Positions 1 through 64,000 of a DNA stretch of 64,000 nt are shown here, one piece after another. Numbering within the stretch: the stretch's first letter is position 1; the number at the start of each line of letters is the position of its first letter. Position numbers and translations under genes: made by a program. The notes below the pieces were generated by a model. The model saw only the letters and a list, made by a program, of their open reading frames with translations. It did not search any database and had not been told where the DNA came from. The DNA is from Candidatus Woesearchaeota archaeon (GTDB taxonomy: Archaea; Nanobdellota; Nanobdellia; Woesearchaeales; WAPY01): the NCBI GenBank assembly GCA_049700835.1, contig JBNAUL010000001.1, forward strand, positions 1 to 64,000, in the 5' to 3' direction.

Positions 1-460
1 TGTTCATTCCATAGAATAAGAACAAAATAATTGTTGTTATGATTAATAAAAATGCTGTTCTTTGTATTAAATACTTAAGATTGAAATTATTTAAAGCGTT
101 GTTTAAATATTGATTTATTTTTCTTGAGTTGTTGTTTTTATTTTTTTGTTTTTTTATTGTTTTCTTTTTTAAAATTCTGTTGCATCTATTTTTTTCTTTC
201 AGTGTTTCTTTTTTGCTTGCCCTATTTAGTACCAAGTTATTTTTTATTCTCTCTTTTTCATTTTTTATTTTATGCTCTTTTAATTTTTCATTACTTGCAA
301 AATCTTTTAAAATATTTTTTCCAAAAAAATTCTTATAAAGTTTTGTTCTCACTGTATTATTTCTCTTATTTAAGTTTTTATAATTTTTTTTGTTCTTAAA
401 AATGGTTTTTATCTTTGATTTTTCTCTTTTCCTGAAATTTTTGTTAGCTTGTTTTTTCAT
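1..460 (-). CDS. Partial Lys-rich membrane-anchored protein (runs off window start)
   Basis: Manual translation from ATG at 460 is open to base 2. MKKQANKNFRKREK... is followed by a hydrophobic segment (AFLLIITTIILFLFYGM). Starts 5 bp after the stop of 466..1632. Not in the ORF track because its stop lies outside the window. Confidence 0.7.
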   Translation of the reverse strand, partial: MKKQANKNFRKREKSKIKTIFKNKKNYKNLNKRNNTVRTKLYKNFFGKNILKDFASNEKLKEHKIKNEKERIKNNLVLNRASKKETLKEKNRCNRILKKKTIKKQKNKNNNSRKINQYLNNALNNFNLKYLIQRTAFLLIITTIILFLFYGMN

Positions 461-465
461 ATTTT

Positions 466-1632
466 TTAGTTCTTTATCTTTGATTTTAGTTTAACCAAAA
501 CTTTCAGTATTTCTGTATTTAGGGAAATTGATTTTTTGTTTTCAAGCTCTATTATTCCACCTTGTTCTTTATCAGCGTTTTTTAATAAGAAATTGAAAGT
601 TCCAATTATTAGTTTAGTGTATTTTTCATCATTTGTTGCTTCATAGCAAGAATCTAAAGCTCCTAAAACTTGATAAGTAATAAGTGTTTTTTCAATTTCT
701 TTAATGCTAAAACTTCCATCATCATTCCTAAAACTAACAATAACATCAAAATTCTTGTTTATATAAGGAATTATTTCTTTTTCTTTTTTTGTTTTGTAAA
801 TCTCGCACCAACCTCTTAGAAATTCTGCTTTTACATATTCGTGAAAGTCCTTATTTGCTGATCTTTTTTGTTCTAAGTCAATCATCATCTGCTTTGATTT
901 TTGATAGAACTCTTCTTTTCCTGTTAGAGCATAATAGTTTGATAATGCTAAAACTGTTCTTATCATTTCTTGAGAATAAGTATGAAAGCTTTGTTTTGAA
1001 CTCTCTTTTTTAAGAATATAATCTGCTAAACTAATCAGTTCTTCATCAGGTTTTTCTTTCAATGCTAAATAGTAAGATGATTCTGCCCAAACGATTGTTG
1101 ACAAAATAAACAATCTTTCATTATCTGGGTTTTCAGGCCAGAATTTTTCTTCAATGCATCTTTTTTGCTCTTCAGCAATTTTTAAGTAATAATCCTCTTT
1201 TGTTTTTTTATAAATTTCTGAAAAATCATAAACTAAGAAATAACCAACTCCATATTTTAGTGGCTCGTATTTTTGAGAAGTTTTATTGAACTCAAAACTT
1301 CCAATAATAGAGCAATTATCTAAGAGAGAACTATTAACATATTTTATTATTATGCTTATTAATTCATCAATTATTTCTGCGCTTGAATTTAAACTTAAAG
1401 GTTGTTGTAAAGATTGTGAATAGTTTTCAGAATTTATTTCTCTAATTAGATTATTATTATTAGAATTTTCATCATTTTTAGTAAGAATGTTTTTTAAGTT
1501 TGAATTCTTACTTATGCTTTGATTTAAATCAACAATTTTATTGTTCTTTTTATTAACAAGGAATGTGCAAGAAAAAATTATTCCAACAAACAACATAAAA
1601 AGTATTAATCTAAATGTTCTTTTCTTATTCAT
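466..1632 (-). CDS. Secreted/membrane-anchored (alpha/alpha)6-barrel-like protein (GH76/AGE/prenyltransferase-repeat-like)
   Basis: N-terminal hydrophobic segment ending IIFSC; repeated helical hairpin motifs (YYALTGKEEF, CYEATNDEKY, IYKKTKEDYY, FRNDDGSF). Confidence 0.55.
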   Translation of the reverse strand: MNKKRTFRLILFMLFVGIIFSCTFLVNKKNNKIVDLNQSISKNSNLKNILTKNDENSNNNNLIREINSENYSQSLQQPLSLNSSAEIIDELISIIIKYVNSSLLDNCSIIGSFEFNKTSQKYEPLKYGVGYFLVYDFSEIYKKTKEDYYLKIAEEQKRCIEEKFWPENPDNERLFILSTIVWAESSYYLALKEKPDEELISLADYILKKESSKQSFHTYSQEMIRTVLALSNYYALTGKEEFYQKSKQMMIDLEQKRSANKDFHEYVKAEFLRGWCEIYKTKKEKEIIPYINKNFDVIVSFRNDDGSFSIKEIEKTLITYQVLGALDSCYEATNDEKYTKLIIGTFNFLLKNADKEQGGIIELENKKSISLNTEILKVLVKLKSKIKN

Positions 1633-4600
1633 TCTCCACTCCTTTATTGCTTTTATTTTTTTGTTGTTTTTTTAATTTTTCTTTTATTAATTCCTGCTCA
1701 ATCATTCTTCTAATAGCTGTTGGGTCAAGAGTTGCATTTACATCACCGCAAGGCCCTCCTGTGCAAACAACTTCTGCTTTAAAATTGAATGTTTCGTACT
1801 TATAAACAGAAGTGTTTGCAAAATCGCTTGGCCAGATTAATTTAACGGATAATGTTCCTCTTGCTGAATTGTTAAAGATAAAATAATAATCCTCTTTCTT
1901 TATGTTTGTGTCATTATCACTAGCCCAAATTGTTATGTTATAGGTTCCTTCACTCCAAGAGCTTGTATTAATATCCCACGGTTCTTCGAGACTTGTGTTT
2001 GTTAAACCATTATCCTTGCTGTACCATGTTTGGTTCAAGTTGTCGTCTGTTATTGTAAAGTTGAGAATTGTCCCTGTGTGCAATATTGTGTTGTTGATTG
2101 GACTTTCAAGAGTTATTACAGGAGCTCCTGCTAAGTTGTGGGCATACCTTATTATTCCTCCAAAGTTGAACTCTTGAGTATGAACTCCTGGAGTTAGCAC
2201 TCTTACTTTAAAGTATGAAGTTTTGTTATCGCAACTATAATTCTTGATAAGTATTGATTTTGTTATTATTGAGATTTCCTGCTGCATTGTTTGAGTATAA
2301 TTTATTAGTGTCGTTTCGTTATCTAAAAAGCAACTGATGTTTGTTTGCGTTGAGTTATAGATCAAGGTGTTGTTATTGCATTCGAGAATTTCTTCTTCGC
2401 TTATTACATAAGCAAGTTCGTTCATTAGTTCATCATCGCATTTTATTTCTAAGAATGTTAAGTCGTCTATTGTTTCATTGTAATCAATGCTTAGTTCTGA
2501 ATAAGTTGTTTCATTTGTTGCTGTGATTTTCAAATCAGCATTTCCTGTTGTGTTAAATGCAACTGTCCAATTTCCCATTATCATTGGATAACTCTGAACA
2601 TTCAAGATTATTAAATCAACTTCAACCTCATAACTCTTGTTGCTTAGATGAGGTATTATCCATCTCAAGGTATCAATCAATTTGTTGCTATCAGAATCGA
2701 TGAACTCAACAGAATAGTTTTCATTGTTAGTTATTTCTATTTTTGATTCATCAGTTAATTCATAGATGTGTATTCTTGAACTTTCTGTTTCAAATATTTT
2801 TGTATAAGCAGTTATGTTTGTATAGTGCAATTCTGAACTCACGCTCAGTCTCTTAGCCCATCTTGCTTCATCAACAAAAACTTTTTCTTTAGTTATTTCT
2901 GGGGCTTTTGTTTGATAAACTATTATGTAATCTGATGGTTCTGCATTGAAGCTCAATGTAATGTTTTCTTGTTCTGAATAAACAATAAATCCTGTTATTC
3001 TGAAAATGCTTCTTACAGCATTTATTATAGTTGCAAAAAAGTTTCTAATGCTCAAAATGATTTTACTTATTAATTCTTTAAAGTTTATTCTTTCAATTCT
3101 TAAAACAGCCATTCCTGTTATTCCTGATTGCTTTGTTGCTTGGGTTGTTGATTGGGTTTTTGTTTGTTCTTGCTCATTGATGATTTCTTCTGTAGTTATT
3201 TCTCCCTTAATCCTCTTTTCATCCTTTAATGTTCTTACTATTCCTTTAATATTAACAATGACTTCTTCTTCCTTAATCTTCTCCTTGATTTTCTTTTCTT
3301 TAGAATTGACATCATCCTTTATTATTATCTCTTTTTCTAATGTTATGTTGAATGCTTGTTCTGGAATTTCTGTTGTTAGTGTTATGTTGTTGCCTTGAAC
3401 CTTTATTTTCTTAACCCAAGTTACTGGCTTATTGATTTCTGCCGGAAGTTGAATTAACTCCTCACTAATCTTTGCTTTTGAAACATTTACTATTATTAAA
3501 TATGTTGTTGTGTTCTTTGCATCATTAACAACAAGTTTTAATTCATAATTTCCTTGTTTTTCAGCAGTTATTGTTAATAAGGAATTATCTAAAATTGTTT
3601 TTAAACCAGAGATTTCTTTAACTTCATAGTTTAGAGTGTCATTATCATAATCAAAGCAATAATCACTCAAGTTTATTGTTTTCTGCTCTGATTCTAAGAG
3701 TTCTACCTCAATCACAAAACAGTTTGGAATTCTATTTTCAAATTCTGGAATTATTGTAACAATGACTTCATTGCTTTGAGTTATATTCTTTAGGTCTGAT
3801 GCTAAGAAAACAATGCTCTTTTTTCCTAATGCAACTTCATCTGCTCTTAAACTAACAATCTCTCCAACAATTTCTGCGCCAACGCCTTCTGGTTTTATAA
3901 GAGTAAAGATTAAAGTATCATTGTCTTTATCATAAAAGTATTCTGAAAGATTAATTGTTATTGTTTGTCCTTGTTTTAAAACAATGTTTTCTATTTTTTT
4001 AATCAATTCAGGAGCATTGTTTGTTATGTTCTCAACAAATTCGCTTATGTTTTTGGTTATGTTTTTGCTAATATTTTCTGTAAGATTTGCTGTAAGATTA
4101 GCTGAAATTTTCTCTATCATTGAGCTTATGTTTTCACTTAATTCTTGCTCAAAACTAACATTTTCCAAACTAACATTCTCATAACTGATGTTTCCTGTGA
4201 TATTTTCTGCTGTTGTTTCATTAATCTCACTGCTAATGTTTTCTGTTAAATTTGCAGGTAAGGTTTCTGTTATGTTTTCCATGTTAATTATCGTTAAATT
4301 CTCACTAATGTTTTCTATCAACTCTGCTGTTAAGTTTTGGCTTATGTTTTTTGTTATGTTCTCTGACAAAACTATTTCTGAAAGATTTTCTGAAAGATTT
4401 TGTTCAGAACTTTCATTGATGAAAACCTCTTGAATACTTGCATTCTGCTCTAATGCAGAGATAGTTTTATTTTCTATGTTTTCAAAACTTTCATTGTAAA
4501 CTGTTAATCCTGTTATCCTTGGCTTAAATACATTAAGAGACAACGCTAAAACCAAAATTATTGGAATTATAAGCATTGCTGTTGCTGTTATTTTGCTCTG

Positions 4601-4852
4601 CTGTTCTATGCTCTTTATCCTTTGATTTAGATTTTTAATTTTGGAATCTATCTCTGCAAAATGCTCTTTCTCTGTTCTGTTATTGAAAAACTCTTTAATC
4701 TTTTTATTGTATTCTGCAAAACTTATTCTGTTAAGCAAGTATTCTTTGTAGATGCTCTGAATATTTTCTCCTGCTTGTTGTTTTTGTAGTTCTAAATTGC
4801 TAATCTCTTGCTTTAATTCCCTAATCCTAAATCTTTGTTTCTTACTCAGCAT
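1625..4852 (-). CDS. Large surface glycoprotein with sequon-rich stalk and cadherin/Ig-like domains
   Basis: 1075 aa; TM near residue 95; E-N-[ILV]-[ST] repeats; two cadherin-like units (NLSEYFYDKDNDTL, NLSDYCFDYDNDTL); Ig-like C-terminal units. Confidence 0.7.
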   Translation of the reverse strand: MLSKKQRFRIRELKQEISNLELQKQQAGENIQSIYKEYLLNRISFAEYNKKIKEFFNNRTEKEHFAEIDSKIKNLNQRIKSIEQQSKITATAMLIIPIILVLALSLNVFKPRITGLTVYNESFENIENKTISALEQNASIQEVFINESSEQNLSENLSEIVLSENITKNISQNLTAELIENISENLTIINMENITETLPANLTENISSEINETTAENITGNISYENVSLENVSFEQELSENISSMIEKISANLTANLTENISKNITKNISEFVENITNNAPELIKKIENIVLKQGQTITINLSEYFYDKDNDTLIFTLIKPEGVGAEIVGEIVSLRADEVALGKKSIVFLASDLKNITQSNEVIVTIIPEFENRIPNCFVIEVELLESEQKTINLSDYCFDYDNDTLNYEVKEISGLKTILDNSLLTITAEKQGNYELKLVVNDAKNTTTYLIIVNVSKAKISEELIQLPAEINKPVTWVKKIKVQGNNITLTTEIPEQAFNITLEKEIIIKDDVNSKEKKIKEKIKEEEVIVNIKGIVRTLKDEKRIKGEITTEEIINEQEQTKTQSTTQATKQSGITGMAVLRIERINFKELISKIILSIRNFFATIINAVRSIFRITGFIVYSEQENITLSFNAEPSDYIIVYQTKAPEITKEKVFVDEARWAKRLSVSSELHYTNITAYTKIFETESSRIHIYELTDESKIEITNNENYSVEFIDSDSNKLIDTLRWIIPHLSNKSYEVEVDLIILNVQSYPMIMGNWTVAFNTTGNADLKITATNETTYSELSIDYNETIDDLTFLEIKCDDELMNELAYVISEEEILECNNNTLIYNSTQTNISCFLDNETTLINYTQTMQQEISIITKSILIKNYSCDNKTSYFKVRVLTPGVHTQEFNFGGIIRYAHNLAGAPVITLESPINNTILHTGTILNFTITDDNLNQTWYSKDNGLTNTSLEEPWDINTSSWSEGTYNITIWASDNDTNIKKEDYYFIFNNSARGTLSVKLIWPSDFANTSVYKYETFNFKAEVVCTGGPCGDVNATLDPTAIRRMIEQELIKEKLKKQQKNKSNKGVENE

Positions 4853-5507
4853 TTTCCTCCTTCTTGTTTTTTGCGTTCTTGTTTTGCGATTTCAGATTTG
4901 AACGAGCATAAGCAGTATGGATTGTTGTATAGCTCTTCTTCAGAAGCTCTGAAATTCTTGAGAACCTTAGGTTATGAACATCATGCAAGTACTTTACAAC
5001 ACTTTCAAGAACAGAATATTCTCTTGATGAAATAATCTCAATTGGAATTTCAAAAGAATAATCAGGGGTTAAAGTTTGAGAGAATTTCTTATTAGCCCTT
5101 TGATAGGTTATCCAAACAACTCTTGGATTTCTGTTTAGAATTTTTCCAATTTTAGAATACTTTAAATTTTTGTTTTCTTTCAAGAATTTAACAATCGCTT
5201 CAAAAACAGACAGTTCTTTATTAAAGACAAGAGGAATTTTTGAAATTTCCTCTTTTAATTCCTCTTCAACCCTTTGTCTTGGCTCTTCTTTGATCTTTTC
5301 TTTTTTTTCTAATTCTTTGCCTTTCTCAGATTTTATCTCAGAAATCGCTTCTTTTAAGATTCTTAACAAGTCCTCTTTTGAAAAACTCTTTTTTAAGAAT
5401 TCTTTTAATAGATTAAGAAGGTCTTGATTGTCTTTGTTAAGCCTGCTCTTTTCTTTATTCTCTTCTTTATTATCTTGCGTGCTTCCTTGTTTGTTTTCAT
5501 TGCTCAT
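4842..5507 (-). CDS. Putative transcription regulator with two tandem HTH domains
   Basis: Internal duplication: LSVFEAIVKFLKENKNLKYSKIGKILNRNPRVVWITYQRA and YSVLESVVKYLHDVHNLRFSRISELLKKSYTTIHTAYARS. Confidence 0.7.
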   Translation of the reverse strand: MSNENKQGSTQDNKEENKEKSRLNKDNQDLLNLLKEFLKKSFSKEDLLRILKEAISEIKSEKGKELEKKEKIKEEPRQRVEEELKEEISKIPLVFNKELSVFEAIVKFLKENKNLKYSKIGKILNRNPRVVWITYQRANKKFSQTLTPDYSFEIPIEIISSREYSVLESVVKYLHDVHNLRFSRISELLKKSYTTIHTAYARSNLKSQNKNAKNKKEENAE

Positions 5508-5595
5508 TTTTGTTTGTTGGCTTTTGCAAAAGCTTGCAAAAAAAGAAAAAATAACAATAAAGGTTAACTTATTTAAGCAACTTTATAAATTTTAT

Positions 5596-5691
5596 TATTA
5601 TGTAGTATTTTAATTTAAATATATTAACAAAAAAATATACTATGTAGTAATTATAATAAATAATAAACATATTTTAACATATTATGTAGTA
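5596..5691. promoter_or_regulatory. Three near-palindromic TAYTATGTAGTA boxes at exact 42-bp spacing (putative operators)
   Basis: Copies at 5596-5607, 5638-5649 and 5680-5691, between the divergent HTH gene and pheS. Confidence 0.6.
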
Positions 5692-5751
5692 ATTAATTGG
5701 TTTTGAGAATAAAAAAAGATTTATATACCTAATTAGAATAACTTTACGCTT

Positions 5752-7278
5752 ATGAATGCAAAGAAAATAGCAGAAACCCTTCATCCGCTTGAAAGAAAAG
5801 TTTTGCCTTATTTAAAGGAAAAGCAGAGCATTGAAGAACTTATTTCAAAAACAGGACTAAAAGAAGTAGAAGTAAATAGAGCACTGCAATGGCTGAAAAA
5901 CAAAGAATTAATAATGTTAGAAGAAGAAGTAAAAGAGATTGCAGAACTTGATTCTAATGGCAAAACATACTTAAAAGAAGGACTTCCTGAAAGAAAATTC
6001 ATAAAGGTTCTTGGGCAAAAAACGCTTACTCTTGATGAAATTGCAAAGAAAACTCGATTGAGCAATAACGAGATAAGCGTCAGCATTGGCTTGTTAAGAA
6101 GAAAAAATATTATCTATGTGTTCAGAAAAAAGGACCTTATAATCTCGTTGACAGAATTCGGCAAGAAACTGCTTAATGAAAAATTTGAAGAGGAAAAACT
6201 GCTTGAAAAATTGCCAATTGAAATTTCAAAATTAAGCGATGCTGAAAAAACAATTCTTGAAGGATTAAAAAAGAGAAAGAGCATAGTAAAAATTTATTCA
6301 TTAAAAACAAAAACAGCAAAATTAACTCAATTAGGAGAAGAAGTTTTAAAGGTTGGTTTTGAAGAGAATGTTATTGACAAGCTAACTCCTGAAATTCTGA
6401 GAAGCAAGATTTGGAAGCAGAAGAAGTTTAGGAGGTATGATATTCAGGCAGAGGTTCCAGAAGTTTATTTTGGAAGAAGGCACTTTGTAAACCAAGCGAT
6501 TGATTACATAAGAAGCATCTGGACTCGAATGGGATTCAAGGAAATGAAAGGCCCTTTGGTTCAAACAAGCTTTTGGAATTTTGATGCTCTTTTCACAGCA
6601 CAAGATCATCCTGTAAGAGAGATGCAGGACACATTCTTCTTAAAGAGCCCTGAATTTGGAAACCTGCCTGACAAGAGGATAGTTGAAAATGTCAAGAAAG
6701 CGCATGAGAATGGCTTTAACACCGGAAGTATTGGGTGGCAGTATAGGTGGAGTTTTGAAGAAGCAAAGAAGAATGTTTTAAGAACTCATACAACTGTTTT
6801 AAGCGCAAGGACAATCGCTGCTCTAAAAAAAGAAAACCTTCCTGCAAAATACTTTGCAGTCGGAAGGTGCTTTAGAAATGAGACGCTTGACTGGAGCCAC
6901 TTGTTTGAATTTGACCAAACAGAAGGAATTGTTGTTGGGGATGTTAATTTTAGAAACTTGATCGGCTATCTAAAAGAATTCTTTAAAAAGATGAATTATG
7001 AAAGAATAAGAATAAGACCTGCGTATTTTCCATACACAGAAATGAGTTGCGAGGTAGAAGTTTATGATGAAAACCACGAAGAATGGCTTGAACTTGGAGG
7101 GGCAGGAATGCTCAGGCCAGAGGTTGTAAAGCCGCTTCTTGGTTTTGAAACTCAAGTGCTTGCTTGGGGCTTAGGGCTTGCAAGAATAATAAAAAACTAC
7201 TATCAAATTGAGGATTTAAGAATGATTTACAAGAATGATTTAAACGAACTTAGAAAAATAAAGGAGTGGTTGCTGTAA
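5752..7278 (+). CDS. pheS: Phenylalanine--tRNA ligase alpha subunit (archaeal long form)
   Basis: FWNFDALF..QDHPVREMQDTF, LRTHTT, FRNE..D.SH..EF, YFPYTE, WLELGGAG, AWGLGL; N-terminal DNA-binding-like domains. Confidence 0.98.
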   Translation: MNAKKIAETLHPLERKVLPYLKEKQSIEELISKTGLKEVEVNRALQWLKNKELIMLEEEVKEIAELDSNGKTYLKEGLPERKFIKVLGQKTLTLDEIAKKTRLSNNEISVSIGLLRRKNIIYVFRKKDLIISLTEFGKKLLNEKFEEEKLLEKLPIEISKLSDAEKTILEGLKKRKSIVKIYSLKTKTAKLTQLGEEVLKVGFEENVIDKLTPEILRSKIWKQKKFRRYDIQAEVPEVYFGRRHFVNQAIDYIRSIWTRMGFKEMKGPLVQTSFWNFDALFTAQDHPVREMQDTFFLKSPEFGNLPDKRIVENVKKAHENGFNTGSIGWQYRWSFEEAKKNVLRTHTTVLSARTIAALKKENLPAKYFAVGRCFRNETLDWSHLFEFDQTEGIVVGDVNFRNLIGYLKEFFKKMNYERIRIRPAYFPYTEMSCEVEVYDENHEEWLELGGAGMLRPEVVKPLLGFETQVLAWGLGLARIIKNYYQIEDLRMIYKNDLNELRKIKEWLL

Positions 7279-7279
7279 A

Positions 7280-8917
7280 ATGCCAACAGTAAATTTTGAA
7301 AAAAAGGAAGTTTTGAAATTGCTTGGAAAAAAGATTAGCGATCAAATCTTAGCAGAAAACATTTCTTACTTAGGGACTGATTTAAAAAGCATGAACGACG
7401 AGGAAATTATTGTTGAGATATTCCCAAACAGGCCTGACATGCTTTCAATTGAGGGGTTTGCAAGAGCACTCTCAGCATTCATGAACATAAAGCCAGGATT
7501 AAGAAAATACAAAGTGAAACCAAGCAACAAAAGAGTTAAAGTGGAACAGAGCGTTAAAAACATCAGGCCTTACATAAAGTGCGCTATTGTAAAAAACATT
7601 GAAATAAACAGCTCTCAAATAAAGAACTTAATGCAGTTGCAAGAAAAACTTCACCAAACCCATGGAAGAGACAGGAGAAAGGTTGCAATAGGAGTTCATG
7701 ACTATGATAAAATAAAATTCCCGCTAAAGTATAAAGCTGTTGAACCTTCAAAGATTTCTTTTATACCATTGGGAGAAACGATTGAGATGAACTTAAAACA
7801 AATATTGGAAGTTCATCCAAAAGGAAAGAAGTATGCGTGGATTTTGGAAGACAAACAAAAATATCCAATAATAATTGATGCAAAGGGCGATGTTGTAAGT
7901 TTTCCTCCAATAATTAACGGAGTTATAACTCAAGTAACAGAAGGCACAAAGAATATTTTCATTGATGTTACAGGAGAGAATGAAACAGCAGTGGAACAGG
8001 CGCTGAACATAATAGTAAGTAGTTTGGCAGAGAGAGGTGCTGAAATCCTGAGCGTAAAAGTTAATGGAAAAGAAACCCCAAGATTAAAATCAAAGGTCAT
8101 CAAGCTCAATATAAAATATGCTTCCAAGATACTTGGAATAAAATTAAAAGAAGGGGATGTTAAAAAAATGCTGGCAAGGATGGGCTACTCCTACAATGCT
8201 GGCAAAGCAACTGTTCCGTGCTATAGAACAGACATACTTCACCAATACGATGTGATTGAAGATATCGTAATTGCATATGGTTACAACAAAATAATTCCAG
8301 AACTTCCAAACATTTCAACAACAGCAGAGGAAGACAAGATGTATAATTTTAATAAAAAGCTGGCTCTTGTCCTTGTAGGCTTTGGATTTTTGGAAACAAA
8401 CACTGTTTCATTAACTAGCGAGGCAAATGAAACAAAGTGCGGTTTCAGGGAAAAATTGGTTTTGATAAAGAACTCTGCAACTCAAGGTTATAATGCTTTG
8501 AGAAAGCACATCGTACCTTCTTTGTTGAATGTTTTTTCTGAAAACAAACACAACTCTTATCCGCAGAGAATTTTTGAGATAGGAACTGTTTTTTCAGAAG
8601 ATATTGAGCAGGAAACAATGGTTAAAGAAGAAAGTGTTTTAGGAATTGCAAGCGCAGGAACAGAAGAAGACTTCACAAAGATGAAACAGATAATAACATC
8701 TGTTTTAAACAACCTAAATCTCAAATTCTCTTTTGAAGAAATCTCTCACGAGGCATTTATTGAAGGAAGGAGTGCAAAGATTGTTGCAGAAGGACAAGAA
8801 ATTGGGTTTTTTGGAGAGGTTGCACCTTTAATAATAGAAAGCTTGCAGTTGGAGATTCCAATAGTGGTTGCTGAGATAAACACAACAAAGTTGTTTGACA
8901 TAATAAACTCTAAATAA
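7280..8917 (+). CDS. pheT: Phenylalanine--tRNA ligase beta subunit
   Basis: PNRPDMLS, LQEKLH..GRDRRKVAIGVHD, PPIING, VPCYRTDILH..DVIEDI; adjacent to pheS. Confidence 0.97.
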   Translation: MPTVNFEKKEVLKLLGKKISDQILAENISYLGTDLKSMNDEEIIVEIFPNRPDMLSIEGFARALSAFMNIKPGLRKYKVKPSNKRVKVEQSVKNIRPYIKCAIVKNIEINSSQIKNLMQLQEKLHQTHGRDRRKVAIGVHDYDKIKFPLKYKAVEPSKISFIPLGETIEMNLKQILEVHPKGKKYAWILEDKQKYPIIIDAKGDVVSFPPIINGVITQVTEGTKNIFIDVTGENETAVEQALNIIVSSLAERGAEILSVKVNGKETPRLKSKVIKLNIKYASKILGIKLKEGDVKKMLARMGYSYNAGKATVPCYRTDILHQYDVIEDIVIAYGYNKIIPELPNISTTAEEDKMYNFNKKLALVLVGFGFLETNTVSLTSEANETKCGFREKLVLIKNSATQGYNALRKHIVPSLLNVFSENKHNSYPQRIFEIGTVFSEDIEQETMVKEESVLGIASAGTEEDFTKMKQIITSVLNNLNLKFSFEEISHEAFIEGRSAKIVAEGQEIGFFGEVAPLIIESLQLEIPIVVAEINTTKLFDIINSK

Positions 8918-9095
8918 AAACATTCATGCATAATTCTGAAAGAGTGCTCACGTTTCAACAATTTTTATTCTTTTTATTCTTTTGTTTTTCTTGAAAATCA
9001 GAAGTAACAAATCAAAAAATAAAAAATAAAATACAAAAAACAAAAGCAGTTTTAAAATATTGCTTATGTTGAATTCTGTTTGTTAAATTCTGTGT

Positions 9096-11138
9096 CTAAC
9101 TGAGTAGTGCAAATCTCATAATAAGAGGCAGGAAAACCAATGCAACAATTGACATCAACTTTATCAGAATGTTCAACGAAGGCCCTGCAGTATCCTTGAA
9201 AGGATCCCCAACAGTATCTCCTACAACAGATGCTTTGTGAGCATCGCTACCTTTTCCTCCAAAGTGCCCTTCCTCAATGTATTTCTTTGCATTATCCCAA
9301 GCTCCGCCTGAATTAGCCATCAGAATTGCTAAAACAAAACCAGAACTTAAAGATCCTGCCAACAAACCAAAAACAGCTTCAACTCCAAAGATTATTCCAA
9401 CAAAAATTGGAGATATAATTGCCAATAAACTTGGAAGAATCATTTCTTTTTGAGCTGATTTTGTGCTTATGGAAACGCACCTTGCATAGTTTGGCTTGTT
9501 ATTAGTTGTTAGTAACTTCAACTCTTTGAACTGCTTCCTAACTTCTTCAACAATTTGAGAGGCTGCCCTGCCAACTGCTTTCAAAGCCATTGAACTGAAC
9601 AAGAAGGGAAGCATAGAACCGATCATCAAACCAGCAATTAAGGATGAATTTAATAAGCTTAAATTTAAATTTGGAACTAAGGTTTTTAATGTTGCAATCA
9701 AAGCAAGGGCTGTTAGTGCTGCAGAACCGATTGCAAAACCCTTTCCTGTTGCAGCAGTTGTATTTCCAAGAGAATCTAAAGCATCAGTTCTCTTCCTAAC
9801 AATATGTTTTTGATGACTCATCTCTGCAATTCCTCCTGCATTGTCAGCAACAGGACCATAAGCATCTGTTGCCAATGTTATTCCCAAGGTGCTTAGCATT
9901 CCAACAGCAGCCAAGGATATTCCATACAATCCAATATTAAAGTTATTATGGCCTCCTGCCAAATAATAACTCATTATTGTTGAGACAGCAACTATTAAAA
10001 CAGGGATAAAAGTGCTTAGCATTCCAACAGCCAAACCATCAATGATTGTTGTTGCTGCTCCTGTAAGAGAACTCCTTGCAAGTTCCTTAACATGCCTGTA
10101 TTTTGATGATGTATAGTATTCTGTTGTCAATCCTATTAAAACACCAGCAACCAAACCAATCAGCATTGCGTAGAACAAATTGAATGGAATATTTACTTGA
10201 ATCTTAAATATGATGAAGGACAAAAGCGCAACAATTAAAGCAGCAGCGATTATTCCTTTTCTGAGGGCTAACAGCAAAATGTGTTGTTCTGTTTTTTCTC
10301 CTGACCTTACAAAAAAAGTTCCGATTATTGAAGCGATTATTCCGCAGCCAGCGATTCCTAATGGCAACAAAACAGCAGTTGAATTTTTAAAAGCAACAAA
10401 ACCCAAAATCATTGCTGCTATAATGCTTCCCACATAACTTTCGTACAAATCAGCCCCCATTCCAGCAACATCTCCAACATTATCCCCAACATTGTCAGCA
10501 ATGACAGCAGGGTTTCTTGGATCATCCTCTGGAATTCCTGATTCTACCTTTCCAACCAAATCAGCGCCAACATCTGCTGCCTTTGTAAATATTCCGCCGC
10601 CAACCCTTGCAAACAAAGCAACAGAACTTGCTCCCATGCTAAAAGCCAAAAGAGCAGAAGCAGCGTCTCCTAAATTTCCAAATATGTTTGTTAGATAACC
10701 AAAACTCAATGTTATTGCAAACAATGCTAAACCAACAACGCTTAAACCCATAACAGCTCCGCTTGAAAAAGCAACCCTCAATGCCTTGTTTAAACTTGTG
10801 ATTGCAGCATTTGTTGTTCTAACATTAGCCCTTGTTGCTATGCTCATTCCAATAAAGCCCGTAAGTGCTGAGAAAAACCCTCCTAATAAGAATAGAAATG
10901 GGGCTGCAGGACTCATCAATTTATAATAAGATAATAAAAGCATTATAAAAAACATTATTGTAAAGAAGATTGAAATGATAACGTATTGCCTTTTAAGATA
11001 AGCATGTGCTCCTTCCCTTATTGCCTTGGATATTTCCTTCATCCTTTCATTTCCTTCTTCTTGCGTCAAGACAAAATATGCTAAGTATATTGCTAATCCC
11101 AAAGCGCACATAGAAGAGATCAGCGCAAACCAAAACAT
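9096..11138 (-). CDS. hppA: Membrane-bound pyrophosphatase, K+-dependent, probably Na+-translocating
   Basis: [40 protein letters not shown] (Ala form = K+-dependent), [17 protein letters not shown]. Confidence 0.96.
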
Positions 11139-11299
11139 TTCAACCCACCTCCAATTTTTTTATTGTTTTTTGTTTTTATTAGTAGGCAAAAAATAAATGA
11201 ATGAATATTTAAATATTACGGAACACTATAAAGTATTACAAAAATAAAGAAAAGAGTTTTTGATAAAAAATTCCTAATAAAATGATGAATTAAAATGAT

Positions 11300-11645
11300 G
11301 AATTATTTTTTTGGATTCATAAATTTGTTTTCTAATAATATCTATAACTTCACCCAAGTTTTTCCTTTCTTTGCTGATTTTAAAATCGCATGCATAGAAT
11401 TCAACAAATTCTTTTCTTGAGACATAAGTTAATAATAAGGACGAAGGTTTCAAAGAGTTTAGTTAAATAAAATAAGAATTTGTTTTACATGCAAAGTTGA
11501 TAGCATAAATCTTATTTAATGGAATTTCATCGTATGTTATTTGAGTTACTAATTTTTTAAATTTTATTAAACTACGATTTGTTACGATTAACTGCTATGC
11601 TCTGCAGAGCTCTTTCTCATTTTTTAGAAGTTGTGTCTCTATTTT
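11300..11645 (-). pseudogene. Decayed small gene, PH-domain-like
   Basis: One frame reads LLKNEKELCRA*QLIVTNRSLIKFKK...YDEIPLNKIYAI...*...VIDIIRKQI, with in-frame TAG (11595-11597) and TAA (11463-11465); no start codon found. Confidence 0.4.
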
Positions 11646-11711
11646 GTAAAATAAAGTAATATAAAAATTTTTTATTAAAAATAAACGATTTATTAATAAT
11701 TTATTAATAAT

Positions 11712-12068
11712 TTAAATGTTTCGCAAGATTCTATAAGCACTGTAACCATAATGAGGTATCTTTAAATTTGGATTGTTAACTATTCCTATTTCAATGAGTT
11801 CATACTTTTGAAATTTTAATTTATCTTTTAATTCTCTTAAATAATCAAAAAAATTAAAATTGTTTTGAATTTTGTTTAATTTGGTTAAATCTAAAACAAT
11901 CATTTCTACATTTTCTTCAATTCCTTTGATTATTATTTCATTTTCCTTATTCTCAATAAGAATAATGTCTTCTATTTTAAGATTTTTATTAATTATACTG
12001 TTATACTTTTCTCTTCCTATCTCAAACAAGTCCTTATTTTCTATTTTGTCATGTTTGTGAATTTCCAT
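11712..12068 (-). CDS. Hypothetical protein (paralog of 12154..12486)
   Basis: Open frame; likely ATG at 12068 (MEIHKHDKIENKDLF); track start is 12095. Confidence 0.55.
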   Translation of the reverse strand: MEIHKHDKIENKDLFEIGREKYNSIINKNLKIEDIILIENKENEIIIKGIEENVEMIVLDLTKLNKIQNNFNFFDYLRELKDKLKFQKYELIEIGIVNNPNLKIPHYGYSAYRILRNI

Positions 12069-12153
12069 AAAAATCGCCTTCAATGGGAAAAACAATCATA
12101 AAAAACAAAGAATATTTAAGCATTTCTCTTGCAAAATTCATAAAAATAAAAAA

Positions 12154-12486
12154 TTAATAAACCTTCTTTATTATGTACGCTGTTTTTACTAAATTGTTTT
12201 TGTCGCAGCAAAAATTGTAATCTAAAAGTTTTCCTTGCTTAAGCCCTTGCTCCAAAATTCTTACTTCATTCAAATGTTTATCAATTCCATCAGGATTTTT
12301 TTGCGCATCAACATCCCTAATAATAACTTCTATTCTTGTTTTTATGTCTTGGATTCCAAGCTTATTATCTGTATTTGCTGAAACTAAAATTTCTTTGGGA
12401 TAGTTACCATAAAAATTCCTGTAAATCCTCATTGCTTCTTGGAATAAGTCTGGATTTTTTATTTTTTCATTTGTGCATTTTAGCAT
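12154..12486 (-). CDS. Hypothetical protein
   Basis: 110 aa with a strong AGGAGGTG ribosome-binding site upstream; shares KIxNxDLF with its neighbour. Confidence 0.65.
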   Translation of the reverse strand: MLKCTNEKIKNPDLFQEAMRIYRNFYGNYPKEILVSANTDNKLGIQDIKTRIEVIIRDVDAQKNPDGIDKHLNEVRILEQGLKQGKLLDYNFCCDKNNLVKTAYIIKKVY

Positions 12487-12647
12487 TCAAACACCTCCTG
12501 CATTTCATAAAGTTTAATTGCATTTTTTTTTTATTGCTTAATTTTAACTATTAATTAGTAGTTATAACTTATATTTAAATCTTTGCTTTTTGAATTTTTA
12601 ACTTTAAAACCTTAAAGCGCTTAAATTCAATGCACTAAATTCTTTTG

Positions 12648-14372
12648 CTAAATCTTGTACTGCTTCTGCTTGAAATACTTTGTATGTAAAAGCTCTTCCG
12701 ACTTCTCGCTTAAAGGCCTTTCCAGGAATTCTAAATAGATATCCTTTAATATTGGATTTTCATGGCAAAACCTTATCTTTGATTTTTTATCAATGATATA
12801 GAGCGCTTTCATTCTTTGCTTTATTATATTTTTGTTAGTCGTTAATGGTTGTCCCCCACCGCCAATACAGCCCCCTGGGCAAGCCATTACTTCTAAAAAA
12901 TCAATCTTTAATCTTCCAGATTTTATTTTCTCAAGAATTTTTCTTGCATTTCCAAGTTCATTAACGACTCCAACTCTCAATTCCTTGTTGCCAAGAGTAT
13001 AAGAAGCAATCTTCACTCCCTTAATTCCTCTTATTTCCTTATACTCTATTTTGCTTTCATCATTAATTCCTGTTAGAATAAAACTTGCTGTTCTCAAAGC
13101 AGCTTCCATAACCCCTCCTGTAGTTCCAAAGATTTGACCTGCAGAACTAGCACTCATAAAATCGTCAAAATCTTGTTCTTCAATTTTTTTTAATTCAACT
13201 CCAAACTCCCTAAGCAATTTTCCAATCTCTCTCGTTGTCAGAACAGCATCTATTGGCAATAAATTATTAACCCTTAACTCTGGTCTTAAGACCTCTAATT
13301 TTTTTGCAGTGCAGGGCATTATTGAAACAACAAATATTTTATCTGTATTAATATTATTTTTTTTAGCATAGTATGTCTTTATTAGCGCTCCCAAGATTTC
13401 ATGAGGGCTCTTTGTTGTTGACAAGTTAAGAATAAAATCTGGATAAAACTCCTCTACAAAATTAACCCATGCAGGACAACAGCTGGTAAGCATTGGAAGA
13501 GTTTTGTTGTTGTTAATTCTATCAACTAATTCTGACGCTTCTTCCATTATTGTAAAATCTGCTCCTAAACTTGTGTCAAAGACCTTGTCAAAACCAATTT
13601 GTTTTAGAGCAGAAACAAGTTTTTTTGTCATTATTGTTCCTGGCTTTAAACCAAGTTCTTCTCCAATGCTAACTCTAACAGCAGGGGCTATTTGAGCAAT
13701 AATAATCTTCTCAGGATCTTTTATTGCATCCAAAACCTTTTGTGTTTCATCCTTTTCTATTAAAGCTGCTGTTGGGCAGTGAATAACGCATTGCCCGCAA
13801 CCAACACAAGGGCTTGAAGAAATAGGAATGTCTAGGGCAGTGCTTACAATGGTACTAAAACCTCTTTGCACATAATCAAAAACATTGACTGATTGCTTAT
13901 TGCAAACTTGAATGCATCTTCCGCACAAAATGCACTTTTCAAAATCCTTTACTATTGCATTAGAAGATTCATCTACTTCATGCTTCCTCAATTTTCCAGA
14001 GTATCTTGTTTTGTTAGTTATCTGCTCTGCTATCCTCTGCAAATCGCAGTGAAGATTTCTATAGCAATAATCGCAGTCAAGAGCATGGTTGCTTAGAATC
14101 AATTCTAGATTGTGCCTTCTGTATTCTATAACCTCTTCTGTCTCTGTATTGACCTTCATTCCTTCAGAAACAACTGTATTGCATGAAGTTGTTATCTTTC
14201 CATTAACTTCAACAACGCACAACCTGCAAGTTGCCAACGGTTCTAAGTCCTCGTGAAAACATAAGTGGGGAATGTTAAAACCGAATTCTTCAAGGGCTTT
14301 CAACAAAAACTTTTCTTTTGTAAAATACTCCTTTCCATTGACAATGATTTTTTTTGCTTTTGTTTTTGGCAT
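12648..14372 (-). CDS. hydA: Group A [FeFe]-hydrogenase catalytic subunit (HydA/HndD-like)
   Basis: H-cluster motifs TSCCPAW, MPCTAKKLE and EVMACPGGCIGGGGQP; N-terminal [2Fe-2S], His-ligated [4Fe-4S] (HALDCDYC..NLHC) and 2x[4Fe-4S]. Likely start ATG 14372 (track 14399). Confidence 0.96.
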   Translation of the reverse strand: MPKTKAKKIIVNGKEYFTKEKFLLKALEEFGFNIPHLCFHEDLEPLATCRLCVVEVNGKITTSCNTVVSEGMKVNTETEEVIEYRRHNLELILSNHALDCDYCYRNLHCDLQRIAEQITNKTRYSGKLRKHEVDESSNAIVKDFEKCILCGRCIQVCNKQSVNVFDYVQRGFSTIVSTALDIPISSSPCVGCGQCVIHCPTAALIEKDETQKVLDAIKDPEKIIIAQIAPAVRVSIGEELGLKPGTIMTKKLVSALKQIGFDKVFDTSLGADFTIMEEASELVDRINNNKTLPMLTSCCPAWVNFVEEFYPDFILNLSTTKSPHEILGALIKTYYAKKNNINTDKIFVVSIMPCTAKKLEVLRPELRVNNLLPIDAVLTTREIGKLLREFGVELKKIEEQDFDDFMSASSAGQIFGTTGGVMEAALRTASFILTGINDESKIEYKEIRGIKGVKIASYTLGNKELRVGVVNELGNARKILEKIKSGRLKIDFLEVMACPGGCIGGGGQPLTTNKNIIKQRMKALYIIDKKSKIRFCHENPILKDIYLEFLERPLSEKSEELLHTKYFKQKQYKI

Positions 14373-14376
14373 TCTC

Positions 14377-16137
14377 TCACTTAATCTCTTTCTTCTCAAT
14401 CGCTTTTATAGGACAGGAATTATAGCACATTCCGCACTTAATGCATAAATCTTGATTTATATTGTGAATTTCTCTTGGCTTTCCACTGATTGCTTTTTTA
14501 GGACAAACCTCAAAGCAGATGTGGCAACCAGTGCATTTTTCCTCGTTGATAAAATAATAAAACTTCTTCTGCTCATCGCTAATCTTTTCTTCGTAATCAT
14601 TGAAAAAATGTTTTAAAGATGAAAGCACCAGGTTAGGAGCTGTTTGCCCTAAACCGCAGAGAGATGTTTGTTTTATTGTTATTGCAAGAATGTTCAGATT
14701 TGTCAAGTCGTTAAAATCAGCATTCTTATTGACAATCTTTTCAAGAATTTCAAGCATTCTCATTGTTCCTTCTCTGCAAGGAACACATTGACCGCAACTC
14801 TCGCTCACAATAAACTTCATTCCATAGTAAACTTGCTTTACAATATCCTTTTCCTTGTTCAGCAGAACCATACTTCCAGAACCAATGATAGCATCAACAT
14901 TTTTCACACTATCATAATCAAGTTCTAAATCAACGTTTTCCTTGCTTAGAAACCCTCCTGAAGGCCCTCCAAGCTGCAGTGCTTTAAAATCCTCTTCCTT
15001 TACCCCTGCAATCTTGATTATTGTTGAGAGTTTTGTGCCAAAAGGAATTTCTATGTAGCCTGTTCTCTCTGCATCTCCGCTCAATGAAAACATCTTTGTC
15101 CCAGAGGAATTTTTAGAACCAAAACTCTTGTACCAAGAAGAGCCCTTGTTGATTATTATTGGGATGGTTGCAAGCGTTTCTACATTGTTGATGTTTGTCG
15201 GTTTATTCCATAATCCTCTTTCAGCAGGATAAGGAGGTCTTGGTCTTGGCCTTCCTGGCAAACCTTGAATTGAGTTTATAAGAGCAGTTTCTTCTCCGCA
15301 AACAAAAGCACCAGCCCCTAATCTTAACTCAATATCAACTGAAAAATTACTTGCTAAAATATTCTTTCCTAAAAATCCTTTTTTCCTTGCTTGTTTTAGA
15401 GCAATCTTTAGTCTCTTAACCGCTAAAGGATACTCCATTCTTGTATAAATAAAAGCCTTTTTAACTTTTAATGCATAAGAAGCGATTAGAATTCCTTCTA
15501 TCAAAAGGTGTGGATTGCTTTCAACCAAAACCCTGTTCATGAACGCACCAGGATCACCCTCATCAAAATTGCAAATTAGATACTTTGTTTTTTGTTTTGA
15601 CTTTGACAGGAACTCCCATTTTAATCCTGTTAGAAAACCAGCACCACCTCTTCCCCTAATTCCAGAGTTTTTAACTTCTAAAATAATATCTTCTGGTTCC
15701 ATTGAAAGCGCTTTTTTAAGAGCAGAATATCCTCCAATCTTTATATAGTCATTTATGTCTTCTGGGTCTATTAAACCGCAATGCTCAGAAACAATTTTTG
15801 TTTGGTAAACATAAAACTCATGCTCGTTAATTTCCTTAACATCAAAAATTTTTTTTCCATCATTCCTGCAAGCAAAAATCTTAGTATTCTGCTTGTCATT
15901 GATAATAGAATCAAGGATTGAAGAAACATCTTCTGGTTTAACCTTTGAGAAAATGAGTGTTGCAAAATCATCTTTTTTAATTTCAACAATCGGTTCTTGA
16001 TAACAAAAACCAATACAGCCAACCCTCTTTAATAAAAAGCCTTTTCTGTTCTTAATCTGTTCTTTGAATTCTTCATAAACTTTGAGAGCTCCTGCAGATA
16101 TTCCGCAAGAAGCTAAACCAACACTTATTTCAATCAT
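14377..16137 (-). CDS. hydB: NuoF-like diaphorase subunit of [FeFe]-hydrogenase (HydB)
   Basis: RGRGGAGF, DEGDPGAFMNR, GAFVCGEET, GGPSGG, ESCGQCVPCREG...SLCGLG; C-terminal 2x[4Fe-4S]; N-terminal thioredoxin-like domain. Confidence 0.93.
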   Translation of the reverse strand: MIEISVGLASCGISAGALKVYEEFKEQIKNRKGFLLKRVGCIGFCYQEPIVEIKKDDFATLIFSKVKPEDVSSILDSIINDKQNTKIFACRNDGKKIFDVKEINEHEFYVYQTKIVSEHCGLIDPEDINDYIKIGGYSALKKALSMEPEDIILEVKNSGIRGRGGAGFLTGLKWEFLSKSKQKTKYLICNFDEGDPGAFMNRVLVESNPHLLIEGILIASYALKVKKAFIYTRMEYPLAVKRLKIALKQARKKGFLGKNILASNFSVDIELRLGAGAFVCGEETALINSIQGLPGRPRPRPPYPAERGLWNKPTNINNVETLATIPIIINKGSSWYKSFGSKNSSGTKMFSLSGDAERTGYIEIPFGTKLSTIIKIAGVKEEDFKALQLGGPSGGFLSKENVDLELDYDSVKNVDAIIGSGSMVLLNKEKDIVKQVYYGMKFIVSESCGQCVPCREGTMRMLEILEKIVNKNADFNDLTNLNILAITIKQTSLCGLGQTAPNLVLSSLKHFFNDYEEKISDEQKKFYYFINEEKCTGCHICFEVCPKKAISGKPREIHNINQDLCIKCGMCYNSCPIKAIEKKEIK

Positions 16138-16642
16138 TTTTATTTTCTCTCCTTATCCGCTCAACAGTATTTTTTATAATTTCCTGATTTATCTTTGAGA
16201 TTAGAACTCCATCAACTTCCATAAGAGGCGCTAAACTGCAAGCGCCAAAACAATTAACTGTTTCTAATGTTATAAGCCCGTCCTTAGTTGTTTCTCCTGG
16301 CTCAACATTCAACAATGATTTTATGAAATCAAGATTGTCATAATTCTTTTTAACATAGCATGCTGTTCCTAAGCATAATCTTATCAAATGCTTGCCCCTC
16401 TTCTTTGTTTTTAGTTCATTATAAAATGTAACTGCAGAATAAACCTTGCTAAGAGGAACCTTTAGTTCAGAGCTTATTAACAACATTGATTTTTCAGGAA
16501 TAAAATTAAACTTTTCCTGCAATTCTTCAAGAATCATCAATAAAGGAGTTTTAAATTTCTTATGCTTCTTTATGATTTTAAGAGTTTCTTGAGTTAATTT
16601 CTCATCATTAAATTCCTCAGCTTGTTTGTGTGCTTCCTGCAT
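16130..16642 (-). CDS. hydC: NuoE-like [2Fe-2S] subunit (HydC)
   Basis: VTFY, CLGTAC...CFGACSLAP. Confidence 0.93.
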   Translation of the reverse strand: MQEAHKQAEEFNDEKLTQETLKIIKKHKKFKTPLLMILEELQEKFNFIPEKSMLLISSELKVPLSKVYSAVTFYNELKTKKRGKHLIRLCLGTACYVKKNYDNLDFIKSLLNVEPGETTKDGLITLETVNCFGACSLAPLMEVDGVLISKINQEIIKNTVERIRRENKND

Positions 16643-16644
16643 GA

Positions 16645-17259
16645 CTAAACCCTTTTTACAAGCTTAAAATTCTTCCTTCTTAAAAATGCTGTTGGATAAA
16701 TAATCATTAAAGCAGCAAGTGCTGTTAACAGTTGATTAATTCCAAATGTTGTTAAAAATAGTTTTGGGACAAAACCGAGTTTGAACATTAAAAGCGCAGA
16801 AGCATAAAGAAATAAAAATTTTAGAAGTGAAGAGATTGCTCCTACAAAAAGAACATTGAGTTTAAACTTAAAATGAAGCAGTTTAGTAACAAAAACAAGA
16901 ATAGAGTTTCCAATCCAAATAAAAGGTATCATGTATACTAAAAATATTGTGAAAGGACCAAATAGAATATTTCTTGAGAGTGCGCCTAAGGAAGGCATTA
17001 GTATTGCTGGCATTGATTTTTTAAAATCAAGATAAAGGGATGCTTCAAACAAGAGCATGTTAACAACAACCCCAACCAAGAATTGCGGATGCCCAAGAAT
17101 AAATGGAATTAAAAATGATGCAGAAGATATTAAGAAAAATGAGAAAACATCATAAAACTTGTTAAAATAGTAGCAATTAAAGTAGTTAATATTGTTTTGG
17201 TCTTCAAAAGAGCAAAAAGCAAGGTTATCCTTAAAATCTTGATTTTTCTTTTCTTTCAT
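16645..17259 (-). CDS. Multi-pass membrane protein, ECF S-component-like, first gene of hydrogenase operon
   Basis: About 6 TM segments; HPQFLVGVVVNMLL, PFIWIGN and QLLTAL motifs typical of ECF S-component-like families; 2-bp gap to hydC. GTG start at 17268 also possible. Confidence 0.6.
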   Translation of the reverse strand: MKEKKNQDFKDNLAFCSFEDQNNINYFNCYYFNKFYDVFSFFLISSASFLIPFILGHPQFLVGVVVNMLLFEASLYLDFKKSMPAILMPSLGALSRNILFGPFTIFLVYMIPFIWIGNSILVFVTKLLHFKFKLNVLFVGAISSLLKFLFLYASALLMFKLGFVPKLFLTTFGINQLLTALAALMIIYPTAFLRRKNFKLVKRV

Positions 17260-17429
17260 AAGTATCACCTCTTGTTAAAAAATTATATCAAATAAAAATC
17301 AAAATAGCGGGATTTTAAATATTTTTCTAAAAACAAAGGCAAAAGCAAGTAGAAAAGAAATAGAAAAGAAATATAAATAAAAAAAATAAATAAAAAGTTT
17401 TAAATATAAAGTTTAAAATCTTCTTTAAG

Positions 17430-18038
17430 ATGACATTTTACGCTAATGAAACAGCATCTGTAAGCAAAGATGCTAAGATAGGTGATGGAACAAAAATTTG
17501 GAACTATGCTCAAATAAGAGAGAATTCTAAGATAGGAAAAAACTGCATAATAGCGAGTTATGTTTACATTGATTTTGGAGTGAAAATTGGAAACAATGTT
17601 AAGATACAAAACAGGGTTTCTGTTTATCATGGAGTTAAAATAGAAGATGGAGTTTTCATAGGGCCACATGTTTGCTTTACAAACGATAAACTGCCAAGAG
17701 CAATAAACCCTGATGGAAGTTTGAAAACAACGGATGATTGGAAAGTAGAAGAAACGATCGTTAAAAAAGGAGCATCAATAGGTGCTCATTCTGTAATTCT
17801 TCCTGGAATAACAATCGGAGAATGGGCTATGATTGGCTCTGGAAGTGTTGTAACAAAAAACATTCCTGATCATGCACTTGCTTTTGGAAATCCTGCAAGG
17901 ATAAAGGGTTTTGTTTGCGTTTGTGGCAGAAAATTAGAGCTTGAAACCCTTGGAAACAAATTTGCTGTTATGAAGTGTTCTCACTGCAATAAAAAGTTTA
18001 ACATAAAAAAAGAGGATTATGACCTTATAGAAAAATGA
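17430..18038 (+). CDS. wbpD: Hexapeptide N-acetyltransferase, WbpD-like, with C-terminal Zn ribbon
   Basis: [45 protein letters not shown]...CSHC. Confidence 0.85.
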
Positions 18039-19138
18039 ATTACAAAATACAGATTTCAAAACCCAACTTAGGATTAAAAGAATTAAAAGCAATAAGAGAA
18101 GTTTTTAAATCAGGAATTCTTGTTCAAGGACCAAAGGTAGAGCAGTTTGAAAAAGAATTCTCTGATTATGTTGGAACAAAGTATGGAATTGCAACCTCGA
18201 GCGGAACGACGGCGCTGCACTTAGCAGCTCTTTCTGCTGGAATAAAAGAGGGAGACGAAGTTATTGTTTCAAGTTTTACCTTTGTAGCAACAGCAAACTG
18301 CGTTTTGTATTGCAAAGCAAAACCTGTTTTTGCTGACATCAACGAAGATGATTACAACATTAACATAGATGATGTTCAAAAAAAAATAACTTCAAAAACA
18401 AGAGCAATAATCCCTGTGCATCTTTACGGGCAGTCAGCAGACATGAAAGCAATAATGGATATTGCTGAAGATAAAAATCTAATAGTAATAGAAGATGCTT
18501 GCCAAGCTCATGGTGCTGAATTCAACAAAAAGAAAGTTGGAAGTTTTGGAATAGGAGTTTTCTCATTCTATGCAACAAAGAACATAACAACAGGAGAAGG
18601 AGGAATGATAACAACAGATGATGAAAGAATTAACGAGCTTTTAAGAATGCTTAGAAGCCATGGCTCAAAACAAAGATACTATCATGAAATCTTAGGATTC
18701 AATTATAGAATGACTGATATTCAAGCAGCAATCGGGCTTGTTCAGTTAAAAAATCTTGAAAAGAACAATAAAAAGAGAATAAAAAATGCTAGAATTCTTA
18801 CAAAGGGATTAAAGAATGTTCCTGGAATAATAACTCCAAGAATAATGCCTAACAGAAAGCATGTTTTTCACCAGTACACAATAAGAATAACTCCTGAGTT
18901 TGGAATTTCAAGAGAAGAATTGATGAAAAAATTAGAAGAGAGAGGAATTCAAACAATGATTTACTATCCATTGGCAATTCACAAGCAAAAACTATACTTA
19001 GATTTAGGTTATAAAGTCAGTCTTCCAGTAACCGAAAAAATTCAAAGTGAAATCTTGAGTTTGCCTGTTCATCCGCTATTAAAAAGAGAAGACCTAAACT
19101 ATATAATACAAAGCATTGGAGAAATCTCAAAAAGGTGA
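18035..19138 (+). CDS. DegT/DnrJ/EryC1/StrS aminotransferase, WbpE-like
   Basis: [45 protein letters not shown]. Confidence 0.92.
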
Positions 19139-19142
19139 TTTT

Positions 19143-20138
19143 ATGGTTGAAACTCTAAAAGCAGGAGTGATTGGTTGTGGACTAATGGGCCAAAACCATG
19201 TAAGAAATTATATTGAAATTGAAGAGACAGAATTGGTAGCAATTTGTGATGTTAATAAAAAAACAGCTGATAGCCTTGCAAAGAAATACAAGTGCAAAGC
19301 TTACAATGATTATGAGGAAATGCTTAGCAAGGAGAAATTAGATATTGTGAGCGTTGCTGTTCCAACATTCCTGCACAAAAAAGTTGGTTTAGAAGTTTTA
19401 AAGAAAAACATAAACATGCTCTTAGAAAAACCAATTACACTTTCATTAGAAGAAGCTGATGAACTAATAACTGCCTCAAAAAAGAGCAGTTCAAAAGTTT
19501 TGATTGGCCATATTGAAAGATTTAATTCCGCTGTGATGGAAGCAAAAGAGAGAATAAAAGAAATTGGAAAATTGATTTGCATTTCAGCAAGAAGGATTGG
19601 CCCTTATGCTTCAAGAATACAGGATACAGGAGTTGTGATTGATTTAACAACTCATGATATAGACAGTTCAATGTTCATTGCTGAATCAGAAGTTAAAGAA
19701 TTGTTTGGTTATTGCAGTTCTCTGATAAAGAAAGACAGAGAGGACTTCTTTGTTGGAATAATGAATTTAAAGAATGATTTGAATGTGCTGTTAGAAACAA
19801 ATTGGATAACTCCAACAAAAATAAGAGAACTAAACATTATAGGAACAAGAGGAATGTTTAAGGTTGATTACGTAAACCAAGATTTGTATTTTTATGAGAA
19901 TGCAGAATTAAAGGAAATGCCAAATTATCAAGAAGTTTTAAAGGGGGTTACAGATGGAATAATAATAAAGTACAAAGTTGATAAAAAAGAGCCGTTAAGA
20001 AATGAGATAATGCACTTGATTGAGTGCATAAGAAAAGACAAAAGTCCTCTTGTAACATTAGAAATTGGAAAGAAAAATTTGTTAATAGCAAAGAAGTTTT
20101 TGGAGTCTGCAAAAGAAAAGAAGATTGTGAGGTTTTAA
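19143..20138 (+). CDS. Gfo/Idh/MocA oxidoreductase, WbpB-like sugar 3-dehydrogenase
   Basis: GVIGCGLMG, LEKP, GHIERFN, DLTTHDID; AGGTGA RBS before ATG 19143. Confidence 0.88.
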   Translation: MVETLKAGVIGCGLMGQNHVRNYIEIEETELVAICDVNKKTADSLAKKYKCKAYNDYEEMLSKEKLDIVSVAVPTFLHKKVGLEVLKKNINMLLEKPITLSLEEADELITASKKSSSKVLIGHIERFNSAVMEAKERIKEIGKLICISARRIGPYASRIQDTGVVIDLTTHDIDSSMFIAESEVKELFGYCSSLIKKDREDFFVGIMNLKNDLNVLLETNWITPTKIRELNIIGTRGMFKVDYVNQDLYFYENAELKEMPNYQEVLKGVTDGIIIKYKVDKKEPLRNEIMHLIECIRKDKSPLVTLEIGKKNLLIAKKFLESAKEKKIVRF

Positions 20139-20139
20139 A

Positions 20140-20763
20140 ATGAGAGTTTTATTTCTAAGCCCTCATACAGACGATATTGAGTTGGGAGCAGGAGGAACCC
20201 TTATAAGATTGATAAATAAAAAAAATGATGTGCTTGTTGCTGTATTTTCAACTTGCAATGACGCTGTTCCAAAGGGAATGCCGAAAAATGCTTTAAAAAA
20301 AGAATTCATTAACAGCATGAGAGAAGCTGGTGTGAAAAGTTATAGAATACTTAATTTTCAGAATAAAAATTTTCCAAAACAAAGACAGGAAATTCTTGAT
20401 AAAATGACTGAAATTCTAAAAGATTTTAATCCTGAACTCGTAATTGGGCCTTCTTTGAATGAAACGCACCAGGATCATAAAACAATAGCAGAAGAAATGA
20501 TAAGATGTTTTAAAAAAACAGCAAGCATTATAAGTTATGAACAACCATGGAATAACTTAAACTTCAAACCAACGATGTTTGTTAAGTTGAAAGAAGAAGA
20601 AATTAAAAAGAAGATTAGTTTATTAAGAAATTATAAAACCCAATTCATGCTTAAAAGAGCGTATTTTTCTGAGGAGTTCATAAGAGCTTTAGCAATAGTT
20701 AGAGGTATTCAGTCAGGAAACGAATACGCTGAGGCCTTTGAGGTAATAAGATGGCAAATCTGA
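20140..20763 (+). CDS. PIG-L family N-deacetylase
   Basis: SPHTDDIELGAGG, HQDH, YAEAFE. Confidence 0.88.
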   Translation: MRVLFLSPHTDDIELGAGGTLIRLINKKNDVLVAVFSTCNDAVPKGMPKNALKKEFINSMREAGVKSYRILNFQNKNFPKQRQEILDKMTEILKDFNPELVIGPSLNETHQDHKTIAEEMIRCFKKTASIISYEQPWNNLNFKPTMFVKLKEEEIKKKISLLRNYKTQFMLKRAYFSEEFIRALAIVRGIQSGNEYAEAFEVIRWQI

Positions 20764-21854
20764 ATAAAATAAATGTTTTGGTTACAGGAGCAGGAGCACC
20801 TGGAATTTCAGGAACAATATACTCATTAAAGAATAATCCTGAAAAGAGAAAAATAAATATTATTGGAACAGACATAAAGGACAATGTCATAGGAAAATAT
20901 TTGTGTAATAAATTCTTCACAGTGCCGAAACCTTCTGATGAAAAATTCATTGAAGAAATGCTTAAAATCTGCAAAAAAGAGAAAATACAAGTTTTAATAC
21001 CGCAAACAACTGATGAACTTCCAAAACTCTCTCAAAACAAAGAAGAGTTTGGAAAGATTGGAACAAGAATAACAATATCTGATTATGAAAGTATAAGAAT
21101 ATGCAACAACAAGTTTGAACTAACAAAACTCTGCAAGGAACTCAAAATTCCGTATCCAGAATTTTACATTGTAACAAGATTTGATGATTTGATGGAAAAA
21201 GCAAAAAAACTTGGATTTCCTGAAAAACCTGTTGTTATAAAACCTCCTGAATCTTCTGGAATGAGGGGCTTAAGAATAATTGATGAGAAAATAAATATGA
21301 AGCAATTCTTTTACGACTCAAAACCTTCAGGGGTTATAACTGACACAAACATTCCAACGAGTTTGTACATAACAAGCCAAGAACTTTACAGAATAATTGG
21401 AGAAGAATTTCCTGAATTAATGATAATGGAGTTCTTGCCTGGAAAAGAATACACTGTTGATTGCTTCAGAACAGAAAAAGAATCAATAATAATTCCTAGA
21501 ACGAGAGATGTTATAAGAACAGGAATAACCTTTGATGGAACAACAGAAAAGAATGAAGATATAATAAATGCGTGCAAAAAAATATCTGAGAAACTGAATT
21601 TAAAGTACATGTATGGTTTTCAATTCAAAAAAGACAATTACGGAACACCAAAGATATTAGAAAGCAATCCAAGAGTTCAAGGAACAATGGTTGCTTCAAC
21701 TCTTGCAGGAGCAAACATAATATATGCTTCGGTAAAGTATGCTTTAGGCGAAAAAATTCCAAAGATAAAAATAAATTGGAACAGTAGAATAATAAGGTAT
21801 TGGGGTGCTGTTGGAATTGAAAACAACAAACTAAAAAAGATTATGCATCCGTAA
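20751..21854 (+). CDS. ATP-grasp ligase (sugar-modifying, CPS-like)
   Basis: VLVTGAG, VVIKP..SSGMRG, EFLPGKEYTVD, ESNPRVQG. Confidence 0.85.
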   Translation: MANLNKINVLVTGAGAPGISGTIYSLKNNPEKRKINIIGTDIKDNVIGKYLCNKFFTVPKPSDEKFIEEMLKICKKEKIQVLIPQTTDELPKLSQNKEEFGKIGTRITISDYESIRICNNKFELTKLCKELKIPYPEFYIVTRFDDLMEKAKKLGFPEKPVVIKPPESSGMRGLRIIDEKINMKQFFYDSKPSGVITDTNIPTSLYITSQELYRIIGEEFPELMIMEFLPGKEYTVDCFRTEKESIIIPRTRDVIRTGITFDGTTEKNEDIINACKKISEKLNLKYMYGFQFKKDNYGTPKILESNPRVQGTMVASTLAGANIIYASVKYALGEKIPKIKINWNSRIIRYWGAVGIENNKLKKIMHP

Positions 21855-21864
21855 AAAATTTCTC

Positions 21865-22860
21865 ATGAAAAAACCATTAATATCTATAATAATTCCAACT
21901 AGAAATGAAGAGAAATACATTTCAAAACTATTGGATAGTTTAATAGAACAAGATTATCCAAAAGAAAACTTTGAGGTTTTAATATTTGACGGGCTTTCAG
22001 AAGATAAAACTCTGAGCATTGCAAAAACATACAAGAAAAAACTGAACATTAGAATTTTTGTTAATAAAAAAATAAAACAGGTCTTTGCATGGAACGGTGG
22101 AATAAAAAAAGCAAAAGGAGATTTTATAATAATTTTAGGAGCGCATTCAATAGTTAAAAATGATTTTATAAAAAAGAATGTTGAAACTCTCTTAAAAATA
22201 AGAGAAAAAGAACCAAAACTTGCAGGAGTTGGAGGAACTCACTCTAACTTGTATGAGAATAAATTTGCAAAGATCTCTGCTTTAATGCTTTCCTCTCCAT
22301 TCTTAGGAGGAAGCAGTTTCAGGTATTCTGAAAAACCTGGTTTCAAAGAAACAATCGTTTTTGGTTTTTATGATAAAAAAATTCTAAAAGAAATCAATGG
22401 TTTTGATGAGGACTTTATAATTGGAGAGGACTATGAGCTTAACTTGAGATTAAATAAAAGAGGATATAAACTATATTTCAACCCTGAAATAAAATCATCA
22501 TACTATTCAAGAAGTTCATTATCTAAGTTTATAAGACAGATGTTTAACTACGGGGCTGCAAAGGGGCTTTGCATAAGAGCAGGATACAATAAAATCGTAT
22601 GGTGGGCTCCGATCCTGTTTTTATTTTATGAAATTTTGTTTTTAGGAACAATGCTAACAAAAAATACATTCTTGATAAAACTCTCTTCTCTACCTGCAAT
22701 AATCTATCTATTATTAGATTCGTTTTTCTCAACACTTGTTTTTTCAAAAACAAAGGACTTTTATGCTTTTCTACTCTTAATAATGCACCCAATAATTCAC
22801 AACATTGTTGCATTTGGTTTCATAAAAGGACTAATAAGAGGAAGAAGTGTTTTCAAGTGA
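21865..22860 (+). CDS. Glycosyltransferase family 2 with C-terminal TM segments
   Basis: ISIIIPTRNEE, DGLSED, GFDE....GEDYELN. Confidence 0.9.
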   Translation: MKKPLISIIIPTRNEEKYISKLLDSLIEQDYPKENFEVLIFDGLSEDKTLSIAKTYKKKLNIRIFVNKKIKQVFAWNGGIKKAKGDFIIILGAHSIVKNDFIKKNVETLLKIREKEPKLAGVGGTHSNLYENKFAKISALMLSSPFLGGSSFRYSEKPGFKETIVFGFYDKKILKEINGFDEDFIIGEDYELNLRLNKRGYKLYFNPEIKSSYYSRSSLSKFIRQMFNYGAAKGLCIRAGYNKIVWWAPILFLFYEILFLGTMLTKNTFLIKLSSLPAIIYLLLDSFFSTLVFSKTKDFYAFLLLIMHPIIHNIVAFGFIKGLIRGRSVFK

Positions 22861-22866
22861 GTTAAG

Positions 22867-23988
22867 ATGAAGGTTTTAATGTTGAGGTCTAATGCTTTTG
22901 AACCAGAAGAAAGAATTTTTAAAGAAGCAAGAACATTGATAAAGGCAGGTCACGATGTTAAACTAATTTGTTGGGATAGGCAATTAAATTTTCCAAAAAA
23001 AGAAAATTATGATGGAATTGAAATTGAAAGGATAAGATTAAAGTGCGGTTTTGGAAATCCAGTAGAAATGTTTTTTAAACTCCAAAAATTCTGGAATGAA
23101 ATTTACAAAAAATCAAAAAGTTTGAAGTTTGATGTTGTTCATGCTTTTGATTATGACACTTTACCAATTGCTTCCAGAATAAAAAAAGAAAGAAATTGTA
23201 AATTAATTTATAATGCATTAGAACTCTTTTTAGGTTACACTTCTAATAAAATAATAAATCAAGTTTTATTCATTATTGAAAAAAATAATCTGAAATATGT
23301 TGATGTTTTAATCCATGCAAATGAAGAAAGGTTTAAAATATTCAGAAAAAAAACAAAATGGAACAAAAAATACATAATACTTCATAATTACCCGCCATTA
23401 GGAATAAAAAAGTTCAAGAAGGATTATGATAAAATAATATTTCAATATTGTGGTGGAATAAAAAAGGACAGGAACATATTTAACATAGTAAAAGCATTTT
23501 CTCAAATAAAAAATGAGAACATTGAGTTTTATATTTATGGACACACCAACAACGATTACGGAAGAAAAATAAAAGAGTTCATAGGAAAAAACAGGATAAA
23601 AAACATAATAATAAAAGACTATATTCCCTTTACAGAACTACTCAACTTTATGAGAAAAACGCATGTTGGTTTTGTTCCAGTAGCAAAAACCTCACTCAAC
23701 AACATAATACCAGAACCAACAAAACTATACGACAACTTCGCAACAGGAAACATCTCAATAGTAGAAAATGTTCCTTACCTTAAAAAAATAATAAACAAAG
23801 ACAAATTAGGATTTTATTGCGATTTTTCAAACATCAATGACATAAAGAAAAACATTCAAAAAATAATAGAAACTCCAAAAAAAGAATTAAAAATAAAAGC
23901 AGAAAAATGCTACAATAAATACCTTCAAGAATACAACTGGAAACACGAAGAAGAAAAATTAATAAAGGTTTATGAAAATCTTGAGTAA
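22867..23988 (+). CDS. Glycosyltransferase family 4 (GT-B)
   Basis: RIFKEARTLIKAGHDV, VVHAFD, PTKLYD, YNW..EE.KL..VY. Confidence 0.85.
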   Translation: MKVLMLRSNAFEPEERIFKEARTLIKAGHDVKLICWDRQLNFPKKENYDGIEIERIRLKCGFGNPVEMFFKLQKFWNEIYKKSKSLKFDVVHAFDYDTLPIASRIKKERNCKLIYNALELFLGYTSNKIINQVLFIIEKNNLKYVDVLIHANEERFKIFRKKTKWNKKYIILHNYPPLGIKKFKKDYDKIIFQYCGGIKKDRNIFNIVKAFSQIKNENIEFYIYGHTNNDYGRKIKEFIGKNRIKNIIIKDYIPFTELLNFMRKTHVGFVPVAKTSLNNIIPEPTKLYDNFATGNISIVENVPYLKKIINKDKLGFYCDFSNINDIKKNIQKIIETPKKELKIKAEKCYNKYLQEYNWKHEEEKLIKVYENLE

Positions 23989-23990
23989 AA

Positions 23991-25031
23991 ATGAGCATTA
24001 GCGAATTGTATCAAAAAGTTAAAGTAATTTTTATGAATGGAATAAGCTTAATTAAAGCTGATGATTTGAATTTAGGCACAAAACTCAAAATTATAGAAAA
24101 AAGAATTAGAAAGAAAAAAACAAACCCTTATTGCAATTACGCTCCTTCAAGCATCGCAATAGAAATAACCTCTGCATGCAATTTTAATTGTGCGTTCTGT
24201 ATAAGAAAGGAACTAAAGATACCTCCTAAGAAATTAAGCAAAAATAGAATAAAAAAACTTATAAGTTCCATAAAAGGAAAAGGAGTTAAGAATATTTACC
24301 TCTTTGGTGTTGGAGAGCCATTGCTTTATCCAATAGATGATTTAGTTGAAATAATAAACTTTGCAGCAAAGTATGTTCCATGCGTTTCATTTGTAACTAA
24401 TGGTAGTTTACTAAAAGGGGAAATTGCTAAAAAATTGGCAAAAAGCAAACTAAGCGATATAAGAATAAGCGTTGACAGCCCTAATCCAGAAATTTACAAA
24501 ATAATAAGAAATTTTGATTTAAAAATAATTAAAGAAAACATAAAAAACTTTACCTTACTTTCAAAGATTCCTGTTAGAATACAAGCCGTTCTAACAAAAG
24601 AAACAGAAAAGGATTTTACTAAATTACCTGAATTTTGCAAAGAAGTTGGTGTTAAGATATTGTATGTTAATAAATTGCATGAAACTGAATATTATAAAGG
24701 CATGATAAAAGAACCAGAAAAAATAGAAAAAATAGAAAAAGAATTGATAAGAAAATGTAAGACACATAACCTAAAGCTTGGATTAAATCTAAGAGATGCA
24801 ATTATATTGGAAAATTCACAAATCATATGTAGGGAACCATTCTATCAAGCGTATATAAATTGTGAAGGTTATTTAACTCCTTGCAGCATGATGCCTCACA
24901 TTAAATTAAAAAAAGCTAATGAAGTGATGGAGGTTTGGAATTCTAAAGAAATAATTGATTTCAGAAAAAAAATTATTAATGGAAATTATCCTGATTGGTG
25001 TGTTAAGAAATGCGGAGTTAAAAGATTCTAA
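23991..25031 (+). CDS. Radical SAM/SPASM-twitch domain protein
   Basis: CNFNCAFC, GEPLL, TNGSLL, ISVDS; C-terminal CREPF...TPCS...C...C. Confidence 0.9.
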   Translation: MSISELYQKVKVIFMNGISLIKADDLNLGTKLKIIEKRIRKKKTNPYCNYAPSSIAIEITSACNFNCAFCIRKELKIPPKKLSKNRIKKLISSIKGKGVKNIYLFGVGEPLLYPIDDLVEIINFAAKYVPCVSFVTNGSLLKGEIAKKLAKSKLSDIRISVDSPNPEIYKIIRNFDLKIIKENIKNFTLLSKIPVRIQAVLTKETEKDFTKLPEFCKEVGVKILYVNKLHETEYYKGMIKEPEKIEKIEKELIRKCKTHNLKLGLNLRDAIILENSQIICREPFYQAYINCEGYLTPCSMMPHIKLKKANEVMEVWNSKEIIDFRKKIINGNYPDWCVKKCGVKRF

Positions 25032-25037
25032 TCTAAA

Positions 25038-26006
25038 ATGATAAAAAAAATCCTGTTTATAAACAATTTAGCAAGCATAAGTCATATTTTAGGAGAAGAA
25101 TTTAAAAAAAGAAAGATTGATTATGACATCATAGATTTGTACAAAAAAGAAGTTTTCTGGTCTGAAAGCAAGAAAGATTTAAATAAAAATATTAAAGAGA
25201 TAGAACTCAAAGAATATGATGTTGTTTATTATAATATTCCTTATTCTTTTGCTTCAGTTTTTCTAAATTTTAAATGCAAATTAAATAAGGTAAATTTTGT
25301 TGTCCATTTTCATGGTTATGATGCAAGAGCAAGGGATCCAAAATTAATATTTTATAGAACATTGTCTTGTTTGGGAGTTAAACTTGCATTTTATTCAACT
25401 CCTGATTTAAGAAACAGGTTGTGGTGGTTTTTAGGGAAAAAAGTTTTTCTTCCAAGTCCAATATCTATAAAAATAAAAAATAAAAAAAATAAAGTTTATT
25501 CTAAAAGAATTCTTGTTTTTCAAAGAATAGAAAAAGAAAAAGGCCTTGTAGAAATTCTTAAAATTGTTAAACAATTGCCTCAGTTTCAATTTGATTTTAT
25601 AAAGTTAGGCAAAGAAAAGGACATTGCACTATTTAACAAATTAAAAGGAAAAAATTGCAATTTAATAAATCCTATAAAACATGAAAATGTAGGAAATTTA
25701 CTCTCAAAATACAAAGTTATATTAGGACAATACTCTCCATATGGAGTAATAGGTGTTAGCGAGTTTGAAGCAATGAGTTTAGAAAAACCTACGCTTTTTT
25801 ATTTTGACAAAAAGTATGATGCCTTTTATAAAGAGCCTGTTCCAAGAATTGATTATAATGCAAAGAACATATTAGATTTAATGAATAATAATAAAAAAAG
25901 AAAAGAACTCGGCAAGAAACAGAAAGAGTGGGTTTTAAAATATCTAAATCCTAAGAATATTGTTGATACAATGCTAACAAACTTAAAACTTTTAAATCCT
26001 AATTAA
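25038..26006 (+). CDS. Glycosyltransferase family 4-like
   Basis: HFHGYD, STPDL, GVSEFEAMS.EKP, RKELG. Confidence 0.8.
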   Translation: MIKKILFINNLASISHILGEEFKKRKIDYDIIDLYKKEVFWSESKKDLNKNIKEIELKEYDVVYYNIPYSFASVFLNFKCKLNKVNFVVHFHGYDARARDPKLIFYRTLSCLGVKLAFYSTPDLRNRLWWFLGKKVFLPSPISIKIKNKKNKVYSKRILVFQRIEKEKGLVEILKIVKQLPQFQFDFIKLGKEKDIALFNKLKGKNCNLINPIKHENVGNLLSKYKVILGQYSPYGVIGVSEFEAMSLEKPTLFYFDKKYDAFYKEPVPRIDYNAKNILDLMNNNKKRKELGKKQKEWVLKYLNPKNIVDTMLTNLKLLNPN

Positions 26007-26034
26007 AAACTGCAATACCAAAATTTAAAAATTC

Positions 26035-27660
26035 CTAATCTTTCAATATCAAAACCTTAACTACTTCATCTGAAATTTTAACATAATGAAATGTTAAATT
26101 ATATTTGTTTTCATAACCAATATTTAACAAGTTGTTATAAAAATTTTCTTCTAAAAAATTGCTGTTCTTAAATCTTATTCTGTAACTTGGCAACCATTTT
26201 AAAAAAACAACTTTTGGCTTATTTGTTTTTACATAGTCAAGGAGCATTTCGTAAGAATTCAATCTTCTGTCATTAAAAATTGTTTGTCCTTCATCAAACC
26301 ACAGAACAACATTTTTTGGAGGTGTTAAATTATAGTCGCAGTAGAATAATTTGTACTGGTCAAAGTTTACAAAACTAAAATTATAGTTTTCTATTATTTT
26401 TCTTAAAATATTGATATTTTCTAATGTTTCACTGTGTAAGACAGCTCCTTTAAAACAACCATCATTTATTTTTTTGAAGTTATTATTCAAACCTAAAAAA
26501 TTTGACACTTGTAAATATGGTGGTGTTGCATAGTTTTGAATTCTTGTAAATCTTATAAAACTTAAACTTGAAATTAAGAGAAGCAATATTAAAATTGCTG
26601 CAAAATTTTTTAGAGTAATCTGGCTTAAAACCTTAATCTTAAAGAGTTTTGAATTCTTATACTCAAAAATCAAAAACAATAAAACCAAAATCAAAGGTAA
26701 ACCTGAAAAGCTTGGTTGTATATTATCTGACGAAGTGAAGGCAACAATCGTTGGGATTGTGCTCAAAATAATTATAATCGCACTTAATTTTCTCACAAAA
26801 TCATCTTTCTCCTTAATAAAAATATATAATCCTAAAAGTGAAAAATAAAAGGTTATGGAAAACAAACAAGAATAACTTCCTTCTAAAGAAAAAATCTTTC
26901 TAATTCTTGACTCGTGAGGTTTCTGCCCGAGATTAAACCACTTAGAAAAATTACCATTAGAAACAAAATTAAAACCAACAAAAACAAAACCAACAAAAAC
27001 AAAATAAGGAAGTAAAAAATAAACAAAAACATCCCTAAAACTCTTCCTCTCAACAACTAAAAAATATAAAGTTAATAAGAAAAAATGGAGCAAACCAACA
27101 TCCTGCTTAGAAAACAAAGACAAAACGCACAAAACAGCAGAAAAAAACATAATAGCCTTACTAATTTCTTTGTGACTAAAAACAAAAAAACAAATAATTA
27201 TCACATTTAATAAAAAAAAGAAAAGAGCGCTCTGATTATACCAAGGAAAAACAATAATACCATTAAAACAATAATGAAAAGCAATCGCTAACAAAAAACT
27301 AACAAAAAAATTAAAATATTTTTTAACCAAAAAATAAAAAAAAACAGCAAGAACACAAGACAAAAAAGCAGAATGAACAGCCATAGCAAACAAATTAGGA
27401 CCAAACAAAAAATCAAAAAACGCCTGAACAAAAAAAACAACAGGACCAACAGGCATAAAAAAATCCCTGTAAGGAATTTGACCTTTAAAAATCCTATAAC
27501 CTCCTTCAAAAATACATGTCCAATCAGCTGATAACTCAGAACCAAAAATACCAAGAAAAACCAAACAAAAAATTGAAAAAACAATAATCGAAGGAACAAA
27601 AAAATTTTCAAATAAAGATTTATTATTAACAAAAAAATTCTTGCCTTCATACTTTACCAT
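26035..27660 (-). CDS. Polytopic membrane protein, GT-C-like
   Basis: GYRI..GQIPYRDFF.P.GP and WYN motifs, SKQDVG, ~11 TM segments plus a soluble C-terminal domain. Likely ATG 27660 (track 27672). Confidence 0.65.
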   Translation of the reverse strand: MVKYEGKNFFVNNKSLFENFFVPSIIVFSIFCLVFLGIFGSELSADWTCIFEGGYRIFKGQIPYRDFFMPVGPVVFFVQAFFDFLFGPNLFAMAVHSAFLSCVLAVFFYFLVKKYFNFFVSFLLAIAFHYCFNGIIVFPWYNQSALFFFLLNVIIICFFVFSHKEISKAIMFFSAVLCVLSLFSKQDVGLLHFFLLTLYFLVVERKSFRDVFVYFLLPYFVFVGFVFVGFNFVSNGNFSKWFNLGQKPHESRIRKIFSLEGSYSCLFSITFYFSLLGLYIFIKEKDDFVRKLSAIIIILSTIPTIVAFTSSDNIQPSFSGLPLILVLLFLIFEYKNSKLFKIKVLSQITLKNFAAILILLLLISSLSFIRFTRIQNYATPPYLQVSNFLGLNNNFKKINDGCFKGAVLHSETLENINILRKIIENYNFSFVNFDQYKLFYCDYNLTPPKNVVLWFDEGQTIFNDRRLNSYEMLLDYVKTNKPKVVFLKWLPSYRIRFKNSNFLEENFYNNLLNIGYENKYNLTFHYVKISDEVVKVLILKD

Positions 27661-27887
27661 TGCAACCACCAACCTTTATCATTCTATCAAAAATTATAAA
27701 AAATCTTAGACTAAAACAAATTATATAAAACTTTCTAAAAGAAAAAGTGTAAAGATATAGTCAAAAAAACAAAAAAACCAAAACTTTTTAAATACTTGGT
27801 TAACTACTCTAAAAGGAGATTTTAAAGATTTCAATAAAAATTAACCTTTAATTTTATCAAAAACAAGGAGAACAAGGGGTTTTTAAA

Positions 27888-28166
27888 ATGACTGCAGGAA
27901 GATTTAAATCAAGGAGTTGGAGAAGAGTTAAAGTTAGAACGCCAAAAAAACTTGTTACGCATTACAAAAGGAGAAAACCTAAAAAAATTGTTTGCGCTCT
28001 TTGCAAGAAAGAAATTCATGGTGTTCCGAGAGAGTTTCCAAAAAAACTTCAATCAATGGCTAAAACAAAGAAAAGGCCTGAAAGGCCTTATGGTGGTTAC
28101 TTATGCAGTGAATGCTTAAGAAAACTAATGAAGGAAAAGGCAAGAAAATCTGAATTCAATAAATAA
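27888..28166 (+). CDS. rpl34e: 50S ribosomal protein eL34
   Basis: SRSWRRVKVRTP, CALC, RPERPYGGYLCSEC. Confidence 0.95.
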   Translation: MTAGRFKSRSWRRVKVRTPKKLVTHYKRRKPKKIVCALCKKEIHGVPREFPKKLQSMAKTKKRPERPYGGYLCSECLRKLMKEKARKSEFNK

Positions 28167-28192
28167 ATCATTTTAATTAAAAGGTGGTTTAA

Positions 28193-28534
28193 ATGATAGA
28201 GATTGGAAGGCTTTGCATGAAAATTGCTGGAAGAGATGCTGGCAAGTATGGAATCATAATAGACATAATAAATGACAAGTTTGTAATGCTTGATGGTCAA
28301 GTTAGGAGGAGAAAGGTAAATATTAATCATGTAGAATTGTTGCCAAAGGTTCTCAACATAAAAAGGAATGCAAATCATGAAGAAGTTATAAATGCTTTAA
28401 AGAGCGTTGGTATAATTGTTGAAGAAAAACAAGATAAAAAGAAGACTGAAAAGAATTCTGAAAAAGAAAATTTAGGAGAAAAGAACCAGCAAAACAAAGA
28501 AAAAAAGAGTTCAAAGAAAAAAATAATTAAATAA
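28193..28534 (+). CDS. rpl14e: 50S ribosomal protein eL14
   Basis: IEIGRLCMKIAGRDAGK...VRRRKVNINHVE. Confidence 0.95.
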   Translation: MIEIGRLCMKIAGRDAGKYGIIIDIINDKFVMLDGQVRRRKVNINHVELLPKVLNIKRNANHEEVINALKSVGIIVEEKQDKKKTEKNSEKENLGEKNQQNKEKKSSKKKIIK

Positions 28535-28768
28535 ATAATTTAAATAATACTATAATATTAACTTAAAATAATTTCAACAAGAATATTTTAAAAGGTACCT
28601 AAACTTAATTAATAAAAATTTGCATTATTTTTGCTGCTGTTCTGCGCTGTTCTGTTTTGTATTTTATGCTTAAATTCTTTGTTAAGAATACTGTATTTTG
28701 TTGCTAGAACTCTTAACTTGCTTTATATTAACAGCAAAATAACAGCAAAAATTTAAAGCACATTGTTC

Positions 28769-29533
28769 TCAATAAACCTTAAAGAATTTTCTGAACAATG
28801 AAGAAGCTATCAATGCAATTATTATGTAATACCAAATCCAAGACATTGACAATCCTAAAATCCTTATTCTCAATGGTTTGTTGCTTACAGTTATTTTCTT
28901 AAGATTTTCTTTAGGAAAATTCTCAATTGGTTTTGAATATTCTTGCTTGTTAGTGATTATTATTTCCTTGTTCTTTGTTTCATTGTCATAATGAAAACTA
29001 ACCAAATAATTTCCTTGAATTCCTATTAAAGAGTAAGTTATTGCGTTTTTTGAATAATCAACTGTCTTGTTTGTTATTTTAACTCCCTCAGGCAGAACTT
29101 CTAAAGAACAATTTTCAGGAAGTTTTTCAAATGCGAATGTTATGTTAAACTCTTGATTTGGAATTAATGGCTGATAAGCATAGTTTGCATTTACCCAACT
29201 AAAGATCAATATCAATGGAATAAATGTTATTAATGTTGAGTTCATTGTGTATCTCATCTGTTTTGCTGAAAGAGCAAGAATTTTTGAATTCAGCTTCATC
29301 ATCTCTTTTTGCGCTTCTGGTTCATTAGCTCTCTTTTGCAGTTCCTTAATCCTCTTTTGCAGTTTAGAAGATTCCTCTCTTAATTCTTTTAATTCTTTTT
29401 GAGGGGTTGTGTACTTATAAATGATTGTTGTTATTATTGATATCAAAACCCCAAAAATAGCAATAACAAGTGCTGAACTCAAACTTAGCAATGGAGAAAA
29501 TATTGGGTTTAAAATCGTGTTTGCAGTTATCAT
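28769..29533 (-). CDS. DUF106/EMC3-TMCO1 (Oxa1 superfamily) insertase
   Basis: TM, coiled coil, TFIPLILIFSW and C-terminal WIWYYII; canonical position after secY. Confidence 0.85.
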   Translation of the reverse strand: MITANTILNPIFSPLLSLSSALVIAIFGVLISIITTIIYKYTTPQKELKELREESSKLQKRIKELQKRANEPEAQKEMMKLNSKILALSAKQMRYTMNSTLITFIPLILIFSWVNANYAYQPLIPNQEFNITFAFEKLPENCSLEVLPEGVKITNKTVDYSKNAITYSLIGIQGNYLVSFHYDNETKNKEIIITNKQEYSKPIENFPKENLKKITVSNKPLRIRILGLSMSWIWYYIIIALIASSLFRKFFKVY

Positions 29534-29591
29534 TTTTAACCTTTTAATAAATTAATAAATTTTAACTTTGCCTTTTCTTGATTTTATTGTT

Positions 29592-31001
29592 TTACTCTGC
29601 AATGAACTTCCTTACTGTAGGGCTCATTTCCATCAAGTGCTCGCGAGCAATCTGCTGATAGAGCTGATAAAGAATCATTACTGAAAGCAAAATTCCTGTT
29701 CCCCTGCTCAGAGCTCCAGAGATGTCTGCTATTGCTGCTAAGAAACCAACTGCAATTCCTCCCATAACTGTCAATGGCATTATATACCTTGAAATCACTC
29801 TTTCAAGAATTCTCTCATCAGCCCTGAAACCAGGAATCTGAAGCCCTGAAGCCAAAATCTGTTTTGCTTGGCTTTTTGCATCCATACCTGAAGTGTGAAC
29901 CCAAAATATTGAAAATAGAACAGCACCTCCAATCATGAAGATAACATAGATTAATGCGTGAAGAATGTCAGATGAAACTAAACTTCCTGTTATTAATTTG
30001 TTAAATATCAAAGGAGCTTTCAACCACAAAACCAATCCTGAAGAAGGAGAGTTTCCAGCAAATGTTCCTAATATTGGCCTTCCCCAATTTTGCAACAATC
30101 TTGCCCACAATTGAATGTTTGCCATAAGAGCTGCAACTAAAATTACTGGTATGTTGCTCGTATACAAGAAGTTCAAAGGCCATCTTATTCCATAGCCGCG
30201 AACCCTTCCAAATGATAACGGTATTTCAACTTTCATTGCCTGCACAAATACTGAAATTACAAAAACAAGTGTTGTCGCAATTATAGCCCAAAAAGCAAGA
30301 GCAAGAGTTTTAACATCAGAGTTTGCCAATGCATAGAAAATCTCAAATACCTTTCCAACAGGAGGCAATTGGCTGAATGGATAGCCCAATGTTCCTGCTG
30401 TTGTGAATGGACTTAACAACATAACAAAGATTGACTGCGCAACCCCTGCTACAATGAACAAGGATATTCCTGAACCAAAACCCCACTTGCTAACAACCTC
30501 ATCCATCATCATAACCAAGAAACCACCAATTGCTAACTGCACCACTAATAAAACTTGCAGCAATGCATAAGATTTCAATCCAGGGGTAGGGGTTAATCCG
30601 CCCATATAAACATAAATCATTGCCTCAAAGATTATGAATAAAATTGAGAGAACCTTTTGCAATGACTGAAAATAAGCCCTTCCTTCCTTTGATGTCAAAT
30701 CAATGTTTAATATTCCTGAACCTACGAGCAGTTGCAGGATGATTGAAGCAGTCACGATTGGACCAATTCCTAAAGACATTAAAGAACCAAAATTAGCTCC
30801 TAAGATTATTGACAAGCTTTCAAATGCTTGTAGGGCATTTTGACCTAAGCCAAAGAGCGGGATTGTTGACAAACCCAAATAAGAAATAAGGATTATGAGA
30901 GTCCATTTCAACCTTTCATTGAAAGCCAAGTATTTCTGCGCTGGTTTTGAAATTTCTGGAATAAGATTTGACAATTGATTAATGAATGATTGTTCTGCCA
31001 T
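29592..31001 (-). CDS. secY: Preprotein translocase SecY/Sec61alpha
   Basis: LGIGPIVTASIILQLL, KWGFGSGISLFI, YTSNIPVIL, IPGFR, GTGILL. Confidence 0.98.
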   Translation of the reverse strand: MAEQSFINQLSNLIPEISKPAQKYLAFNERLKWTLIILISYLGLSTIPLFGLGQNALQAFESLSIILGANFGSLMSLGIGPIVTASIILQLLVGSGILNIDLTSKEGRAYFQSLQKVLSILFIIFEAMIYVYMGGLTPTPGLKSYALLQVLLVVQLAIGGFLVMMMDEVVSKWGFGSGISLFIVAGVAQSIFVMLLSPFTTAGTLGYPFSQLPPVGKVFEIFYALANSDVKTLALAFWAIIATTLVFVISVFVQAMKVEIPLSFGRVRGYGIRWPLNFLYTSNIPVILVAALMANIQLWARLLQNWGRPILGTFAGNSPSSGLVLWLKAPLIFNKLITGSLVSSDILHALIYVIFMIGGAVLFSIFWVHTSGMDAKSQAKQILASGLQIPGFRADERILERVISRYIMPLTVMGGIAVGFLAAIADISGALSRGTGILLSVMILYQLYQQIAREHLMEMSPTVRKFIAE

Positions 31002-31138
31002 AAAACATCCCTGCTCTTATTTTGGGTTTTTATTTTGATAAAAAATTTACAGCAAATAAATCCTTGCTGTTTAACACAATATTTTAAATTATTTTTATCA
31101 TTTAACAATTTGTTATTTAAAAAATTGCTTATTCTTAC

Positions 31139-31660
31139 TTATTCTTCGCCTTCTTCAAAGTCCCCCTGTTCTTTTTTCACTAAAAATGATTTTTTTAGAT
31201 TGTCAAGTTTTTTTATTTCAGCAATAACCTTTCCACCAAAAGATTCTATCTTTTTAACTGCCTTTTCTGTTGCTTCCTCGCATTGAATTAAGTACTTGAA
31301 TTTTGGAATTCCTTTTGATAACAGCTTGTTATAACCAATATCTTTTAAGTTTATTTTGTAAAAATCACCTTCCTTTTTAACAATTCCCTTTTCTATGAAA
31401 GAAGGAAGCTTTTCATTAAGGAATTCAATATTTGTTGCCTTAGGTAACAAACCCTTCTTTTGTTTTATTGACTTAAAGCCGTGCTTTCCAAAATATTCTT
31501 GTTTCCAAATGCTTGGTTTTTTTTGGTCAGCCCTCTTTCCTGTTCCTGCCATTCCATAACCGCCTTTATTTCCTGAACCCCTGTGTTTTTTCTTTGAACC
31601 AAAACCATGAGTATGAGAACCCCTTAGCTTGATTACCTTCTTTCTTTTCTTTCTTGCCAT
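31139..31660 (-). CDS. rpl15: 50S ribosomal protein uL15
   Basis: RGSHTHGFG..KKHRG.G..GG.G.AG, FGKHGF. Confidence 0.95.
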   Translation of the reverse strand: MARKKRKKVIKLRGSHTHGFGSKKKHRGSGNKGGYGMAGTGKRADQKKPSIWKQEYFGKHGFKSIKQKKGLLPKATNIEFLNEKLPSFIEKGIVKKEGDFYKINLKDIGYNKLLSKGIPKFKYLIQCEEATEKAVKKIESFGGKVIAEIKKLDNLKKSFLVKKEQGDFEEGEE

Positions 31661-31670
31661 TTTAAAACAC

Positions 31671-32123
31671 CTAAATCATTCTCTTTATCAATTCATTAAT
31701 CTTTTCTCCTCGATAGCCATATGCTCCTCCAAGATTAAATGGTTTTTTAATGCCCTTTCTTTCAAAACCCTTTCTCGGAGGATTTAACCTGAATATCAAA
31801 GAACTCTTTTTTGCTATCGGTTTTCTCTTTTCTTTGAGAAGTTTTATTGTTTCTTCCTTGATTTCTCCCCATGTTATGAACGGTTCAACCTTTTTTATCA
31901 TTCCTAAATAAGAAGGGTTTTTTGGAACTATTGCTAAGGAATTATGCTTTAACAGATTAAGTTTTTTAAGAGTATCTCTTACAGTTATTTTGGAGTTTGC
32001 TGTTCTTCCGATTAGAATAATTCCTATCATTTCTGAATTTAATTTTGTAATGTCTTTTTCTTGGCTTTCTGATTTTTTTTCTGTCTTTTTTTCCTTTGTC
32101 TCTTTTGAAATTTCCTTTTTCAT
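31671..32123 (-). CDS. rpl30: 50S ribosomal protein uL30
   Basis: TL..L.L, GMI.KV...ITWGE, FRLNPPRKG, G.RG.KIN.LI.RM. Confidence 0.92.
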   Translation of the reverse strand: MKKEISKETKEKKTEKKSESQEKDITKLNSEMIGIILIGRTANSKITVRDTLKKLNLLKHNSLAIVPKNPSYLGMIKKVEPFITWGEIKEETIKLLKEKRKPIAKKSSLIFRLNPPRKGFERKGIKKPFNLGGAYGYRGEKINELIKRMI

Positions 32124-32150
32124 GCTTTATCACTCATTAATTTCCAATTC

Positions 32151-32900
32151 TTATTCCATGATTTTTGTCCCAGAGAGTTTTTTTAAAGCATCAATGCACG
32201 CTTTAATCAGGTTTATTGTTGTTCTTGTCTGCCCATCGCTCCTTGACCAAACATCACTTATTCCTGCAAGTTTTAGTATCTTTGCAGCAGGGCTTGTAAC
32301 CATTAGGCCAGCACCCTTTGGTGCCGGTATCAATGTTACAACAACAGAGCCTGATTTTCCCTGAACTTTGAAAGGAATGCTGTGATTTGTTTTGCAGCCG
32401 CACTCCCATGAACCGCAACCGCGCCTTATTTTCATTATGTTTTTCTTTGCATCAATTATTGCCTTTTCTCTTGCAGGAACTGTTTCTCGTGCCTTTCCAT
32501 AGCCAACTCCAACATAGCCGTCTTCATTTCCAATGACAGCATAGACAGCAAAGCTCGGTTTGTTGCCTTCGCTTGTCTTTTTTTGAACCTGTCTGAAGAT
32601 TTTTCTTTTTCCACCTCCAAACTTTCCTTTTGATTGTCCTATCATAAGAAAATCAACCTTTAAGTTTGGAAGCAGCATGTCAACGATCTCTGGCTCCATT
32701 ATCTTCAATCCTTGGCTCAGTATTTCATCTATGTTTTTTATCTCTTGGTTCTTTACTTTTCTCCCGAGCTCTGTTTTCGGCTTCCAAGCTGCTAAGTTCT
32801 CGCTAATAACCTTTACCTCTCCCAAAACTTCCTCTTCGCCTTCTTCCTTGATTTCTATGCTCTCCACAGGTTCCTCTTTTAAAACTTCCTTCTTTTTCAT
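32151..32900 (-). CDS. rps5: 30S ribosomal protein uS5
   Basis: W.PKT.LG, RGCGSWECGC, PAPKGAGL. Confidence 0.96.
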   Translation of the reverse strand: MKKKEVLKEEPVESIEIKEEGEEEVLGEVKVISENLAAWKPKTELGRKVKNQEIKNIDEILSQGLKIMEPEIVDMLLPNLKVDFLMIGQSKGKFGGGKRKIFRQVQKKTSEGNKPSFAVYAVIGNEDGYVGVGYGKARETVPAREKAIIDAKKNIMKIRRGCGSWECGCKTNHSIPFKVQGKSGSVVVTLIPAPKGAGLMVTSPAAKILKLAGISDVWSRSDGQTRTTINLIKACIDALKKLSGTKIME

Positions 32901-33433
32901 TTTGCAACCTTGTCAACATTGTTTTTAACCTTTTCAATCTGTTCTGAAACATTGATATTTAATTTTTTGTATTGCGAAAATTGAATTGTATTCTGAGATG
33001 ACTTAAAATAATTTTGTATGTGTTCCCCTTTTATCATGCTTTGTTTTGGAAATATCTCTGGATTGTGCCTTATATTCATTCCAGCATCAAGCGCTCCCTT
33101 CACAGCAGCAAATATTCTGTTGCCCTTTTCCTGAAATCCTATGTCAACTATCAATTCCTCATTTGTTTTTGCTTTCTTGCCAAATAAGTACCCTGCAAGA
33201 TATGCGGCAGGAATATTTTTCAAACTCAACTGCCATCCATAGTTTCTTAGTTCCCTTGATGCAACGCTCTTTATGACTCGGTCTCCTTCCTCTCCATATT
33301 TTATGAGCTGAATTATTATCTGCTTGTTGGTCTTTCTTATAACCAATCTTGGCTTTCTTGATTTCAGTAATTTTAATCTCTTGTTGTAATCTGTTTTTCC
33401 TTCCCTCTTCCTTCTGTAACTTATCCTTTTCAT
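32897..33433 (-). CDS. rpl18: 50S ribosomal protein uL18
   Basis: RRKREGKTDY..RL.LL, PRLVIRKTN, N.PAAYL.G. Confidence 0.95.
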   Translation of the reverse strand: MKRISYRRKREGKTDYNKRLKLLKSRKPRLVIRKTNKQIIIQLIKYGEEGDRVIKSVASRELRNYGWQLSLKNIPAAYLAGYLFGKKAKTNEELIVDIGFQEKGNRIFAAVKGALDAGMNIRHNPEIFPKQSMIKGEHIQNYFKSSQNTIQFSQYKKLNINVSEQIEKVKNNVDKVAK

Positions 33434-33449
33434 TTTTTATTGCTCTTTT

Positions 33450-33953
33450 TTATTGATTATTCTTTATTTCATTGACAACAGGTTTTGCCTCTTTTGGTTT
33501 CAAATCTTTCAAGAACAATTTATTGTCCTTTATGTACATGAGTAGGTGTGATTTTGATCTGAAAAACCCTCCCTTTACCTTTAAGTACAAATCCCTGAAT
33601 GCTTTCCTTGAGATCATATTCTTTTCTTTTAATCTTTTGAGCAATGCTCTTTGCATTCTTACCTTGTTCATCCATGCTTCTTTTTTGGGCAGCCTTGCTG
33701 TTTTCTTTCCTTTTCTTGAGCCATAGCCCTTTCTTCTGCCTTTTGACTTTTGTTTTTTTGCCTTCTTTATTCTAAATCTTGAAATTGATTTTTTAGGTTT
33801 CTTGATTATTGCTCTGTCCTTTATCAACGCCCTTATATCCTCTCTTGTCAATGCCTCTTTTATTTCGTCCAATCTTTCCTGATTAAAAATTACCCTCTTG
33901 GGTGAGCATTCAAGCACTTTTGCAGCAATCCTCTTCTTCGATTTTAAATTCAT
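33450..33953 (-). CDS. rpl19e: 50S ribosomal protein eL19
   Basis: KRIAAKVL, TREDIR.LI, GRRKG.GSRKG, LY..VKGG.F. Confidence 0.96.
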   Translation of the reverse strand: MNLKSKKRIAAKVLECSPKRVIFNQERLDEIKEALTREDIRALIKDRAIIKKPKKSISRFRIKKAKKQKSKGRRKGYGSRKGKKTARLPKKEAWMNKVRMQRALLKRLKEKNMISRKAFRDLYLKVKGGFFRSKSHLLMYIKDNKLFLKDLKPKEAKPVVNEIKNNQ

Positions 33954-33954
33954 T

Positions 33955-34569
33955 TTAACCCTTTTGGCTTCTTATTATCTTTTCAAATTCTTCTCTTTCT
34001 ATTTCCTTTTGATCTTTTGATTCTTTCTTTTCTTCCACCGATTGCTTTAGTTCCTTTTTTGTTTCTCTTTGCTCTTTCTCCTCTATCGTTCCTTTTGTTT
34101 TTGCTTTTTCTTCTTCTTTCTCTTTCTTCTTTTTCTCCAATTCCTTTTTTGTTTTTGACAATTGCTTTTCAATATTAAAGTCGCATTTCAAACCCAACTT
34201 CTTTATATCCTCAAGCAGCACAATCCTCTTTTTATTTCCAATAGAGCTTGCAATTCTAACTGCGATTTTGTCATGCTTTGAAAGTTCTTTTGCTCTTTCC
34301 AAATCGTTCTTGTTTTTTATAAGTACAACTCTATAGCCCTCTATAGTTCTTCCCCTTAATATTTTTGGAGTTTTATAACCTGGTTTGACTATTATGCCGT
34401 AACCCCTTAATCTGTGCCTTAGTTTTGAGTGAATGCCTCTTGGATAGCGCCACTTCTTGCTAAGTTTCTTTTTCTTTTGGTGGTCTTGCCTTAAAAACAC
34501 CTTCCTCCTTTTCTTTAAAGTATCCTTAATAATGAATTCTGAAATCTCTTTTTGTTTTTGCGAGCTCAT
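33955..34569 (-). CDS. rpl32e: 50S ribosomal protein eL32 with charged C-terminal extension
   Basis: FLRQD....KKL..KWR.PRGIHSK.R, PGYKTP; operon position. Confidence 0.9.
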   Translation of the reverse strand: MSSQKQKEISEFIIKDTLKKRRKVFLRQDHQKKKKLSKKWRYPRGIHSKLRHRLRGYGIIVKPGYKTPKILRGRTIEGYRVVLIKNKNDLERAKELSKHDKIAVRIASSIGNKKRIVLLEDIKKLGLKCDFNIEKQLSKTKKELEKKKKEKEEEKAKTKGTIEEKEQRETKKELKQSVEEKKESKDQKEIEREEFEKIIRSQKG

Positions 34570-35139
34570 TTAAACCCTCTTTCCTGATTTTTCTATAATA
34601 AAAATTCCGTCTTGGAATATTCTCCTGTCCTTGTTTTTTACAAATGTTAATCTTTCTATATCTGATGCAACTTGCCCTGCCTTTTCCTTGTCTCTGCTCT
34701 CTACTATGATAATGCTTCCGTCAACCTTTACATTAACTCCTTCTTTTATCTTTAATTCTCTCGGGTGGTGCTCTCCAAGAAAGTTTTCAACTCTAAATAT
34801 GTCTCCTTTGACTGTTATTTTCATTGGAAAATGACTTGAACAAACCTTCAGCTTGCATACAAATGGCTCATTTATTCCGCGAAACATGTTTAAAATGTGC
34901 GCTCTTATTGTCCTTATGTTTTTGTATTCTCTCTGAGTTGCGCCTGCGCTCTTTATTCTCAACTTTGAATTTTCAATTTCAAAGTTTATGTTTTTGATGT
35001 TGAATGTTCTCTTTAATTCTGCATTTTTGTTTTTTACAGATATTGTCTTATTGTCTATGGCAACACTTATGCCTTCTGGTATTACTAGTTCTTCAACCAA
35101 ACTTTGGCTTCTCTTTCCTAATTTTTCTTTTTGGTTCAT
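34570..35139 (-). CDS. rpl6: 50S ribosomal protein uL6
   Basis: SHFPM, NFLGE, DRRIFQDGIFI. Confidence 0.96.
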   Translation of the reverse strand: MNQKEKLGKRSQSLVEELVIPEGISVAIDNKTISVKNKNAELKRTFNIKNINFEIENSKLRIKSAGATQREYKNIRTIRAHILNMFRGINEPFVCKLKVCSSHFPMKITVKGDIFRVENFLGEHHPRELKIKEGVNVKVDGSIIIVESRDKEKAGQVASDIERLTFVKNKDRRIFQDGIFIIEKSGKRV

Positions 35140-35151
35140 TTTAGCAAGAGT

Positions 35152-35538
35152 TTAATAACAATAAGCAATCAATCTTCCTCCAAGCGAATTCTCCTTTGCC
35201 TTCTTATGAGTCATAAATCCCTTTGTTGTTGAAACAATTATAATTCCAAAATCCTTTGCAGGCAGGTATCTCTTCTCGTATTTTTCATACTCGTCAACCT
35301 TAACTGAAAATCTTGGTTTTATCACATTACAATTGTTTATCTTTCCAAGGAGCTTAACTTTCAAGTACTTTTTCTTGGCATGGGTTATTTCCTCAAAACC
35401 TGCAATATAGCGCTCCTCCTTCATTATCTTCAAAGTTTCCTTTATGATTTTGGAACTTAAAACAAGGCATTCCTTCTTGCTTCTCTTTTCATAATTGTTT
35501 ATTTTTGAGAGCACAGTTGCTAACGTATCATTCGTCAT
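35152..35538 (-). CDS. rps8: 30S ribosomal protein uS8
   Basis: IKPRF, YLPA.DFG...VSTTKG.MTH, GGRLIAYCY. Confidence 0.96.
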   Translation of the reverse strand: MTNDTLATVLSKINNYEKRSKKECLVLSSKIIKETLKIMKEERYIAGFEEITHAKKKYLKVKLLGKINNCNVIKPRFSVKVDEYEKYEKRYLPAKDFGIIIVSTTKGFMTHKKAKENSLGGRLIAYCY

Positions 35539-35548
35539 TTTTTCACCT

Positions 35549-35779
35549 TTAATTGTATTTTTTAAAACCCATGCTCAATGCAATTTCCCTAAAACACTGC
35601 CTGCAGAGCCTGAGCCCATATTTCTTTATGTGCCCACCAGCTCTTCCGCAGATTTCGCACCTGTACCTGTCCATTCCGCATTTCTTTTCCTTTGGTTTGT
35701 TGTGTTTCAAAAATTTATTGTACTTTGCCCTCTTTGTTTTCAATTGCTCCAATATCTTTGAATAGTTGCTCACAGTCAT
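35549..35779 (-). CDS. rps14: 30S ribosomal protein uS14 with N-terminal extension
   Basis: CEICG...[21 protein letters not shown]. Confidence 0.95.
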
Positions 35780-35780
35780 T

Positions 35781-36305
35781 TTAATCTTCTCTTATTCTTG
35801 TTTTGAATTTTTCTTGCAAAAATTTTATTGTTTCCTCTTTTGTTATCAAGTGTTTCTTTCCTATACGCCTCTGCTTCAACCTTCTCCTCTTTATTCTAAA
35901 ACCTCTTCTTTCAAGAGCCACGCTTGCTTCCAAACCCATAACCTTTATTTCAGGGTCATACTTCATACCTTCAATGTCTATGTATTCCTTTATGCCAAAT
36001 GAAAATGTGCCATTTCCAATCTGCTTCTTTGAAAGGGAGTTCTCAACACCTTCAAGAAGCCTCTTAAGCAATATTTCAGCATTCTTCTTCCTTACAGTAA
36101 CGACGCAGCCAACAGGTAATCCAGGCCTCAAATTCCATGAAGGAATTCTCTTGTTTGTTATTGTTTTTATCGGTTTTGCATTAGTTATTCTTTGAAGCAG
36201 CAAAATCGCCTTGTCAAGCTTCTCAGGGTTTTTTCCAGTTCCTATGTTAAGGGTTACTTTTTCAATCATTATTTCTCTCATCCTGCTATTGTTGTCTCCT
36301 TGCAT
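35781..36305 (-). CDS. rpl5: 50S ribosomal protein uL5
   Basis: [26 protein letters not shown] at 36305 (track 36311). Confidence 0.96.
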
Positions 36306-36314
36306 TTTCAACTC

Positions 36315-37007
36315 TTAATATATTGTTATTTTAGGTTTTTCATTTCCAACAATGATGACATAGGATTTGAGCGTTTCAATTGTTGCGCTGTCTGATTTTA
36401 TTTTTAAAACTGTTATCTTCATTTTCGGCTTTATCTCCTCAACAACGCCATTTACTCCTCTGTATTTTCCATCAACAACATAAACGAAAACTCCCTTATC
36501 AAGTTTGAAGTGTTCAACAATTCTTTGTGAAGGGATTTCAATCAACAAACTATCCCCTATGTTATAGTTTTCCTCTGCAAGTATGGTCCTACCGTCGTGA
36601 AGTCCGTATTGTTTCTTTTTGCCTCTACTAATTTTTTTGTTTATTATCCTGCATATCTTTAATCTTGATTCGCTTTCAGGTATTCTTTTCAGGCATAGTT
36701 TGCCTTTTTTGTCAATTAGTATTCTGTAATGCTCGTTAAGGGATTTTATTGAAAGCACATCCATAACTCCTATGCCCCTCTTCTTGTCCTTAACGATCTT
36801 TCCATCAATCATAATCTCTTTTTGGTTCATAACCTTTTTTGCTTGAGCTGTTATGTCTACATAGCCAAGCATATCCCTAAGCACTGTGATTATTGGCAGT
36901 GCATGAGCTTCTTTGTGAGATGATTTTGGTTTTACTGCAAATTTATTTTCTTTCCTAAGCAGCTTCCATGTTTTTGGAGCTGCTATTCTCTTTATGTGTT
37001 TTGACAT
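36315..37007 (-). CDS. rps4e: 30S ribosomal protein eS4
   Basis: HIKRIAAPKTW, LRDML, LHDGRTI. Confidence 0.95.
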   Translation of the reverse strand: MSKHIKRIAAPKTWKLLRKENKFAVKPKSSHKEAHALPIITVLRDMLGYVDITAQAKKVMNQKEIMIDGKIVKDKKRGIGVMDVLSIKSLNEHYRILIDKKGKLCLKRIPESESRLKICRIINKKISRGKKKQYGLHDGRTILAEENYNIGDSLLIEIPSQRIVEHFKLDKGVFVYVVDGKYRGVNGVVEEIKPKMKITVLKIKSDSATIETLKSYVIIVGNEKPKITIY

Positions 37008-37016
37008 GATGACACC

Positions 37017-37427
37017 TTATTGCTTTTGCCTGTTAATCTTTGATTCTAATTTTTCAATCCTTCTCTTGTCGTTGAGATTCAATTCTATGATTTCCAAGTT
37101 TGAAGGGTGTATTGGTTTTATTATCTTTGAGCCATCCTTTTTTGTTATTTCTACGCCTTTAACATAAACTCTGATTTTTTTATGATCAACTCTTTCAACA
37201 TTTCCTGTTTGTTTTTTGAATTCTCCACTCATTACCCTTACTTTGTCCCCTTTTCTTATAGGAAAACTTCTGAACCCATATTTTTTCCTAAGTTCTTTTG
37301 AAAGGTGTGCTGACAAAAACTTTGTTTTTGCGTGAAGAGGTGCTTTGAAGTAGTATTTTCTCTTCTTTCCAGGCTTCTTGCTTTCCTTCCAAGTTGTTGA
37401 AAATGCTTTCTTAACCATTTTTCCCAC
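37017..37427 (-). CDS. rpl24: 50S ribosomal protein uL24
   Basis: APLH, LSKELR.KY, RKGD.V.V..G, PIHPSN. Confidence 0.95.
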   Translation of the reverse strand: MGKMVKKAFSTTWKESKKPGKKRKYYFKAPLHAKTKFLSAHLSKELRKKYGFRSFPIRKGDKVRVMSGEFKKQTGNVERVDHKKIRVYVKGVEITKKDGSKIIKPIHPSNLEIIELNLNDKRRIEKLESKINRQKQ

Positions 37428-37435
37428 TTAAAATA

Positions 37436-37837
37436 TTAAACTATTATGCTTGCAATCTTAGCTACCAAAGGCCACCTGTCGCAAACCTCTTTTGCAATAG
37501 GCCCTTTCATCATTGTTCCCTTTGGATTTCCCTTGTCATCCTTTAACACTACTGCTGCATTGTCTTCAAACATTATTCTTTCGCCATTCAACCTTCTGTA
37601 AGGCATTCTTTGCCTGACAATGACTGCAAAAACAACCTGCTTTCTCATCTCTGGAACCCCGCTTATTACAGATGCTTGAATTAAATCTCCTATTCCTGCG
37701 CTTGCAACCCTCCTATGCACTGTTTTTATCTTTCTGATGTTTATTATTCTCAAGAGTTTTGCTCCTGAGTTGTCACATGCATTTACTACAGAGCCTATCT
37801 GCAGTCCCCTTGTAATTCTTGCTTTTACAGCTTTCAT
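37436..37837 (-). CDS. rpl14: 50S ribosomal protein uL14
   Basis: DNSGAK, AVIVRQR, FEDNAAV, KGPIAKE. Confidence 0.96.
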   Translation of the reverse strand: MKAVKARITRGLQIGSVVNACDNSGAKLLRIINIRKIKTVHRRVASAGIGDLIQASVISGVPEMRKQVVFAVIVRQRMPYRRLNGERIMFEDNAAVVLKDDKGNPKGTMMKGPIAKEVCDRWPLVAKIASIIV

Positions 37838-38154
37838 TTTTTAACTCCTAAAATTACAAAGTGTTTTGTCTTTGAAATCGGCCTTGTTTCTCCAATGATT
37901 ACAGTATCTCCTTCTTCTGCTGAAATGCAGTCAGGATTGTGAGCATAAAATTTTGAGATTTTTCTCTCGCTTCTCTCATACTTTGGAATCTTTCTCTTGA
38001 ATTCCATTACAACTATTGCTGTTCTTCTGGCTTTTGCGCTTTTTACCTTTCCGACAAAAACCCTTCCTCTAACGCTTATTGGTCCATGAAAAGGGCAATT
38101 CCTGTCATTGCATTCTTTTTCAGGCGCCTTTATTCCATAAATATCCTTTTTCAT
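37834..38154 (-). CDS. rps17: 30S ribosomal protein uS17
   Basis: CND.NCPFHG, HNPDCI, ETRPISKTKHF. Confidence 0.96.
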   Translation of the reverse strand: MKKDIYGIKAPEKECNDRNCPFHGPISVRGRVFVGKVKSAKARRTAIVVMEFKRKIPKYERSERKISKFYAHNPDCISAEEGDTVIIGETRPISKTKHFVILGVKK

Positions 38155-38393
38155 TTATTCACCCTATCTTCAGGTCTCTTCAGCAACTTCTTGCCATCAA
38201 CCATTATCCTTTCTTTCAAAAATATTATTTTGACTTGATTTTTTATTATTCTCTTTTTTCCTTGTTTTGTTTTGATAGTGTATGTATTCTTTGTCTCATC
38301 AATTATTTTGCCTTTCAAACCGTTAATCTGCTCGTTCTTGCTTTCAACAATTATTTCTTTACCTATGTGTTCTTCATTCACTATGTTTTTCAT
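38151..38393 (-). CDS. rnp1: RNase P protein component Rpp29
   Basis: GKIIDETKNT, VDG..L..RPEDR; canonical operon position. Confidence 0.9.
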   Translation of the reverse strand: MKNIVNEEHIGKEIIVESKNEQINGLKGKIIDETKNTYTIKTKQGKKRIIKNQVKIIFLKERIMVDGKKLLKRPEDRVNK

Positions 38394-38402
38394 AAACAAT
38401 TC

Positions 38403-38708
38403 TTATTTTATGTTGATTGTTTCTGGCTTAAAACCTTCTTCAACAAGAGCTTCTCTAATCTTTGATTTATGGTCTCCTTGCAGGGCTATGATGCCCTCCT
38501 TAATTGTTCCTCCGCATGCAAATTTTGTCTTCAATTTCTTAAGGAGTTTTTCCTTGTCTATTTCCTTGTCTTCGAGACCCTCAATCATTGTGTAGCTCTT
38601 CCCAAATTTTCTCTTTTCAACATAAACATTTATTTTCTGCGTCTCCTTTGCGATTGTTCCGCAAACGCAAAGCTCTTTTGGAAGGCCGCAAACAGGGCAT
38701 ATGTCCAT
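38403..38708 (-). CDS. sui1: Translation initiation factor aIF1/SUI1
   Basis: CPVCGLPKELCVC, LK.KFACGGT, LQGDH. Confidence 0.95.
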   Translation of the reverse strand: MDICPVCGLPKELCVCGTIAKETQKINVYVEKRKFGKSYTMIEGLEDKEIDKEKLLKKLKTKFACGGTIKEGIIALQGDHKSKIREALVEEGFKPETINIK

Positions 38709-38715
38709 TCTTTTT

Positions 38716-38904
38716 TTATCCTCCTTTCTCCTTGATTATGGTTTTTATTTTTGCAATTGTTTTTTTTATTGTTTTTATCTTTCCAGAACTCTTTGATGTT
38801 GCTCTGGAAACTTGGGTTCTTTGTTTTATTAAATCCTTGTTTAATTCAGCAAGCATGTTCTTCAATTCTTCGATTCCCATTCCTCTCAATTCTTTTGTCT
38901 TCAT
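38716..38904 (-). CDS. rpl29: 50S ribosomal protein uL29
   Basis: K.KELR.M..EEL...L.EL, IKK.IA.I.TI; operon position. Confidence 0.92.
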   Translation of the reverse strand: MKTKELRGMGIEELKNMLAELNKDLIKQRTQVSRATSKSSGKIKTIKKTIAKIKTIIKEKGG

Positions 38905-39731
38905 TTTTCAGATTGCTCATTCGTTGGACTTCTTTTGCCTTGTTTCTTTTCTTGCAAGGGTTTGCCTTTTTTGGGTTTTTTCTCGCTCTTCTCAAAAATC
39001 TTTTCTCCCTTGCTTTCTGCTTTGCTCTCTGCATGCTCTGTGTGCTCTGCATTTGCAACACTTTCATTCTCCTCTAATTCTACAGTTGTTTCCTGCTTTT
39101 GAACCTTTTCTTCTCCCTGTTTCTGCCCCTCTGTTTTCTCTCTCAATTCTATCTTGTCAAGCAGACTTGGATCAGGTGGAGTTATGTTAACCTTTATTCC
39201 AATTACTCCTGTTTTTAATTCTGCCTGGGTTTTTGCCTTTCTTATCTTTGTTATTGCAATATCCCCACACTTTCTCAAGTATCCTGCTGATACGCGCCAT
39301 GATTTTGCCCTATCGCTTGGAACTTTTCCTGAAACAATGATTTCAGCACCCAATGCTCCTGCATTCATTATGTCCTCGAGCGCCTTGTGTATTATCGCCT
39401 TGAACCTCTTTGAACCGTAGCGTTCAAGTGTTGTTGCTATCCTCTCAGCAACTATGTTTGGATTGAGATTTATATCTTCTACTTCTGCAATTTCTATCTG
39501 AGGGTTTTCAAGCTTGAACTTCCTCTTCAACTGTTCTGTAAGGTTCTTTATGTTCTGTCCTGCTCTTCCAACAACCAGTCCTGGTTTTGAAGTGTAGAGT
39601 ATGATTTTTTCTCCAAGAGGGGTTCTCTGTATCCTCAAATGACTTAAACCAACCCTCTTGAGCGAATTAGTTATGAATTGTTCTATTTCAAATTCCTTTT
39701 TCTTTTGCGTGATAAACTGTCTTTCTATCAT
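38901..39731 (-). CDS. rps3: 30S ribosomal protein uS3 with charged C-terminal tail
   Basis: RTPLG, PGLVVGRAG, GA.GAEI..SGK, GVIGIKV.I. Confidence 0.96.
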   Translation of the reverse strand: MIERQFITQKKKEFEIEQFITNSLKRVGLSHLRIQRTPLGEKIILYTSKPGLVVGRAGQNIKNLTEQLKRKFKLENPQIEIAEVEDINLNPNIVAERIATTLERYGSKRFKAIIHKALEDIMNAGALGAEIIVSGKVPSDRAKSWRVSAGYLRKCGDIAITKIRKAKTQAELKTGVIGIKVNITPPDPSLLDKIELREKTEGQKQGEEKVQKQETTVELEENESVANAEHTEHAESKAESKGEKIFEKSEKKPKKGKPLQEKKQGKRSPTNEQSEK

Positions 39732-39739
39732 TTTGCTTC

Positions 39740-40231
39740 TTATTTATTGGATTTCTTGATTTTCTTTTCACTTACTCTTTCTCTTTTTTCTTCTTCAAAA
39801 CTTTCCTTGGCAACAATCTCAACATGTGCTCTTTTCATCCTTAACCCACGCCTTCTTCCATAGTGCGGAGGTATGTGTGCCCTCTTCACTGAAATGTGAA
39901 TTATCTTCAATTGAGATGTGTTGAGCCCTTTGTTTTGAGCATTTGCTTCAATCTGGTTCAGCAAATCAGTCAACCTTAAAGCTATTTTTACAGGATATCT
40001 TCCTGGCCCAACGCCTGTTTTGTGGGCTATTTCCCTGTTGTATCTCCCATAGTAAACAGGCATTCTCTTCTTAGCAACCTGCTCTAAAATTCTCTTTGCT
40101 TGCTGCAGATTCTTATTTTTTAGCAATCTGCAAACAGCAAGAGCGTTCTTATATGAAATGTCAGCAAATAAGAGGGCAGCTCTTGACATGTGCTCTTTGT
40201 CATAGTCCTTGAAAGTGTATTTATACGCCAT
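39740..40231 (-). CDS. rpl22: 50S ribosomal protein uL22
   Basis: IS.K, GRYPVK, NA..KGL, HVEI. Confidence 0.94.
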   Translation of the reverse strand: MAYKYTFKDYDKEHMSRAALLFADISYKNALAVCRLLKNKNLQQAKRILEQVAKKRMPVYYGRYNREIAHKTGVGPGRYPVKIALRLTDLLNQIEANAQNKGLNTSQLKIIHISVKRAHIPPHYGRRRGLRMKRAHVEIVAKESFEEEKRERVSEKKIKKSNK

Positions 40232-40232
40232 T

Positions 40233-40613
40233 TTATCTCACTGACAAAGCTGCGCTTGATTTTGTTGCTCCAATTCCAGGAGCGTGGTGCATAACTCTCT
40301 TTCTTGTCATTGAAAATTCTCCTAACCTATGCCCTATCATTTCAGGGGTTATCCTTACTGCCACAAACTCCTTTCCATTGTGAACTCTTATGGTCTTATC
40401 AACCATCATTGGAAGAATAACCATCTCTCTGCAATGAGTTTTGACATCACTTGACTTTTCAAGCTTTTTTAAAAGCTTCTTTTCTTCAATCGTTAGACCT
40501 CTATTCAGTTTTCTTCTTTCTCTTGATTTTAAAAGCGATGCTAATTCCTTTATACTCATGCTCTTCAATTCTTCCAATGTTTTTCCCCTAAACAAAAATT
40601 GTTTTTTTGCCAT
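40233..40613 (-). CDS. rps19: 30S ribosomal protein uS19
   Basis: KTHCREM.ILP.M, HNGKEF, EMIGHRLGEF..TRK. Confidence 0.96.
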   Translation of the reverse strand: MAKKQFLFRGKTLEELKSMSIKELASLLKSRERRKLNRGLTIEEKKLLKKLEKSSDVKTHCREMVILPMMVDKTIRVHNGKEFVAVRITPEMIGHRLGEFSMTRKRVMHHAPGIGATKSSAALSVR

Positions 40614-40624
40614 TTTGCTATTTT

Positions 40625-41347
40625 TTACCTCTTAGTCCTTCCTGTTCTTCTTGGCCTTAATTTTCCTACTTTTCTTCCTGGCGGAGCATTTTTAGGAGCA
40701 ATCGTAGGCCTGCCCTTGTGGGCTGAACTTGAACCTCCGAATGGGTGCTGAATAGCATTCATCGATGTTGCATGTATTCTTGGATATCTCTTGTTCCTTG
40801 CCTTCATGTAAAAGTATTTTATTCCTGCTTTTAGGAATGGTTTTTCTTTCCTTCCGAAACCTGCAACAGAGCCAATTGTTGCAAAACAATTCTCATCAAA
40901 AATTCTCTCCTTCTTTGAGGGAAGTAAAACTATAACCTTATTGTTCATCCTTCCAACAATTTTAGCAGACGTTCCTGAGGATCTAACAAGTTTTCCGCCA
41001 TCTCCTGGATTTGCTTCCAAATTGCAGATTACTGTTCCCTCTGGGATCTTGGATAAAGGCAGGACATTCCCTGGCTTTATTTCATCAGAATATCCTATGC
41101 TTACAAAATCCCCTGTTTTTAATCCTTCTACTGCAATTATTGCTGCTCTAAGCTTTTGCTGCTCTGATTCCAACTCAGCAATAGGTGCTGAATACGGTTG
41201 AGCTTTTATTATGTCTTTTATTCTGAATAAAAATGATTCTCCCTTCTTAACTTGCAGGTACTTTATTTTAGGATAATATCTAAAACTCGGAGCCCTGTAT
41301 GTTTGGCTCCCCTTTCCCCGTTTTTGCGAAATTAAGCTCTTTCCCAT
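40625..41347 (-). CDS. rpl2: 50S ribosomal protein uL2
   Basis: Q.RGKG, PGDGGKLVRSSG, MN...HPFGG, PPGRKVG. Confidence 0.96.
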   Translation of the reverse strand: MGKSLISQKRGKGSQTYRAPSFRYYPKIKYLQVKKGESFLFRIKDIIKAQPYSAPIAELESEQQKLRAAIIAVEGLKTGDFVSIGYSDEIKPGNVLPLSKIPEGTVICNLEANPGDGGKLVRSSGTSAKIVGRMNNKVIVLLPSKKERIFDENCFATIGSVAGFGRKEKPFLKAGIKYFYMKARNKRYPRIHATSMNAIQHPFGGSSSAHKGRPTIAPKNAPPGRKVGKLRPRRTGRTKR

Positions 41348-41356
41348 TTTTCACCT

Positions 41357-41617
41357 TTATGTCATTCCGAGCTGAGTTGCAATGTCAATCGCAGGCGTCT
41401 CTTTTGAAAACTTTACTTGGGCCTTTTTTATTCCTTTTATCGTTCTTATTATGTTTACCTTTTCAACCTTTGCTTTGAACAGGTTTTCAACTGCTTTTTT
41501 TATGTCCTGCTTTTTTGCATTGTTATCAACTACAAATATGAGTTCATTGTTTGATTCCATTAGCCTCAATGCCTTTTCAGTTACAATAGGATATTTTATT
41601 ATTGATTCCATTTTCAT
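41357..41617 (-). CDS. rpl23: 50S ribosomal protein uL23
   Basis: P.VTEKA, F.VD..A.K..IK.AVE.LF, KKA.V; TGATG overlap with rpl4. Confidence 0.95.
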   Translation of the reverse strand: MKMESIIKYPIVTEKALRLMESNNELIFVVDNNAKKQDIKKAVENLFKAKVEKVNIIRTIKGIKKAQVKFSKETPAIDIATQLGMT

Positions 41618-42420
41618 CACGCAAATAATTTTTCCTTTTCCATTGATTTTATTGCATCTTCTGTAAATAAAACCAATCTTCCAGGATTTGCTCCTGGTGC
41701 TAAAACCTCAACATTCAGTTTCTTTACAGGAACAACCTCGATGCCAAGATTCTTTGCTGATTTCTTAAGTTCACATTTTTCATCGTTGACAACTATCAAA
41801 AGTCCCCTCTTTCTCTTGTATTTTCTACCCCTTGTTTTTCCTTTTCCAGCCCTTATCTTTCTATTTTTCATTTTCTCAAGTTCTTCTTTGAATCCAATCC
41901 TTTCAAGCACTCTTTTTACTTCTGATGTCTTTTTGATTTTTTCAATTTCAGATGAGACTGCAAAAGGATAATCCTCTGGAATGCTGTATTTCTTTAATAC
42001 TAAATCTTTGTTCATAGATGCTGAGAGCGCGCTTCTTATTGCCTTTTTATTTTCCTTCTTGTTGAGTTTTTTTGTTAATAATTTCTCTGACTTTGGAGGA
42101 TGGGCTCTTCTTCCTGAAACAGTTCCTGGAGCAAAAGCCCCAACCCAAATAAATCTTGAACCCCTCCTTGCAAGGATTTTTCTTGGAACTCTTGAAATTC
42201 CATAACCATAAGATGTTCTGAAAACCCTTCTTCTCCTCATCAGTTTTGCTGAAGGTCTTTTTCCAGCGTCTTCAAAGCTCCCGTAGGGCTGCCTCTTTGA
42301 AGCAACAATTGCCAAAAATGCCTTTTTTATCAATTCACTTCTCACTGTTTCTGAAAACTGAAATGGCAATTCAATCGCCCTTATTTCCCTGTTTTCCAAA
42401 TCCTTTACTTTGATTTTCAT
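41617..42420 (-). CDS. rpl4: 50S ribosomal protein uL4
   Basis: SRVPR, GRRAHPPK, RAGKGK.RGR, LAPG..PGRL. Confidence 0.96.
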   Translation of the reverse strand: MKIKVKDLENREIRAIELPFQFSETVRSELIKKAFLAIVASKRQPYGSFEDAGKRPSAKLMRRRRVFRTSYGYGISRVPRKILARRGSRFIWVGAFAPGTVSGRRAHPPKSEKLLTKKLNKKENKKAIRSALSASMNKDLVLKKYSIPEDYPFAVSSEIEKIKKTSEVKRVLERIGFKEELEKMKNRKIRAGKGKTRGRKYKRKRGLLIVVNDEKCELKKSAKNLGIEVVPVKKLNVEVLAPGANPGRLVLFTEDAIKSMEKEKLFA

Positions 42421-42439
42421 TTTACTTTTAAATTGTTGA

Positions 42440-43411
42440 TTACATTACTAATTTTAAGAGGTTTAGTTGTTCCATTCTTTTTTTGTTTGCTCTTGTTGCT
42501 TTGATTATTCTTATTAACCTCTTCTTTGAGCCAGGCACTGAACCTTTGACCAATAAAACCTTGCTCTTAACTTGACCATAATTTTCAAAACCGGATTCTT
42601 TTTTGAATTCATTAGCAGGACTTATTTTTACAAGCAGTTTGTTGTATTCTGTTCTCTGATGAAAACCAAGCTGTCCTGCGTGAGCAACCCTGTATTGAAT
42701 GTGAACTTGAGCATTCCATGGTCCCAAGCTTCCAGGAGTTCTCTGCCCTTTCTGCGATTTGTGCTGAGTAAGGGCAATGCCAAATCTTTTCACAGCTCCT
42801 TGGAAACCCTTTCCCTTTGTTATTGCGTGAATATCAACGAGTTCTCCTTCTGAAAAAACATCCTCAATATTGATTTCCTTGTTAATTTTTTCTTTCAAAT
42901 AATTGAATTTCTCTTGGTTTGAACCTGATAGTTTAATCTCAAACAGCTCAGGAGTTTTTTTCTTGAGTCCTGAAAGATGAGGCAATGTGTAAACGATAGC
43001 AGTTATATCTGCATAAGCATTTAGGTTTTTCTCAAACTCCTCCAAACTTTTCTCTTTCTTGTTCTTTGGAATTTTTCTAAAAAGATGCTTGTCCTTCCCA
43101 ACAAAAACCTCGTCTGCAACAAATAAACCATTGCTTGAGTTCTTGTAAAACCTTACTGAAGCAATCTTTAACGGAGGGCATTCAATTATGGTTAAAGGAA
43201 TAACCTTTTCCTCATTTTTTGTCATTGATGTTGGAGTGTTGTCCAAAACAACTCCATGAATCATTCCTACTTTATAACCTGCAAACTCAACTGGTTTTGC
43301 TTCCTTTAACCCTGAAATATTTCTATACCTTACTCTAGCATAAATTCTCTTGGCCCTTTTTCTTGGCCAATACTGCATACTTCCTTTTCTTGGAAATCTT
43401 ATGTTTGCCAT
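42440..43411 (-). CDS. rpl3: 50S ribosomal protein uL3
   Basis: PRKGS..YWPRKRA, GYKVGM, TKGKGFQG..KRFG, GQLGFHQRTEYNK. Confidence 0.97.
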   Translation of the reverse strand: MANIRFPRKGSMQYWPRKRAKRIYARVRYRNISGLKEAKPVEFAGYKVGMIHGVVLDNTPTSMTKNEEKVIPLTIIECPPLKIASVRFYKNSSNGLFVADEVFVGKDKHLFRKIPKNKKEKSLEEFEKNLNAYADITAIVYTLPHLSGLKKKTPELFEIKLSGSNQEKFNYLKEKINKEINIEDVFSEGELVDIHAITKGKGFQGAVKRFGIALTQHKSQKGQRTPGSLGPWNAQVHIQYRVAHAGQLGFHQRTEYNKLLVKISPANEFKKESGFENYGQVKSKVLLVKGSVPGSKKRLIRIIKATRANKKRMEQLNLLKLVM

Positions 43412-43421
43412 TTTTAAACCT

Positions 43422-43570
43422 AAATCTGTTCAATTAATTCTATGCTACTTGCCTGCAAAAAAACCTTTCAACGGGCGCTTCCAAGAATTATCTAACGAAA
43501 GCATTCCCTTATCAGGTTTTTATTTTGCGTTTGTTTGTCCGGAATCAAGCGATGTTACCGAACAGATTTT
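43422..43570 (-). ncRNA. Candidate structured 5' leader RNA of the rpl3 (S10/spc) operon
   Basis: 13-bp closing helix AAAUCUGUUCGGU/AUUGAACAGAUUU (two G-U pairs, valid on the minus strand) enclosing nested helices; begins ~25 nt after a TATA box. Confidence 0.55.
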
Positions 43571-43593
43571 ATGAAATTATGGGGGTTTTGAGG

Positions 43594-43610
43594 TATTTAT
43601 AAAGCTTTCT
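43594..43610 (-). promoter_or_regulatory. Archaeal BRE-TATA promoter of ribosomal protein operon
   Basis: Minus strand reads AGAAAGC-TTTATAAATA. Confidence 0.6.
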
Positions 43611-43859
43611 ATTTTGGGTTCTGTTGAATTATTTTGGCAAATCTGATTTAAATGCAAATTTTTTAAAATAAGAAAAATAAATCAATGGCTTATCTATTTT
43701 TTATATTAATTTTAGTAATTCTAAAATTCTGCAAATTCTAAAAATGACTTAAATGCCTTTATATGGGCTTAAATTTTTATAGAAAGCTTCTTGACAGCAC
43801 ATTTTGCAGAATCAAAAGAATCAAAAGATTTTAATTAGGGCAAAAAATATCTGCTGATT

Positions 43860-45047
43860 ATGAGGGTTTTTTTAAAAACAGCTCCTGGGCTGGAAAGCAT
43901 AAGTTGTTTGGAAGCCTTTGAACTCGTTGGAAAGAAATTTGAAATTAATGATGGAATCATAACTTCAGATTGCGCTTTCATGGATTTTCTGAAATTGCTT
44001 TTTTACTCAAGGAGTGCAGAAAGGGTTGGGTTAATTGTTGCAGAATTAAAAATCAATAATCTCGTAGAGGGAGAAAAGAATGAGAAGAATAGTAAAGAGG
44101 ACGCTGCTTATGGTAAAATAAGAGAAGTGATTTTCTATAAAGACAAAACCATCGAAAAGATCCTTAATTTTTTAAGAAATTCAAAATCATTTTTCAAGAC
44201 AGAAACGTGTGAGTGTTTTAAAAGAGAGAGCAAAAAAGAGTTCAGAGAATTGCTTAGAAAGGATGTTTCAAATCTTATGATTAACAAAGGCTTTTTGCAG
44301 AATTTAAAGAAACCTGATTTCTATTTCTTTTTATTCAAAATAAAAAATGTTGTGTTGCTTGGGATTGATTTTGGAGAAGTTCATAGGAGAAAATACTCTG
44401 TTTTCAACAATCCTCAAAGCATAAGACACAACATAATCTATTCAGCATTAAGAATTGCTGGTTTTTCAACTAATTTTAAAGGAACTATCATCGATCTTAC
44501 AAGCAAAAGCGATTTTTTGATAGAAGCAATTCTTTATTATAGCAACTCTAAAAACGAGGTAAAGAACATTAACAACAGATTGATTTCTGATTTGGGCAAA
44601 GAAATTGTAGGTAAAGATTTTGAGCATTTCTGCAAAGAAGAAAAAGAGGATAAAAAAGATGAAGATAAAGAAGATAAATACAGCGCAAGCAAAAATAAAA
44701 AAACGAATTTTGTTGCATACAGCAAATACAGGCAGAATTTGAGCGTTTTAAGAAAAAATTCTTTGGTTGCAAATGTTAAAGAAATACTCTTTACAGAAGA
44801 GCATGAAAAAGTTGCTGAGTTTTTAAGCAGCAGCGAAAAAAATATAGTCATTGCTCAGGTAAAGAACTATAAAGAACTCAATGAGCTTAAGGGCTTTTTT
44901 GAATTGCTAAAAAATTCTATCTTAATTATTATATCCAACAATGAGCTTGATTTAAATATTCTTAAAACAGAAAGAACAAAGTATGAAAAACAAAAAATAT
45001 TTCAAGGATTAAACTCATTGTTTTTGCATAAGATTTGTTTTGATTAA
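43860..45047 (+). CDS. THUMP/Trm14-RlmL-like RNA methyltransferase homolog, degenerate catalytic motifs
   Basis: T.PGLE....E N-terminus, LLGIDF..VHRRKYSVFNNPQSI, IEA; no DPMCGSGT or NPPY motif. Confidence 0.6.
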   Translation: MRVFLKTAPGLESISCLEAFELVGKKFEINDGIITSDCAFMDFLKLLFYSRSAERVGLIVAELKINNLVEGEKNEKNSKEDAAYGKIREVIFYKDKTIEKILNFLRNSKSFFKTETCECFKRESKKEFRELLRKDVSNLMINKGFLQNLKKPDFYFFLFKIKNVVLLGIDFGEVHRRKYSVFNNPQSIRHNIIYSALRIAGFSTNFKGTIIDLTSKSDFLIEAILYYSNSKNEVKNINNRLISDLGKEIVGKDFEHFCKEEKEDKKDEDKEDKYSASKNKKTNFVAYSKYRQNLSVLRKNSLVANVKEILFTEEHEKVAEFLSSSEKNIVIAQVKNYKELNELKGFFELLKNSILIIISNNELDLNILKTERTKYEKQKIFQGLNSLFLHKICFD

Positions 45048-45127
45048 AAATTTTTGTTAAAGCAAAATGAAATTAAAATCCTTAAAATTTAAAAAGCATT
45101 ACAATTTAACATTCAGATATATTCAAA

Positions 45128-46630
45128 ATGAAATTCGCAAATTTTGGAAAGCATGGAAAAAAATTCAAAAGAAATTTAATTTCATTCCTTTTTCTAGCAG
45201 CGCTCTTTGTATGCTCTCTCTTTTTAAGGATTTATTTTGCAAGATCAATATACTTTCCTGACGATGGTTCTTATTTCCATCTCAGGCAGATAGCTTATAT
45301 AAGCAAAAAGTTCTTTCCTTTTTTTTACGATGAATTAAGCTATTCAGGAAGAATGGTTGTTATTCTGCCTGTTTTTGATTACATAATGGCTATGCTAAAC
45401 AAGTTTATTCCTGAAAAAATAAATTATTTTTATACAACAAAAATAATTTCATCTCTAATATGCGTAGTTGTTTTTTTAATAACCAAAAGCTTTTTTAGGA
45501 ATAACTCTGCAGCGCTCTTTTCAGCTACAGGAGTTTGTTTTTTGCCTTTGCTTTTTGGAGAAACTCTGCATTCAGCAACTCCGCTCTCATTTACAATAAT
45601 ACTTATGCTGCTGCTTACATACTCTTTTATAAGAATTAAGAAGAGAGAGAGCCTGCTTCCCTACATAGCGTTCTTTTTAAGCGCTCTCTTTACTTCCACT
45701 CTTACTCTTGTTTTCATAGTTGGAATTTGGATATTTTTAATCTTTTCCTACACTGAAAATCTTGAAAACAAGAACAGATATTTTGAACTCGGTGTTTTCT
45801 CAACATCATTAGCAATATGGACTTATTTGATTGTATTTAAAGAGGCGTTAAGTATTAACGGTGCTGCTGTGTTCTGGCAAGGAATGCCTGAGCTGTTTGC
45901 CAGGAATGCTCTTTCAAGTTTAAACATTAGAATAATAACTTATTCAATCGGTTCTGTCTCTTTTTTAGCAGGGCTTTACATAATCACTAAATACTTATTC
46001 AAGAAGAAGAATGACTTCTTCTACATTGCATTCAGCATTGTTTTGGCAAGCATTTTGCTGATTTTTTTAAACCTAATATCTGTAAAGAACGGCCTGATAA
46101 TAATAGGCATAAACATAAGCATGCTCTCAGGATTTTTTGTCCTTGAATTCCAAGAGTTTATCAAAAAGACAAATTTTGCAAAACTTAAAAATTTCATGCT
46201 TTTTTTTATTTTTGGGGTTTTGATTCTAAACAATATTTTGCTGTGCATTAGTTACTCAAATGAAAACATAAAAAACTTTCCAGGCAGAGAAGAGGTAATG
46301 GCCATGGAATACCTAAAGGAAAACAGCGAAAAGGATTCAGCAGTGCTTTCCAAGATAAAATATGGAAATTTGATAACTTATTATGCTAAAAGAAAGAATG
46401 TGATTGACAACAATTTCCTGCTTGTTAATGATGCGCAGACAAGATACTACGATGTTGAAAGGTTCTACAAAACAATCTATGCTGTTGATGCAATAAAGAT
46501 AATGAACAAGTACAATGCAAAATACTTTATAGTTGACAACGAAATACCAAAATACCTGAATGATGAGGAGTGTTTCAAATTGATTTACAACAATACAATC
46601 AAGGTATACAAACTTTCTTGCACAGTTTAG
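45128..46630 (+). CDS. GT-C/STT3-like polytopic membrane protein
   Basis: D.SYFHLRQ, YDELSYSGR, ~12 TM segments; C-terminal VLS...YG..ITYYA.RK and KY.AKY domain. Confidence 0.65.
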   Translation: MKFANFGKHGKKFKRNLISFLFLAALFVCSLFLRIYFARSIYFPDDGSYFHLRQIAYISKKFFPFFYDELSYSGRMVVILPVFDYIMAMLNKFIPEKINYFYTTKIISSLICVVVFLITKSFFRNNSAALFSATGVCFLPLLFGETLHSATPLSFTIILMLLLTYSFIRIKKRESLLPYIAFFLSALFTSTLTLVFIVGIWIFLIFSYTENLENKNRYFELGVFSTSLAIWTYLIVFKEALSINGAAVFWQGMPELFARNALSSLNIRIITYSIGSVSFLAGLYIITKYLFKKKNDFFYIAFSIVLASILLIFLNLISVKNGLIIIGINISMLSGFFVLEFQEFIKKTNFAKLKNFMLFFIFGVLILNNILLCISYSNENIKNFPGREEVMAMEYLKENSEKDSAVLSKIKYGNLITYYAKRKNVIDNNFLLVNDAQTRYYDVERFYKTIYAVDAIKIMNKYNAKYFIVDNEIPKYLNDEECFKLIYNNTIKVYKLSCTV

Positions 46631-46638
46631 GTGGTCTC

Positions 46639-48060
46639 ATGAGCATAAAAAAGTTTTTAAAAAAACAAAGAAATTTTTTTATCATGCTGTGCACAGCAGC
46701 AGTATTCTTATTCTTTCCAGGACTAATCAGAGTGCTTTTTTATGAAAATATTTCTGGAGGAACAACAAACTATAAGGATATAATGCTTGCTTCAAGAATT
46801 TTTTCAGGAGATTTTTCAAACTATGCCATAGAAAAATCAGCATTAATAAATCCATACTATATTTTTCTGAATTTCCTTCTGAGGTTTCTAAATCCGCTCT
46901 TTTTAATGAACTTTTTATCCCCAATTTTTGGATTTCTGTTTATAATAGTTTTGCATGCTCTCCTAAAAAGAGTTGGGGTTGAGAAAGAGAGTTTGTTTGC
47001 AGCAATGCTCATGCTAATTCTTTCAGCGCCTTTCATCTACAATTTTACAATCATCAATGAAAACTCTTTTGTTCTGTTTTTTTTGGCTTTAGGAATGCTC
47101 TTGTTCCTTGCAGAAAACAAGATAAGTTCTGTGTTAGGACTCTTGATTCTTATAATAATCTCTTTTGGCAACCTAATAGCTTCAATAGTAAGCTATTCCT
47201 TGCTCATTCTTTTTTTGATACACCGCTCTTCAATTTTCGCCTACAGAACAGAAAAGAGAAAAAGAATAATCTTTACGATAAGTTCAATATTCTTAATTTT
47301 AATGCTATTAAACATTTATCTAACTAAATGGAATATTATAAATGAAAACAAGGGAATTTTAACATACTTTTCAGAGATAACAATGTCAAATGGGTTCAAC
47401 ACCATAATACTGATTTTGGCATTGATAGGTTTTTTAACAATAGGCAATGAGAGAAAACTGCTAAAAAATGTTTTTTGGATTGCGCTTTTGCTCTTCATTG
47501 TCTTTGGTTCAAACTTTATAGTTTATGCAAACATAGTTTTCTGCATTTCCGCAGCGTACGGGTTTGTTTGGGTTACAGAGAGAAAGTGGGAGTTAAAAAA
47601 ACTGAAGTATTGGAGCATTCTTCTGATCGTATGCGGAATATTCTTTATTGCGATGAGTATCGACCTTAAAATTGCAAATCAGAGGCCTGACTCGAGCGAT
47701 ATTGATGCTTTAAACGCATTAAAGGAACTAAAAGAAGGATTTGTTCTTTCTCATCAGAATTATGGATTTTGGATTGAATATTTCTCCAACAAAAAATCCT
47801 TCATAAACAATTTAAATATAAATCTAATTAAGGATGAGGCATCTCTGCTCTTTTACAGTTACAACCTTTCCCTATCATACAATTTAATAAAAGAATACAA
47901 TATAAGGTATGTGTTCATAACCCCTGAAATGAAAACAGGTCTGGTTTGGAATAAGGATGACGAAGGGCTCTTGTTCTTGATGAAAAACAGCAACAGATTC
48001 AAGAATTTGTATAAAAAAAACAATTACGAAATTTGGGAGGTTTTGGATGAACAGGGTTGA
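46639..48060 (+). CDS. GT-C/STT3-like polytopic membrane protein (paralog of upstream gene)
   Basis: AGGTGG RBS before ATG 46639; many TM segments; C-terminal VLSH..YGFWIEYFS.KK and YNIRYVFI. Confidence 0.65.
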   Translation: MSIKKFLKKQRNFFIMLCTAAVFLFFPGLIRVLFYENISGGTTNYKDIMLASRIFSGDFSNYAIEKSALINPYYIFLNFLLRFLNPLFLMNFLSPIFGFLFIIVLHALLKRVGVEKESLFAAMLMLILSAPFIYNFTIINENSFVLFFLALGMLLFLAENKISSVLGLLILIIISFGNLIASIVSYSLLILFLIHRSSIFAYRTEKRKRIIFTISSIFLILMLLNIYLTKWNIINENKGILTYFSEITMSNGFNTIILILALIGFLTIGNERKLLKNVFWIALLLFIVFGSNFIVYANIVFCISAAYGFVWVTERKWELKKLKYWSILLIVCGIFFIAMSIDLKIANQRPDSSDIDALNALKELKEGFVLSHQNYGFWIEYFSNKKSFINNLNINLIKDEASLLFYSYNLSLSYNLIKEYNIRYVFITPEMKTGLVWNKDDEGLLFLMKNSNRFKNLYKKNNYEIWEVLDEQG

Positions 48061-49318
48061 TTTGCTTGTTTGGATTGTGTACTTTATTTCGCTCTACATT
48101 GCTGTATTTTGGCTTTTGAATGCGCTTGAAATAAAGAAATCAAAGAGAAGAATTAAAATAAGAAACTGGCCTTCTGTGTCAATAATAATCCCTGCATACA
48201 ACGAGGAAAAACACATAAGCAACTGCATAAACTCTGTTCTCAATCTTGATTATGACAAGAATAAGATTAAGATCATAGTTGTCAACGATGGTTCAAAGGA
48301 CAGAACAAGGGATGTAGTTGAGGAAATAATACGCAAGAAAAAGAATAGAGATATAATTCTAATAAACCAAAAAAACTCTGGAAAGGCAAAATCCTTAAAC
48401 AAAGCTCTTAAAATCGTGAAAACAAAATTCTTTGCATGCTTGGATGCTGATTCTGTTGTAAGCAGAGAATCTTTAAAGAGAATAATAAAAACATTCTTTG
48501 AGCATGATGAAAATTTGGCAATAGTTACTCCTGCAATGAAGATTAGAAACCCAAAAAACATGCTGCAAAAATTGCAATATGTTGAATATAACATTTCAAT
48601 GCTTCTGCACAGGTTAATGTCAAACCTGAATTCAATATATGTTGCTCCTGGACCATTCAGCTTCTATAAAACAGATGTTGTTAAAAGATTAGGAGGGTTT
48701 GACAGCACAACACTGGCAGAAGACCAAGAGATTGCATACAGAATGCAAAAGAATTTTTATGACATAAAGCAGAGCCCAAATGCCTTTGTTTATACAACAC
48801 CTCCTGACAATTTTAAGGCGCTTTATAGGCAGAGGAGAAGATGGTACATTGGGGGTTTCAGCAACATAATAAAGTATAGAGAATTGTTCCTCAATCCAAA
48901 ATACGGACATTTTGGAATCGTTCAAATGCCTTTCAACCTTTTAAACTTTATAATGGCATTTATAGGGGTTTTTTTAATATTTTACTACATATTCCTCCCT
49001 GTTTTAAGATTTCTAAGAAACATTTTTATAATAAGGTTTGATGTTTATCCATACTTAAAAACATTTTTCAGCCAAAAACTTAAACTCTCATTGACCCTTA
49101 TAGATCTCAATGCTTTTAGAACAATGATTATTATAGTCCTGCTTGCAATAAGTTTGGCAATGCTCTTCTTTGCTTTCAAAAATGCCAATGAAAAAATAAA
49201 GAGCAAAAGCATGGTGTTGCTGCTTGTGCTGTACTTCTTTGTTTATTATGCTGTTTTAAGCTTTGTATGCGTTATCTCAATTTTAGAATTACTTATTCTT
49301 AGAAAGAGCAGATGGTGA
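48047..49318 (+). CDS. Processive GT2 glycosyltransferase (cellulose/poly-GlcNAc synthase-like)
   Basis: IPAYNEE, DGSKD, GKA..LN, DADS, AED, QRRRW; N- and C-terminal TM segments. Confidence 0.9.
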   Translation: MNRVDLLVWIVYFISLYIAVFWLLNALEIKKSKRRIKIRNWPSVSIIIPAYNEEKHISNCINSVLNLDYDKNKIKIIVVNDGSKDRTRDVVEEIIRKKKNRDIILINQKNSGKAKSLNKALKIVKTKFFACLDADSVVSRESLKRIIKTFFEHDENLAIVTPAMKIRNPKNMLQKLQYVEYNISMLLHRLMSNLNSIYVAPGPFSFYKTDVVKRLGGFDSTTLAEDQEIAYRMQKNFYDIKQSPNAFVYTTPPDNFKALYRQRRRWYIGGFSNIIKYRELFLNPKYGHFGIVQMPFNLLNFIMAFIGVFLIFYYIFLPVLRFLRNIFIIRFDVYPYLKTFFSQKLKLSLTLIDLNAFRTMIIIVLLAISLAMLFFAFKNANEKIKSKSMVLLLVLYFFVYYAVLSFVCVISILELLILRKSRW

Positions 49319-49399
49319 TAACAGATAGTGATAAAGGTAATTTAGAACAGTTATGAAAAATACAAAAAATTTAAAAGCGGTTAAATCAGCACTCCCTAA

Positions 49400-50107
49400 A
49401 TGGGCTTTAAAATGGGAGAAAGAAAGTTAAGAAGGAGAGAAGTTTACAAAAAGAAGTACTTGATGACAGGAATATTTACGACTCTCATATTCCTCGTTGG
49501 ATTTTTCTTAGGAGTTATTGTTGACAATAAAAGGATTGAAAGCATAAGAACAAAAACAGAAGTTCAGGAAATAGACTTTGTTGATTTGCAACTCCAGTAT
49601 GATTACCTAAACAAGATTTTAGAACAAGAGGATAATTGTAAAGTTATGAAGGTAGCGCTCGAGAGTGCTGTCAAAAGGCTTGGCGAATCATTGTCAAAGA
49701 TTGAAAAATATGAGCAGGAAACAGCAACCAAAAACGAGGACTATGTGAGAATAAAAAAGAAGTATCTGCTTGACAACATAAGATATTGGAATATTGCAGA
49801 GAAAGCAAAGAAATACTGTAACTTGAGCATCTTGAGCATACTCTACTTTTACTCTGATCCATGCACTTCCTGCCCGAACCAAGGAGTTATACTAAGTTAC
49901 TACAAAAACATTTATGGAGATTCTCTTCTTATCTTTCCATTGGATACATCAATTCAGGACATAGGAATACTTAGAATGATTATATTAAAATACAACATAA
50001 CAGAATTCCCTTCCCTTGTAATAAACAATAAAGTTTATTCAGGAGTTGTCAATAAAGAAGAACTCAAAGAAATAATCTGCAATGAAACAGGATGGGATGG
50101 TTGCTGA
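49400..50107 (+). CDS. Membrane-anchored thioredoxin-fold protein
   Basis: N-terminal TM, helical region, LYFYS..CTSCP.QG and Y.I...PSLVIN. Confidence 0.65.
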   Translation: MGFKMGERKLRRREVYKKKYLMTGIFTTLIFLVGFFLGVIVDNKRIESIRTKTEVQEIDFVDLQLQYDYLNKILEQEDNCKVMKVALESAVKRLGESLSKIEKYEQETATKNEDYVRIKKKYLLDNIRYWNIAEKAKKYCNLSILSILYFYSDPCTSCPNQGVILSYYKNIYGDSLLIFPLDTSIQDIGILRMIILKYNITEFPSLVINNKVYSGVVNKEELKEIICNETGWDGC

Positions 50108-50138
50108 AAAACTTTTTTAAAACAAAAAACCAATAAAA

Positions 50139-51680
50139 ATGCTTAGAAGAATGATTAAAAAGGCATTAAAAAATTATTGCAGAACATGGTTCAATAATCG
50201 CTTCAACAATTTGTTCTTGATTTCTATTTTTTATTTTGCAATATTGATCCTGCTAATACTCTTGGGAAAGAGGGTTTTCTGGCCTGACGAAGGAATTTAC
50301 ATTGCTCTTGGAAAGTACATCTTCTCAAAAGGCAATTCTGGTTTGTTTGAACCATTTAGGCCGTTTTTATTGCCATTGCTCTTAGGCCTTTTTTGGAGAG
50401 TCGGGATAAACCCTTTAATTTTTGGTTATGTTTTTGAATTTGTAAGTGGTCTGGCATGCGTAATCTTAACTTGGGAGATATCAGAAAAACTCTTTGGAAA
50501 AAAATATGCACTAATCGCTTCGCTCTTCATAATAACAAACCTTCAATTCATAATAAATAGCACAAGAATAATTGCAGATGTTCCTGCTCTTGCATTTGCC
50601 ATAACAAGCATTTACTTCTTTTTAAACAGAAAATACTTTCTTTCAGGCTTATTTTCAGGAATGAGTTTCATGACAAGATTTACATATGGAATTCTGCCTG
50701 TAATGATGCTTGCTGTTTATTTTATAGAAAAAATGTATTGGAGTAAACTGAAAAACGAAAAAAGGAACAAAATTTATGTTAAGAAACTCTTTTTTGAAAT
50801 AATAAGTTTCATAACAGGATTAATAATAACAACTGCGCCATACTTCATATACAGCAAGATTTCATATGGAAGTTTAACTTGGACTTTGAGGAGCGCGAAT
50901 TGCATAGTAAAGAGTTATGCGTGGTTTGTTGAATACTCAGGATTTTTTACTTATCTAAAAAAACTCTTTATCAGCATGCCGTTAATAGTTCTATCCGTTT
51001 TAGGAATGTTGTGTTTTTTAATGGCTTTGCTCTCAAAGAAGGGCGTGCTTAAAAATTTTAAGGGCTCAGAGTTTACAGCATTTTCTTTGAGCGCACTCTG
51101 CTCGCTCTGCTTTTTGTTTTACATAATCTATTTTGGAATTTTTGTCAGGCAGGAAGCAAGATATGTTTTGCACACAATATTTTTCGCAGCCATGCTAATT
51201 GCTTTTGGAATGCGCTGTCTTGAGAAAAGATTAAATATATTGAATAAAAGTTTGTCAAAGATTTTCAACGCTGCTGTTGCAATTCTGATTTTGATTTCAG
51301 TTGCGTGGCAGTTAAATTACATAACAGACATTTACAAAGGAGAGTACTACTCAAAATCAGAAGGAGAACTTATAGAATTTCTTAGAAATAACATAAGAAA
51401 TGATGATTTTTTATTAACAACAACATTTGTTCCTGCAATCTATTTTGACAACAAGATGCTTGGATTTGCTTCTTACGACTATGCACTCGGAGTTCTTGAA
51501 CAGAACAAGTTTAGGAAGGGATTGATAATTGTAAACACATGCGCTTATGGCTGTGGTATAAATGATTATGAGTGCCAACTTAAAAGAGCAGAATTTTTAA
51601 GAGTGTTGGAAAAAGAAAAACTGATTTTTGAAACTAAAATAAACAGCGAATGCAGTTACAGGGTCTATGACAACAGATGA
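50139..51680 (+). CDS. GT39/ArnT-like membrane glycosyltransferase
   Basis: WPDEGIY, RPFLLP, DVP, F.TRF..G, QEARY. Confidence 0.8.
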   Translation: MLRRMIKKALKNYCRTWFNNRFNNLFLISIFYFAILILLILLGKRVFWPDEGIYIALGKYIFSKGNSGLFEPFRPFLLPLLLGLFWRVGINPLIFGYVFEFVSGLACVILTWEISEKLFGKKYALIASLFIITNLQFIINSTRIIADVPALAFAITSIYFFLNRKYFLSGLFSGMSFMTRFTYGILPVMMLAVYFIEKMYWSKLKNEKRNKIYVKKLFFEIISFITGLIITTAPYFIYSKISYGSLTWTLRSANCIVKSYAWFVEYSGFFTYLKKLFISMPLIVLSVLGMLCFLMALLSKKGVLKNFKGSEFTAFSLSALCSLCFLFYIIYFGIFVRQEARYVLHTIFFAAMLIAFGMRCLEKRLNILNKSLSKIFNAAVAILILISVAWQLNYITDIYKGEYYSKSEGELIEFLRNNIRNDDFLLTTTFVPAIYFDNKMLGFASYDYALGVLEQNKFRKGLIIVNTCAYGCGINDYECQLKRAEFLRVLEKEKLIFETKINSECSYRVYDNR

Positions 51681-51715
51681 GATAAACAAAAAAAGAAACA
51701 AATAAAGAACTTCAT

Positions 51716-52207
51716 TTAATCCTTTTTATCAGTGTTTTTTCTGCTCTTTTCTTTTACCTTTACCAAATCCCCAAAAGTCAATTCTTCTCTTGGTTCTTCT
51801 TTTTTGCCTATAGGAACTTCTTGAACTTCCTCTATCAACTTTACATGCAATAACCTTTCCAACCTCTTTGCTGTTTCCAAATCCGGCTCTGCCTGAAATG
51901 TTTCAAGCTTGTGAACAAATGATTCTTTCAGAGAGAGTTTTTTAGCAAATTCCTCAATCTTCATGTTAGAATTTTCTCTTGCTTTTCTTATAATGTTTCC
52001 ATAATCGCTCCTTATAAAAAATTCCTTTTCAGCAGCAGGTTCCTTTGGTTTCTTTACAACCACAAAATCCTTGTTCTTTGGATCTTCATTAACAACAGAA
52101 ATTACATTTCCAAGAGAAGAGCACTCCTTGCAAACCTTTAGTTTTGAACCTTCAATCATTGTTAAATATATCTTTTCTGTTTCTTTGCCGCAGATTTCGC
52201 ATTGCAT
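51716..52207 (-). CDS. mbf1: Archaeal multiprotein bridging factor MBF1 (Zn ribbon + HTH)
   Basis: CEICG...IEGS.L.VC..C, DYG..IR.ARE, LTFGD. Confidence 0.93.
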   Translation of the reverse strand: MQCEICGKETEKIYLTMIEGSKLKVCKECSSLGNVISVVNEDPKNKDFVVVKKPKEPAAEKEFFIRSDYGNIIRKARENSNMKIEEFAKKLSLKESFVHKLETFQAEPDLETAKRLERLLHVKLIEEVQEVPIGKKEEPREELTFGDLVKVKEKSRKNTDKKD

Positions 52208-52222
52208 TTAAACCACCCAAAC

Positions 52223-52627
52223 TTATAAGAGTTCAAAAAACACCCTTCTTGTTCTTGGGCCATCAAATTCCATTAAAAAGACTCTTTGGTATTCTCCTAA
52301 AAACAATCTTGAATCCTTCACAGGAATCAAAAGATGAGTGTTGAAAAAACACGACTTTATGTGGGCTGAAGCATTGTTGTCAATTGCATTGTGCAAATAA
52401 TTGCGTTCAGGAACAACTGACTTCAGGTTGTTCAAGATATCTTTGACAAGGTTTCTGTCTAAACCCTCATTTATCAGCAAAGAAGCTGTTGTGTGCAAAA
52501 CGAACAGCAAGCAAACTTTTGAATCTTTATTGCATTTCTTAATGTTGGAGTTAATGATATTTGTTATGTCTATGGCTTCTTCCTTGGATTTTGTTTTTAT
52601 TTCTATTATCATAAAATTTATTATCAT
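52223..52627 (-). CDS. yjbQ: UPF0047/YjbQ family protein
   Basis: HTTASL.INE, NA.AHIK, LG.YQ.....EFDGPR.R. Confidence 0.92.
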   Translation of the reverse strand: MIINFMIIEIKTKSKEEAIDITNIINSNIKKCNKDSKVCLLFVLHTTASLLINEGLDRNLVKDILNNLKSVVPERNYLHNAIDNNASAHIKSCFFNTHLLIPVKDSRLFLGEYQRVFLMEFDGPRTRRVFFELL

Positions 52628-52693
52628 AAAAATTATTTCATGCGTGTTTTTGCAGTGTTTTATGCATTTTTGTTATTGTATTGTTTTTTGTTC

Positions 52694-53350
52694 TTAAATA
52701 TTTTTTCTAAGATTTATTCTTCCTGAAAAAAACGATATCAAAAGGTAAAATGCTATCAAAAGCCCTGCAAAAATCAAGAGTTCTTTGCTGATTTTAAAAA
52801 AGCGCGTTGCTAGCGTTGCTCCTCTGCTAAAGCTGCTCAATACTTCTGCTTGCTCAGAACCTGACTTAAGGGCTTGAACTGGTGCTTGGACAGTACTAAC
52901 GCTGCTTACAAATTCCTGCTTTAAGTTTTGGGCGGTTTTGCTGAAAAAATTTAAGTTCAAATATTCTATGAATTCAAGAGAGATAAAGGAGAGCAGCGCT
53001 GCTGTCAAAATTTTTGAAAACTCCTTAACCAAAGAGCGCTCTTCTATTCTGTGCGCAAATATCACATACTGCTTTGAAACAGAATAATGATTTATCTCCT
53101 TTCCTTTCTTGCTGTAATGGTATTCCTGCACTTCTATTAAACCTGAATTCAGCAATTTTTTCACATTGTAATGGACTGTTGACAATGGAAGTTTGAGTTC
53201 TTCAGCAATTCCTGATTCTGTCAATGTTTTGCTCGAAAGCAGTTTAAGTATGCTCCTCGATGTTTTGTTGCTTATAACCTCTGCAACTTTTGAAATCCTT
53301 TCATCATCAAGCGAAAGCAGCAAAAATTGTTTGTCCTGAATTTTGTTCAT
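52694..53350 (-). CDS. ArsR-type wHTH regulator with C-terminal TM segments
   Basis: SR.IL.LL....LTES.IA.EL..PLSTV.Y....L...GL, YS.KG; hydrophobic C-terminal segments. Likely ATG 53350 (track 53446). Confidence 0.75.
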   Translation of the reverse strand: MNKIQDKQFLLLSLDDERISKVAEVISNKTSRSILKLLSSKTLTESGIAEELKLPLSTVHYNVKKLLNSGLIEVQEYHYSKKGKEINHYSVSKQYVIFAHRIEERSLVKEFSKILTAALLSFISLEFIEYLNLNFFSKTAQNLKQEFVSSVSTVQAPVQALKSGSEQAEVLSSFSRGATLATRFFKISKELLIFAGLLIAFYLLISFFSGRINLRKNI

Positions 53351-53463
53351 AGTTTTGCGTAATGCTTCATTATTTAAAAAATATTTGTTTTGTTTTAAAA
53401 AGAATTCAAAAAACAAAGGAGAAAGGGAAAATTTAAAAACAGGCAAACAACAAATTTTATCTG

Positions 53464-54429
53464 ATGGAAAAAAAGAGGGACTTGATAAGAATCAGAGAAA
53501 TTAGTTTTAGATATGAGAAGTTATCTGTTCTGAAAGATTTAAACATAACAATCCAAGAGCAAGAAATCTTTGGAATAGTAGGAATGAGCGGAGTTGGCAA
53601 AACAACCCTGCTCAACATCATAATAGGGTTTTTAAAACCAGAGAGCGGAGAGATTGATTACAGAATAAACAGCAGGTTCATAAACATACATGAAAACATA
53701 AAATTGATAAGGGACTGTTTTGGATTTTCTTCTCAAAAACCATCTTTCTACAACGAACTCACTGTAAAACAAAATCTTGAATACTTTGCTTCTTTGTACA
53801 ACCTTAACAAAGAAACAAAAAAAGAAAACATTGAAAGGGCTCTTGAGCTCGTTGATTTAAAAGATTCCAAGAACAAGCTTGCAGGAGAACTCTCAGGAGG
53901 AATGCAGAAGAGGCTTGACATTGCCTGTTCAATAATTCATAAACCAAGAGTTCTTATAATGGACGAGCCAACAGCAGATTTAGATGTTTTTAACAGAGAA
54001 AAGATTTGGAATCTGATAAGGAGAATAAACGAGGTTGGAACAACAATAATAATTGCATCCCATTTTTTGGAAGAACTTGAAATTATCTGTTCACGAATTG
54101 GAATACTGCATGAAAAGAGAATGCTCGCAGTTGGAAGCATAGAAGAACTAAAGAAGGTGTATTCAAGCGCAAAAACCATACACCTGAAAACAAAAAACAT
54201 GAGATACGATTTAATTCTTGAGAAACTTAGAAAGTTTTCCTTGTTTGAAATCAGGAGGATAGAATCTGAACCTGAAAAACTTGTAATCTCAACTGAAAAT
54301 GTTGAAGAAACAATGAGGAACTTGATGACTGCAATAAGGGAGCTTGATGACAGGATTGTACATGTCAGCGTGCTTGAACCTCGTCTAGGGGACATCTTTG
54401 AGAGAATAATAACAAAAAATAAAACATAA
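53464..54429 (+). CDS. ABC-2 exporter ATP-binding protein
   Basis: GMSGVGKT, LSGGMQ, LIMDEPT, ASH. Confidence 0.93.
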   Translation: MEKKRDLIRIREISFRYEKLSVLKDLNITIQEQEIFGIVGMSGVGKTTLLNIIIGFLKPESGEIDYRINSRFINIHENIKLIRDCFGFSSQKPSFYNELTVKQNLEYFASLYNLNKETKKENIERALELVDLKDSKNKLAGELSGGMQKRLDIACSIIHKPRVLIMDEPTADLDVFNREKIWNLIRRINEVGTTIIIASHFLEELEIICSRIGILHEKRMLAVGSIEELKKVYSSAKTIHLKTKNMRYDLILEKLRKFSLFEIRRIESEPEKLVISTENVEETMRNLMTAIRELDDRIVHVSVLEPRLGDIFERIITKNKT

Positions 54430-54437
54430 GAATAAAA

Positions 54438-56147
54438 ATGAAACTATTCCAAATAATAAAAAAGAACATAAGGATACTTGTAAAATCAAAATCAACTTTG
54501 CTCACAATGATTTTAGGCCCTCTATTGGTAATGTTTCTCCTTGGGCTTGCTTTTGACAATGCAAACATATACAGAATAAACATTGGAGTTTACTTCAATG
54601 AAAAGAATAACCTGACCGAATCCTTTGTGGACAAACTTGAAACAAAGTTCAGGGTTGTGGAATATGAAAACCCTGAAAAGTGCATTGAAAGCATAAAACT
54701 TGAGACAATAAACACATGCATTATTTTTCCTGAAAACATGAGCATAGAAGAAAACAAAACAAACGAAGTTCAGTTCTATGTTGATTACTCTAAAATAAAC
54801 CTTGTTTGGATGATTAGGGATGTAATAATGAGCAGTTTAGAGGAGAGAAGCGAGGAGATAACCCAAGATTTAACAAACCAACTGCTTGAAAAGATTGAAA
54901 GAATTGAAAAAGAGGTCAAGGAAAAGCAGCCAATTCTTATAGAAATGACAACCATAAACAACCTGCTGAGCGAGAATGCAAAGAGCGTGCAGGCAAAATT
55001 GAATGAATTGGATGTAAGTTTCAATCCAAGTTCTTTCAAAGCCAGCGAAATAAAAGAACAGATTGCAAAGTTAAAGACATTGAGTTCTGATTCAATAGGC
55101 AGCTCCAACGACACCTTAAACTACATAAAATCCGTTGTTTCCTCTTCCAATCTTTCCTCATCTGAGAAGAATTCAATCAACAACAAAATTTTGGAAGCAC
55201 AAGATGAGTTGAGCAATATAAAGTCAGCGGTAAATAACATTTACAATAATGAAAATTCTGGAGAGCTTAACATCTTGATGAGCAACCTTGCTTCAAGGAT
55301 CTCTGAAGTTGAGAAAAAGTTTGAAGCAATCAACAAAACCCTGCAGAATGCAAGCAAGAGCTTGGATTACTCAAAAACCAAACTTTCAGAGGGGCTTTTA
55401 GGAATAATAAAATTGCAAGAAGGTTTCAACAACATAAACAAGGAAATAAGAAGCATAGAAATAAGAAGTGCTGAAAAGATAGTCAAACCAATAACAATAA
55501 CAATAAAACCGCTGAGTTATAAAAAGACCCATTTAAATTTTCTGTTCCCAACATTGGTAACAATAGTTTTAATGTTTGTAAGCATAATGCTGAGCTCTCT
55601 GATGGTTGTCATTGAAAAGAACTCTCCTGCATACTTTAGAAATTGCATAAGTCCTACGCACCAAAGCCTGTTCTCAATAGCAACTATAATAACAACTATT
55701 TTGGTTGTGATGCCACAATTCCTTATTCTGTTCTGCATAGCAATGATTTATGTAAAAACAGAGTTGATAGCAAGTTTTTGGAGTTCATTTGCAATAGCTC
55801 TTCTAAGCATAATTGTTTTCACATTAATAGGAATGCTTATTGCCCAATTCTTTAAAAGAGAAGAAACTGCAATGGTTGCTGCGCTCATAATTAGCACTCT
55901 ATTCTTGTTTTTATCTAACACCATAATTCCAATTGAAAGCATGAACATAGTTCTTGCGAAGATAGCAAACTACAGCCCCTTTGTCATTTCAGAATTTCTC
56001 TTCAGGCACAGCTTGATATTCCAAACAAAACTCATTAATGTTTTATTTCAGTTAGAAATTCTCTGTTTATACATACTTATTCTGTTTGCAGTTGTGCTGG
56101 CAAAGGACTTTGCTTTTAATAGAAACCATAAGAAGATAAAAACATAA
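54438..56147 (+). CDS. ABC-2 type permease with large extracellular coiled-coil domain
   Basis: N-terminal TM, ~330-aa extracellular helical region, 5 C-terminal TM segments, S..I.P.E.M motif. Confidence 0.85.
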   Translation: MKLFQIIKKNIRILVKSKSTLLTMILGPLLVMFLLGLAFDNANIYRINIGVYFNEKNNLTESFVDKLETKFRVVEYENPEKCIESIKLETINTCIIFPENMSIEENKTNEVQFYVDYSKINLVWMIRDVIMSSLEERSEEITQDLTNQLLEKIERIEKEVKEKQPILIEMTTINNLLSENAKSVQAKLNELDVSFNPSSFKASEIKEQIAKLKTLSSDSIGSSNDTLNYIKSVVSSSNLSSSEKNSINNKILEAQDELSNIKSAVNNIYNNENSGELNILMSNLASRISEVEKKFEAINKTLQNASKSLDYSKTKLSEGLLGIIKLQEGFNNINKEIRSIEIRSAEKIVKPITITIKPLSYKKTHLNFLFPTLVTIVLMFVSIMLSSLMVVIEKNSPAYFRNCISPTHQSLFSIATIITTILVVMPQFLILFCIAMIYVKTELIASFWSSFAIALLSIIVFTLIGMLIAQFFKREETAMVAALIISTLFLFLSNTIIPIESMNIVLAKIANYSPFVISEFLFRHSLIFQTKLINVLFQLEILCLYILILFAVVLAKDFAFNRNHKKIKT

Positions 56148-57232
56148 AACATAATTAAAACAAAAAAAATTTTGGGTTAATTTTCTTAGTGGTTATAAAG
56201 CAAAAGTGTTAAGAAGCGTACATGTTAAGAACAGTTCTGCTAAAAATAAGAAACTCCAACAACAGTGATTTTACAACAAAATGAAAAAATAAAAAACAAC
56301 AAAGAAAACAACAAAGAGAAAAGATAATAATTATGATGTCAAAACAAGATGCTTGGATAGGCATAAGATTTAACGAAAATATTCAACAGAAACAGCAAAA
56401 GCAGTTCTTAAAGACCATATAATATAGAATAAGGATGAACGAGGATGAACGCACTTAAGAAAAATTCATTTATAAATTAAAATTTAGATTTATCAGCAAA
56501 TGATTATAGAATTATGGGCACCATAATCTTTGGCGTTTTAAAAGTTTTTGGTTTATTTTTGCATAAAAATTCACTTTTTGAATATAAAAACATATAAAAA
56601 CTATTTTTATTAACTTTTTATTAAATATTTAAACAGCAAAATCAATAAAAATGTAATTTTTTGTTGATTTTTTGCGATTTTTGTTGCAATTTTCGTGTTT
56701 TAAAGTAAACAAAGCAAATCTTATAGAAAACTCTCACTTTTTATGAATAAAAATCTTATTATTGTTGGCTAAACTTTATTAAAAATACGTATTTTAAAAA
56801 TTATCAAAAATATCATTAAAAATCTCTAAATCCCTGGTTTAAAACTCATAAAACAATAACAAAAAGTGAGAAAACTAAGATTATTGCATTCTGTTGAGAT
56901 TCTTGTACTTAACAGGGACTTAACAAGGCTTAACAGAGTTTTAGAACAAAATTCTGTATAAAAAATCCAAAATGCAATTTTTAACATAAAATTGTTTTGT
57001 GATATGTATTTTATTTAACAACAATTGTATTTATTATTTATTAATATATCTTTTAAAATTATTATTATAAAATATAATAGTTGCATTTGGTTGCTCTGAT
57101 TTTAAGTAATTATTAAAAAGTAAATAAAATAAAATTGTTTGTTCAGTTTGTTTAATCAAGTTGCGCAAAGGTGTTTTTTTCAACAAATCTTTTTTAAAAT
57201 TCTTTTTATATTTTGTTTTTTTCGCGCTTAAA

Positions 57233-57303
57233 ATCATGTCCTGATGTGTCCTTGTCATGTCCCGATCATGTCCCGATCATGTCCTTTTTTCAGGACATGT
57301 CCT
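57233..57303. repeat. Iteron-like array A: five phased ATCATGTCC-type units plus palindrome AGGACATGTCCT
   Basis: TGTCC cores at 57237, 57247, 57258, 57269 and 57280; perfect 12-bp palindrome at 57292-57303. Confidence 0.9.
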
Positions 57304-57347
57304 TAAAAAACAAAGGACAAAAACAGCAAAAGAAGAAATTTCTTTTT

Positions 57348-58109
57348 TTATCTTCCTGAAATCTTTAATTTCATTTCTTCTGTAAGATAAAATGCCTTTT
57401 CTTTTGAAGAAACAAGTTTGTCATTTATACCAAAACCCTTCTTCCTAAGTTCGTAAATTGAATTCCTTATTGTTTTTTCTTCTCTGCCCAACATCCTCGA
57501 CAAATCCGCATATGTCAATGGAGAATCTGATTCATATAAAATTTTTAGCAAGCTCTTTTCTGTTACTGAAAGTTCATTTTCATCGCGAAATTCTGCAATT
57601 CTTTTTTTAACAACAAAATTCTTTGATTTTTTGAGTTCCCTATCAAAAAATTCTTTTTCAAACAAGAAAACCCTGTCTTTTCTCACGTCCTGATATGTCC
57701 CAATCATGTCCCGATCATGTCCCGACATGTCCTTATCATGTCCTGACGCGTCCTTTTTTTTGGAAAGCTCTGATTTTATTGCTTCAAACAACTCTCTTAT
57801 GTCATTGTGAACTTTTTTGATTTCAGCTATTTCATATTCCAAGCCCCTTTTCTCTTCAGATATTTTTAATGATGAAACATTGCTTTCAAGAAGAGCTGTC
57901 TTTTTCTCAATTTCATTCAACCTTGAAACAAGAGAATCTAGTCTTTTGTTCTGCTCATCAACCAAAACCCTTATTTCGGCATGTTCTGATTCGTTCTTTA
58001 GAATCTTTGCATTAAAGAAATCTATCCAAAGTTTTACATTAAAAAACTCTGCCTTTATTTTTAAAAATGCTGCTTTTAGGGCTTGATTTATGTTTTCTAA
58101 GCTTGGCAT
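57348..58109 (-). CDS. Coiled-coil plus C-terminal winged-helix DNA-binding protein of unknown function
   Basis: N-terminal coiled coil; C-terminal LS.TEK.LL.ILY....LTY.DL...LG....TIRN.I..LR.KG plus beta wing. Likely ATG 58109 (track 58160). Confidence 0.75.
   Translation of the reverse strand: MPSLENINQALKAAFLKIKAEFFNVKLWIDFFNAKILKNESEHAEIRVLVDEQNKRLDSLVSRLNEIEKKTALLESNVSSLKISEEKRGLEYEIAEIKKVHNDIRELFEAIKSELSKKKDASGHDKDMSGHDRDMIGTYQDVRKDRVFLFEKEFFDRELKKSKNFVVKKRIAEFRDENELSVTEKSLLKILYESDSPLTYADLSRMLGREEKTIRNSIYELRKKGFGINDKLVSSKEKAFYLTEEMKLKISGR
57684..57753. repeat. Iteron-like array B, inside the wHTH gene: seven phased units
   Basis: YGTCC cores at 57686, 57696, 57707, 57718, 57728, 57739 and 57749 (mean spacing 10.5 bp). 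Confidence 0.9.
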
Positions 58110-58430
58110 AATCAAAAAATAAACGCTTAGATTTAAAATCTTTTTGTTTTTTAAAATCATTTTTGGGCACCATAAATTTATTGATTTTGCAGTTTGTTTA
58201 TGAAAAGTGAGAGTTGGCTATTATGTTTTTTGGATTTATAATAAAAGTTTACTGAATATACTGCTGAATATACTAATAAACAATAAAAATAATAATGCAA
58301 AATACATTTTTGAAAACATATCTTATTTTACATTTTTGGTTTATTTTTTATTTTTGTCAAAAAACCGTTTAAATATGGTTTAAATATGGTTTTAATAAGC
58401 TTTATAAATAAAGAAATAATAGATTTTTTT

Positions 58431-59495
58431 ATGAAACATATCAGCAGTTATGAACTGATGAGACTTATTGAAGAAATGGAATTTTTAATAGGTAAAAGGC
58501 TTGAAAAGGCGTTTCAGGAGAACAGCGAACTCTTTTTGAGATTTGACACAAAACCAAAAACAACCGTTAGAATAAGCATTCCAAATTTCATATACATTAC
58601 AAAAAATTCTCCAAAGTCCTTTATTGGAATCTCAAAGATGATAAGGAGCTTATTCTCCAATCATAAACTTGCATCCATGAGACAGCACAATTTTGACAGA
58701 TTGGTAGAGTTTGATTTCAGCAGCAGAAAGATTTTCATAGAATTGTTTGATAAAGGAAACATAGTCCTGTGCGATGAAAATAATAAGATAATTGGATTTC
58801 TGAGAAGCGAAAACATGAATAGAAGTATAAAGAACGGGCAGAAGTATTCTGCTCCTGAAAAAATAGATCCCTTCTCTATAAGCAAAAAAGAATTTGCAGA
58901 ATTGTTTAACAATAAAAATAAGGAGCTTGTAAAGTTCATTGCATCTGAACTCGGATTTGGGGGGGTTTATGCTGAGGAAATATGCCTTAACTCAGGAATA
59001 AACAAAAACAAGAAATTCTTAAGCGAAGAGGAATGCGAACTCATTTTAAAAATAATTCATGAAATAAAAAATAAAGAAAAAAAGCCTTCAATTGTATATG
59101 AGAACAATCATCCTATAGATGTTGTCCCAATTGAATTAAAGTTCTATTCTGGTAAAGAACACATTCTGTTTGAAAATTACTCTTCTGCATTGGAAGAATT
59201 CTGCAAAATCACGCAAAAGCGGGTTGTTGATAAGGAAGAAGAAAAAATTTTAAAAGCATTGGAAATGCAGAAGCGTGGAATTGAAAACATAATTAAAGAA
59301 CAAAGAGAGATTGAATTGATAGTCAGTTTGATTTATCAAAACTTTCAAAATATAAATAATTTCTTTGAAAAGATTAGAAAAATAATTAAAGAACCAACAA
59401 ATAATAATGAAAAGGAAGAAAAAATCAAATCCCTGAAGAAATTTAAGGTTCATGAAATAAATTTCAAGGAAAAATTCGTTGTTTTGGAGTTATAA
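58431..59495 (+). CDS. rqcH: NFACT/RqcH-family protein, short form (NFACT-N + HhH + coiled coil)
   Basis: QHNFDRLV.F, IELF..GNIVL.D, LGFGGVYAEEIC..SG; no NFACT-R region. Likely ATG 58431. Confidence 0.8.
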   Translation: MKHISSYELMRLIEEMEFLIGKRLEKAFQENSELFLRFDTKPKTTVRISIPNFIYITKNSPKSFIGISKMIRSLFSNHKLASMRQHNFDRLVEFDFSSRKIFIELFDKGNIVLCDENNKIIGFLRSENMNRSIKNGQKYSAPEKIDPFSISKKEFAELFNNKNKELVKFIASELGFGGVYAEEICLNSGINKNKKFLSEEECELILKIIHEIKNKEKKPSIVYENNHPIDVVPIELKFYSGKEHILFENYSSALEEFCKITQKRVVDKEEEKILKALEMQKRGIENIIKEQREIELIVSLIYQNFQNINNFFEKIRKIIKEPTNNNEKEEKIKSLKKFKVHEINFKEKFVVLEL

Positions 59496-59497
59496 GC

Positions 59498-60397
59498 ATG
59501 CAAAAAACCGATAATAAAAATGATTCAAATAATTCAGAGAAAGCAGAAAAAGGTTTAGGTAGTTTAGTAATAAAGCCAAACATAAATGCTGTGTTCTTTT
59601 TCAGTGTTCTCAATATAATATTTGTCCTGATTTTAATCTTCGGAATTTCAAAGCTGATAGTATATTTTGTTGGAGAAAATCCGTTAAACTCACTGATAGA
59701 AATCTTGAGCATTTCAGGGATAGTAAAGGGCGGAGAAGGTTTAATATCATTAATAAATAATGTTTTAATTTTTATAATAATTATTTCCTGTTCAACCTAT
59801 CTGTTGCTAAGTATTATAAGGGTAAATAACCTCTGCTTGGAATTAGAAGAGTTCTCTTTGAATTACACTTTTGGAATACTTGTAAAAAAGAACGAGAGAA
59901 TAAGCTATGATAATATCATTAAAGTAAAATACAAAGAGTTCGTATTTGGGCTTGGAAAGATTATCATTGAAAGATACAATGTTGACAAAACAATAGAAAT
60001 GCCGTTTGTAAGCAGCGTAAGAGAGAATTTTGAAATTCTTAGGCAGAGCATAAAGGAAGGGTTGAAGAGAGAACTAAAAGAAGAAATTAAAAAAACCAGT
60101 GAAGGAAAACTTCCAGAGTATAATGTCAATGAAATTATTGAGATGCTGACAAAGGAAAATACTGATGCAAACGAAGTGCTAAACACTTTTAAAAACATCT
60201 CAAAAACTCAACCAATTACTAAAGAAACAAAGAATGTTTTCAAGCTTGTGCTCTTGGAACTTATAAAGAGAAGGATTATTAGCAGAGAAATCATGAGGGA
60301 AGTTCTCAGGGCTTTGAGAGAACAAAACTTTATATCAAAGGAAGATATTGTTGACATAGTTGAGCTCAGATTTGCTATTGAAGAATCAATATATTAA
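59498..60397 (+). CDS. Membrane protein with PH-like domain
   Basis: Two TM segments, then GIL......ISY.NI..V...FGLG.I.IE typical of bacterial PH domains. Confidence 0.55.
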   Translation: MQKTDNKNDSNNSEKAEKGLGSLVIKPNINAVFFFSVLNIIFVLILIFGISKLIVYFVGENPLNSLIEILSISGIVKGGEGLISLINNVLIFIIIISCSTYLLLSIIRVNNLCLELEEFSLNYTFGILVKKNERISYDNIIKVKYKEFVFGLGKIIIERYNVDKTIEMPFVSSVRENFEILRQSIKEGLKRELKEEIKKTSEGKLPEYNVNEIIEMLTKENTDANEVLNTFKNISKTQPITKETKNVFKLVLLELIKRRIISREIMREVLRALREQNFISKEDIVDIVELRFAIEESIY

Positions 60398-60455
60398 TGA
60401 AAAATTAAATAACAATCTAAAAATTAACATAAAACACAAAAATCTGGTGAGTTCT

Positions 60456-61037
60456 GTGTTTGTAAGGATTAAAAAACACAAAGACAAGGAATATGCTTAT
60501 CTTGTTGAGAACATTTGGACTAAAAAGGGAACAAGGCAAAAATCAAGAAAATATCTTGGAAGGATTGTGGATTTTTCAAAAAGCACTGTTCCTATGAAAG
60601 ACTATCTTAAAACTGCAAAAACTGCAGAAGAATTTGAGATAGAAGAATTCAAAAAGCGAGATTTTGATTCTGCAATAAAAAAACTTTTGGAAATTGAACT
60701 GCTTAAACTTGGCTTTAAAAAAAAGGCAGAATTTGCTTTTGAAAAAGAGTTCAATGGCAAAACATTTAATGTTGATCTAAAAGAATTGAATTTTGTTTCA
60801 GGCAAAAAGAATTTTGTAATAAAAAACAACGAAGGATTTATATGCAGGGAAACAATAGAAAACCTGCTCGGAACAAGAATTGAAAAAAAGGAAAGCGAAA
60901 CAGAGCAAAGGAATGCGTTAATAAAAGAACTTTTAAAAAATCTTTTAGAAGCCGGTTTAAAGCCTGAAAAGGATTTTTTGCTTTTGCTGCATGACAAGTG
61001 CTTGGAGAAAATAAGCAACACAGATAAAAAAAAGTAG
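60456..61037 (+). CDS. Hypothetical protein with basic beta-sheet nucleic-acid-binding-like N-terminus
   Basis: GGTGA RBS before GTG 60456; FVRIKK....EYAYLVEN......RQK..KYLG. Confidence 0.65.
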   Translation: MFVRIKKHKDKEYAYLVENIWTKKGTRQKSRKYLGRIVDFSKSTVPMKDYLKTAKTAEEFEIEEFKKRDFDSAIKKLLEIELLKLGFKKKAEFAFEKEFNGKTFNVDLKELNFVSGKKNFVIKNNEGFICRETIENLLGTRIEKKESETEQRNALIKELLKNLLEAGLKPEKDFLLLLHDKCLEKISNTDKKK

Positions 61038-61066
61038 AGCAAGCATAAGCGCTGCTGAACTAGAAA

Positions 61067-61930
61067 ATGAAAATAATAAAGATGCCCAAAAAATGGAAGA
61101 AGAAAATTAAAAATTTAATCATGAAATTGTTTGTTCTTATTTTGTTAGCAATAGCAACGATTAATTGGTATTTCAGAGAACTTCCGCAGCCAGCAATAGT
61201 TTTCCTATCTGATGTTAATGTCCCTAAAAAAGAAGACAGAGTGCTGATATTTGCTCCTCATCCAGATGACGAGACAATAGCAACAGGAGGTTTCATCATC
61301 AAGAGTTTGGAAAGGAATGCAAGCGTAAATATAGTAATAATTATGAATGGCAATTGGAAAGGAGAAGAAAAGAAAAGATACGACGAGCTGAAGGATGCTG
61401 CAAGAAGATTAGGAATCGATGAGGAAAACATCTACTTTTTGAACTATCCTGACAATACATTAAAAAAACAGGCTCCTGAAAAGGTTAAGAAGGAGTTTAG
61501 AAGAATTATCAAGGAAACAAATCCTACTTTCATTGTTTTTCCAATCCCAAAAGATTTTCACACTGACCATAAAACAGCAGGAAAATTGCTAAAGGAAATC
61601 ATAGTTGAAGACAAACTTTACCAAAAAAACATAACCTTTTATGAATACCTTGTTCATTTCCCAAACTATCCTGAACCGATATTTGGTTTGAGGAAAACGC
61701 TTTCCTTGAGAAAATACTTATTGCCTCCTTCAAGGCTGCTGAGCTTTGATTATTCCTGGCAAAAATTGATTTTGGGTGATGATGAAGAATCAAAAAAGTT
61801 AGAGGCTGTTCTTTCCTACAAATCGCAACTATCAATAATAAAGGAACCGTTTTTGAGAATGCTTCTCTTTGGCATGGTAAGAAGGAACGAACTCTTCATA
61901 GTTGATCATGAAATAGAAAATAAAGGCTAG
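61067..61930 (+). CDS. Membrane-anchored PIG-L family deacetylase
   Basis: N-terminal TM; APHPDDE..A.GG, YPD, HTDH, Y.SQ. Confidence 0.87.
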   Translation: MKIIKMPKKWKKKIKNLIMKLFVLILLAIATINWYFRELPQPAIVFLSDVNVPKKEDRVLIFAPHPDDETIATGGFIIKSLERNASVNIVIIMNGNWKGEEKKRYDELKDAARRLGIDEENIYFLNYPDNTLKKQAPEKVKKEFRRIIKETNPTFIVFPIPKDFHTDHKTAGKLLKEIIVEDKLYQKNITFYEYLVHFPNYPEPIFGLRKTLSLRKYLLPPSRLLSFDYSWQKLILGDDEESKKLEAVLSYKSQLSIIKEPFLRMLLFGMVRRNELFIVDHEIENKG

Positions 61931-62100
61931 TTTTTTCTAATTTGATTGTTCTTGATTAATTTCTCTTTTTTAAACTTTGTATTTTATTATGTTTTATATT
62001 ATCTTACGCTGCGCTAAAAAAACAAAAAAATAAAACAAGCATAAGGAAAACAGATAAATAAAATTAATTGTCTCTTTAATTCTCTCATTAATTCCTTAAT

Positions 62101-63216
62101 TTACAAATCTTTGATTTTGTCAAGATCAAAGTAGGTATAAAATAAGAAAACGCGCTCAAATGTCAGCACTGCTGACTCTGCTAAAAATAAAAATAATAAT
62201 AATCCAACACTAAGTATTTGAATGGCTAAATTGTTTGTAATGTATAAGTTTAAATAAACTTGTAAAGAAGGGGATGATAAGTAATTCCTTAATATTGAAA
62301 ATATAATCAAAATTATAAAAATAACAAAAACCTGTCCTAAGTGGTGCCTTGTTAATTTAAAACTGTGCTCTATCGACTTCAAAGGTCCTTCTTTTTCAAG
62401 AAACATGATTGGAATAACATAAAGAACCCTTAAAATTATAATAAAAATGAATATTAGAAATACAACATATATTAAAGGAACCAGCAAAAATCCTAGAACA
62501 GAAGAAAAGGTTAAGAAAAAGACACTAATACCTACGCCAACAGATATTATAGTTGTTATTATTAAAAAAACTAATAATTCAACACCTGCTAACTTTAATA
62601 AAAACTTATTTGTAAAATTCAAAACATTATTTAAAGAAAATTTCTCATTTTTGATTGCCAAAGCAATCATTGCATAAGACATGCATGAAAAATAGAAAGA
62701 AAAGAGAGAAATTGCTAATGCAAAAATTACTATCATAATTAAATTTTTAGTGCTAAAAAAGTTTTTATAAGATAGTTTTTAAGTTATTTACCTTATCATT
62801 TATTTTTTGATCTGCTAGCAATTCCTTCTTTACTTGTTCATCAAGTTCAACACTATATTGCATAAGCGTAAATGTACTATTGTAATATTCTTCTTCTAGT
62901 TTAAGTAATTCTTGAAATTCATCAAATGTCTTTTCCTTTTTTTTCTCTTAATTGGTTTATTTTATCTTCCAACTCGCCCATTCTTTGTATTTCTCTCATT
63001 AATTCTTCTGACTGTTCAGAATAAATTTTATCCTTTCTAATCTGCATTTCACTGCTTACATTAATTGTATCTTTAATCACTCCTCCTAAACCAGATACTC
63101 TCAAAAACAAAAAACCTGCTAACAAAATAACAACAAGCGAAAGAAAGGAAGGAATATTATTATCTTGTTATGTTTTAATAAATCAAAATCTCCTTAAAGT
63201 CATTTTCTACTTTCAT
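62101..63216 (-). pseudogene. Frameshifted membrane protein gene (intact 3' part 62101..62736)
   Basis: Consecutive fragments in different frames: MKVENDFK / FDLLKHNKII / IPSFLSLVVILLAG...EKK / KTFDEFQELL / CNSVELDEQV...MIVIFA, the last running into the 211-aa TM ORF. Confidence 0.6.
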
Positions 63217-63430
63217 TTAGTTTTTTATTTAAAAGAACTTATATATAAATTTTTGCAAAAAAAAACAAAAAAATTTAAATAAGCAAAAAATAAAATGCGT
63301 TAAGGTGTGATAAAGTAATACAAAATAAGATAACAAGAAAAATAAGATAGCAAGATTGATTATAAAGATCGATTGTATTAAGATTACTAATTAAAAACAA
63401 AACAGATGCTAAAAAATTCAAGGTGACAAA

Positions 63431-64000
63431 ATGGAAATAACAAAGGCAGTAATTCCTGCTGCTGGTCTTGGCACCAGATTCTTGCCTGCTACAAAAGCCC
63501 TACCGAAAGAAATGCTTCCAATAATAGACACGCCTGCAATCCAATACATAATAGAGGAAGCTGTTTCTGCAGGATTGACTGATATTTTAATAATAACTGG
63601 TCGCGGAAAGAGAGCAATAGAGGACCATTTTGACAAGTGCTTTGAACTTAATCAACTTCTCAAGGACAAGGGAAAGATAAACATTTTAAAACAGCTTGAA
63701 ATGATAGAAAATTTGGCAGACATACACTACATAAGGCAAAAGGAAACTTTGGGTTTGGGGCATGCTGTTTCAATCGCAGAAAGGCACATAAATGGAGAAC
63801 CGTTTGCTGTTCTTTTAGGAGACGATATTGTAAAATCAAAAATCCCTTGCATAAAATCTTTGGTTGACGAATCAAAGAAGTTGAAGAGCTCAATCATCGG
63901 GGTTGAGCAAATACCAATTGAAAAGATAAGCAGCTATGGAGTTGTAAAGCCGAGCAAGTTTGTTTCTGAAAGAACGCTTCTTATTGAGGATTTGGTTGAA
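63431..64000 (+). CDS. galU: UTP--glucose-1-phosphate uridylyltransferase (partial, runs off window end)
   Basis: MEITKAVIPAAGLGTRFLPATKALPKEMLPIID.P.IQY, GRGKRAIEDHFD, LGLGHAV; AGGTGA RBS. Confidence 0.95.
   Translation, partial: MEITKAVIPAAGLGTRFLPATKALPKEMLPIIDTPAIQYIIEEAVSAGLTDILIITGRGKRAIEDHFDKCFELNQLLKDKGKINILKQLEMIENLADIHYIRQKETLGLGHAVSIAERHINGEPFAVLLGDDIVKSKIPCIKSLVDESKKLKSSIIGVEQIPIEKISSYGVVKPSKFVSERTLLIEDLVE

Follow-up and report, generated by a model that had tools for sequence, protein, structure and literature searches.

In bacteria, feedback on ribosomal-protein synthesis through mRNA leaders is textbook knowledge, and in archaea such feedback by ribosomal-protein leaders has, to our knowledge, been documented in only a handful of cases. 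These leaders (r-leaders) are a recognised class, for which the available text of a 2020 survey gives four archaeal candidates, none of them from DPANN (PMC7247131). In E. coli, uL4 is described, in the part of the source at hand, as binding the leader of the S10 operon and acting on both the leader terminator and translation (PMC10931766). The archaeal uL1 operator (Methanococcus L1 operon) and the S15 and eL15 r-leaders are described in the available sections of their sources as imitating rRNA sites (PMC10931766, PMC7247131).

For the rpl3 locus of a Candidatus Woesearchaeota archaeon (GCA_049700835.1, contig JBNAUL010000001.1), the whole stretch of 64,000 nt analysed here is called the window. 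The element in front of rpl3 is likely to be a structured leader that acts in cis within the 5' UTR of the rpl3 super-operon mRNA, and to be a new r-protein leader; its ligand probably comes from among the 22 ribosomal proteins that the operon encodes. The super-operon runs on the minus strand from rpl3 (ATG at 43411) to secY at 29592, its genes lying on the same strand and tightly packed, and contains 25 genes, about 22 of which encode ribosomal proteins. The gene order after rpl3 is uL4, uL23, uL2, uS19, uL22, uS3, uL29, SUI1, Rpp29, uS17, uL14, uL24, eS4, uL5, uS14, uS8, uL6, eL32, eL19, uL18, uS5, uL30, uL15 and SecY. The gene and the signals in front of it are as follows.

42440..43411, minus strand: rpl3 (uL3), heading the super-operon (Pfam Ribosomal_L3, E = 3.4e-58)
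43594..43610, minus strand: BRE and TATA box, promoter of the rpl3 operon, read directly as AGAAAGCUUUAUAAAUA
43418..43421, minus strand: SD-like AGGU, 6 nt ahead of the start codon, read directly

The promoter is composed of AGAAAGC and UUUAUAAAUA, and an identical GAAAGCTTTATAAA box was observed upstream of rpl3 in relatives. By its spacing, transcription would start near 43577, ~25 nt past the BRE/TATA. AAGG(U)-like sites were also present in the related loci L002, L004 and L005, and the SD-like site was absent from many other relatives among the rpl3 upstream regions compared. Both signals had been part of the original prediction, which put a BRE-TATA on the minus strand and an SD-like AGGU before the gene, and they were located at 43610-43594 and 43421-43418 respectively.

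The conserved part of the leader is a compact core motif made up of two helices, an asymmetric internal loop between them and a cap, with the elements given below.

43461..43519, minus strand: core motif (P1, internal loop, P2, apical loop), covariance-model match of 44.3 bits (L001:2519-2577:-)
43514..43519, minus strand: P1 5' strand AAACCU, pairing with 43466-43461
43461..43466, minus strand: P1 3' strand AGGUUU, with P1 pair probabilities of 0.96-1.0
43509..43513, minus strand: J1/2, internal-loop 5' strand, GAUAA (GAAAA in the majority of relatives)
43496..43508, minus strand: P2 5' strand, consisting of GGG, an AAU bulge and GCUUUCG, from the minimum-energy fold
43473..43483, minus strand: P2 3' strand, consisting of UGGAAGC, a G bulge and CCC, from the minimum-energy fold and covariation
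43484..43495, minus strand: apical loop UUAGAUAAUUCU with terminal UUCU, which is found in 82/83 motifs
43467..43472, minus strand: J2/1, internal-loop 3' strand, GUUGAA (A-rich and variable in relatives)

Among the 83 distinct sequences collected, the inner CCU/AGG of P1 was near-invariant (the commonest pair was held by 83, 82 and 78 sequences) and its three outer pairs covaried, while 10/10 modelled pairs of P2 varied on both sides. The internal loop has the consensus GA[A/U]AA facing about six mostly-A bases; CCUGAnAA was present in 76/83 sequences, CCUGAAAA in 73/83 and A[A/U]AGG in 72/83. In 61/83 relatives the apical loop was swapped for CAGUAC, a P3 hairpin and (G)UUUCU. Conserved unpaired nucleotides of this kind (CCUGAnAA, UUCU and A[A/U]AGG) form a pattern typical of a ligand-contacting surface, which suggests such a role for them here. 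The helix GCAAAA..AAACCU / AGGUUUUUUUGC named in the original prediction was recovered as inverted repeats I2 and I3, and its GGG/CCC and GCUUUCG/UGGAAGC helices both lie within the minimum-energy fold; its GCUUG/CAAGU helix exists in the window and is lost even inside the same genus. Of the proposed structured leader of ~150 nt, the conserved structure was retained and the global closure was not, since what is conserved is a core of 52-100 nt following a separate 5' hairpin.

The minus strand folds at -39.3 kcal/mol (z = -2.57, equalled by 1/200 shuffles), and the plus strand is nearly equal (z = -2.31, 5/200 shuffles as good), so folding energy alone cannot choose the strand. The minus strand is favoured because its G-U pairs would be A.C mismatches on the opposite strand; G-U pairs were frequent among the 83 sequences, one pair being U-G in 36 and U-A in 36, in agreement with an earlier statement that several G-U pairs fit this strand only. 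Pair statistics were calculated for 83 distinct sequences, 16 modelled pairs and 500 shuffles, and changes on both sides were observed in 13/16 pairs. Paired cells amounted to 86.9% compared with 74.2 +/- 0.6 in shuffles, and double-change cells to 191 compared with 61.6 +/- 6.3, with 0/500 shuffles reaching 191; these counts come from genomes that are kin and hence not independent, and from an alignment that was fitted to the covariance model and whose seed sequences had their 3' ends picked by P1 complementarity, both of which bias towards structure. The covariation score was 0.445, compared with at most 0.183 when partners were slid by 1-3 columns, and was matched by 0/500 shuffles. P1 and P2 thus covary across the 83 sequences, and, as judged from the alignment, the case for structure beyond chance is one of conservation rather than of folding energy.

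In a covariance-model search of 151 genomes of the order, exactly one copy each was found in 85, a number to be read as a lower bound. All of the new matches examined (60/60) shared the strand of rpl3 and preceded it by 7-151 nt, and the distance from motif to start codon ranged from 7 to >180 nt among relatives. When loci were chosen by uL3 similarity only, the motif was present in 25/30, and of the five loci that did not show it, one (L013) is truncated at the end of its contig. Two complete genomes of the same order (G021 and G033) showed no copy before rpl3. Multiple copies before different genes were not seen, with one match per genome in 85/85 positive genomes. H0, the 5' hairpin described below, and the core motif are each single copy in the window's genome, where the genome's own covariance search missed the true site and gave only one match, of 19.9 bits at C1:102438; H0 is also single copy in G012, G079 and G135. 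Extra matches at L049:991 and L042:2621 were discarded as lying inside coding sequence; the sole match outside the order (G241) was discarded too, being at an ORF end with no rpl3 nearby. Genome-wide matches were found only upstream of rpl3, which bears out the original prediction of a structured leader before the rpl3 super-operon. The motif is a well-supported new RNA family, with 83 distinct members, order-wide distribution, one copy per genome and strong covariation. The organisms carrying it have ~1-Mb genomes and few known regulators.

Outside the core, and competing with each other, are a 5' hairpin and a long-range helix.

43536..43564, minus strand: H0 hairpin UGUUCGG / CCGGACA, 15-nt loop, kept unchanged or with compensating changes within the genus and family
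43557..43569, minus strand: closing helix 5' arm AAAUCUGUUCGGU, inverted repeat I1, pair probabilities 0.69-0.97
43422..43434, minus strand: closing helix 3' arm AUUGAACAGAUUU, ending 1 nt before AGGU

For H0, compensation was observed in L003 (CGUUCGG/CCGGACG) and in L002, where the U.G pair is swapped for U-A; the hairpin belongs to the predicted fold in L002-L005, and most relatives show a predicted 5' hairpin. The closing helix consists of a 10-nt perfect inverted repeat and three A-U/G-U pairs, giving 13 bp, and is mutually exclusive with H0. It was not kept in L002 or L003, L002 having AUUAAGCACAAUU at the 3' arm, and by this comparison it is peculiar to the window's species. The closing helix joining the 5' end to the 3' end that had been proposed beside the SD-like site is accordingly present at its full 13 bp in the window and missing in a same-genus relative. 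A pseudoknot of UAAUUCU (43490-43484) with AGAAUUA (43441-43435) was rejected, as it is not kept in L002, and a 20-codon upstream ORF starting within P2 was rejected as a conserved feature because its AUG is missing in L002.

No Rfam 15 family matched the leader at E up to 10, and the loci of nine relatives gave 0 matches at E up to 1, so that the archaeal L4, S15 and eL15 leaders are among the families that do not match. A description of the motif was not found in literature searches, and no tRNA or tmRNA turned up when the window was scanned. The best reading of the facts on position, covariation and Rfam is an autoregulatory r-protein leader, and the autoregulatory leader put forward in the original prediction is to this extent favoured by a conserved and covarying element restricted to rpl3. 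The TATA-like box seen upstream of the motif in 83/83 instances also counts in favour of this reading. Under this reading, the nascent RNA would form the 5' hairpin H0 first, followed by the core with its 6-bp P1 (ending in the invariant CCU/AGG), asymmetric purine-rich loop, covarying P2 and UUCU-ended cap. A ribosomal protein in excess over rRNA would then bind the invariant loop and the neighbouring helix ends, and this binding would lower expression of the operon. uL3 is the product of the first cistron and a primary binder, and both uL3 and uL6 sit on domain VI of 23S rRNA; uL4 is a candidate ligand on bacterial precedent. In the window's species, one route to reduced expression would be a protein-stabilised P1 acting with the U7 run behind it as a termination or pause signal, and a second would be a shift in the balance between H0 and the closing helix, which ends beside the AGGU and start codon. 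Simply blocking the ribosome-binding site cannot be how control works in general, because the distance from motif to start varies and many relatives are without an SD-like site. An anti-SD or decoy-SD reading, in which the CCU/AGG of P1 is set against the AGGU before the ATG, was rejected since the SD-like site is missing in many relatives.

A likeness of the leader to rRNA was sought in the organism's own rRNA. With filters off, the lowest E that the covariance model reached on the own rRNA operon was 0.38, and the best local alignment of the leader to the own 23S was reached by 5/300 shuffles. The common form of the leader shares a 10-nt identity, AAGCCUGAAA, plus AUAAAGGCU, with a hairpin of the own 23S at LSU 2765-2800, which we take to be H97 by E. 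coli numbering. This assignment made use of the location of G2751 at the H97 tip (PMC2330231), and the match resembled a circularly permuted mimic of a site in the uL6/uL3 region (PMC9687910, PMC9935924). General H97 mimicry was rejected, as it fails in the rRNAs of 25/28 relatives and the loop-adjacent stem varies: AGGCU/AGCCU is present in the rRNA of 3/28 relatives only, the leader's stem is invariant, unlike its H97 counterpart, and its loop lacks AUAA on the 3' strand. The match of UCAGUAC with UGAAAAGAA near LSU 476-505 and that of AACCUGAUGAGGG at LSU 2241 were estimated to be within chance, and an apparent likeness to a bacterial 23S segment was dropped because the segment is absent from the own rRNA.

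That rRNA mimicry was not detected would fit a leader without an r-protein ligand, which might serve mRNA stability or processing, sense temperature, or be bound by a non-ribosomal factor such as SUI1/aIF1 or Rpp29. SUI1 and the RNase P protein Rpp29 are encoded in the operon and the source habitat is labelled hot springs. We consider such a leader unlikely though worth keeping in view, since invariant unpaired nucleotides beside covarying helices point to specific recognition rather than bulk stability, and the exclusive tie to an r-protein operon matches the r-leader pattern.

For the autoregulatory r-protein leader, the route of control is addressed by the sequence directly behind P1.

43457..43463, minus strand: U7 run, overlapping and then trailing the P1 3' strand, read directly

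A run of at least five U after P1 was observed in 29/83 motifs compared with 5.2% of 14,850 control windows drawn from the same upstream flanks, and the other 54/83 motifs have fewer than five. The U7 run can alternatively pair with the A-run upstream of P1 (inverted repeats I2 and I3), and the U-run is equally readable as such an extension of P1. A consensus terminator scan gave 0 sites at the leader because its criteria demand a loop of 3-8 nt. The U-run trailing P1 hints at attenuation. In its full form this would be a protein-dependent archaeal transcription attenuator, in which an operon-encoded r-protein (candidates uL3, uL6 and uL4) clamps the loop and locks P1 so that the polymerase stops at the U-run, with an H0/closing-helix switch coupling it to translation initiation here; we regard this full form as rather improbable. 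If true, archaea would have arrived independently at a counterpart of the E. coli uL4/S10 attenuator; a functional U-run would make the leader suitable for testing regulated termination in archaea.

The same enriched U-run directly after P1 (29/83 against 5.2% of controls) might serve as the stop of an independent small ncRNA gene with its own BRE/TATA promoter; its product would work in trans or form a stable RNP, and rpl3 would depend on read-through or a second start. In 83/83 instances the 200 nt preceding the motif contain a TATA-like box (median distance 75 nt), and the modules are compact and self-contained, as such a gene would have them. However, the motif lies on the rpl3 strand 7-151 nt from the start in 60/60 cases, many loci are too short for a second promoter, the 49 nt between P1 and the ATG in the window show no visible TATA-like box, over half of the members have no U-run, and the conserved strong BRE/TATA is the sole evident promoter of the 25-gene operon. 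A separate ncRNA gene thus seems quite improbable.

H0 and P1/P2 are inverted repeats, and the H0 stem is fixed in many families (GUGUUUAAA..UUUAAACAC) and single copy, as might be expected of a DNA-level operator with palindromes for a transcription factor just past the TATA box. This is very unlikely, as G-U pairs are common in P1/P2, where bases change in compensating fashion with no conserved sequence, U.G wobbles occur in the H0 of both the window and G135, and the core motif lies ~60-110 nt downstream of the TATA. The kink-turn consensus has GA on both strands, its tandem sheared G.A / A.G pairs coming after a bulge of three nucleotides. An L7Ae-binding kink-turn or K-loop, suggested in the original prediction from opposed GA dinucleotides (kink-turn or loop-E-like), is scarcely credible: the GAUAA / GUUGAA loop is there, and GA occurs on both internal-loop strands in the window, L002 and L004, but the opposed G-A dinucleotides are unconserved (3'-strand GA in 14/83 members, the majority having AAUAAA, ACAAAA or similar), so the loop is not a canonical kink-turn, its 5 x 6 nt do not fit a 3-nt bulge with tandem G.A pairs behind it, and rpl7ae is not among the operon's genes, and L7Ae was for the same 14/83 set aside as ligand.

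The archaeal L7Ae autoregulatory kink-turn leaders likewise have a protein-binding internal loop in the 5' UTR (binding here is putative), and differ in their defining tandem G.A pairs, unconserved in the rpl3 leader, and in the gene regulated. Compared with E. coli, archaea have S10 outside the rpl3 operon, and rpl3 comes first. The E. coli S10 leader is, in the available description, likewise a long structured 5' leader of an rpl3/rpl4/rpl23/rpl2 operon, and its attenuation site is a hairpin with a U-run, as compared with the stem and U7 of the window (PMC10931766). It belongs to another domain with unrelated transcription machinery, no sequence or structure similarity was detected by Rfam, and the U-run is present in only 29/83 archaeal members.

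The uL1 operator and the S15 and eL15 leaders show clear rRNA mimicry, whereas none was found for the rpl3 leader that holds order-wide; the logic that they would have in common, so far as the accessible text on those leaders goes, is an mRNA structure competing with rRNA for an r-protein. The rpl3 leader provides a defined RNA target for binding work with recombinant proteins of uncultured archaea.

The Archaeoglobi L4 r-leader candidate is from Euryarchaeota, whereas the window's motif is from DPANN/Woesearchaeota, and the two have no detectable homology because neither the window nor nine relatives were matched by any Rfam model at E up to 1-10; they are set apart here by this non-match and by the published description of the Archaeoglobi motif. 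According to the available text of the survey, its covariation is rated '?' (borderline), compared with double changes in 13/16 pairs here, and it is likewise archaeal, lies upstream of the same type of operon (rplC, rplD, rplW, rplB...) and is likewise a proposed target of an encoded r-protein (PMC7247131).

The leader lies in a 448-nt gap, with rpl3 on one side and a divergent gene (without a Pfam family at E ≤ 1e-5) on the other. In this genome (1.07 Mb, 4 contigs), rpl3 opens a tightly packed cluster in the order uL3, uL4, uL23, uL2, uS19, uL22, uS3, uL29, SUI1, Rpp29, uS17, uL14, uL24, eS4, uL5, uS14, uS8, uL6, eL32, eL19, uL18, uS5, uL30, uL15 and SecY. The features of the locus are as follows.

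43860-45047, plus: divergent gene of 395 aa
43564-43536, minus: H0, the 5'-proximal hairpin (UGUUCGG/CCGGACA), kept with the core motif in L002 and L003
43519-43514 with 43466-43461, minus: P1 helix
43513-43509 and 43472-43467, minus: internal-loop strands GAUAA and GUUGAA
43508-43496 with 43483-43473, minus: P2 helix
43495-43484, minus: apical loop
43421-43418, minus: SD-like AGGU
43411-42440, minus: rpl3 (uL3), first gene of the minus-strand cluster ending at secY, 29592

The promoter of the divergent gene must share the AT-rich gap with the leader, and the genes for SUI1/aIF1 and the RNase P protein Rpp29 were located within the super-operon, in the uL29/uS17 interval (38151-38708, minus).

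On reading the sequence, every helix named in the original prediction was found on the minus strand. The minimum-energy fold of 43575-43412 (minus) had -39.3 kcal/mol (z = -2.57; 1/200 shuffles equally good), the plus-strand fold was nearly equal (z = -2.31), and a tRNA scan of the leader found none. A possible pseudoknot was also observed between the apical UAAUUCU (43484-43490), which contains the conserved UUCU, and its 7-nt complement AGAAUUA downstream of the motif (43435-43441, minus); this pairing was not kept in the same-genus relative.

The rpl3 loci of 30 relatives across the order were fetched, picked by uL3 similarity only (uL3 was present in 40/41 genomes), and a common motif was visible by eye in their upstream regions. 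The common form, with CAGUAC and an extra apical hairpin P3, was found in 61/83 distinct members and is spelled AAGCCU-GAAAA-G..[P2 5' strand]..CAGUAC-[hairpin P3]-(G)UUUCU..[P2 3' strand]..C-AAUAAA-AGGCUU. The remaining 22/83, comprising the window's family and some others, carried a plain loop instead of CAGUAC and P3 and retained the UUCU end. The 5' strand of the internal loop was conserved (CCUGAnAA in 76/83) and the 3' strand was just A-rich. A kink-turn is defined by tandem G.A pairs; such a fold had been proposed for the internal loop, and GA was present on the 3' loop strand in 14/83 members only, indicating that the tandem pairs are not kept.

The leader is a conserved, covarying, strand-specific and rpl3-specific structure with invariant unpaired bases. 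Covariation was counted on A3, an alignment of 84 rows (83 distinct, G136 excluded) fitted to the covariance model R1, with the 3' ends of the seeds chosen by P1 complementarity and with genomes that are kin and so non-independent; on this basis 86.9% of cells were paired (shuffles 74.2 ± 0.6), 13/16 pairs had changes on both sides, double-change cells numbered 191 (shuffles 61.6 ± 6.3, reached by 0/500), and the covariation score was 0.445, against 0.05-0.18 when partners were slid by 1-3 columns. The P1 swaps were already seen in A1, a MAFFT alignment made from sequence only. In A3, the three loop-side P1 pairs were near-invariant (CCU/AGG), and all 10/10 modelled P2 pairs varied on both sides. 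The structure was assigned to the rpl3 strand because G-U pairs were common, one pair being U-A in 36 and U-G in 36 sequences.

R1, built on 24 segments (67 positions, 16 pairs), detected the motif in 25/30 rpl3 loci. Among the five negative loci, L013 was cut by a contig end 68 nt upstream, L011 and L014 had the 5' half only, and L012 and L020 showed nothing similar. In the whole-genome search, exactly one match per positive genome was found in 85/151 genomes of the order, a lower bound since the window's own copy and the G005 copy were not among the matches. All 60/60 matches examined in further genomes were upstream of rpl3, on the same strand and 7-151 nt from the start; of the other 25, 19 were in genomes with the motif at the rpl3 locus, that of G039 abuts rpl3 by coordinates, and G067, G106, G113, G125 and G149 were left out. 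In a phylum-wide sample, 46/47 R1 matches fell within the same order. Among 15 named loci, 10 had the motif before rpl3, under the labels Woesearchaeota, Nanoarchaeia or Nanoarchaeota and, for two, Methanosarcinales; L121 gave a borderline R1 score only (E = 0.94), and R1 found no motif in four records, two from Micrarchaeota and two more distant. Within the order, the motif was also not found upstream of rpl3 in G021 and G033, both complete genomes.

In L011 (G026) and L014 (G013), the 5' half (GCCUG.AAA..CAGUAC, hairpin, UUCU) was kept and the P1 3' strand was not recognisable, with the motif of L011 extending to the start codon; these may be variant or decayed forms. L115 and L119, titled 'uncultured Methanosarcinales archaeon', encode Woesearchaeota-like uL3 (54% and 46% identity) with the motif upstream (E = 2e-12 and 4e-07), which suggests mislabelled or mixed bins. 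The sole match outside the order (G241), at an ORF end with rpl3 not nearby, was rejected. The single whole-genome match in the window's own genome, outside the window (G000:C1:102438-102502, minus; 19.9 bits, E = 0.28), is probably noise.

The window was aligned with L002 (same genus, uL3 84% identical) and L003 (same family). H0 showed one compensatory change in L003 and a U.G to U-A change in L002, and the predicted GCUUG/CAAGU pairing was disrupted in L002. The predicted 5'/3' closing helix is present in the window, where 43560-43569 and 43422-43431 form a perfect inverted repeat of 10 nt and further A-U and G-U pairs bring the helix to 13 bp, but in L002 the 5' arm carries an 11-nt insertion and the 3' arm has diverged. 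At minimum energy, L002-L005 were predicted to fold into H0, the motif and a 3' hairpin, in that order, with the 5'/3' helix absent; for the window, the fold with the closing helix (-39.8 kcal/mol) and the H0-enforced fold (-37.8 kcal/mol), which use the same bases, differed by 2 kcal/mol. The closing helix is therefore regarded as real in the species and as standing outside the family. It may add a species-specific switch beside AGGU (43421-43418) or be without significance.

Using a permissive regular expression, a TATA-like box was found upstream in 83/83 members (median 75 nt), and the BRE/TATA box was near-identical in many relatives. Most members had a hairpin between promoter and motif, with the stem GUGUUUAAA..UUUAAACAC in many families (e.g., upstream of the motif in L021, L032 and L063). 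This hairpin was single-copy in the 3 matching genomes of 5 searched (G012:C6:89734-89765, G079:C9:5171-5203 and G135:C13:29930-29961), its stem having a G.U wobble in G135 and a compensatory change in L006; in the window's own genome, H0 and the motif were each single copy. The fixed-stem hairpin may serve as another recognition site or act at the DNA level as an operator.

In the mechanism envisaged, an operon-encoded protein would bind the leader and lower expression. In archaea, oligo-U tracts serve as termination signals. Runs of at least 5 U followed P1 in 29/83 members and runs of at least 4 U in 41/83, against 5.2% and 12.6% of 14,850 control windows drawn from the same flanks, and the window has seven U after P1; with a stem leading into a U-run, roughly one member in three, the window's included, may use attenuation. 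Start-site occlusion is not general, because the spacing ranges from 7 to >180 nt and the SD-like site is missing in many members.

In the search for a ligand, R1 run without filters reached a best E of 0.38 against the genome's own rRNA operon, and local alignment of the window motif with the own 23S scored 32, attained by 5/300 shuffles. A permuted match was found between the common form and the own 23S hairpin AGGG-AUAA-AGGCU-loop-AGCCU-GAAA-CCCU at LSU positions about 2765-2800 (G000:C2, L031, minus), the two sharing AAGCCUGAAA and AUAAAGGCU in permuted order. We take this hairpin to be H97, partly on the basis of PMC2330231. According to PMC9687910, H97 is a native binding site of uL6, and uL3 organises domain VI (PMC9935924). 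H97-like mimicry was rejected as a general feature: the leader has an invariant stem and a 3' loop strand other than AUAA, while the stem beside the loop varies in the rRNAs of 28 relatives, and since the own spelling occurs in just 3/28 of these, the match was read as coincidence.

No Rfam 15 family matched the leader (window, E up to 10) or nine relatives, and a full-text literature search yielded reviews and the 2020 survey of r-leaders, with nothing on the motif or on DPANN rpl3 leaders. The motif is classed as a new RNA family and a putative r-leader. E. coli uL4 acts on the leader terminator of the homologous operon (PMC10931766). The 2020 survey gives four archaeal candidates; its Archaeoglobi L4 motif is a borderline candidate upstream of the same operon.

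Follow-up and report, generated by a model that had tools for sequence, protein, structure and literature searches.

Why should a gene for a winged-helix protein in a Candidatus Woesearchaeota archaeon carry arrays of one short DNA word, phased at about one helical turn, both inside and behind its reading frame, and what might the resulting structure do? The stretch of DNA analysed here (the window) comprises 64,000 nt of contig JBNAUL010000001.1 (GCA_049700835.1), positions 1-64,000 of the forward strand. A first-pass annotation had described the arrays and had suggested that the encoded protein binds them at a Cdc6-independent origin or a chromosome segregation site.

Two phased arrays inside and behind one gene

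The features that define the locus are, in the order in which the gene is read:

57348-58109, minus strand: gene for a 253-amino-acid protein (from the list of open reading frames)
57684-57753, minus strand: in-gene array of seven direct GGAC(A/G)-type units with spacings of 10, 11, 10, 11, 11 and 10 bp in gene-strand order
57315-57321, plus strand: lone GGACAAA half-site of opposite orientation in the interval between stop codon and palindrome
57292-57303, no strand assigned: perfect 12-bp palindrome GGACNNGTCC, consisting of two inverted GGACA half-sites
57235-57284, minus strand: after-stop array of five direct units oriented like those of the in-gene array, with spacings of 11, 11, 11 and 10 bp

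The start codon was placed at 58109 because a related locus (L001, see below) has an in-frame TAA immediately upstream of the corresponding ATG. Given by the highest coordinate of each unit, the in-gene cores lie at 57690, 57700, 57711, 57722, 57732, 57743 and 57753 on the minus strand. Those of the after-stop array are found at 57241, 57251, 57262, 57273 and 57284, i.e., 46-115 bp past the stop codon (57348-57350), and the palindrome opens this second module, 18 bp core to core ahead of the direct repeats. Tandem Repeats Finder reported a period of 11 for both arrays and an additional period of 21 (seven codons) for the in-gene array, while a repeat search revealed 88% identity across 43 nt between the far ends of the two. 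The heptamer GGACATG has 11 matches in the 64-kb window compared with 2.60 expected, a number reached in none of 100 shuffles. Ten of these matches fall in the two arrays, and one copy resides in the remaining ~62 kb. The palindrome is the sole match for GGACNNGTCC in the window (0.05 expected; at least one match in 4 of 100 shuffles). The shorter word ATGTCC shows no overall enrichment (21 matches in the window versus 15.4 expected, 11 of the 21 inside the arrays). The initial description of the arrays (seven plus five units, 10-11-bp spacing, orientation and palindrome) was confirmed in every detail.

The arrays recur in related loci and are constrained as DNA

Related loci were searched for with a five-sequence alignment, and DNA context was available for the window and for three independent Woesearchaeota assemblies, L001, L002 and L003. 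All four loci contain an in-gene array in one orientation with GGACAT as the array word, which bears out the expectation that the repeat recurs in homologues. The L003 contig stops short of its stop codon. The two loci that reach past it, L001 and L002, both possess an after-stop array opened by an inverted pair that is equivalent to the palindrome and resides at the same position (at 4827 in L001 and 4738 in L002). L001 also has the counterpart of the lone half-site, GGACAAA at 4808, 19 bp ahead of its palindrome. As L001 and L002 were assembled independently and match in in-gene and after-stop layout, an assembly artefact is ruled out for the after-stop array.

A total of 47 units was counted over the loci, and 33 of the 40 spacings measure 10 or 11 bp. 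The layout is kept down to 34% protein identity, and the linker is the best-conserved segment of the gene. When L002 and L003 are compared, 22 of 24 residues are identical in the array versus 54 of 144 outside, and the codons for identical residues are unchanged in 19 of 19 cases inside the array versus 28 of 53 outside (p = 1.2e-4). The synonymous-site test for the window against L001 was not significant (11 of 13 versus 89 of 149, p = 0.13).

These findings bear on the possibility of a peptide repeat without any role at the DNA level, in which slippage-prone coding for a low-complexity peptide produced the in-gene array and the after-stop copy is a decaying duplicate or an artefact. While the 21-bp (seven-residue) period in the gene and the conservation of the array-encoded peptide would fit, this explanation is hardly credible: units that fall in two or three different frames share one DNA word, their spacing of 10-11 nt is no multiple of three, synonymous sites are conserved, L001 and L002 retain the non-coding after-stop array but not the DNA beyond it, independent assemblies agree, and the peptide is predicted to be disordered. 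The frames used, the synonymous conservation and the kept after-stop array already contradict a mere peptide repeat. The original claim that the repeat is constrained as DNA is upheld. Three further ideas found no support and were set aside, namely phase variation by adding or losing a single 10-11-bp unit, recombination between the arrays that would delete the part of the gene coding for the winged helix, and mRNA instead of DNA as the target; one-turn phasing favours double-stranded DNA.

The array word follows the recognition helix

A profile search at E <=0.001 yielded 334 representatives of the protein family; of 155 family proteins taken further, 86 were analysable. The profile run of the homologous-protein search added no new names. 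Arrays were inferred by back-translation, i.e., by asking whether a protein sequence can encode phased units at 10-12-nt spacing. A free 7-mer back-translation scan proved too noisy, with shuffles equalling the counts, and spacing-based tests were used instead.

An array was detectable in 42 of the 86 analysable proteins. Among the 41 members of the recognition-helix class x-K-[ST]-[IV]-R-N, 37 could encode at least three GGACA units and 32 at least four, compared with 2 and 0, respectively, of 820 shuffles. Chains of at least four GGACA units span all three reading frames in 25 of 32 cases, successive spacings of 10/11 nt were observed 133 times versus 2.9 in shuffles, and GGACA ranked first in an unbiased scan over all 5-mers (133 versus 3.5). 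Helix class N-Y-S-T-V-K-N behaved differently. Here, a chain of at least three TGACA/GTGAC units was found in five of seven proteins (0 of 140 shuffles), while a GGACA chain of at least three units occurred in one of the seven and one of at least four in none. Conversely, a TGACA chain of at least three units was present in only 1 of 41 proteins of class x-K-x-I-R-N. The use of GGACA in one helix class and of TGACA in another, with frames mixed, indicates that the constraint acts on the DNA and follows the helix that reads it. The covariation of array word and recognition helix, for which the first-pass annotation had proposed a test, is thus seen for in-gene arrays (GGACA in 37 of 41 versus TGACA in 5 of 7). 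An apparent third word, GAACA in class N-Y-G-T-V-K-N, was traced to the recognition-helix peptide itself and dropped as an artefact. No in-gene array was found in 38 of the 86 proteins (class N-Y-G-T-V-K-N and proteins classed as 'other'), and the arrangement is therefore not universal across the wider family.

Constraint at the DNA level, recurrence in homologues and the covariation of helix and word together lend good support to the proposal that the protein binds these arrays, and we consider it very probable that it does so at its own locus. The same data speak to the alternative that a different protein occupies the arrays, or that they halt replication forks or transcription in a polar manner like Tus-Ter and RTP-Ter, the link to the gene being merely positional. 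Bacterial terminator proteins have sites beside their own genes, the units of both arrays share one orientation, just as a polar barrier predicts, and the conserved words TCTCACTTTT and ATGGTGCCCA upstream of the gene indicate further factors at the locus. However, it would be hard to explain in this way why the array word shifts with the recognition helix of this particular protein, and we know of no archaeal Ter system. This alternative appears highly improbable.

Domain structure of the encoded protein

The AlphaFold2 model (mean pLDDT 84) comprises three parts:

Residues 4-121: N-terminal helical hairpin
Residues about 119-141: disordered linker encoded by the array (pLDDT <50 for residues 122-141)
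Residues 182-251: C-terminal winged helix-turn-helix with three helices and a two-strand wing (pLDDT >90)

The array-encoded peptide (residues 123-141) had been read from the sequence as a linker between a coiled coil and a winged helix-turn-helix, and the model agrees with that reading. HTH_11 (27.2 bits versus a cut-off of 25, with the winged-helix fold also present in the model) and HTH_24 are the sole Pfam domains in the 253 amino acids. In Foldseek searches against the PDB, the winged helix (residues ~170-250) proved nearest to MarR, ArsR and Lrs14 types (e.g., AbfR2 with an rmsd of 2.8 over 80 columns and SlyA with 2.2 over 77 columns). A PADLOC profile matched the winged-helix part of CARF3/CasR (1.4e-8), and PADLOC matches span this part only. 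Whole-protein matches in NCBIfam all stayed below the cut-off (Lrs14 17.6 versus 90, Csa3 18.9 versus 60.2, Sta1 17.3 versus 80), and a sequence search against the PDB returned generic helix-turn-helix and coiled-coil matches only. Pfam, Foldseek against the PDB and the PDB sequence search revealed neither a fold nor a domain of the Rep, Orc1 or WhiP kind. The initial comparison with winged-helix initiators (RepA, Orc1, WhiP) is not supported, since the fold is nearest to the transcription regulators MarR, ArsR, Lrs14 and Csa3. Extra domains in 12 longer relatives amounted to winged-helix-type Pfam matches only, or none. Prediction of a two-copy complex for residues 1-121 gave a score of 0.15 versus a mark of 0.42, which points neither way. 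Another helix-turn-helix gene in the window (52694-53446) was rejected as a paralogue (E = 0.52).

Non-coding elements around the gene

The DNA on both sides of the gene contains the following elements:

58165-58212, minus strand: conserved non-coding two-part element upstream of the gene, consisting of a 10-nt TCTCACTTTT box followed, after a variable spacer, by ATGGTGCCCA
58131-58138, minus strand: TATA-like box ~25 nt upstream of the start codon, in a block conserved between window and L001
57000-57199, no strand assigned: AT-rich stretch of 15-19% G+C (100-nt bins) just past the after-stop array
56863-56871, plus strand: extra copy of AAAGTGAGA in the gap behind the gene
56732-56740, minus strand: extra copy of AAAGTGAGA in the same gap
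56516-56524, minus strand: extra copy of ATGGTGCCC in the same gap

Judging by its sequence, the TATA-like box is likely to be the promoter of a leaderless or near-leaderless mRNA. The interval from the start codon to the upstream gene, predicted promoter included, contains no GGACA unit. The element made up of TCTCACTTTT and ATGGTGCCCA is invariant in five of five aligned copies from four loci, and within the window both words are confined to this locus. The conserved TCTCACTTTT and ATGGTGCCCA boxes are found in inverted pairs. The additional copies of the words occur in L001 in the same order and orientation as in the window, L002 has an inverted composite, and the AAAGTGAGA and ATGGTGCCC copies form islands of similarity within a gap that is otherwise unconserved.

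The AT-rich stretch is part of this 1.2-kb non-coding gap (56148-57347), which separates convergent genes. Colinear similarity between window and L001 ends at 57226, just past the after-stop array. The counterpart gap in L001 measures 1.1 kb and likewise has an AT-rich tract adjoining the array. L002 lacks the AT-rich tract, and a kinase gene (AAA_18) takes the place of the gap behind the array; no remnant of that gene was detected by tblastn in the gap of the window or L001. A tRNA scan and Rfam at gathering scores gave no match in the whole window, and Rfam at E <=1 over 56100-58450 returned a chance microRNA match only. By these scans, no known RNA accounts for the non-coding gap. A scan for sigma-70-type promoters and terminators, a model inapplicable to archaea, gave no terminator-like site.

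The arrangement could be taken for pure self-regulation, with an ordinary winged-helix regulator that blocks RNA polymerase in and behind its own gene and has its real regulon elsewhere. The winged helix is indeed of the transcription-regulator type, the in-gene position would suit an elongation roadblock, and the window covers 64 kb of a contig of ~492 kb, so that further targets may exist. On the other hand, 12-14 phased sites in two blocks far exceed what an operator needs, the promoter is without a site, and sites in frame are costly and nevertheless kept in 37 of the 41 class representatives. The single other GGACATG in the remaining ~62 kb does not favour this explanation either, and we regard self-regulation as the sole function as decidedly unlikely.

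Genomic neighbourhood and the possibility of an origin

In the three loci that reach far enough on both sides, the gene lies between NFACT_N and a pair formed by an ABC transporter and UPF0047; in L003, the NFACT_N side alone is visible. Homologues were not found in 72,556 plasmid and 50,697 phage records. Judged by its neighbours and by these searches, the gene is chromosomal and vertically inherited. Scanning of 65 window ORFs revealed no Cdc6/ORC domain, and none was present among 17 neighbours in L001-L003. A motor gene (ParA, ParM, TubZ) was found neither beside the gene nor among the 65 window ORFs, and the remark that cdc6, parA and integrase genes are not adjacent holds for this same set. 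Neither the window ORFs nor the L001-L003 neighbours include a replication gene near the locus. The nucleotide skew at four-fold sites (G/C 156/174 on the left and 65/56 on the right of the locus) exhibits no significant switch, with little sequence available to the right. Transcription of the ribosomal-protein operon leads away from the site, as noted initially.

These data allow an iteron-type origin to be weighed, in which the protein would be an initiator or accessory factor, the arrays iterons, the palindrome a dimer site and the AT-rich DNA the region that unwinds. In full, this would be a second, Orc1-independent origin, partly inside the gene of its initiator as in phage lambda. Usual iterons are two-turn units, and in the present arrays the units lie one turn apart rather than two. 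Direct repeats are combined with an inverted pair of one half-site, a stretch of 15-19% G+C adjoins the after-stop array in a 1.2-kb gap that is unusual for a compact genome, the L001 gap is comparable (1.1 kb), and the ribosomal-protein operon points away from the site, all of which would agree with an origin. The same is true for the location of the sites in the part of the gene coding for the linker, which resembles ori-lambda in gene O (PMC7466680). Several findings argue against an origin. The best folds are those of MarR/ArsR/Lrs14-type regulators and not of Rep, Orc1 or WhiP, the 12 longer relatives contribute winged-helix-type Pfam matches or none, plasmid and phage records are devoid of homologues, no replication gene is close by and the skew does not switch significantly. 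Furthermore, L002 has a kinase gene behind its array instead of an AT-rich gap. Finally, of 208 complete Nanobdellota genomes, 206 are reported in a preprint (10.64898/2026.05.13.725050) to encode ORC1/Cdc6. A Cdc6-independent origin, as first suggested, is therefore not needed; a primary origin of this kind is unlikely, and the same word applies to a second origin of the iteron type.

Proposed function

For the locus as a whole, the best explanation, which we put forward tentatively, is a self-recognising protein whose nucleoprotein complex marks one site of the chromosome in the manner of a centromere or segrosome. The winged helix would recognise (A/G)GGACA(T)G, with its own locus as the main target and the sole one in the window. 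Binding may nucleate on the palindrome, after which further molecules would join cooperatively at successive phased direct repeats, all on one face of the double helix. The N-terminal hairpin would oligomerise and may bridge both arrays, thereby looping out ~450 bp. As the promoter is without a site, the protein would limit its own production by acting as a roadblock within its reading frame and behind it. The nucleoprotein complex itself would be the functional product, a landmark comparable to ParR-parC and TubR-tubC and not a primary origin. Binding, cooperativity, bridging, roadblock and cellular role are what we infer from the arrangement.

A centromere-like role in the cell is doubtful when taken on its own. 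Known plasmid partition cassettes keep motor and adaptor genes together. One centromere trait is present at the locus, as short, phased direct repeats in two blocks accompany the gene of the presumed binder. Two other such traits are absent, as there is no motor NTPase gene in the cassette and the array does not overlap the cassette promoter. As a separate observation, the AT-rich tract in the window and L001 suits an origin at least equally well. That we are dealing with a Nanobdellota-specific family that carries its own cis-acting site in its open reading frame, with the linker-coding and after-stop arrays jointly forming a segregation centromere or a second, Orc1-independent replicator, is conceivable and should be read with the same reserve.

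The locus is of interest because the segregation and organisation of chromosomes in DPANN archaea with their very small genomes is an essentially unknown field. The literature searched contained no published description of such a locus, and no sequence-defined cis-acting chromosomal site in DPANN besides the presumed Orc1 origin. The locus offers a testable pair of a protein and a 5-7-bp word. Because the gene itself contains the site, protein sequences suffice to deduce the specificity code. One stretch of DNA is under two constraints, with the word being read in all three frames and the disordered linker absorbing the cost. If the complex acted as a centromere or an origin, it would add a new system to those that maintain archaeal chromosomes, and DPANN archaea would have their first centromere or non-Orc1 replicator defined by sequence, with site and recognition helix co-evolving as one inseparable unit. 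Even as a merely self-regulating roadblock, it would be an unusual regulatory design.

Comparison with known systems

In both fold and profile searches, residues ~170-250 are matched best by archaeal regulators of the Lrs14/AbfR2, Csa3/CasR, MarR and ArsR/SmtB types. In contrast to the present protein, these regulators have neither the 120-residue helical hairpin nor an array-encoded linker, and we know of no Lrs14, Csa3, MarR or ArsR regulator with a phased array of sites in its own reading frame. Individual aspects of the arrangement have parallels elsewhere. In plasmid P1, the iteron arrays incC and incA flank the rep gene on both sides, Rep binds inverted half-iterons as a dimer, at its operators, and direct repeats as a monomer, the chromosomal partition site parS lies within the gene of its own binder, Spo0J/ParB, and WhiP at oriC3 of Sulfolobus is a winged-helix initiator at an archaeal origin. 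However, no homology of P1 Rep, Spo0J/ParB or WhiP to the protein was found in PDB sequence, plasmid and Foldseek searches.

The iterons of phage lambda are about 19 bp long. There are four to six of them in a phage replicon, without a second array past the stop codon. What lambda O and ori-lambda do share with the present locus are binding sites in the middle of the binder's gene and an adjoining AT-rich tract, and in lambda-related phages additional iterons lengthen O in a region that is considered uninvolved in DNA contact (PMC7466680). Unlike the lambda system, the locus has 10-11-bp units and is chromosomal and syntenic, and there is no relation to O in sequence or fold.

ParR is a ribbon-helix-helix protein. 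The present locus differs from R1 parC in encoding a winged helix, in having its arrays in and after the reading frame and in the lack of a motor gene nearby. In R1, parC flanks the promoter and the ParM motor gene is in the operon, but parC also consists of two separate five-fold sets of short iterons that are cooperatively bound by an adjacently encoded adaptor, and '11 bp' appears in the full-text index of that paper (PMC2241845). The TubR protein of a Clostridium botulinum phage is among the winged-helix fold matches, ranking 16th (E = 3e-3, rmsd 2.2 over 77 columns), a match no better than that of dozens of other winged helices. The tubC centromere differs in its position upstream of tubR, where it covers the promoter, and in the adjacent TubZ motor; it resembles the present locus in its direct repeats, which are split into blocks, and the TubR-tubC complex both represses transcription and acts as a centromere (PMC6009700).

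Architecture of the winged-helix locus

The window stems from an AT-rich archaeon, and its open reading frames include those for the archaeal ribosomal proteins L34e, L19e, L32e and S4e. A membrane H+-pyrophosphatase is encoded at 9096-11138. Three genes at 12648-16642 specify an [FeFe]-hydrogenase large subunit with a small-subunit domain, a NuoF-like flavoprotein (Complex1_51K) and a thioredoxin-like 2Fe-2S ferredoxin; this composition is that of a HydABC-type hydrogenase, which is possibly electron-bifurcating. ORFs of 1075 aa (1625-4852) and of 395, 500 and 496 aa (43860-48060, the latter two overlapping by about 60 nt) gave no Pfam match at E ≤ 1e-4. The elements of the winged-helix locus are:

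58109 to 57348, minus strand: winged-helix gene, encoding 253 residues
57753-57684, coding strand of the gene: in-gene array of 7 units, core GGAC(A/G), spacing 10, 11, 10, 11, 11 and 10 bp
57315-57321, opposite to the array units: single inverted half-site, first element of the after-stop module
57292-57303: perfect 12-bp palindrome, after the half-site and before an A-rich spacer
57284-57235, minus strand: after-stop array of 5 direct units beyond the A-rich spacer, spacing 11, 11, 11 and 10 bp
56148-57347: non-coding gap of 1.2 kb separating convergent genes, in a genome that is compact elsewhere

For the gene, the ORF prediction also offers a longer frame beginning at 58160; the start was set at 58109 because L001, an orthologous locus, has an in-frame TAA directly upstream of the matching ATG. 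A conserved TATA-like box about 25 nt before this start is a candidate promoter, and the promoter region is free of array units. Both arrays are oriented alike, and over 43 nt their far ends share 88% identity. GGACATG matches 11 times in the 64 kb, 10 times inside the arrays (expected 2.6; 0 of 100 shuffles reach 11), while GGACNNGTCC has a single match in the window, the palindrome (expectation 0.05). On re-reading of the sequence, the unit counts, spacings, palindrome and encoded peptide of the first-pass annotation were all correct, as was its statement that the window holds no other such array: GGACATG is arrayed at this locus only.

Relatives and genomic neighbourhood

The closest relatives of the gene are found in Candidatus Woesearchaeota assemblies. 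DNA context was obtained by scanning species-representative genomes, which yielded three loci, all from Woesearchaeota and all with the same class of array word:

L001: 64% protein identity to the window protein
L002: 34% protein identity
L003: 34% protein identity; the contig ends within the gene

All three carry a GGACATG array on the coding strand of the linker-coding DNA, and L001 and L002 also have an after-stop module, which opens with an inverted pair followed by 5-6 direct units. Taken together, the four loci hold 47 units, with 33 of 40 spacings being 10 or 11 bp. Colinear DNA similarity between the window and L001 (58215-57226, 74% identity) begins some 100 bp upstream of the gene and ends shortly beyond the after-stop array, which is therefore part of the conserved unit, unlike the DNA farther out. 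L002 has an extra isolated perfect GGACATGTCC palindrome at 4889-4898, about 75 bp past its after-stop array and just outside the convergent kinase ORF, which is predicted to end at 4847.

The surroundings of the gene are conserved: all four loci have a divergently transcribed NFACT_N on one side, and the three loci reaching far enough share an ABC ATPase, an ABC-2 permease and UPF0047 on the opposite side. Homologues of the protein were absent from 72,556 plasmid and 50,697 phage records (0 matches). By these comparisons the winged-helix gene is chromosomal, vertically inherited and not visibly mobile. An 11-nt unit (GTTTAAATATG, 2.8 copies, 95% matches) is tandemly duplicated at 58367-58397, across the NFACT_N start codon at 58386.

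Two GC-richer words, TCTCACTTTT and ATGGTGCCCA, are confined within the 64-kb window to the surroundings of the gene. Their positions are:

Window: 58165-58212, 56516-56524, 56732-56740, 56863-56871
L001: 3896-3944, 5228-5236, 5316-5324, 5580-5588
L002: 3865-3895, 5423-5454
L003: 3880-3911

Neither word varies among the 5 aligned copies, though the proteins of the loci are only 34% identical; the spacer differs from copy to copy. In each of the four loci a composite of the two words precedes the gene, and a second one on the far side is inverted in L002 and dispersed in the window and L001.

In 100-nt bins as far as 57199, the G+C content of the non-coding gap is 15-28%, and no tRNA, Rfam match or conserved ORF was found in it. 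L001 has a comparable gap (1.1 kb) that shares only two islands of similarity with that of the window; an AAA_18 kinase gene occupies this position in L002. The window gap also contains an unrelated 11-bp phased repeat (56907-56936, unit ACTTAACAGGG, 2.8 copies), not seen in L001 on reading the sequence, and two exact copies of the 10-mer AGGATGAACG in tandem (56432-56451).

Constraint on the array

The disordered linker is the best-conserved segment of the protein: between L002 and L003, 22 of 24 residues are identical in the array and 54 of 144 outside. The codons of identical residues are unchanged in 19/19 cases in the array versus 28/53 outside for this pair (p = 1.2e-4), in 11/12 versus 28/68 for L001 and L002 (p = 1.3e-3) and in 10/12 versus 32/67 for the window and L002 (p = 0.029); for the window and L001 the difference (11/13 versus 89/149) is not significant. 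Because a spacing of 10-11 nt is no multiple of three, the array word falls into different frames and is translated by turns as G-H-x, x-D-M and G-T-x. It is present again in non-coding DNA past the stop codon. Linker and codon conservation, multi-frame reading and non-coding recurrence all point to a constraint at the DNA level, which bears out what had been proposed for the repeat.

Family-wide survey

Searching 1.84 billion representative proteins with a profile yielded 334 members at E ≤ 0.001, 138 at 1e-10 and 25 at 1e-30. Look-alike clusters in the ESM Atlas comprise unnamed or HTH_11-annotated proteins, most commonly from Nanobdellota. From protein sequences alone, we asked position by position whether any codon choice can spell a given DNA word. 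The analysis covered 86 of 155 proteins, namely those of at least 150 residues with a recognisable recognition helix (the DNA-reading helix) at most 70 residues from the C-terminus; the other 69 were excluded.

In the class x-K-[ST]-[IV]-R-N (n = 41), successive GGACA-compatible sites show a distance of 10 or 11 nt in 133 cases, compared with 2.9 in shuffles (maximum 6). Phased chains of at least 4 units occur in 32 of 41 proteins and of at least 3 in 37 (shuffles: 0/820 and 2/820), and 25 of the 32 longer chains span all three reading frames. GGACA also came top in an unbiased scan of all 5-mers (133 versus 3.5). For the class N-Y-S-T-V-K-N (n = 7) the word is TGACA/GTGAC, with chains of at least 3 in 5/7 proteins versus 0/140 shuffles; a GGACA chain of at least 3 occurs in 1/7, and 0/7 reach 4. 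The codon-choice scan revealed no in-gene array in the class N-Y-G-T-V-K-N (n = 23) or among the 'other' proteins (n = 15). GAACA was rejected as array word of N-Y-G-T-V-K-N, its signal being the recognition-helix peptide itself.

Judged on in-gene arrays, the word thus follows the recognition helix, a positive outcome for the covariation that the first-pass annotation had suggested looking for. About half of the analysable family (42/86) has a predicted in-gene array, and 38/86 show none.

The winged-helix protein

Pfam recognised only a C-terminal HTH_11, barely over the cut-off. An AlphaFold2 model from 62 family sequences (mean pLDDT 84) predicts a hairpin of long helices (4-82 and 85-121), a stretch with pLDDT <50 that is exactly the array-encoded part (122-141), a low-confidence helix and a confident winged helix (182-251). 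Fold searches matched the latter to MarR/MepR, SlyA, AbfR2 (Lrs14 type) and SmtB/HlyU as well as to numerous viral winged helices, with TubR at rank 16. Profile libraries gave sub-threshold matches to Csa3, Lrs14 and Sta1; a further match was to the winged-helix end of CARF/CasR models. The proposed comparison with RepA, Orc1/Cdc6 and WhiP (or lambda O) revealed no likeness in structure prediction with fold and profile searches.

Proposed function

The protein very probably binds its own arrays. The perfect inverted pair would be a strong nucleation site, the weaker direct-repeat units, one per turn, would allow cooperative loading on one DNA face, and the N-terminal hairpin would mediate oligomerisation and possibly the bridging of two arrays about 450 bp apart. 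As the promoter region bears no array unit, any self-regulation must be a roadblock inside and behind the reading frame. The only visible targets lie in the protein's own gene, so that the nucleoprotein complex itself would be the product. Known self-targeted complexes of such kinds are origins, centromeres and barriers.

We tentatively favour a centromere-like landmark, because the two-block, one-turn layout matches ParR-parC and TubR-tubC, because the modelled winged helix resembles those of regulators or adaptors, because the gene is chromosomal and syntenic, and because Orc1/Cdc6 is near-universal in the phylum Nanobdellota, according to a preprint (10.64898/2026.05.13.725050). A replication origin is an unlikely reading that keeps some weight through the lack of a motor gene and through an AT-rich tract adjoining the array, which is present in two of the three loci extending past the stop.

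Comparison with known systems

A literature search, with subscription journals outside its coverage, found no published description of the protein family or of the arrangement; among the matches listed, literature containing the palindrome word concerned unrelated subjects only. Close analogies are offered by P1 incC/incA, Rep dimer operators, parS inside spo0J and WhiP. This also applies to ori-lambda inside gene O (PMC7466680), with sites within the binder's own gene, to parC of ParR-parC (PMC2241845), with two repeat blocks as in the window locus, and to tubC of TubR-tubC (PMC6009700), likewise with repeat blocks. Each comparison fails at least one testable defining feature and the locus belongs to none of these families; it is probably a self-binding site-array module.
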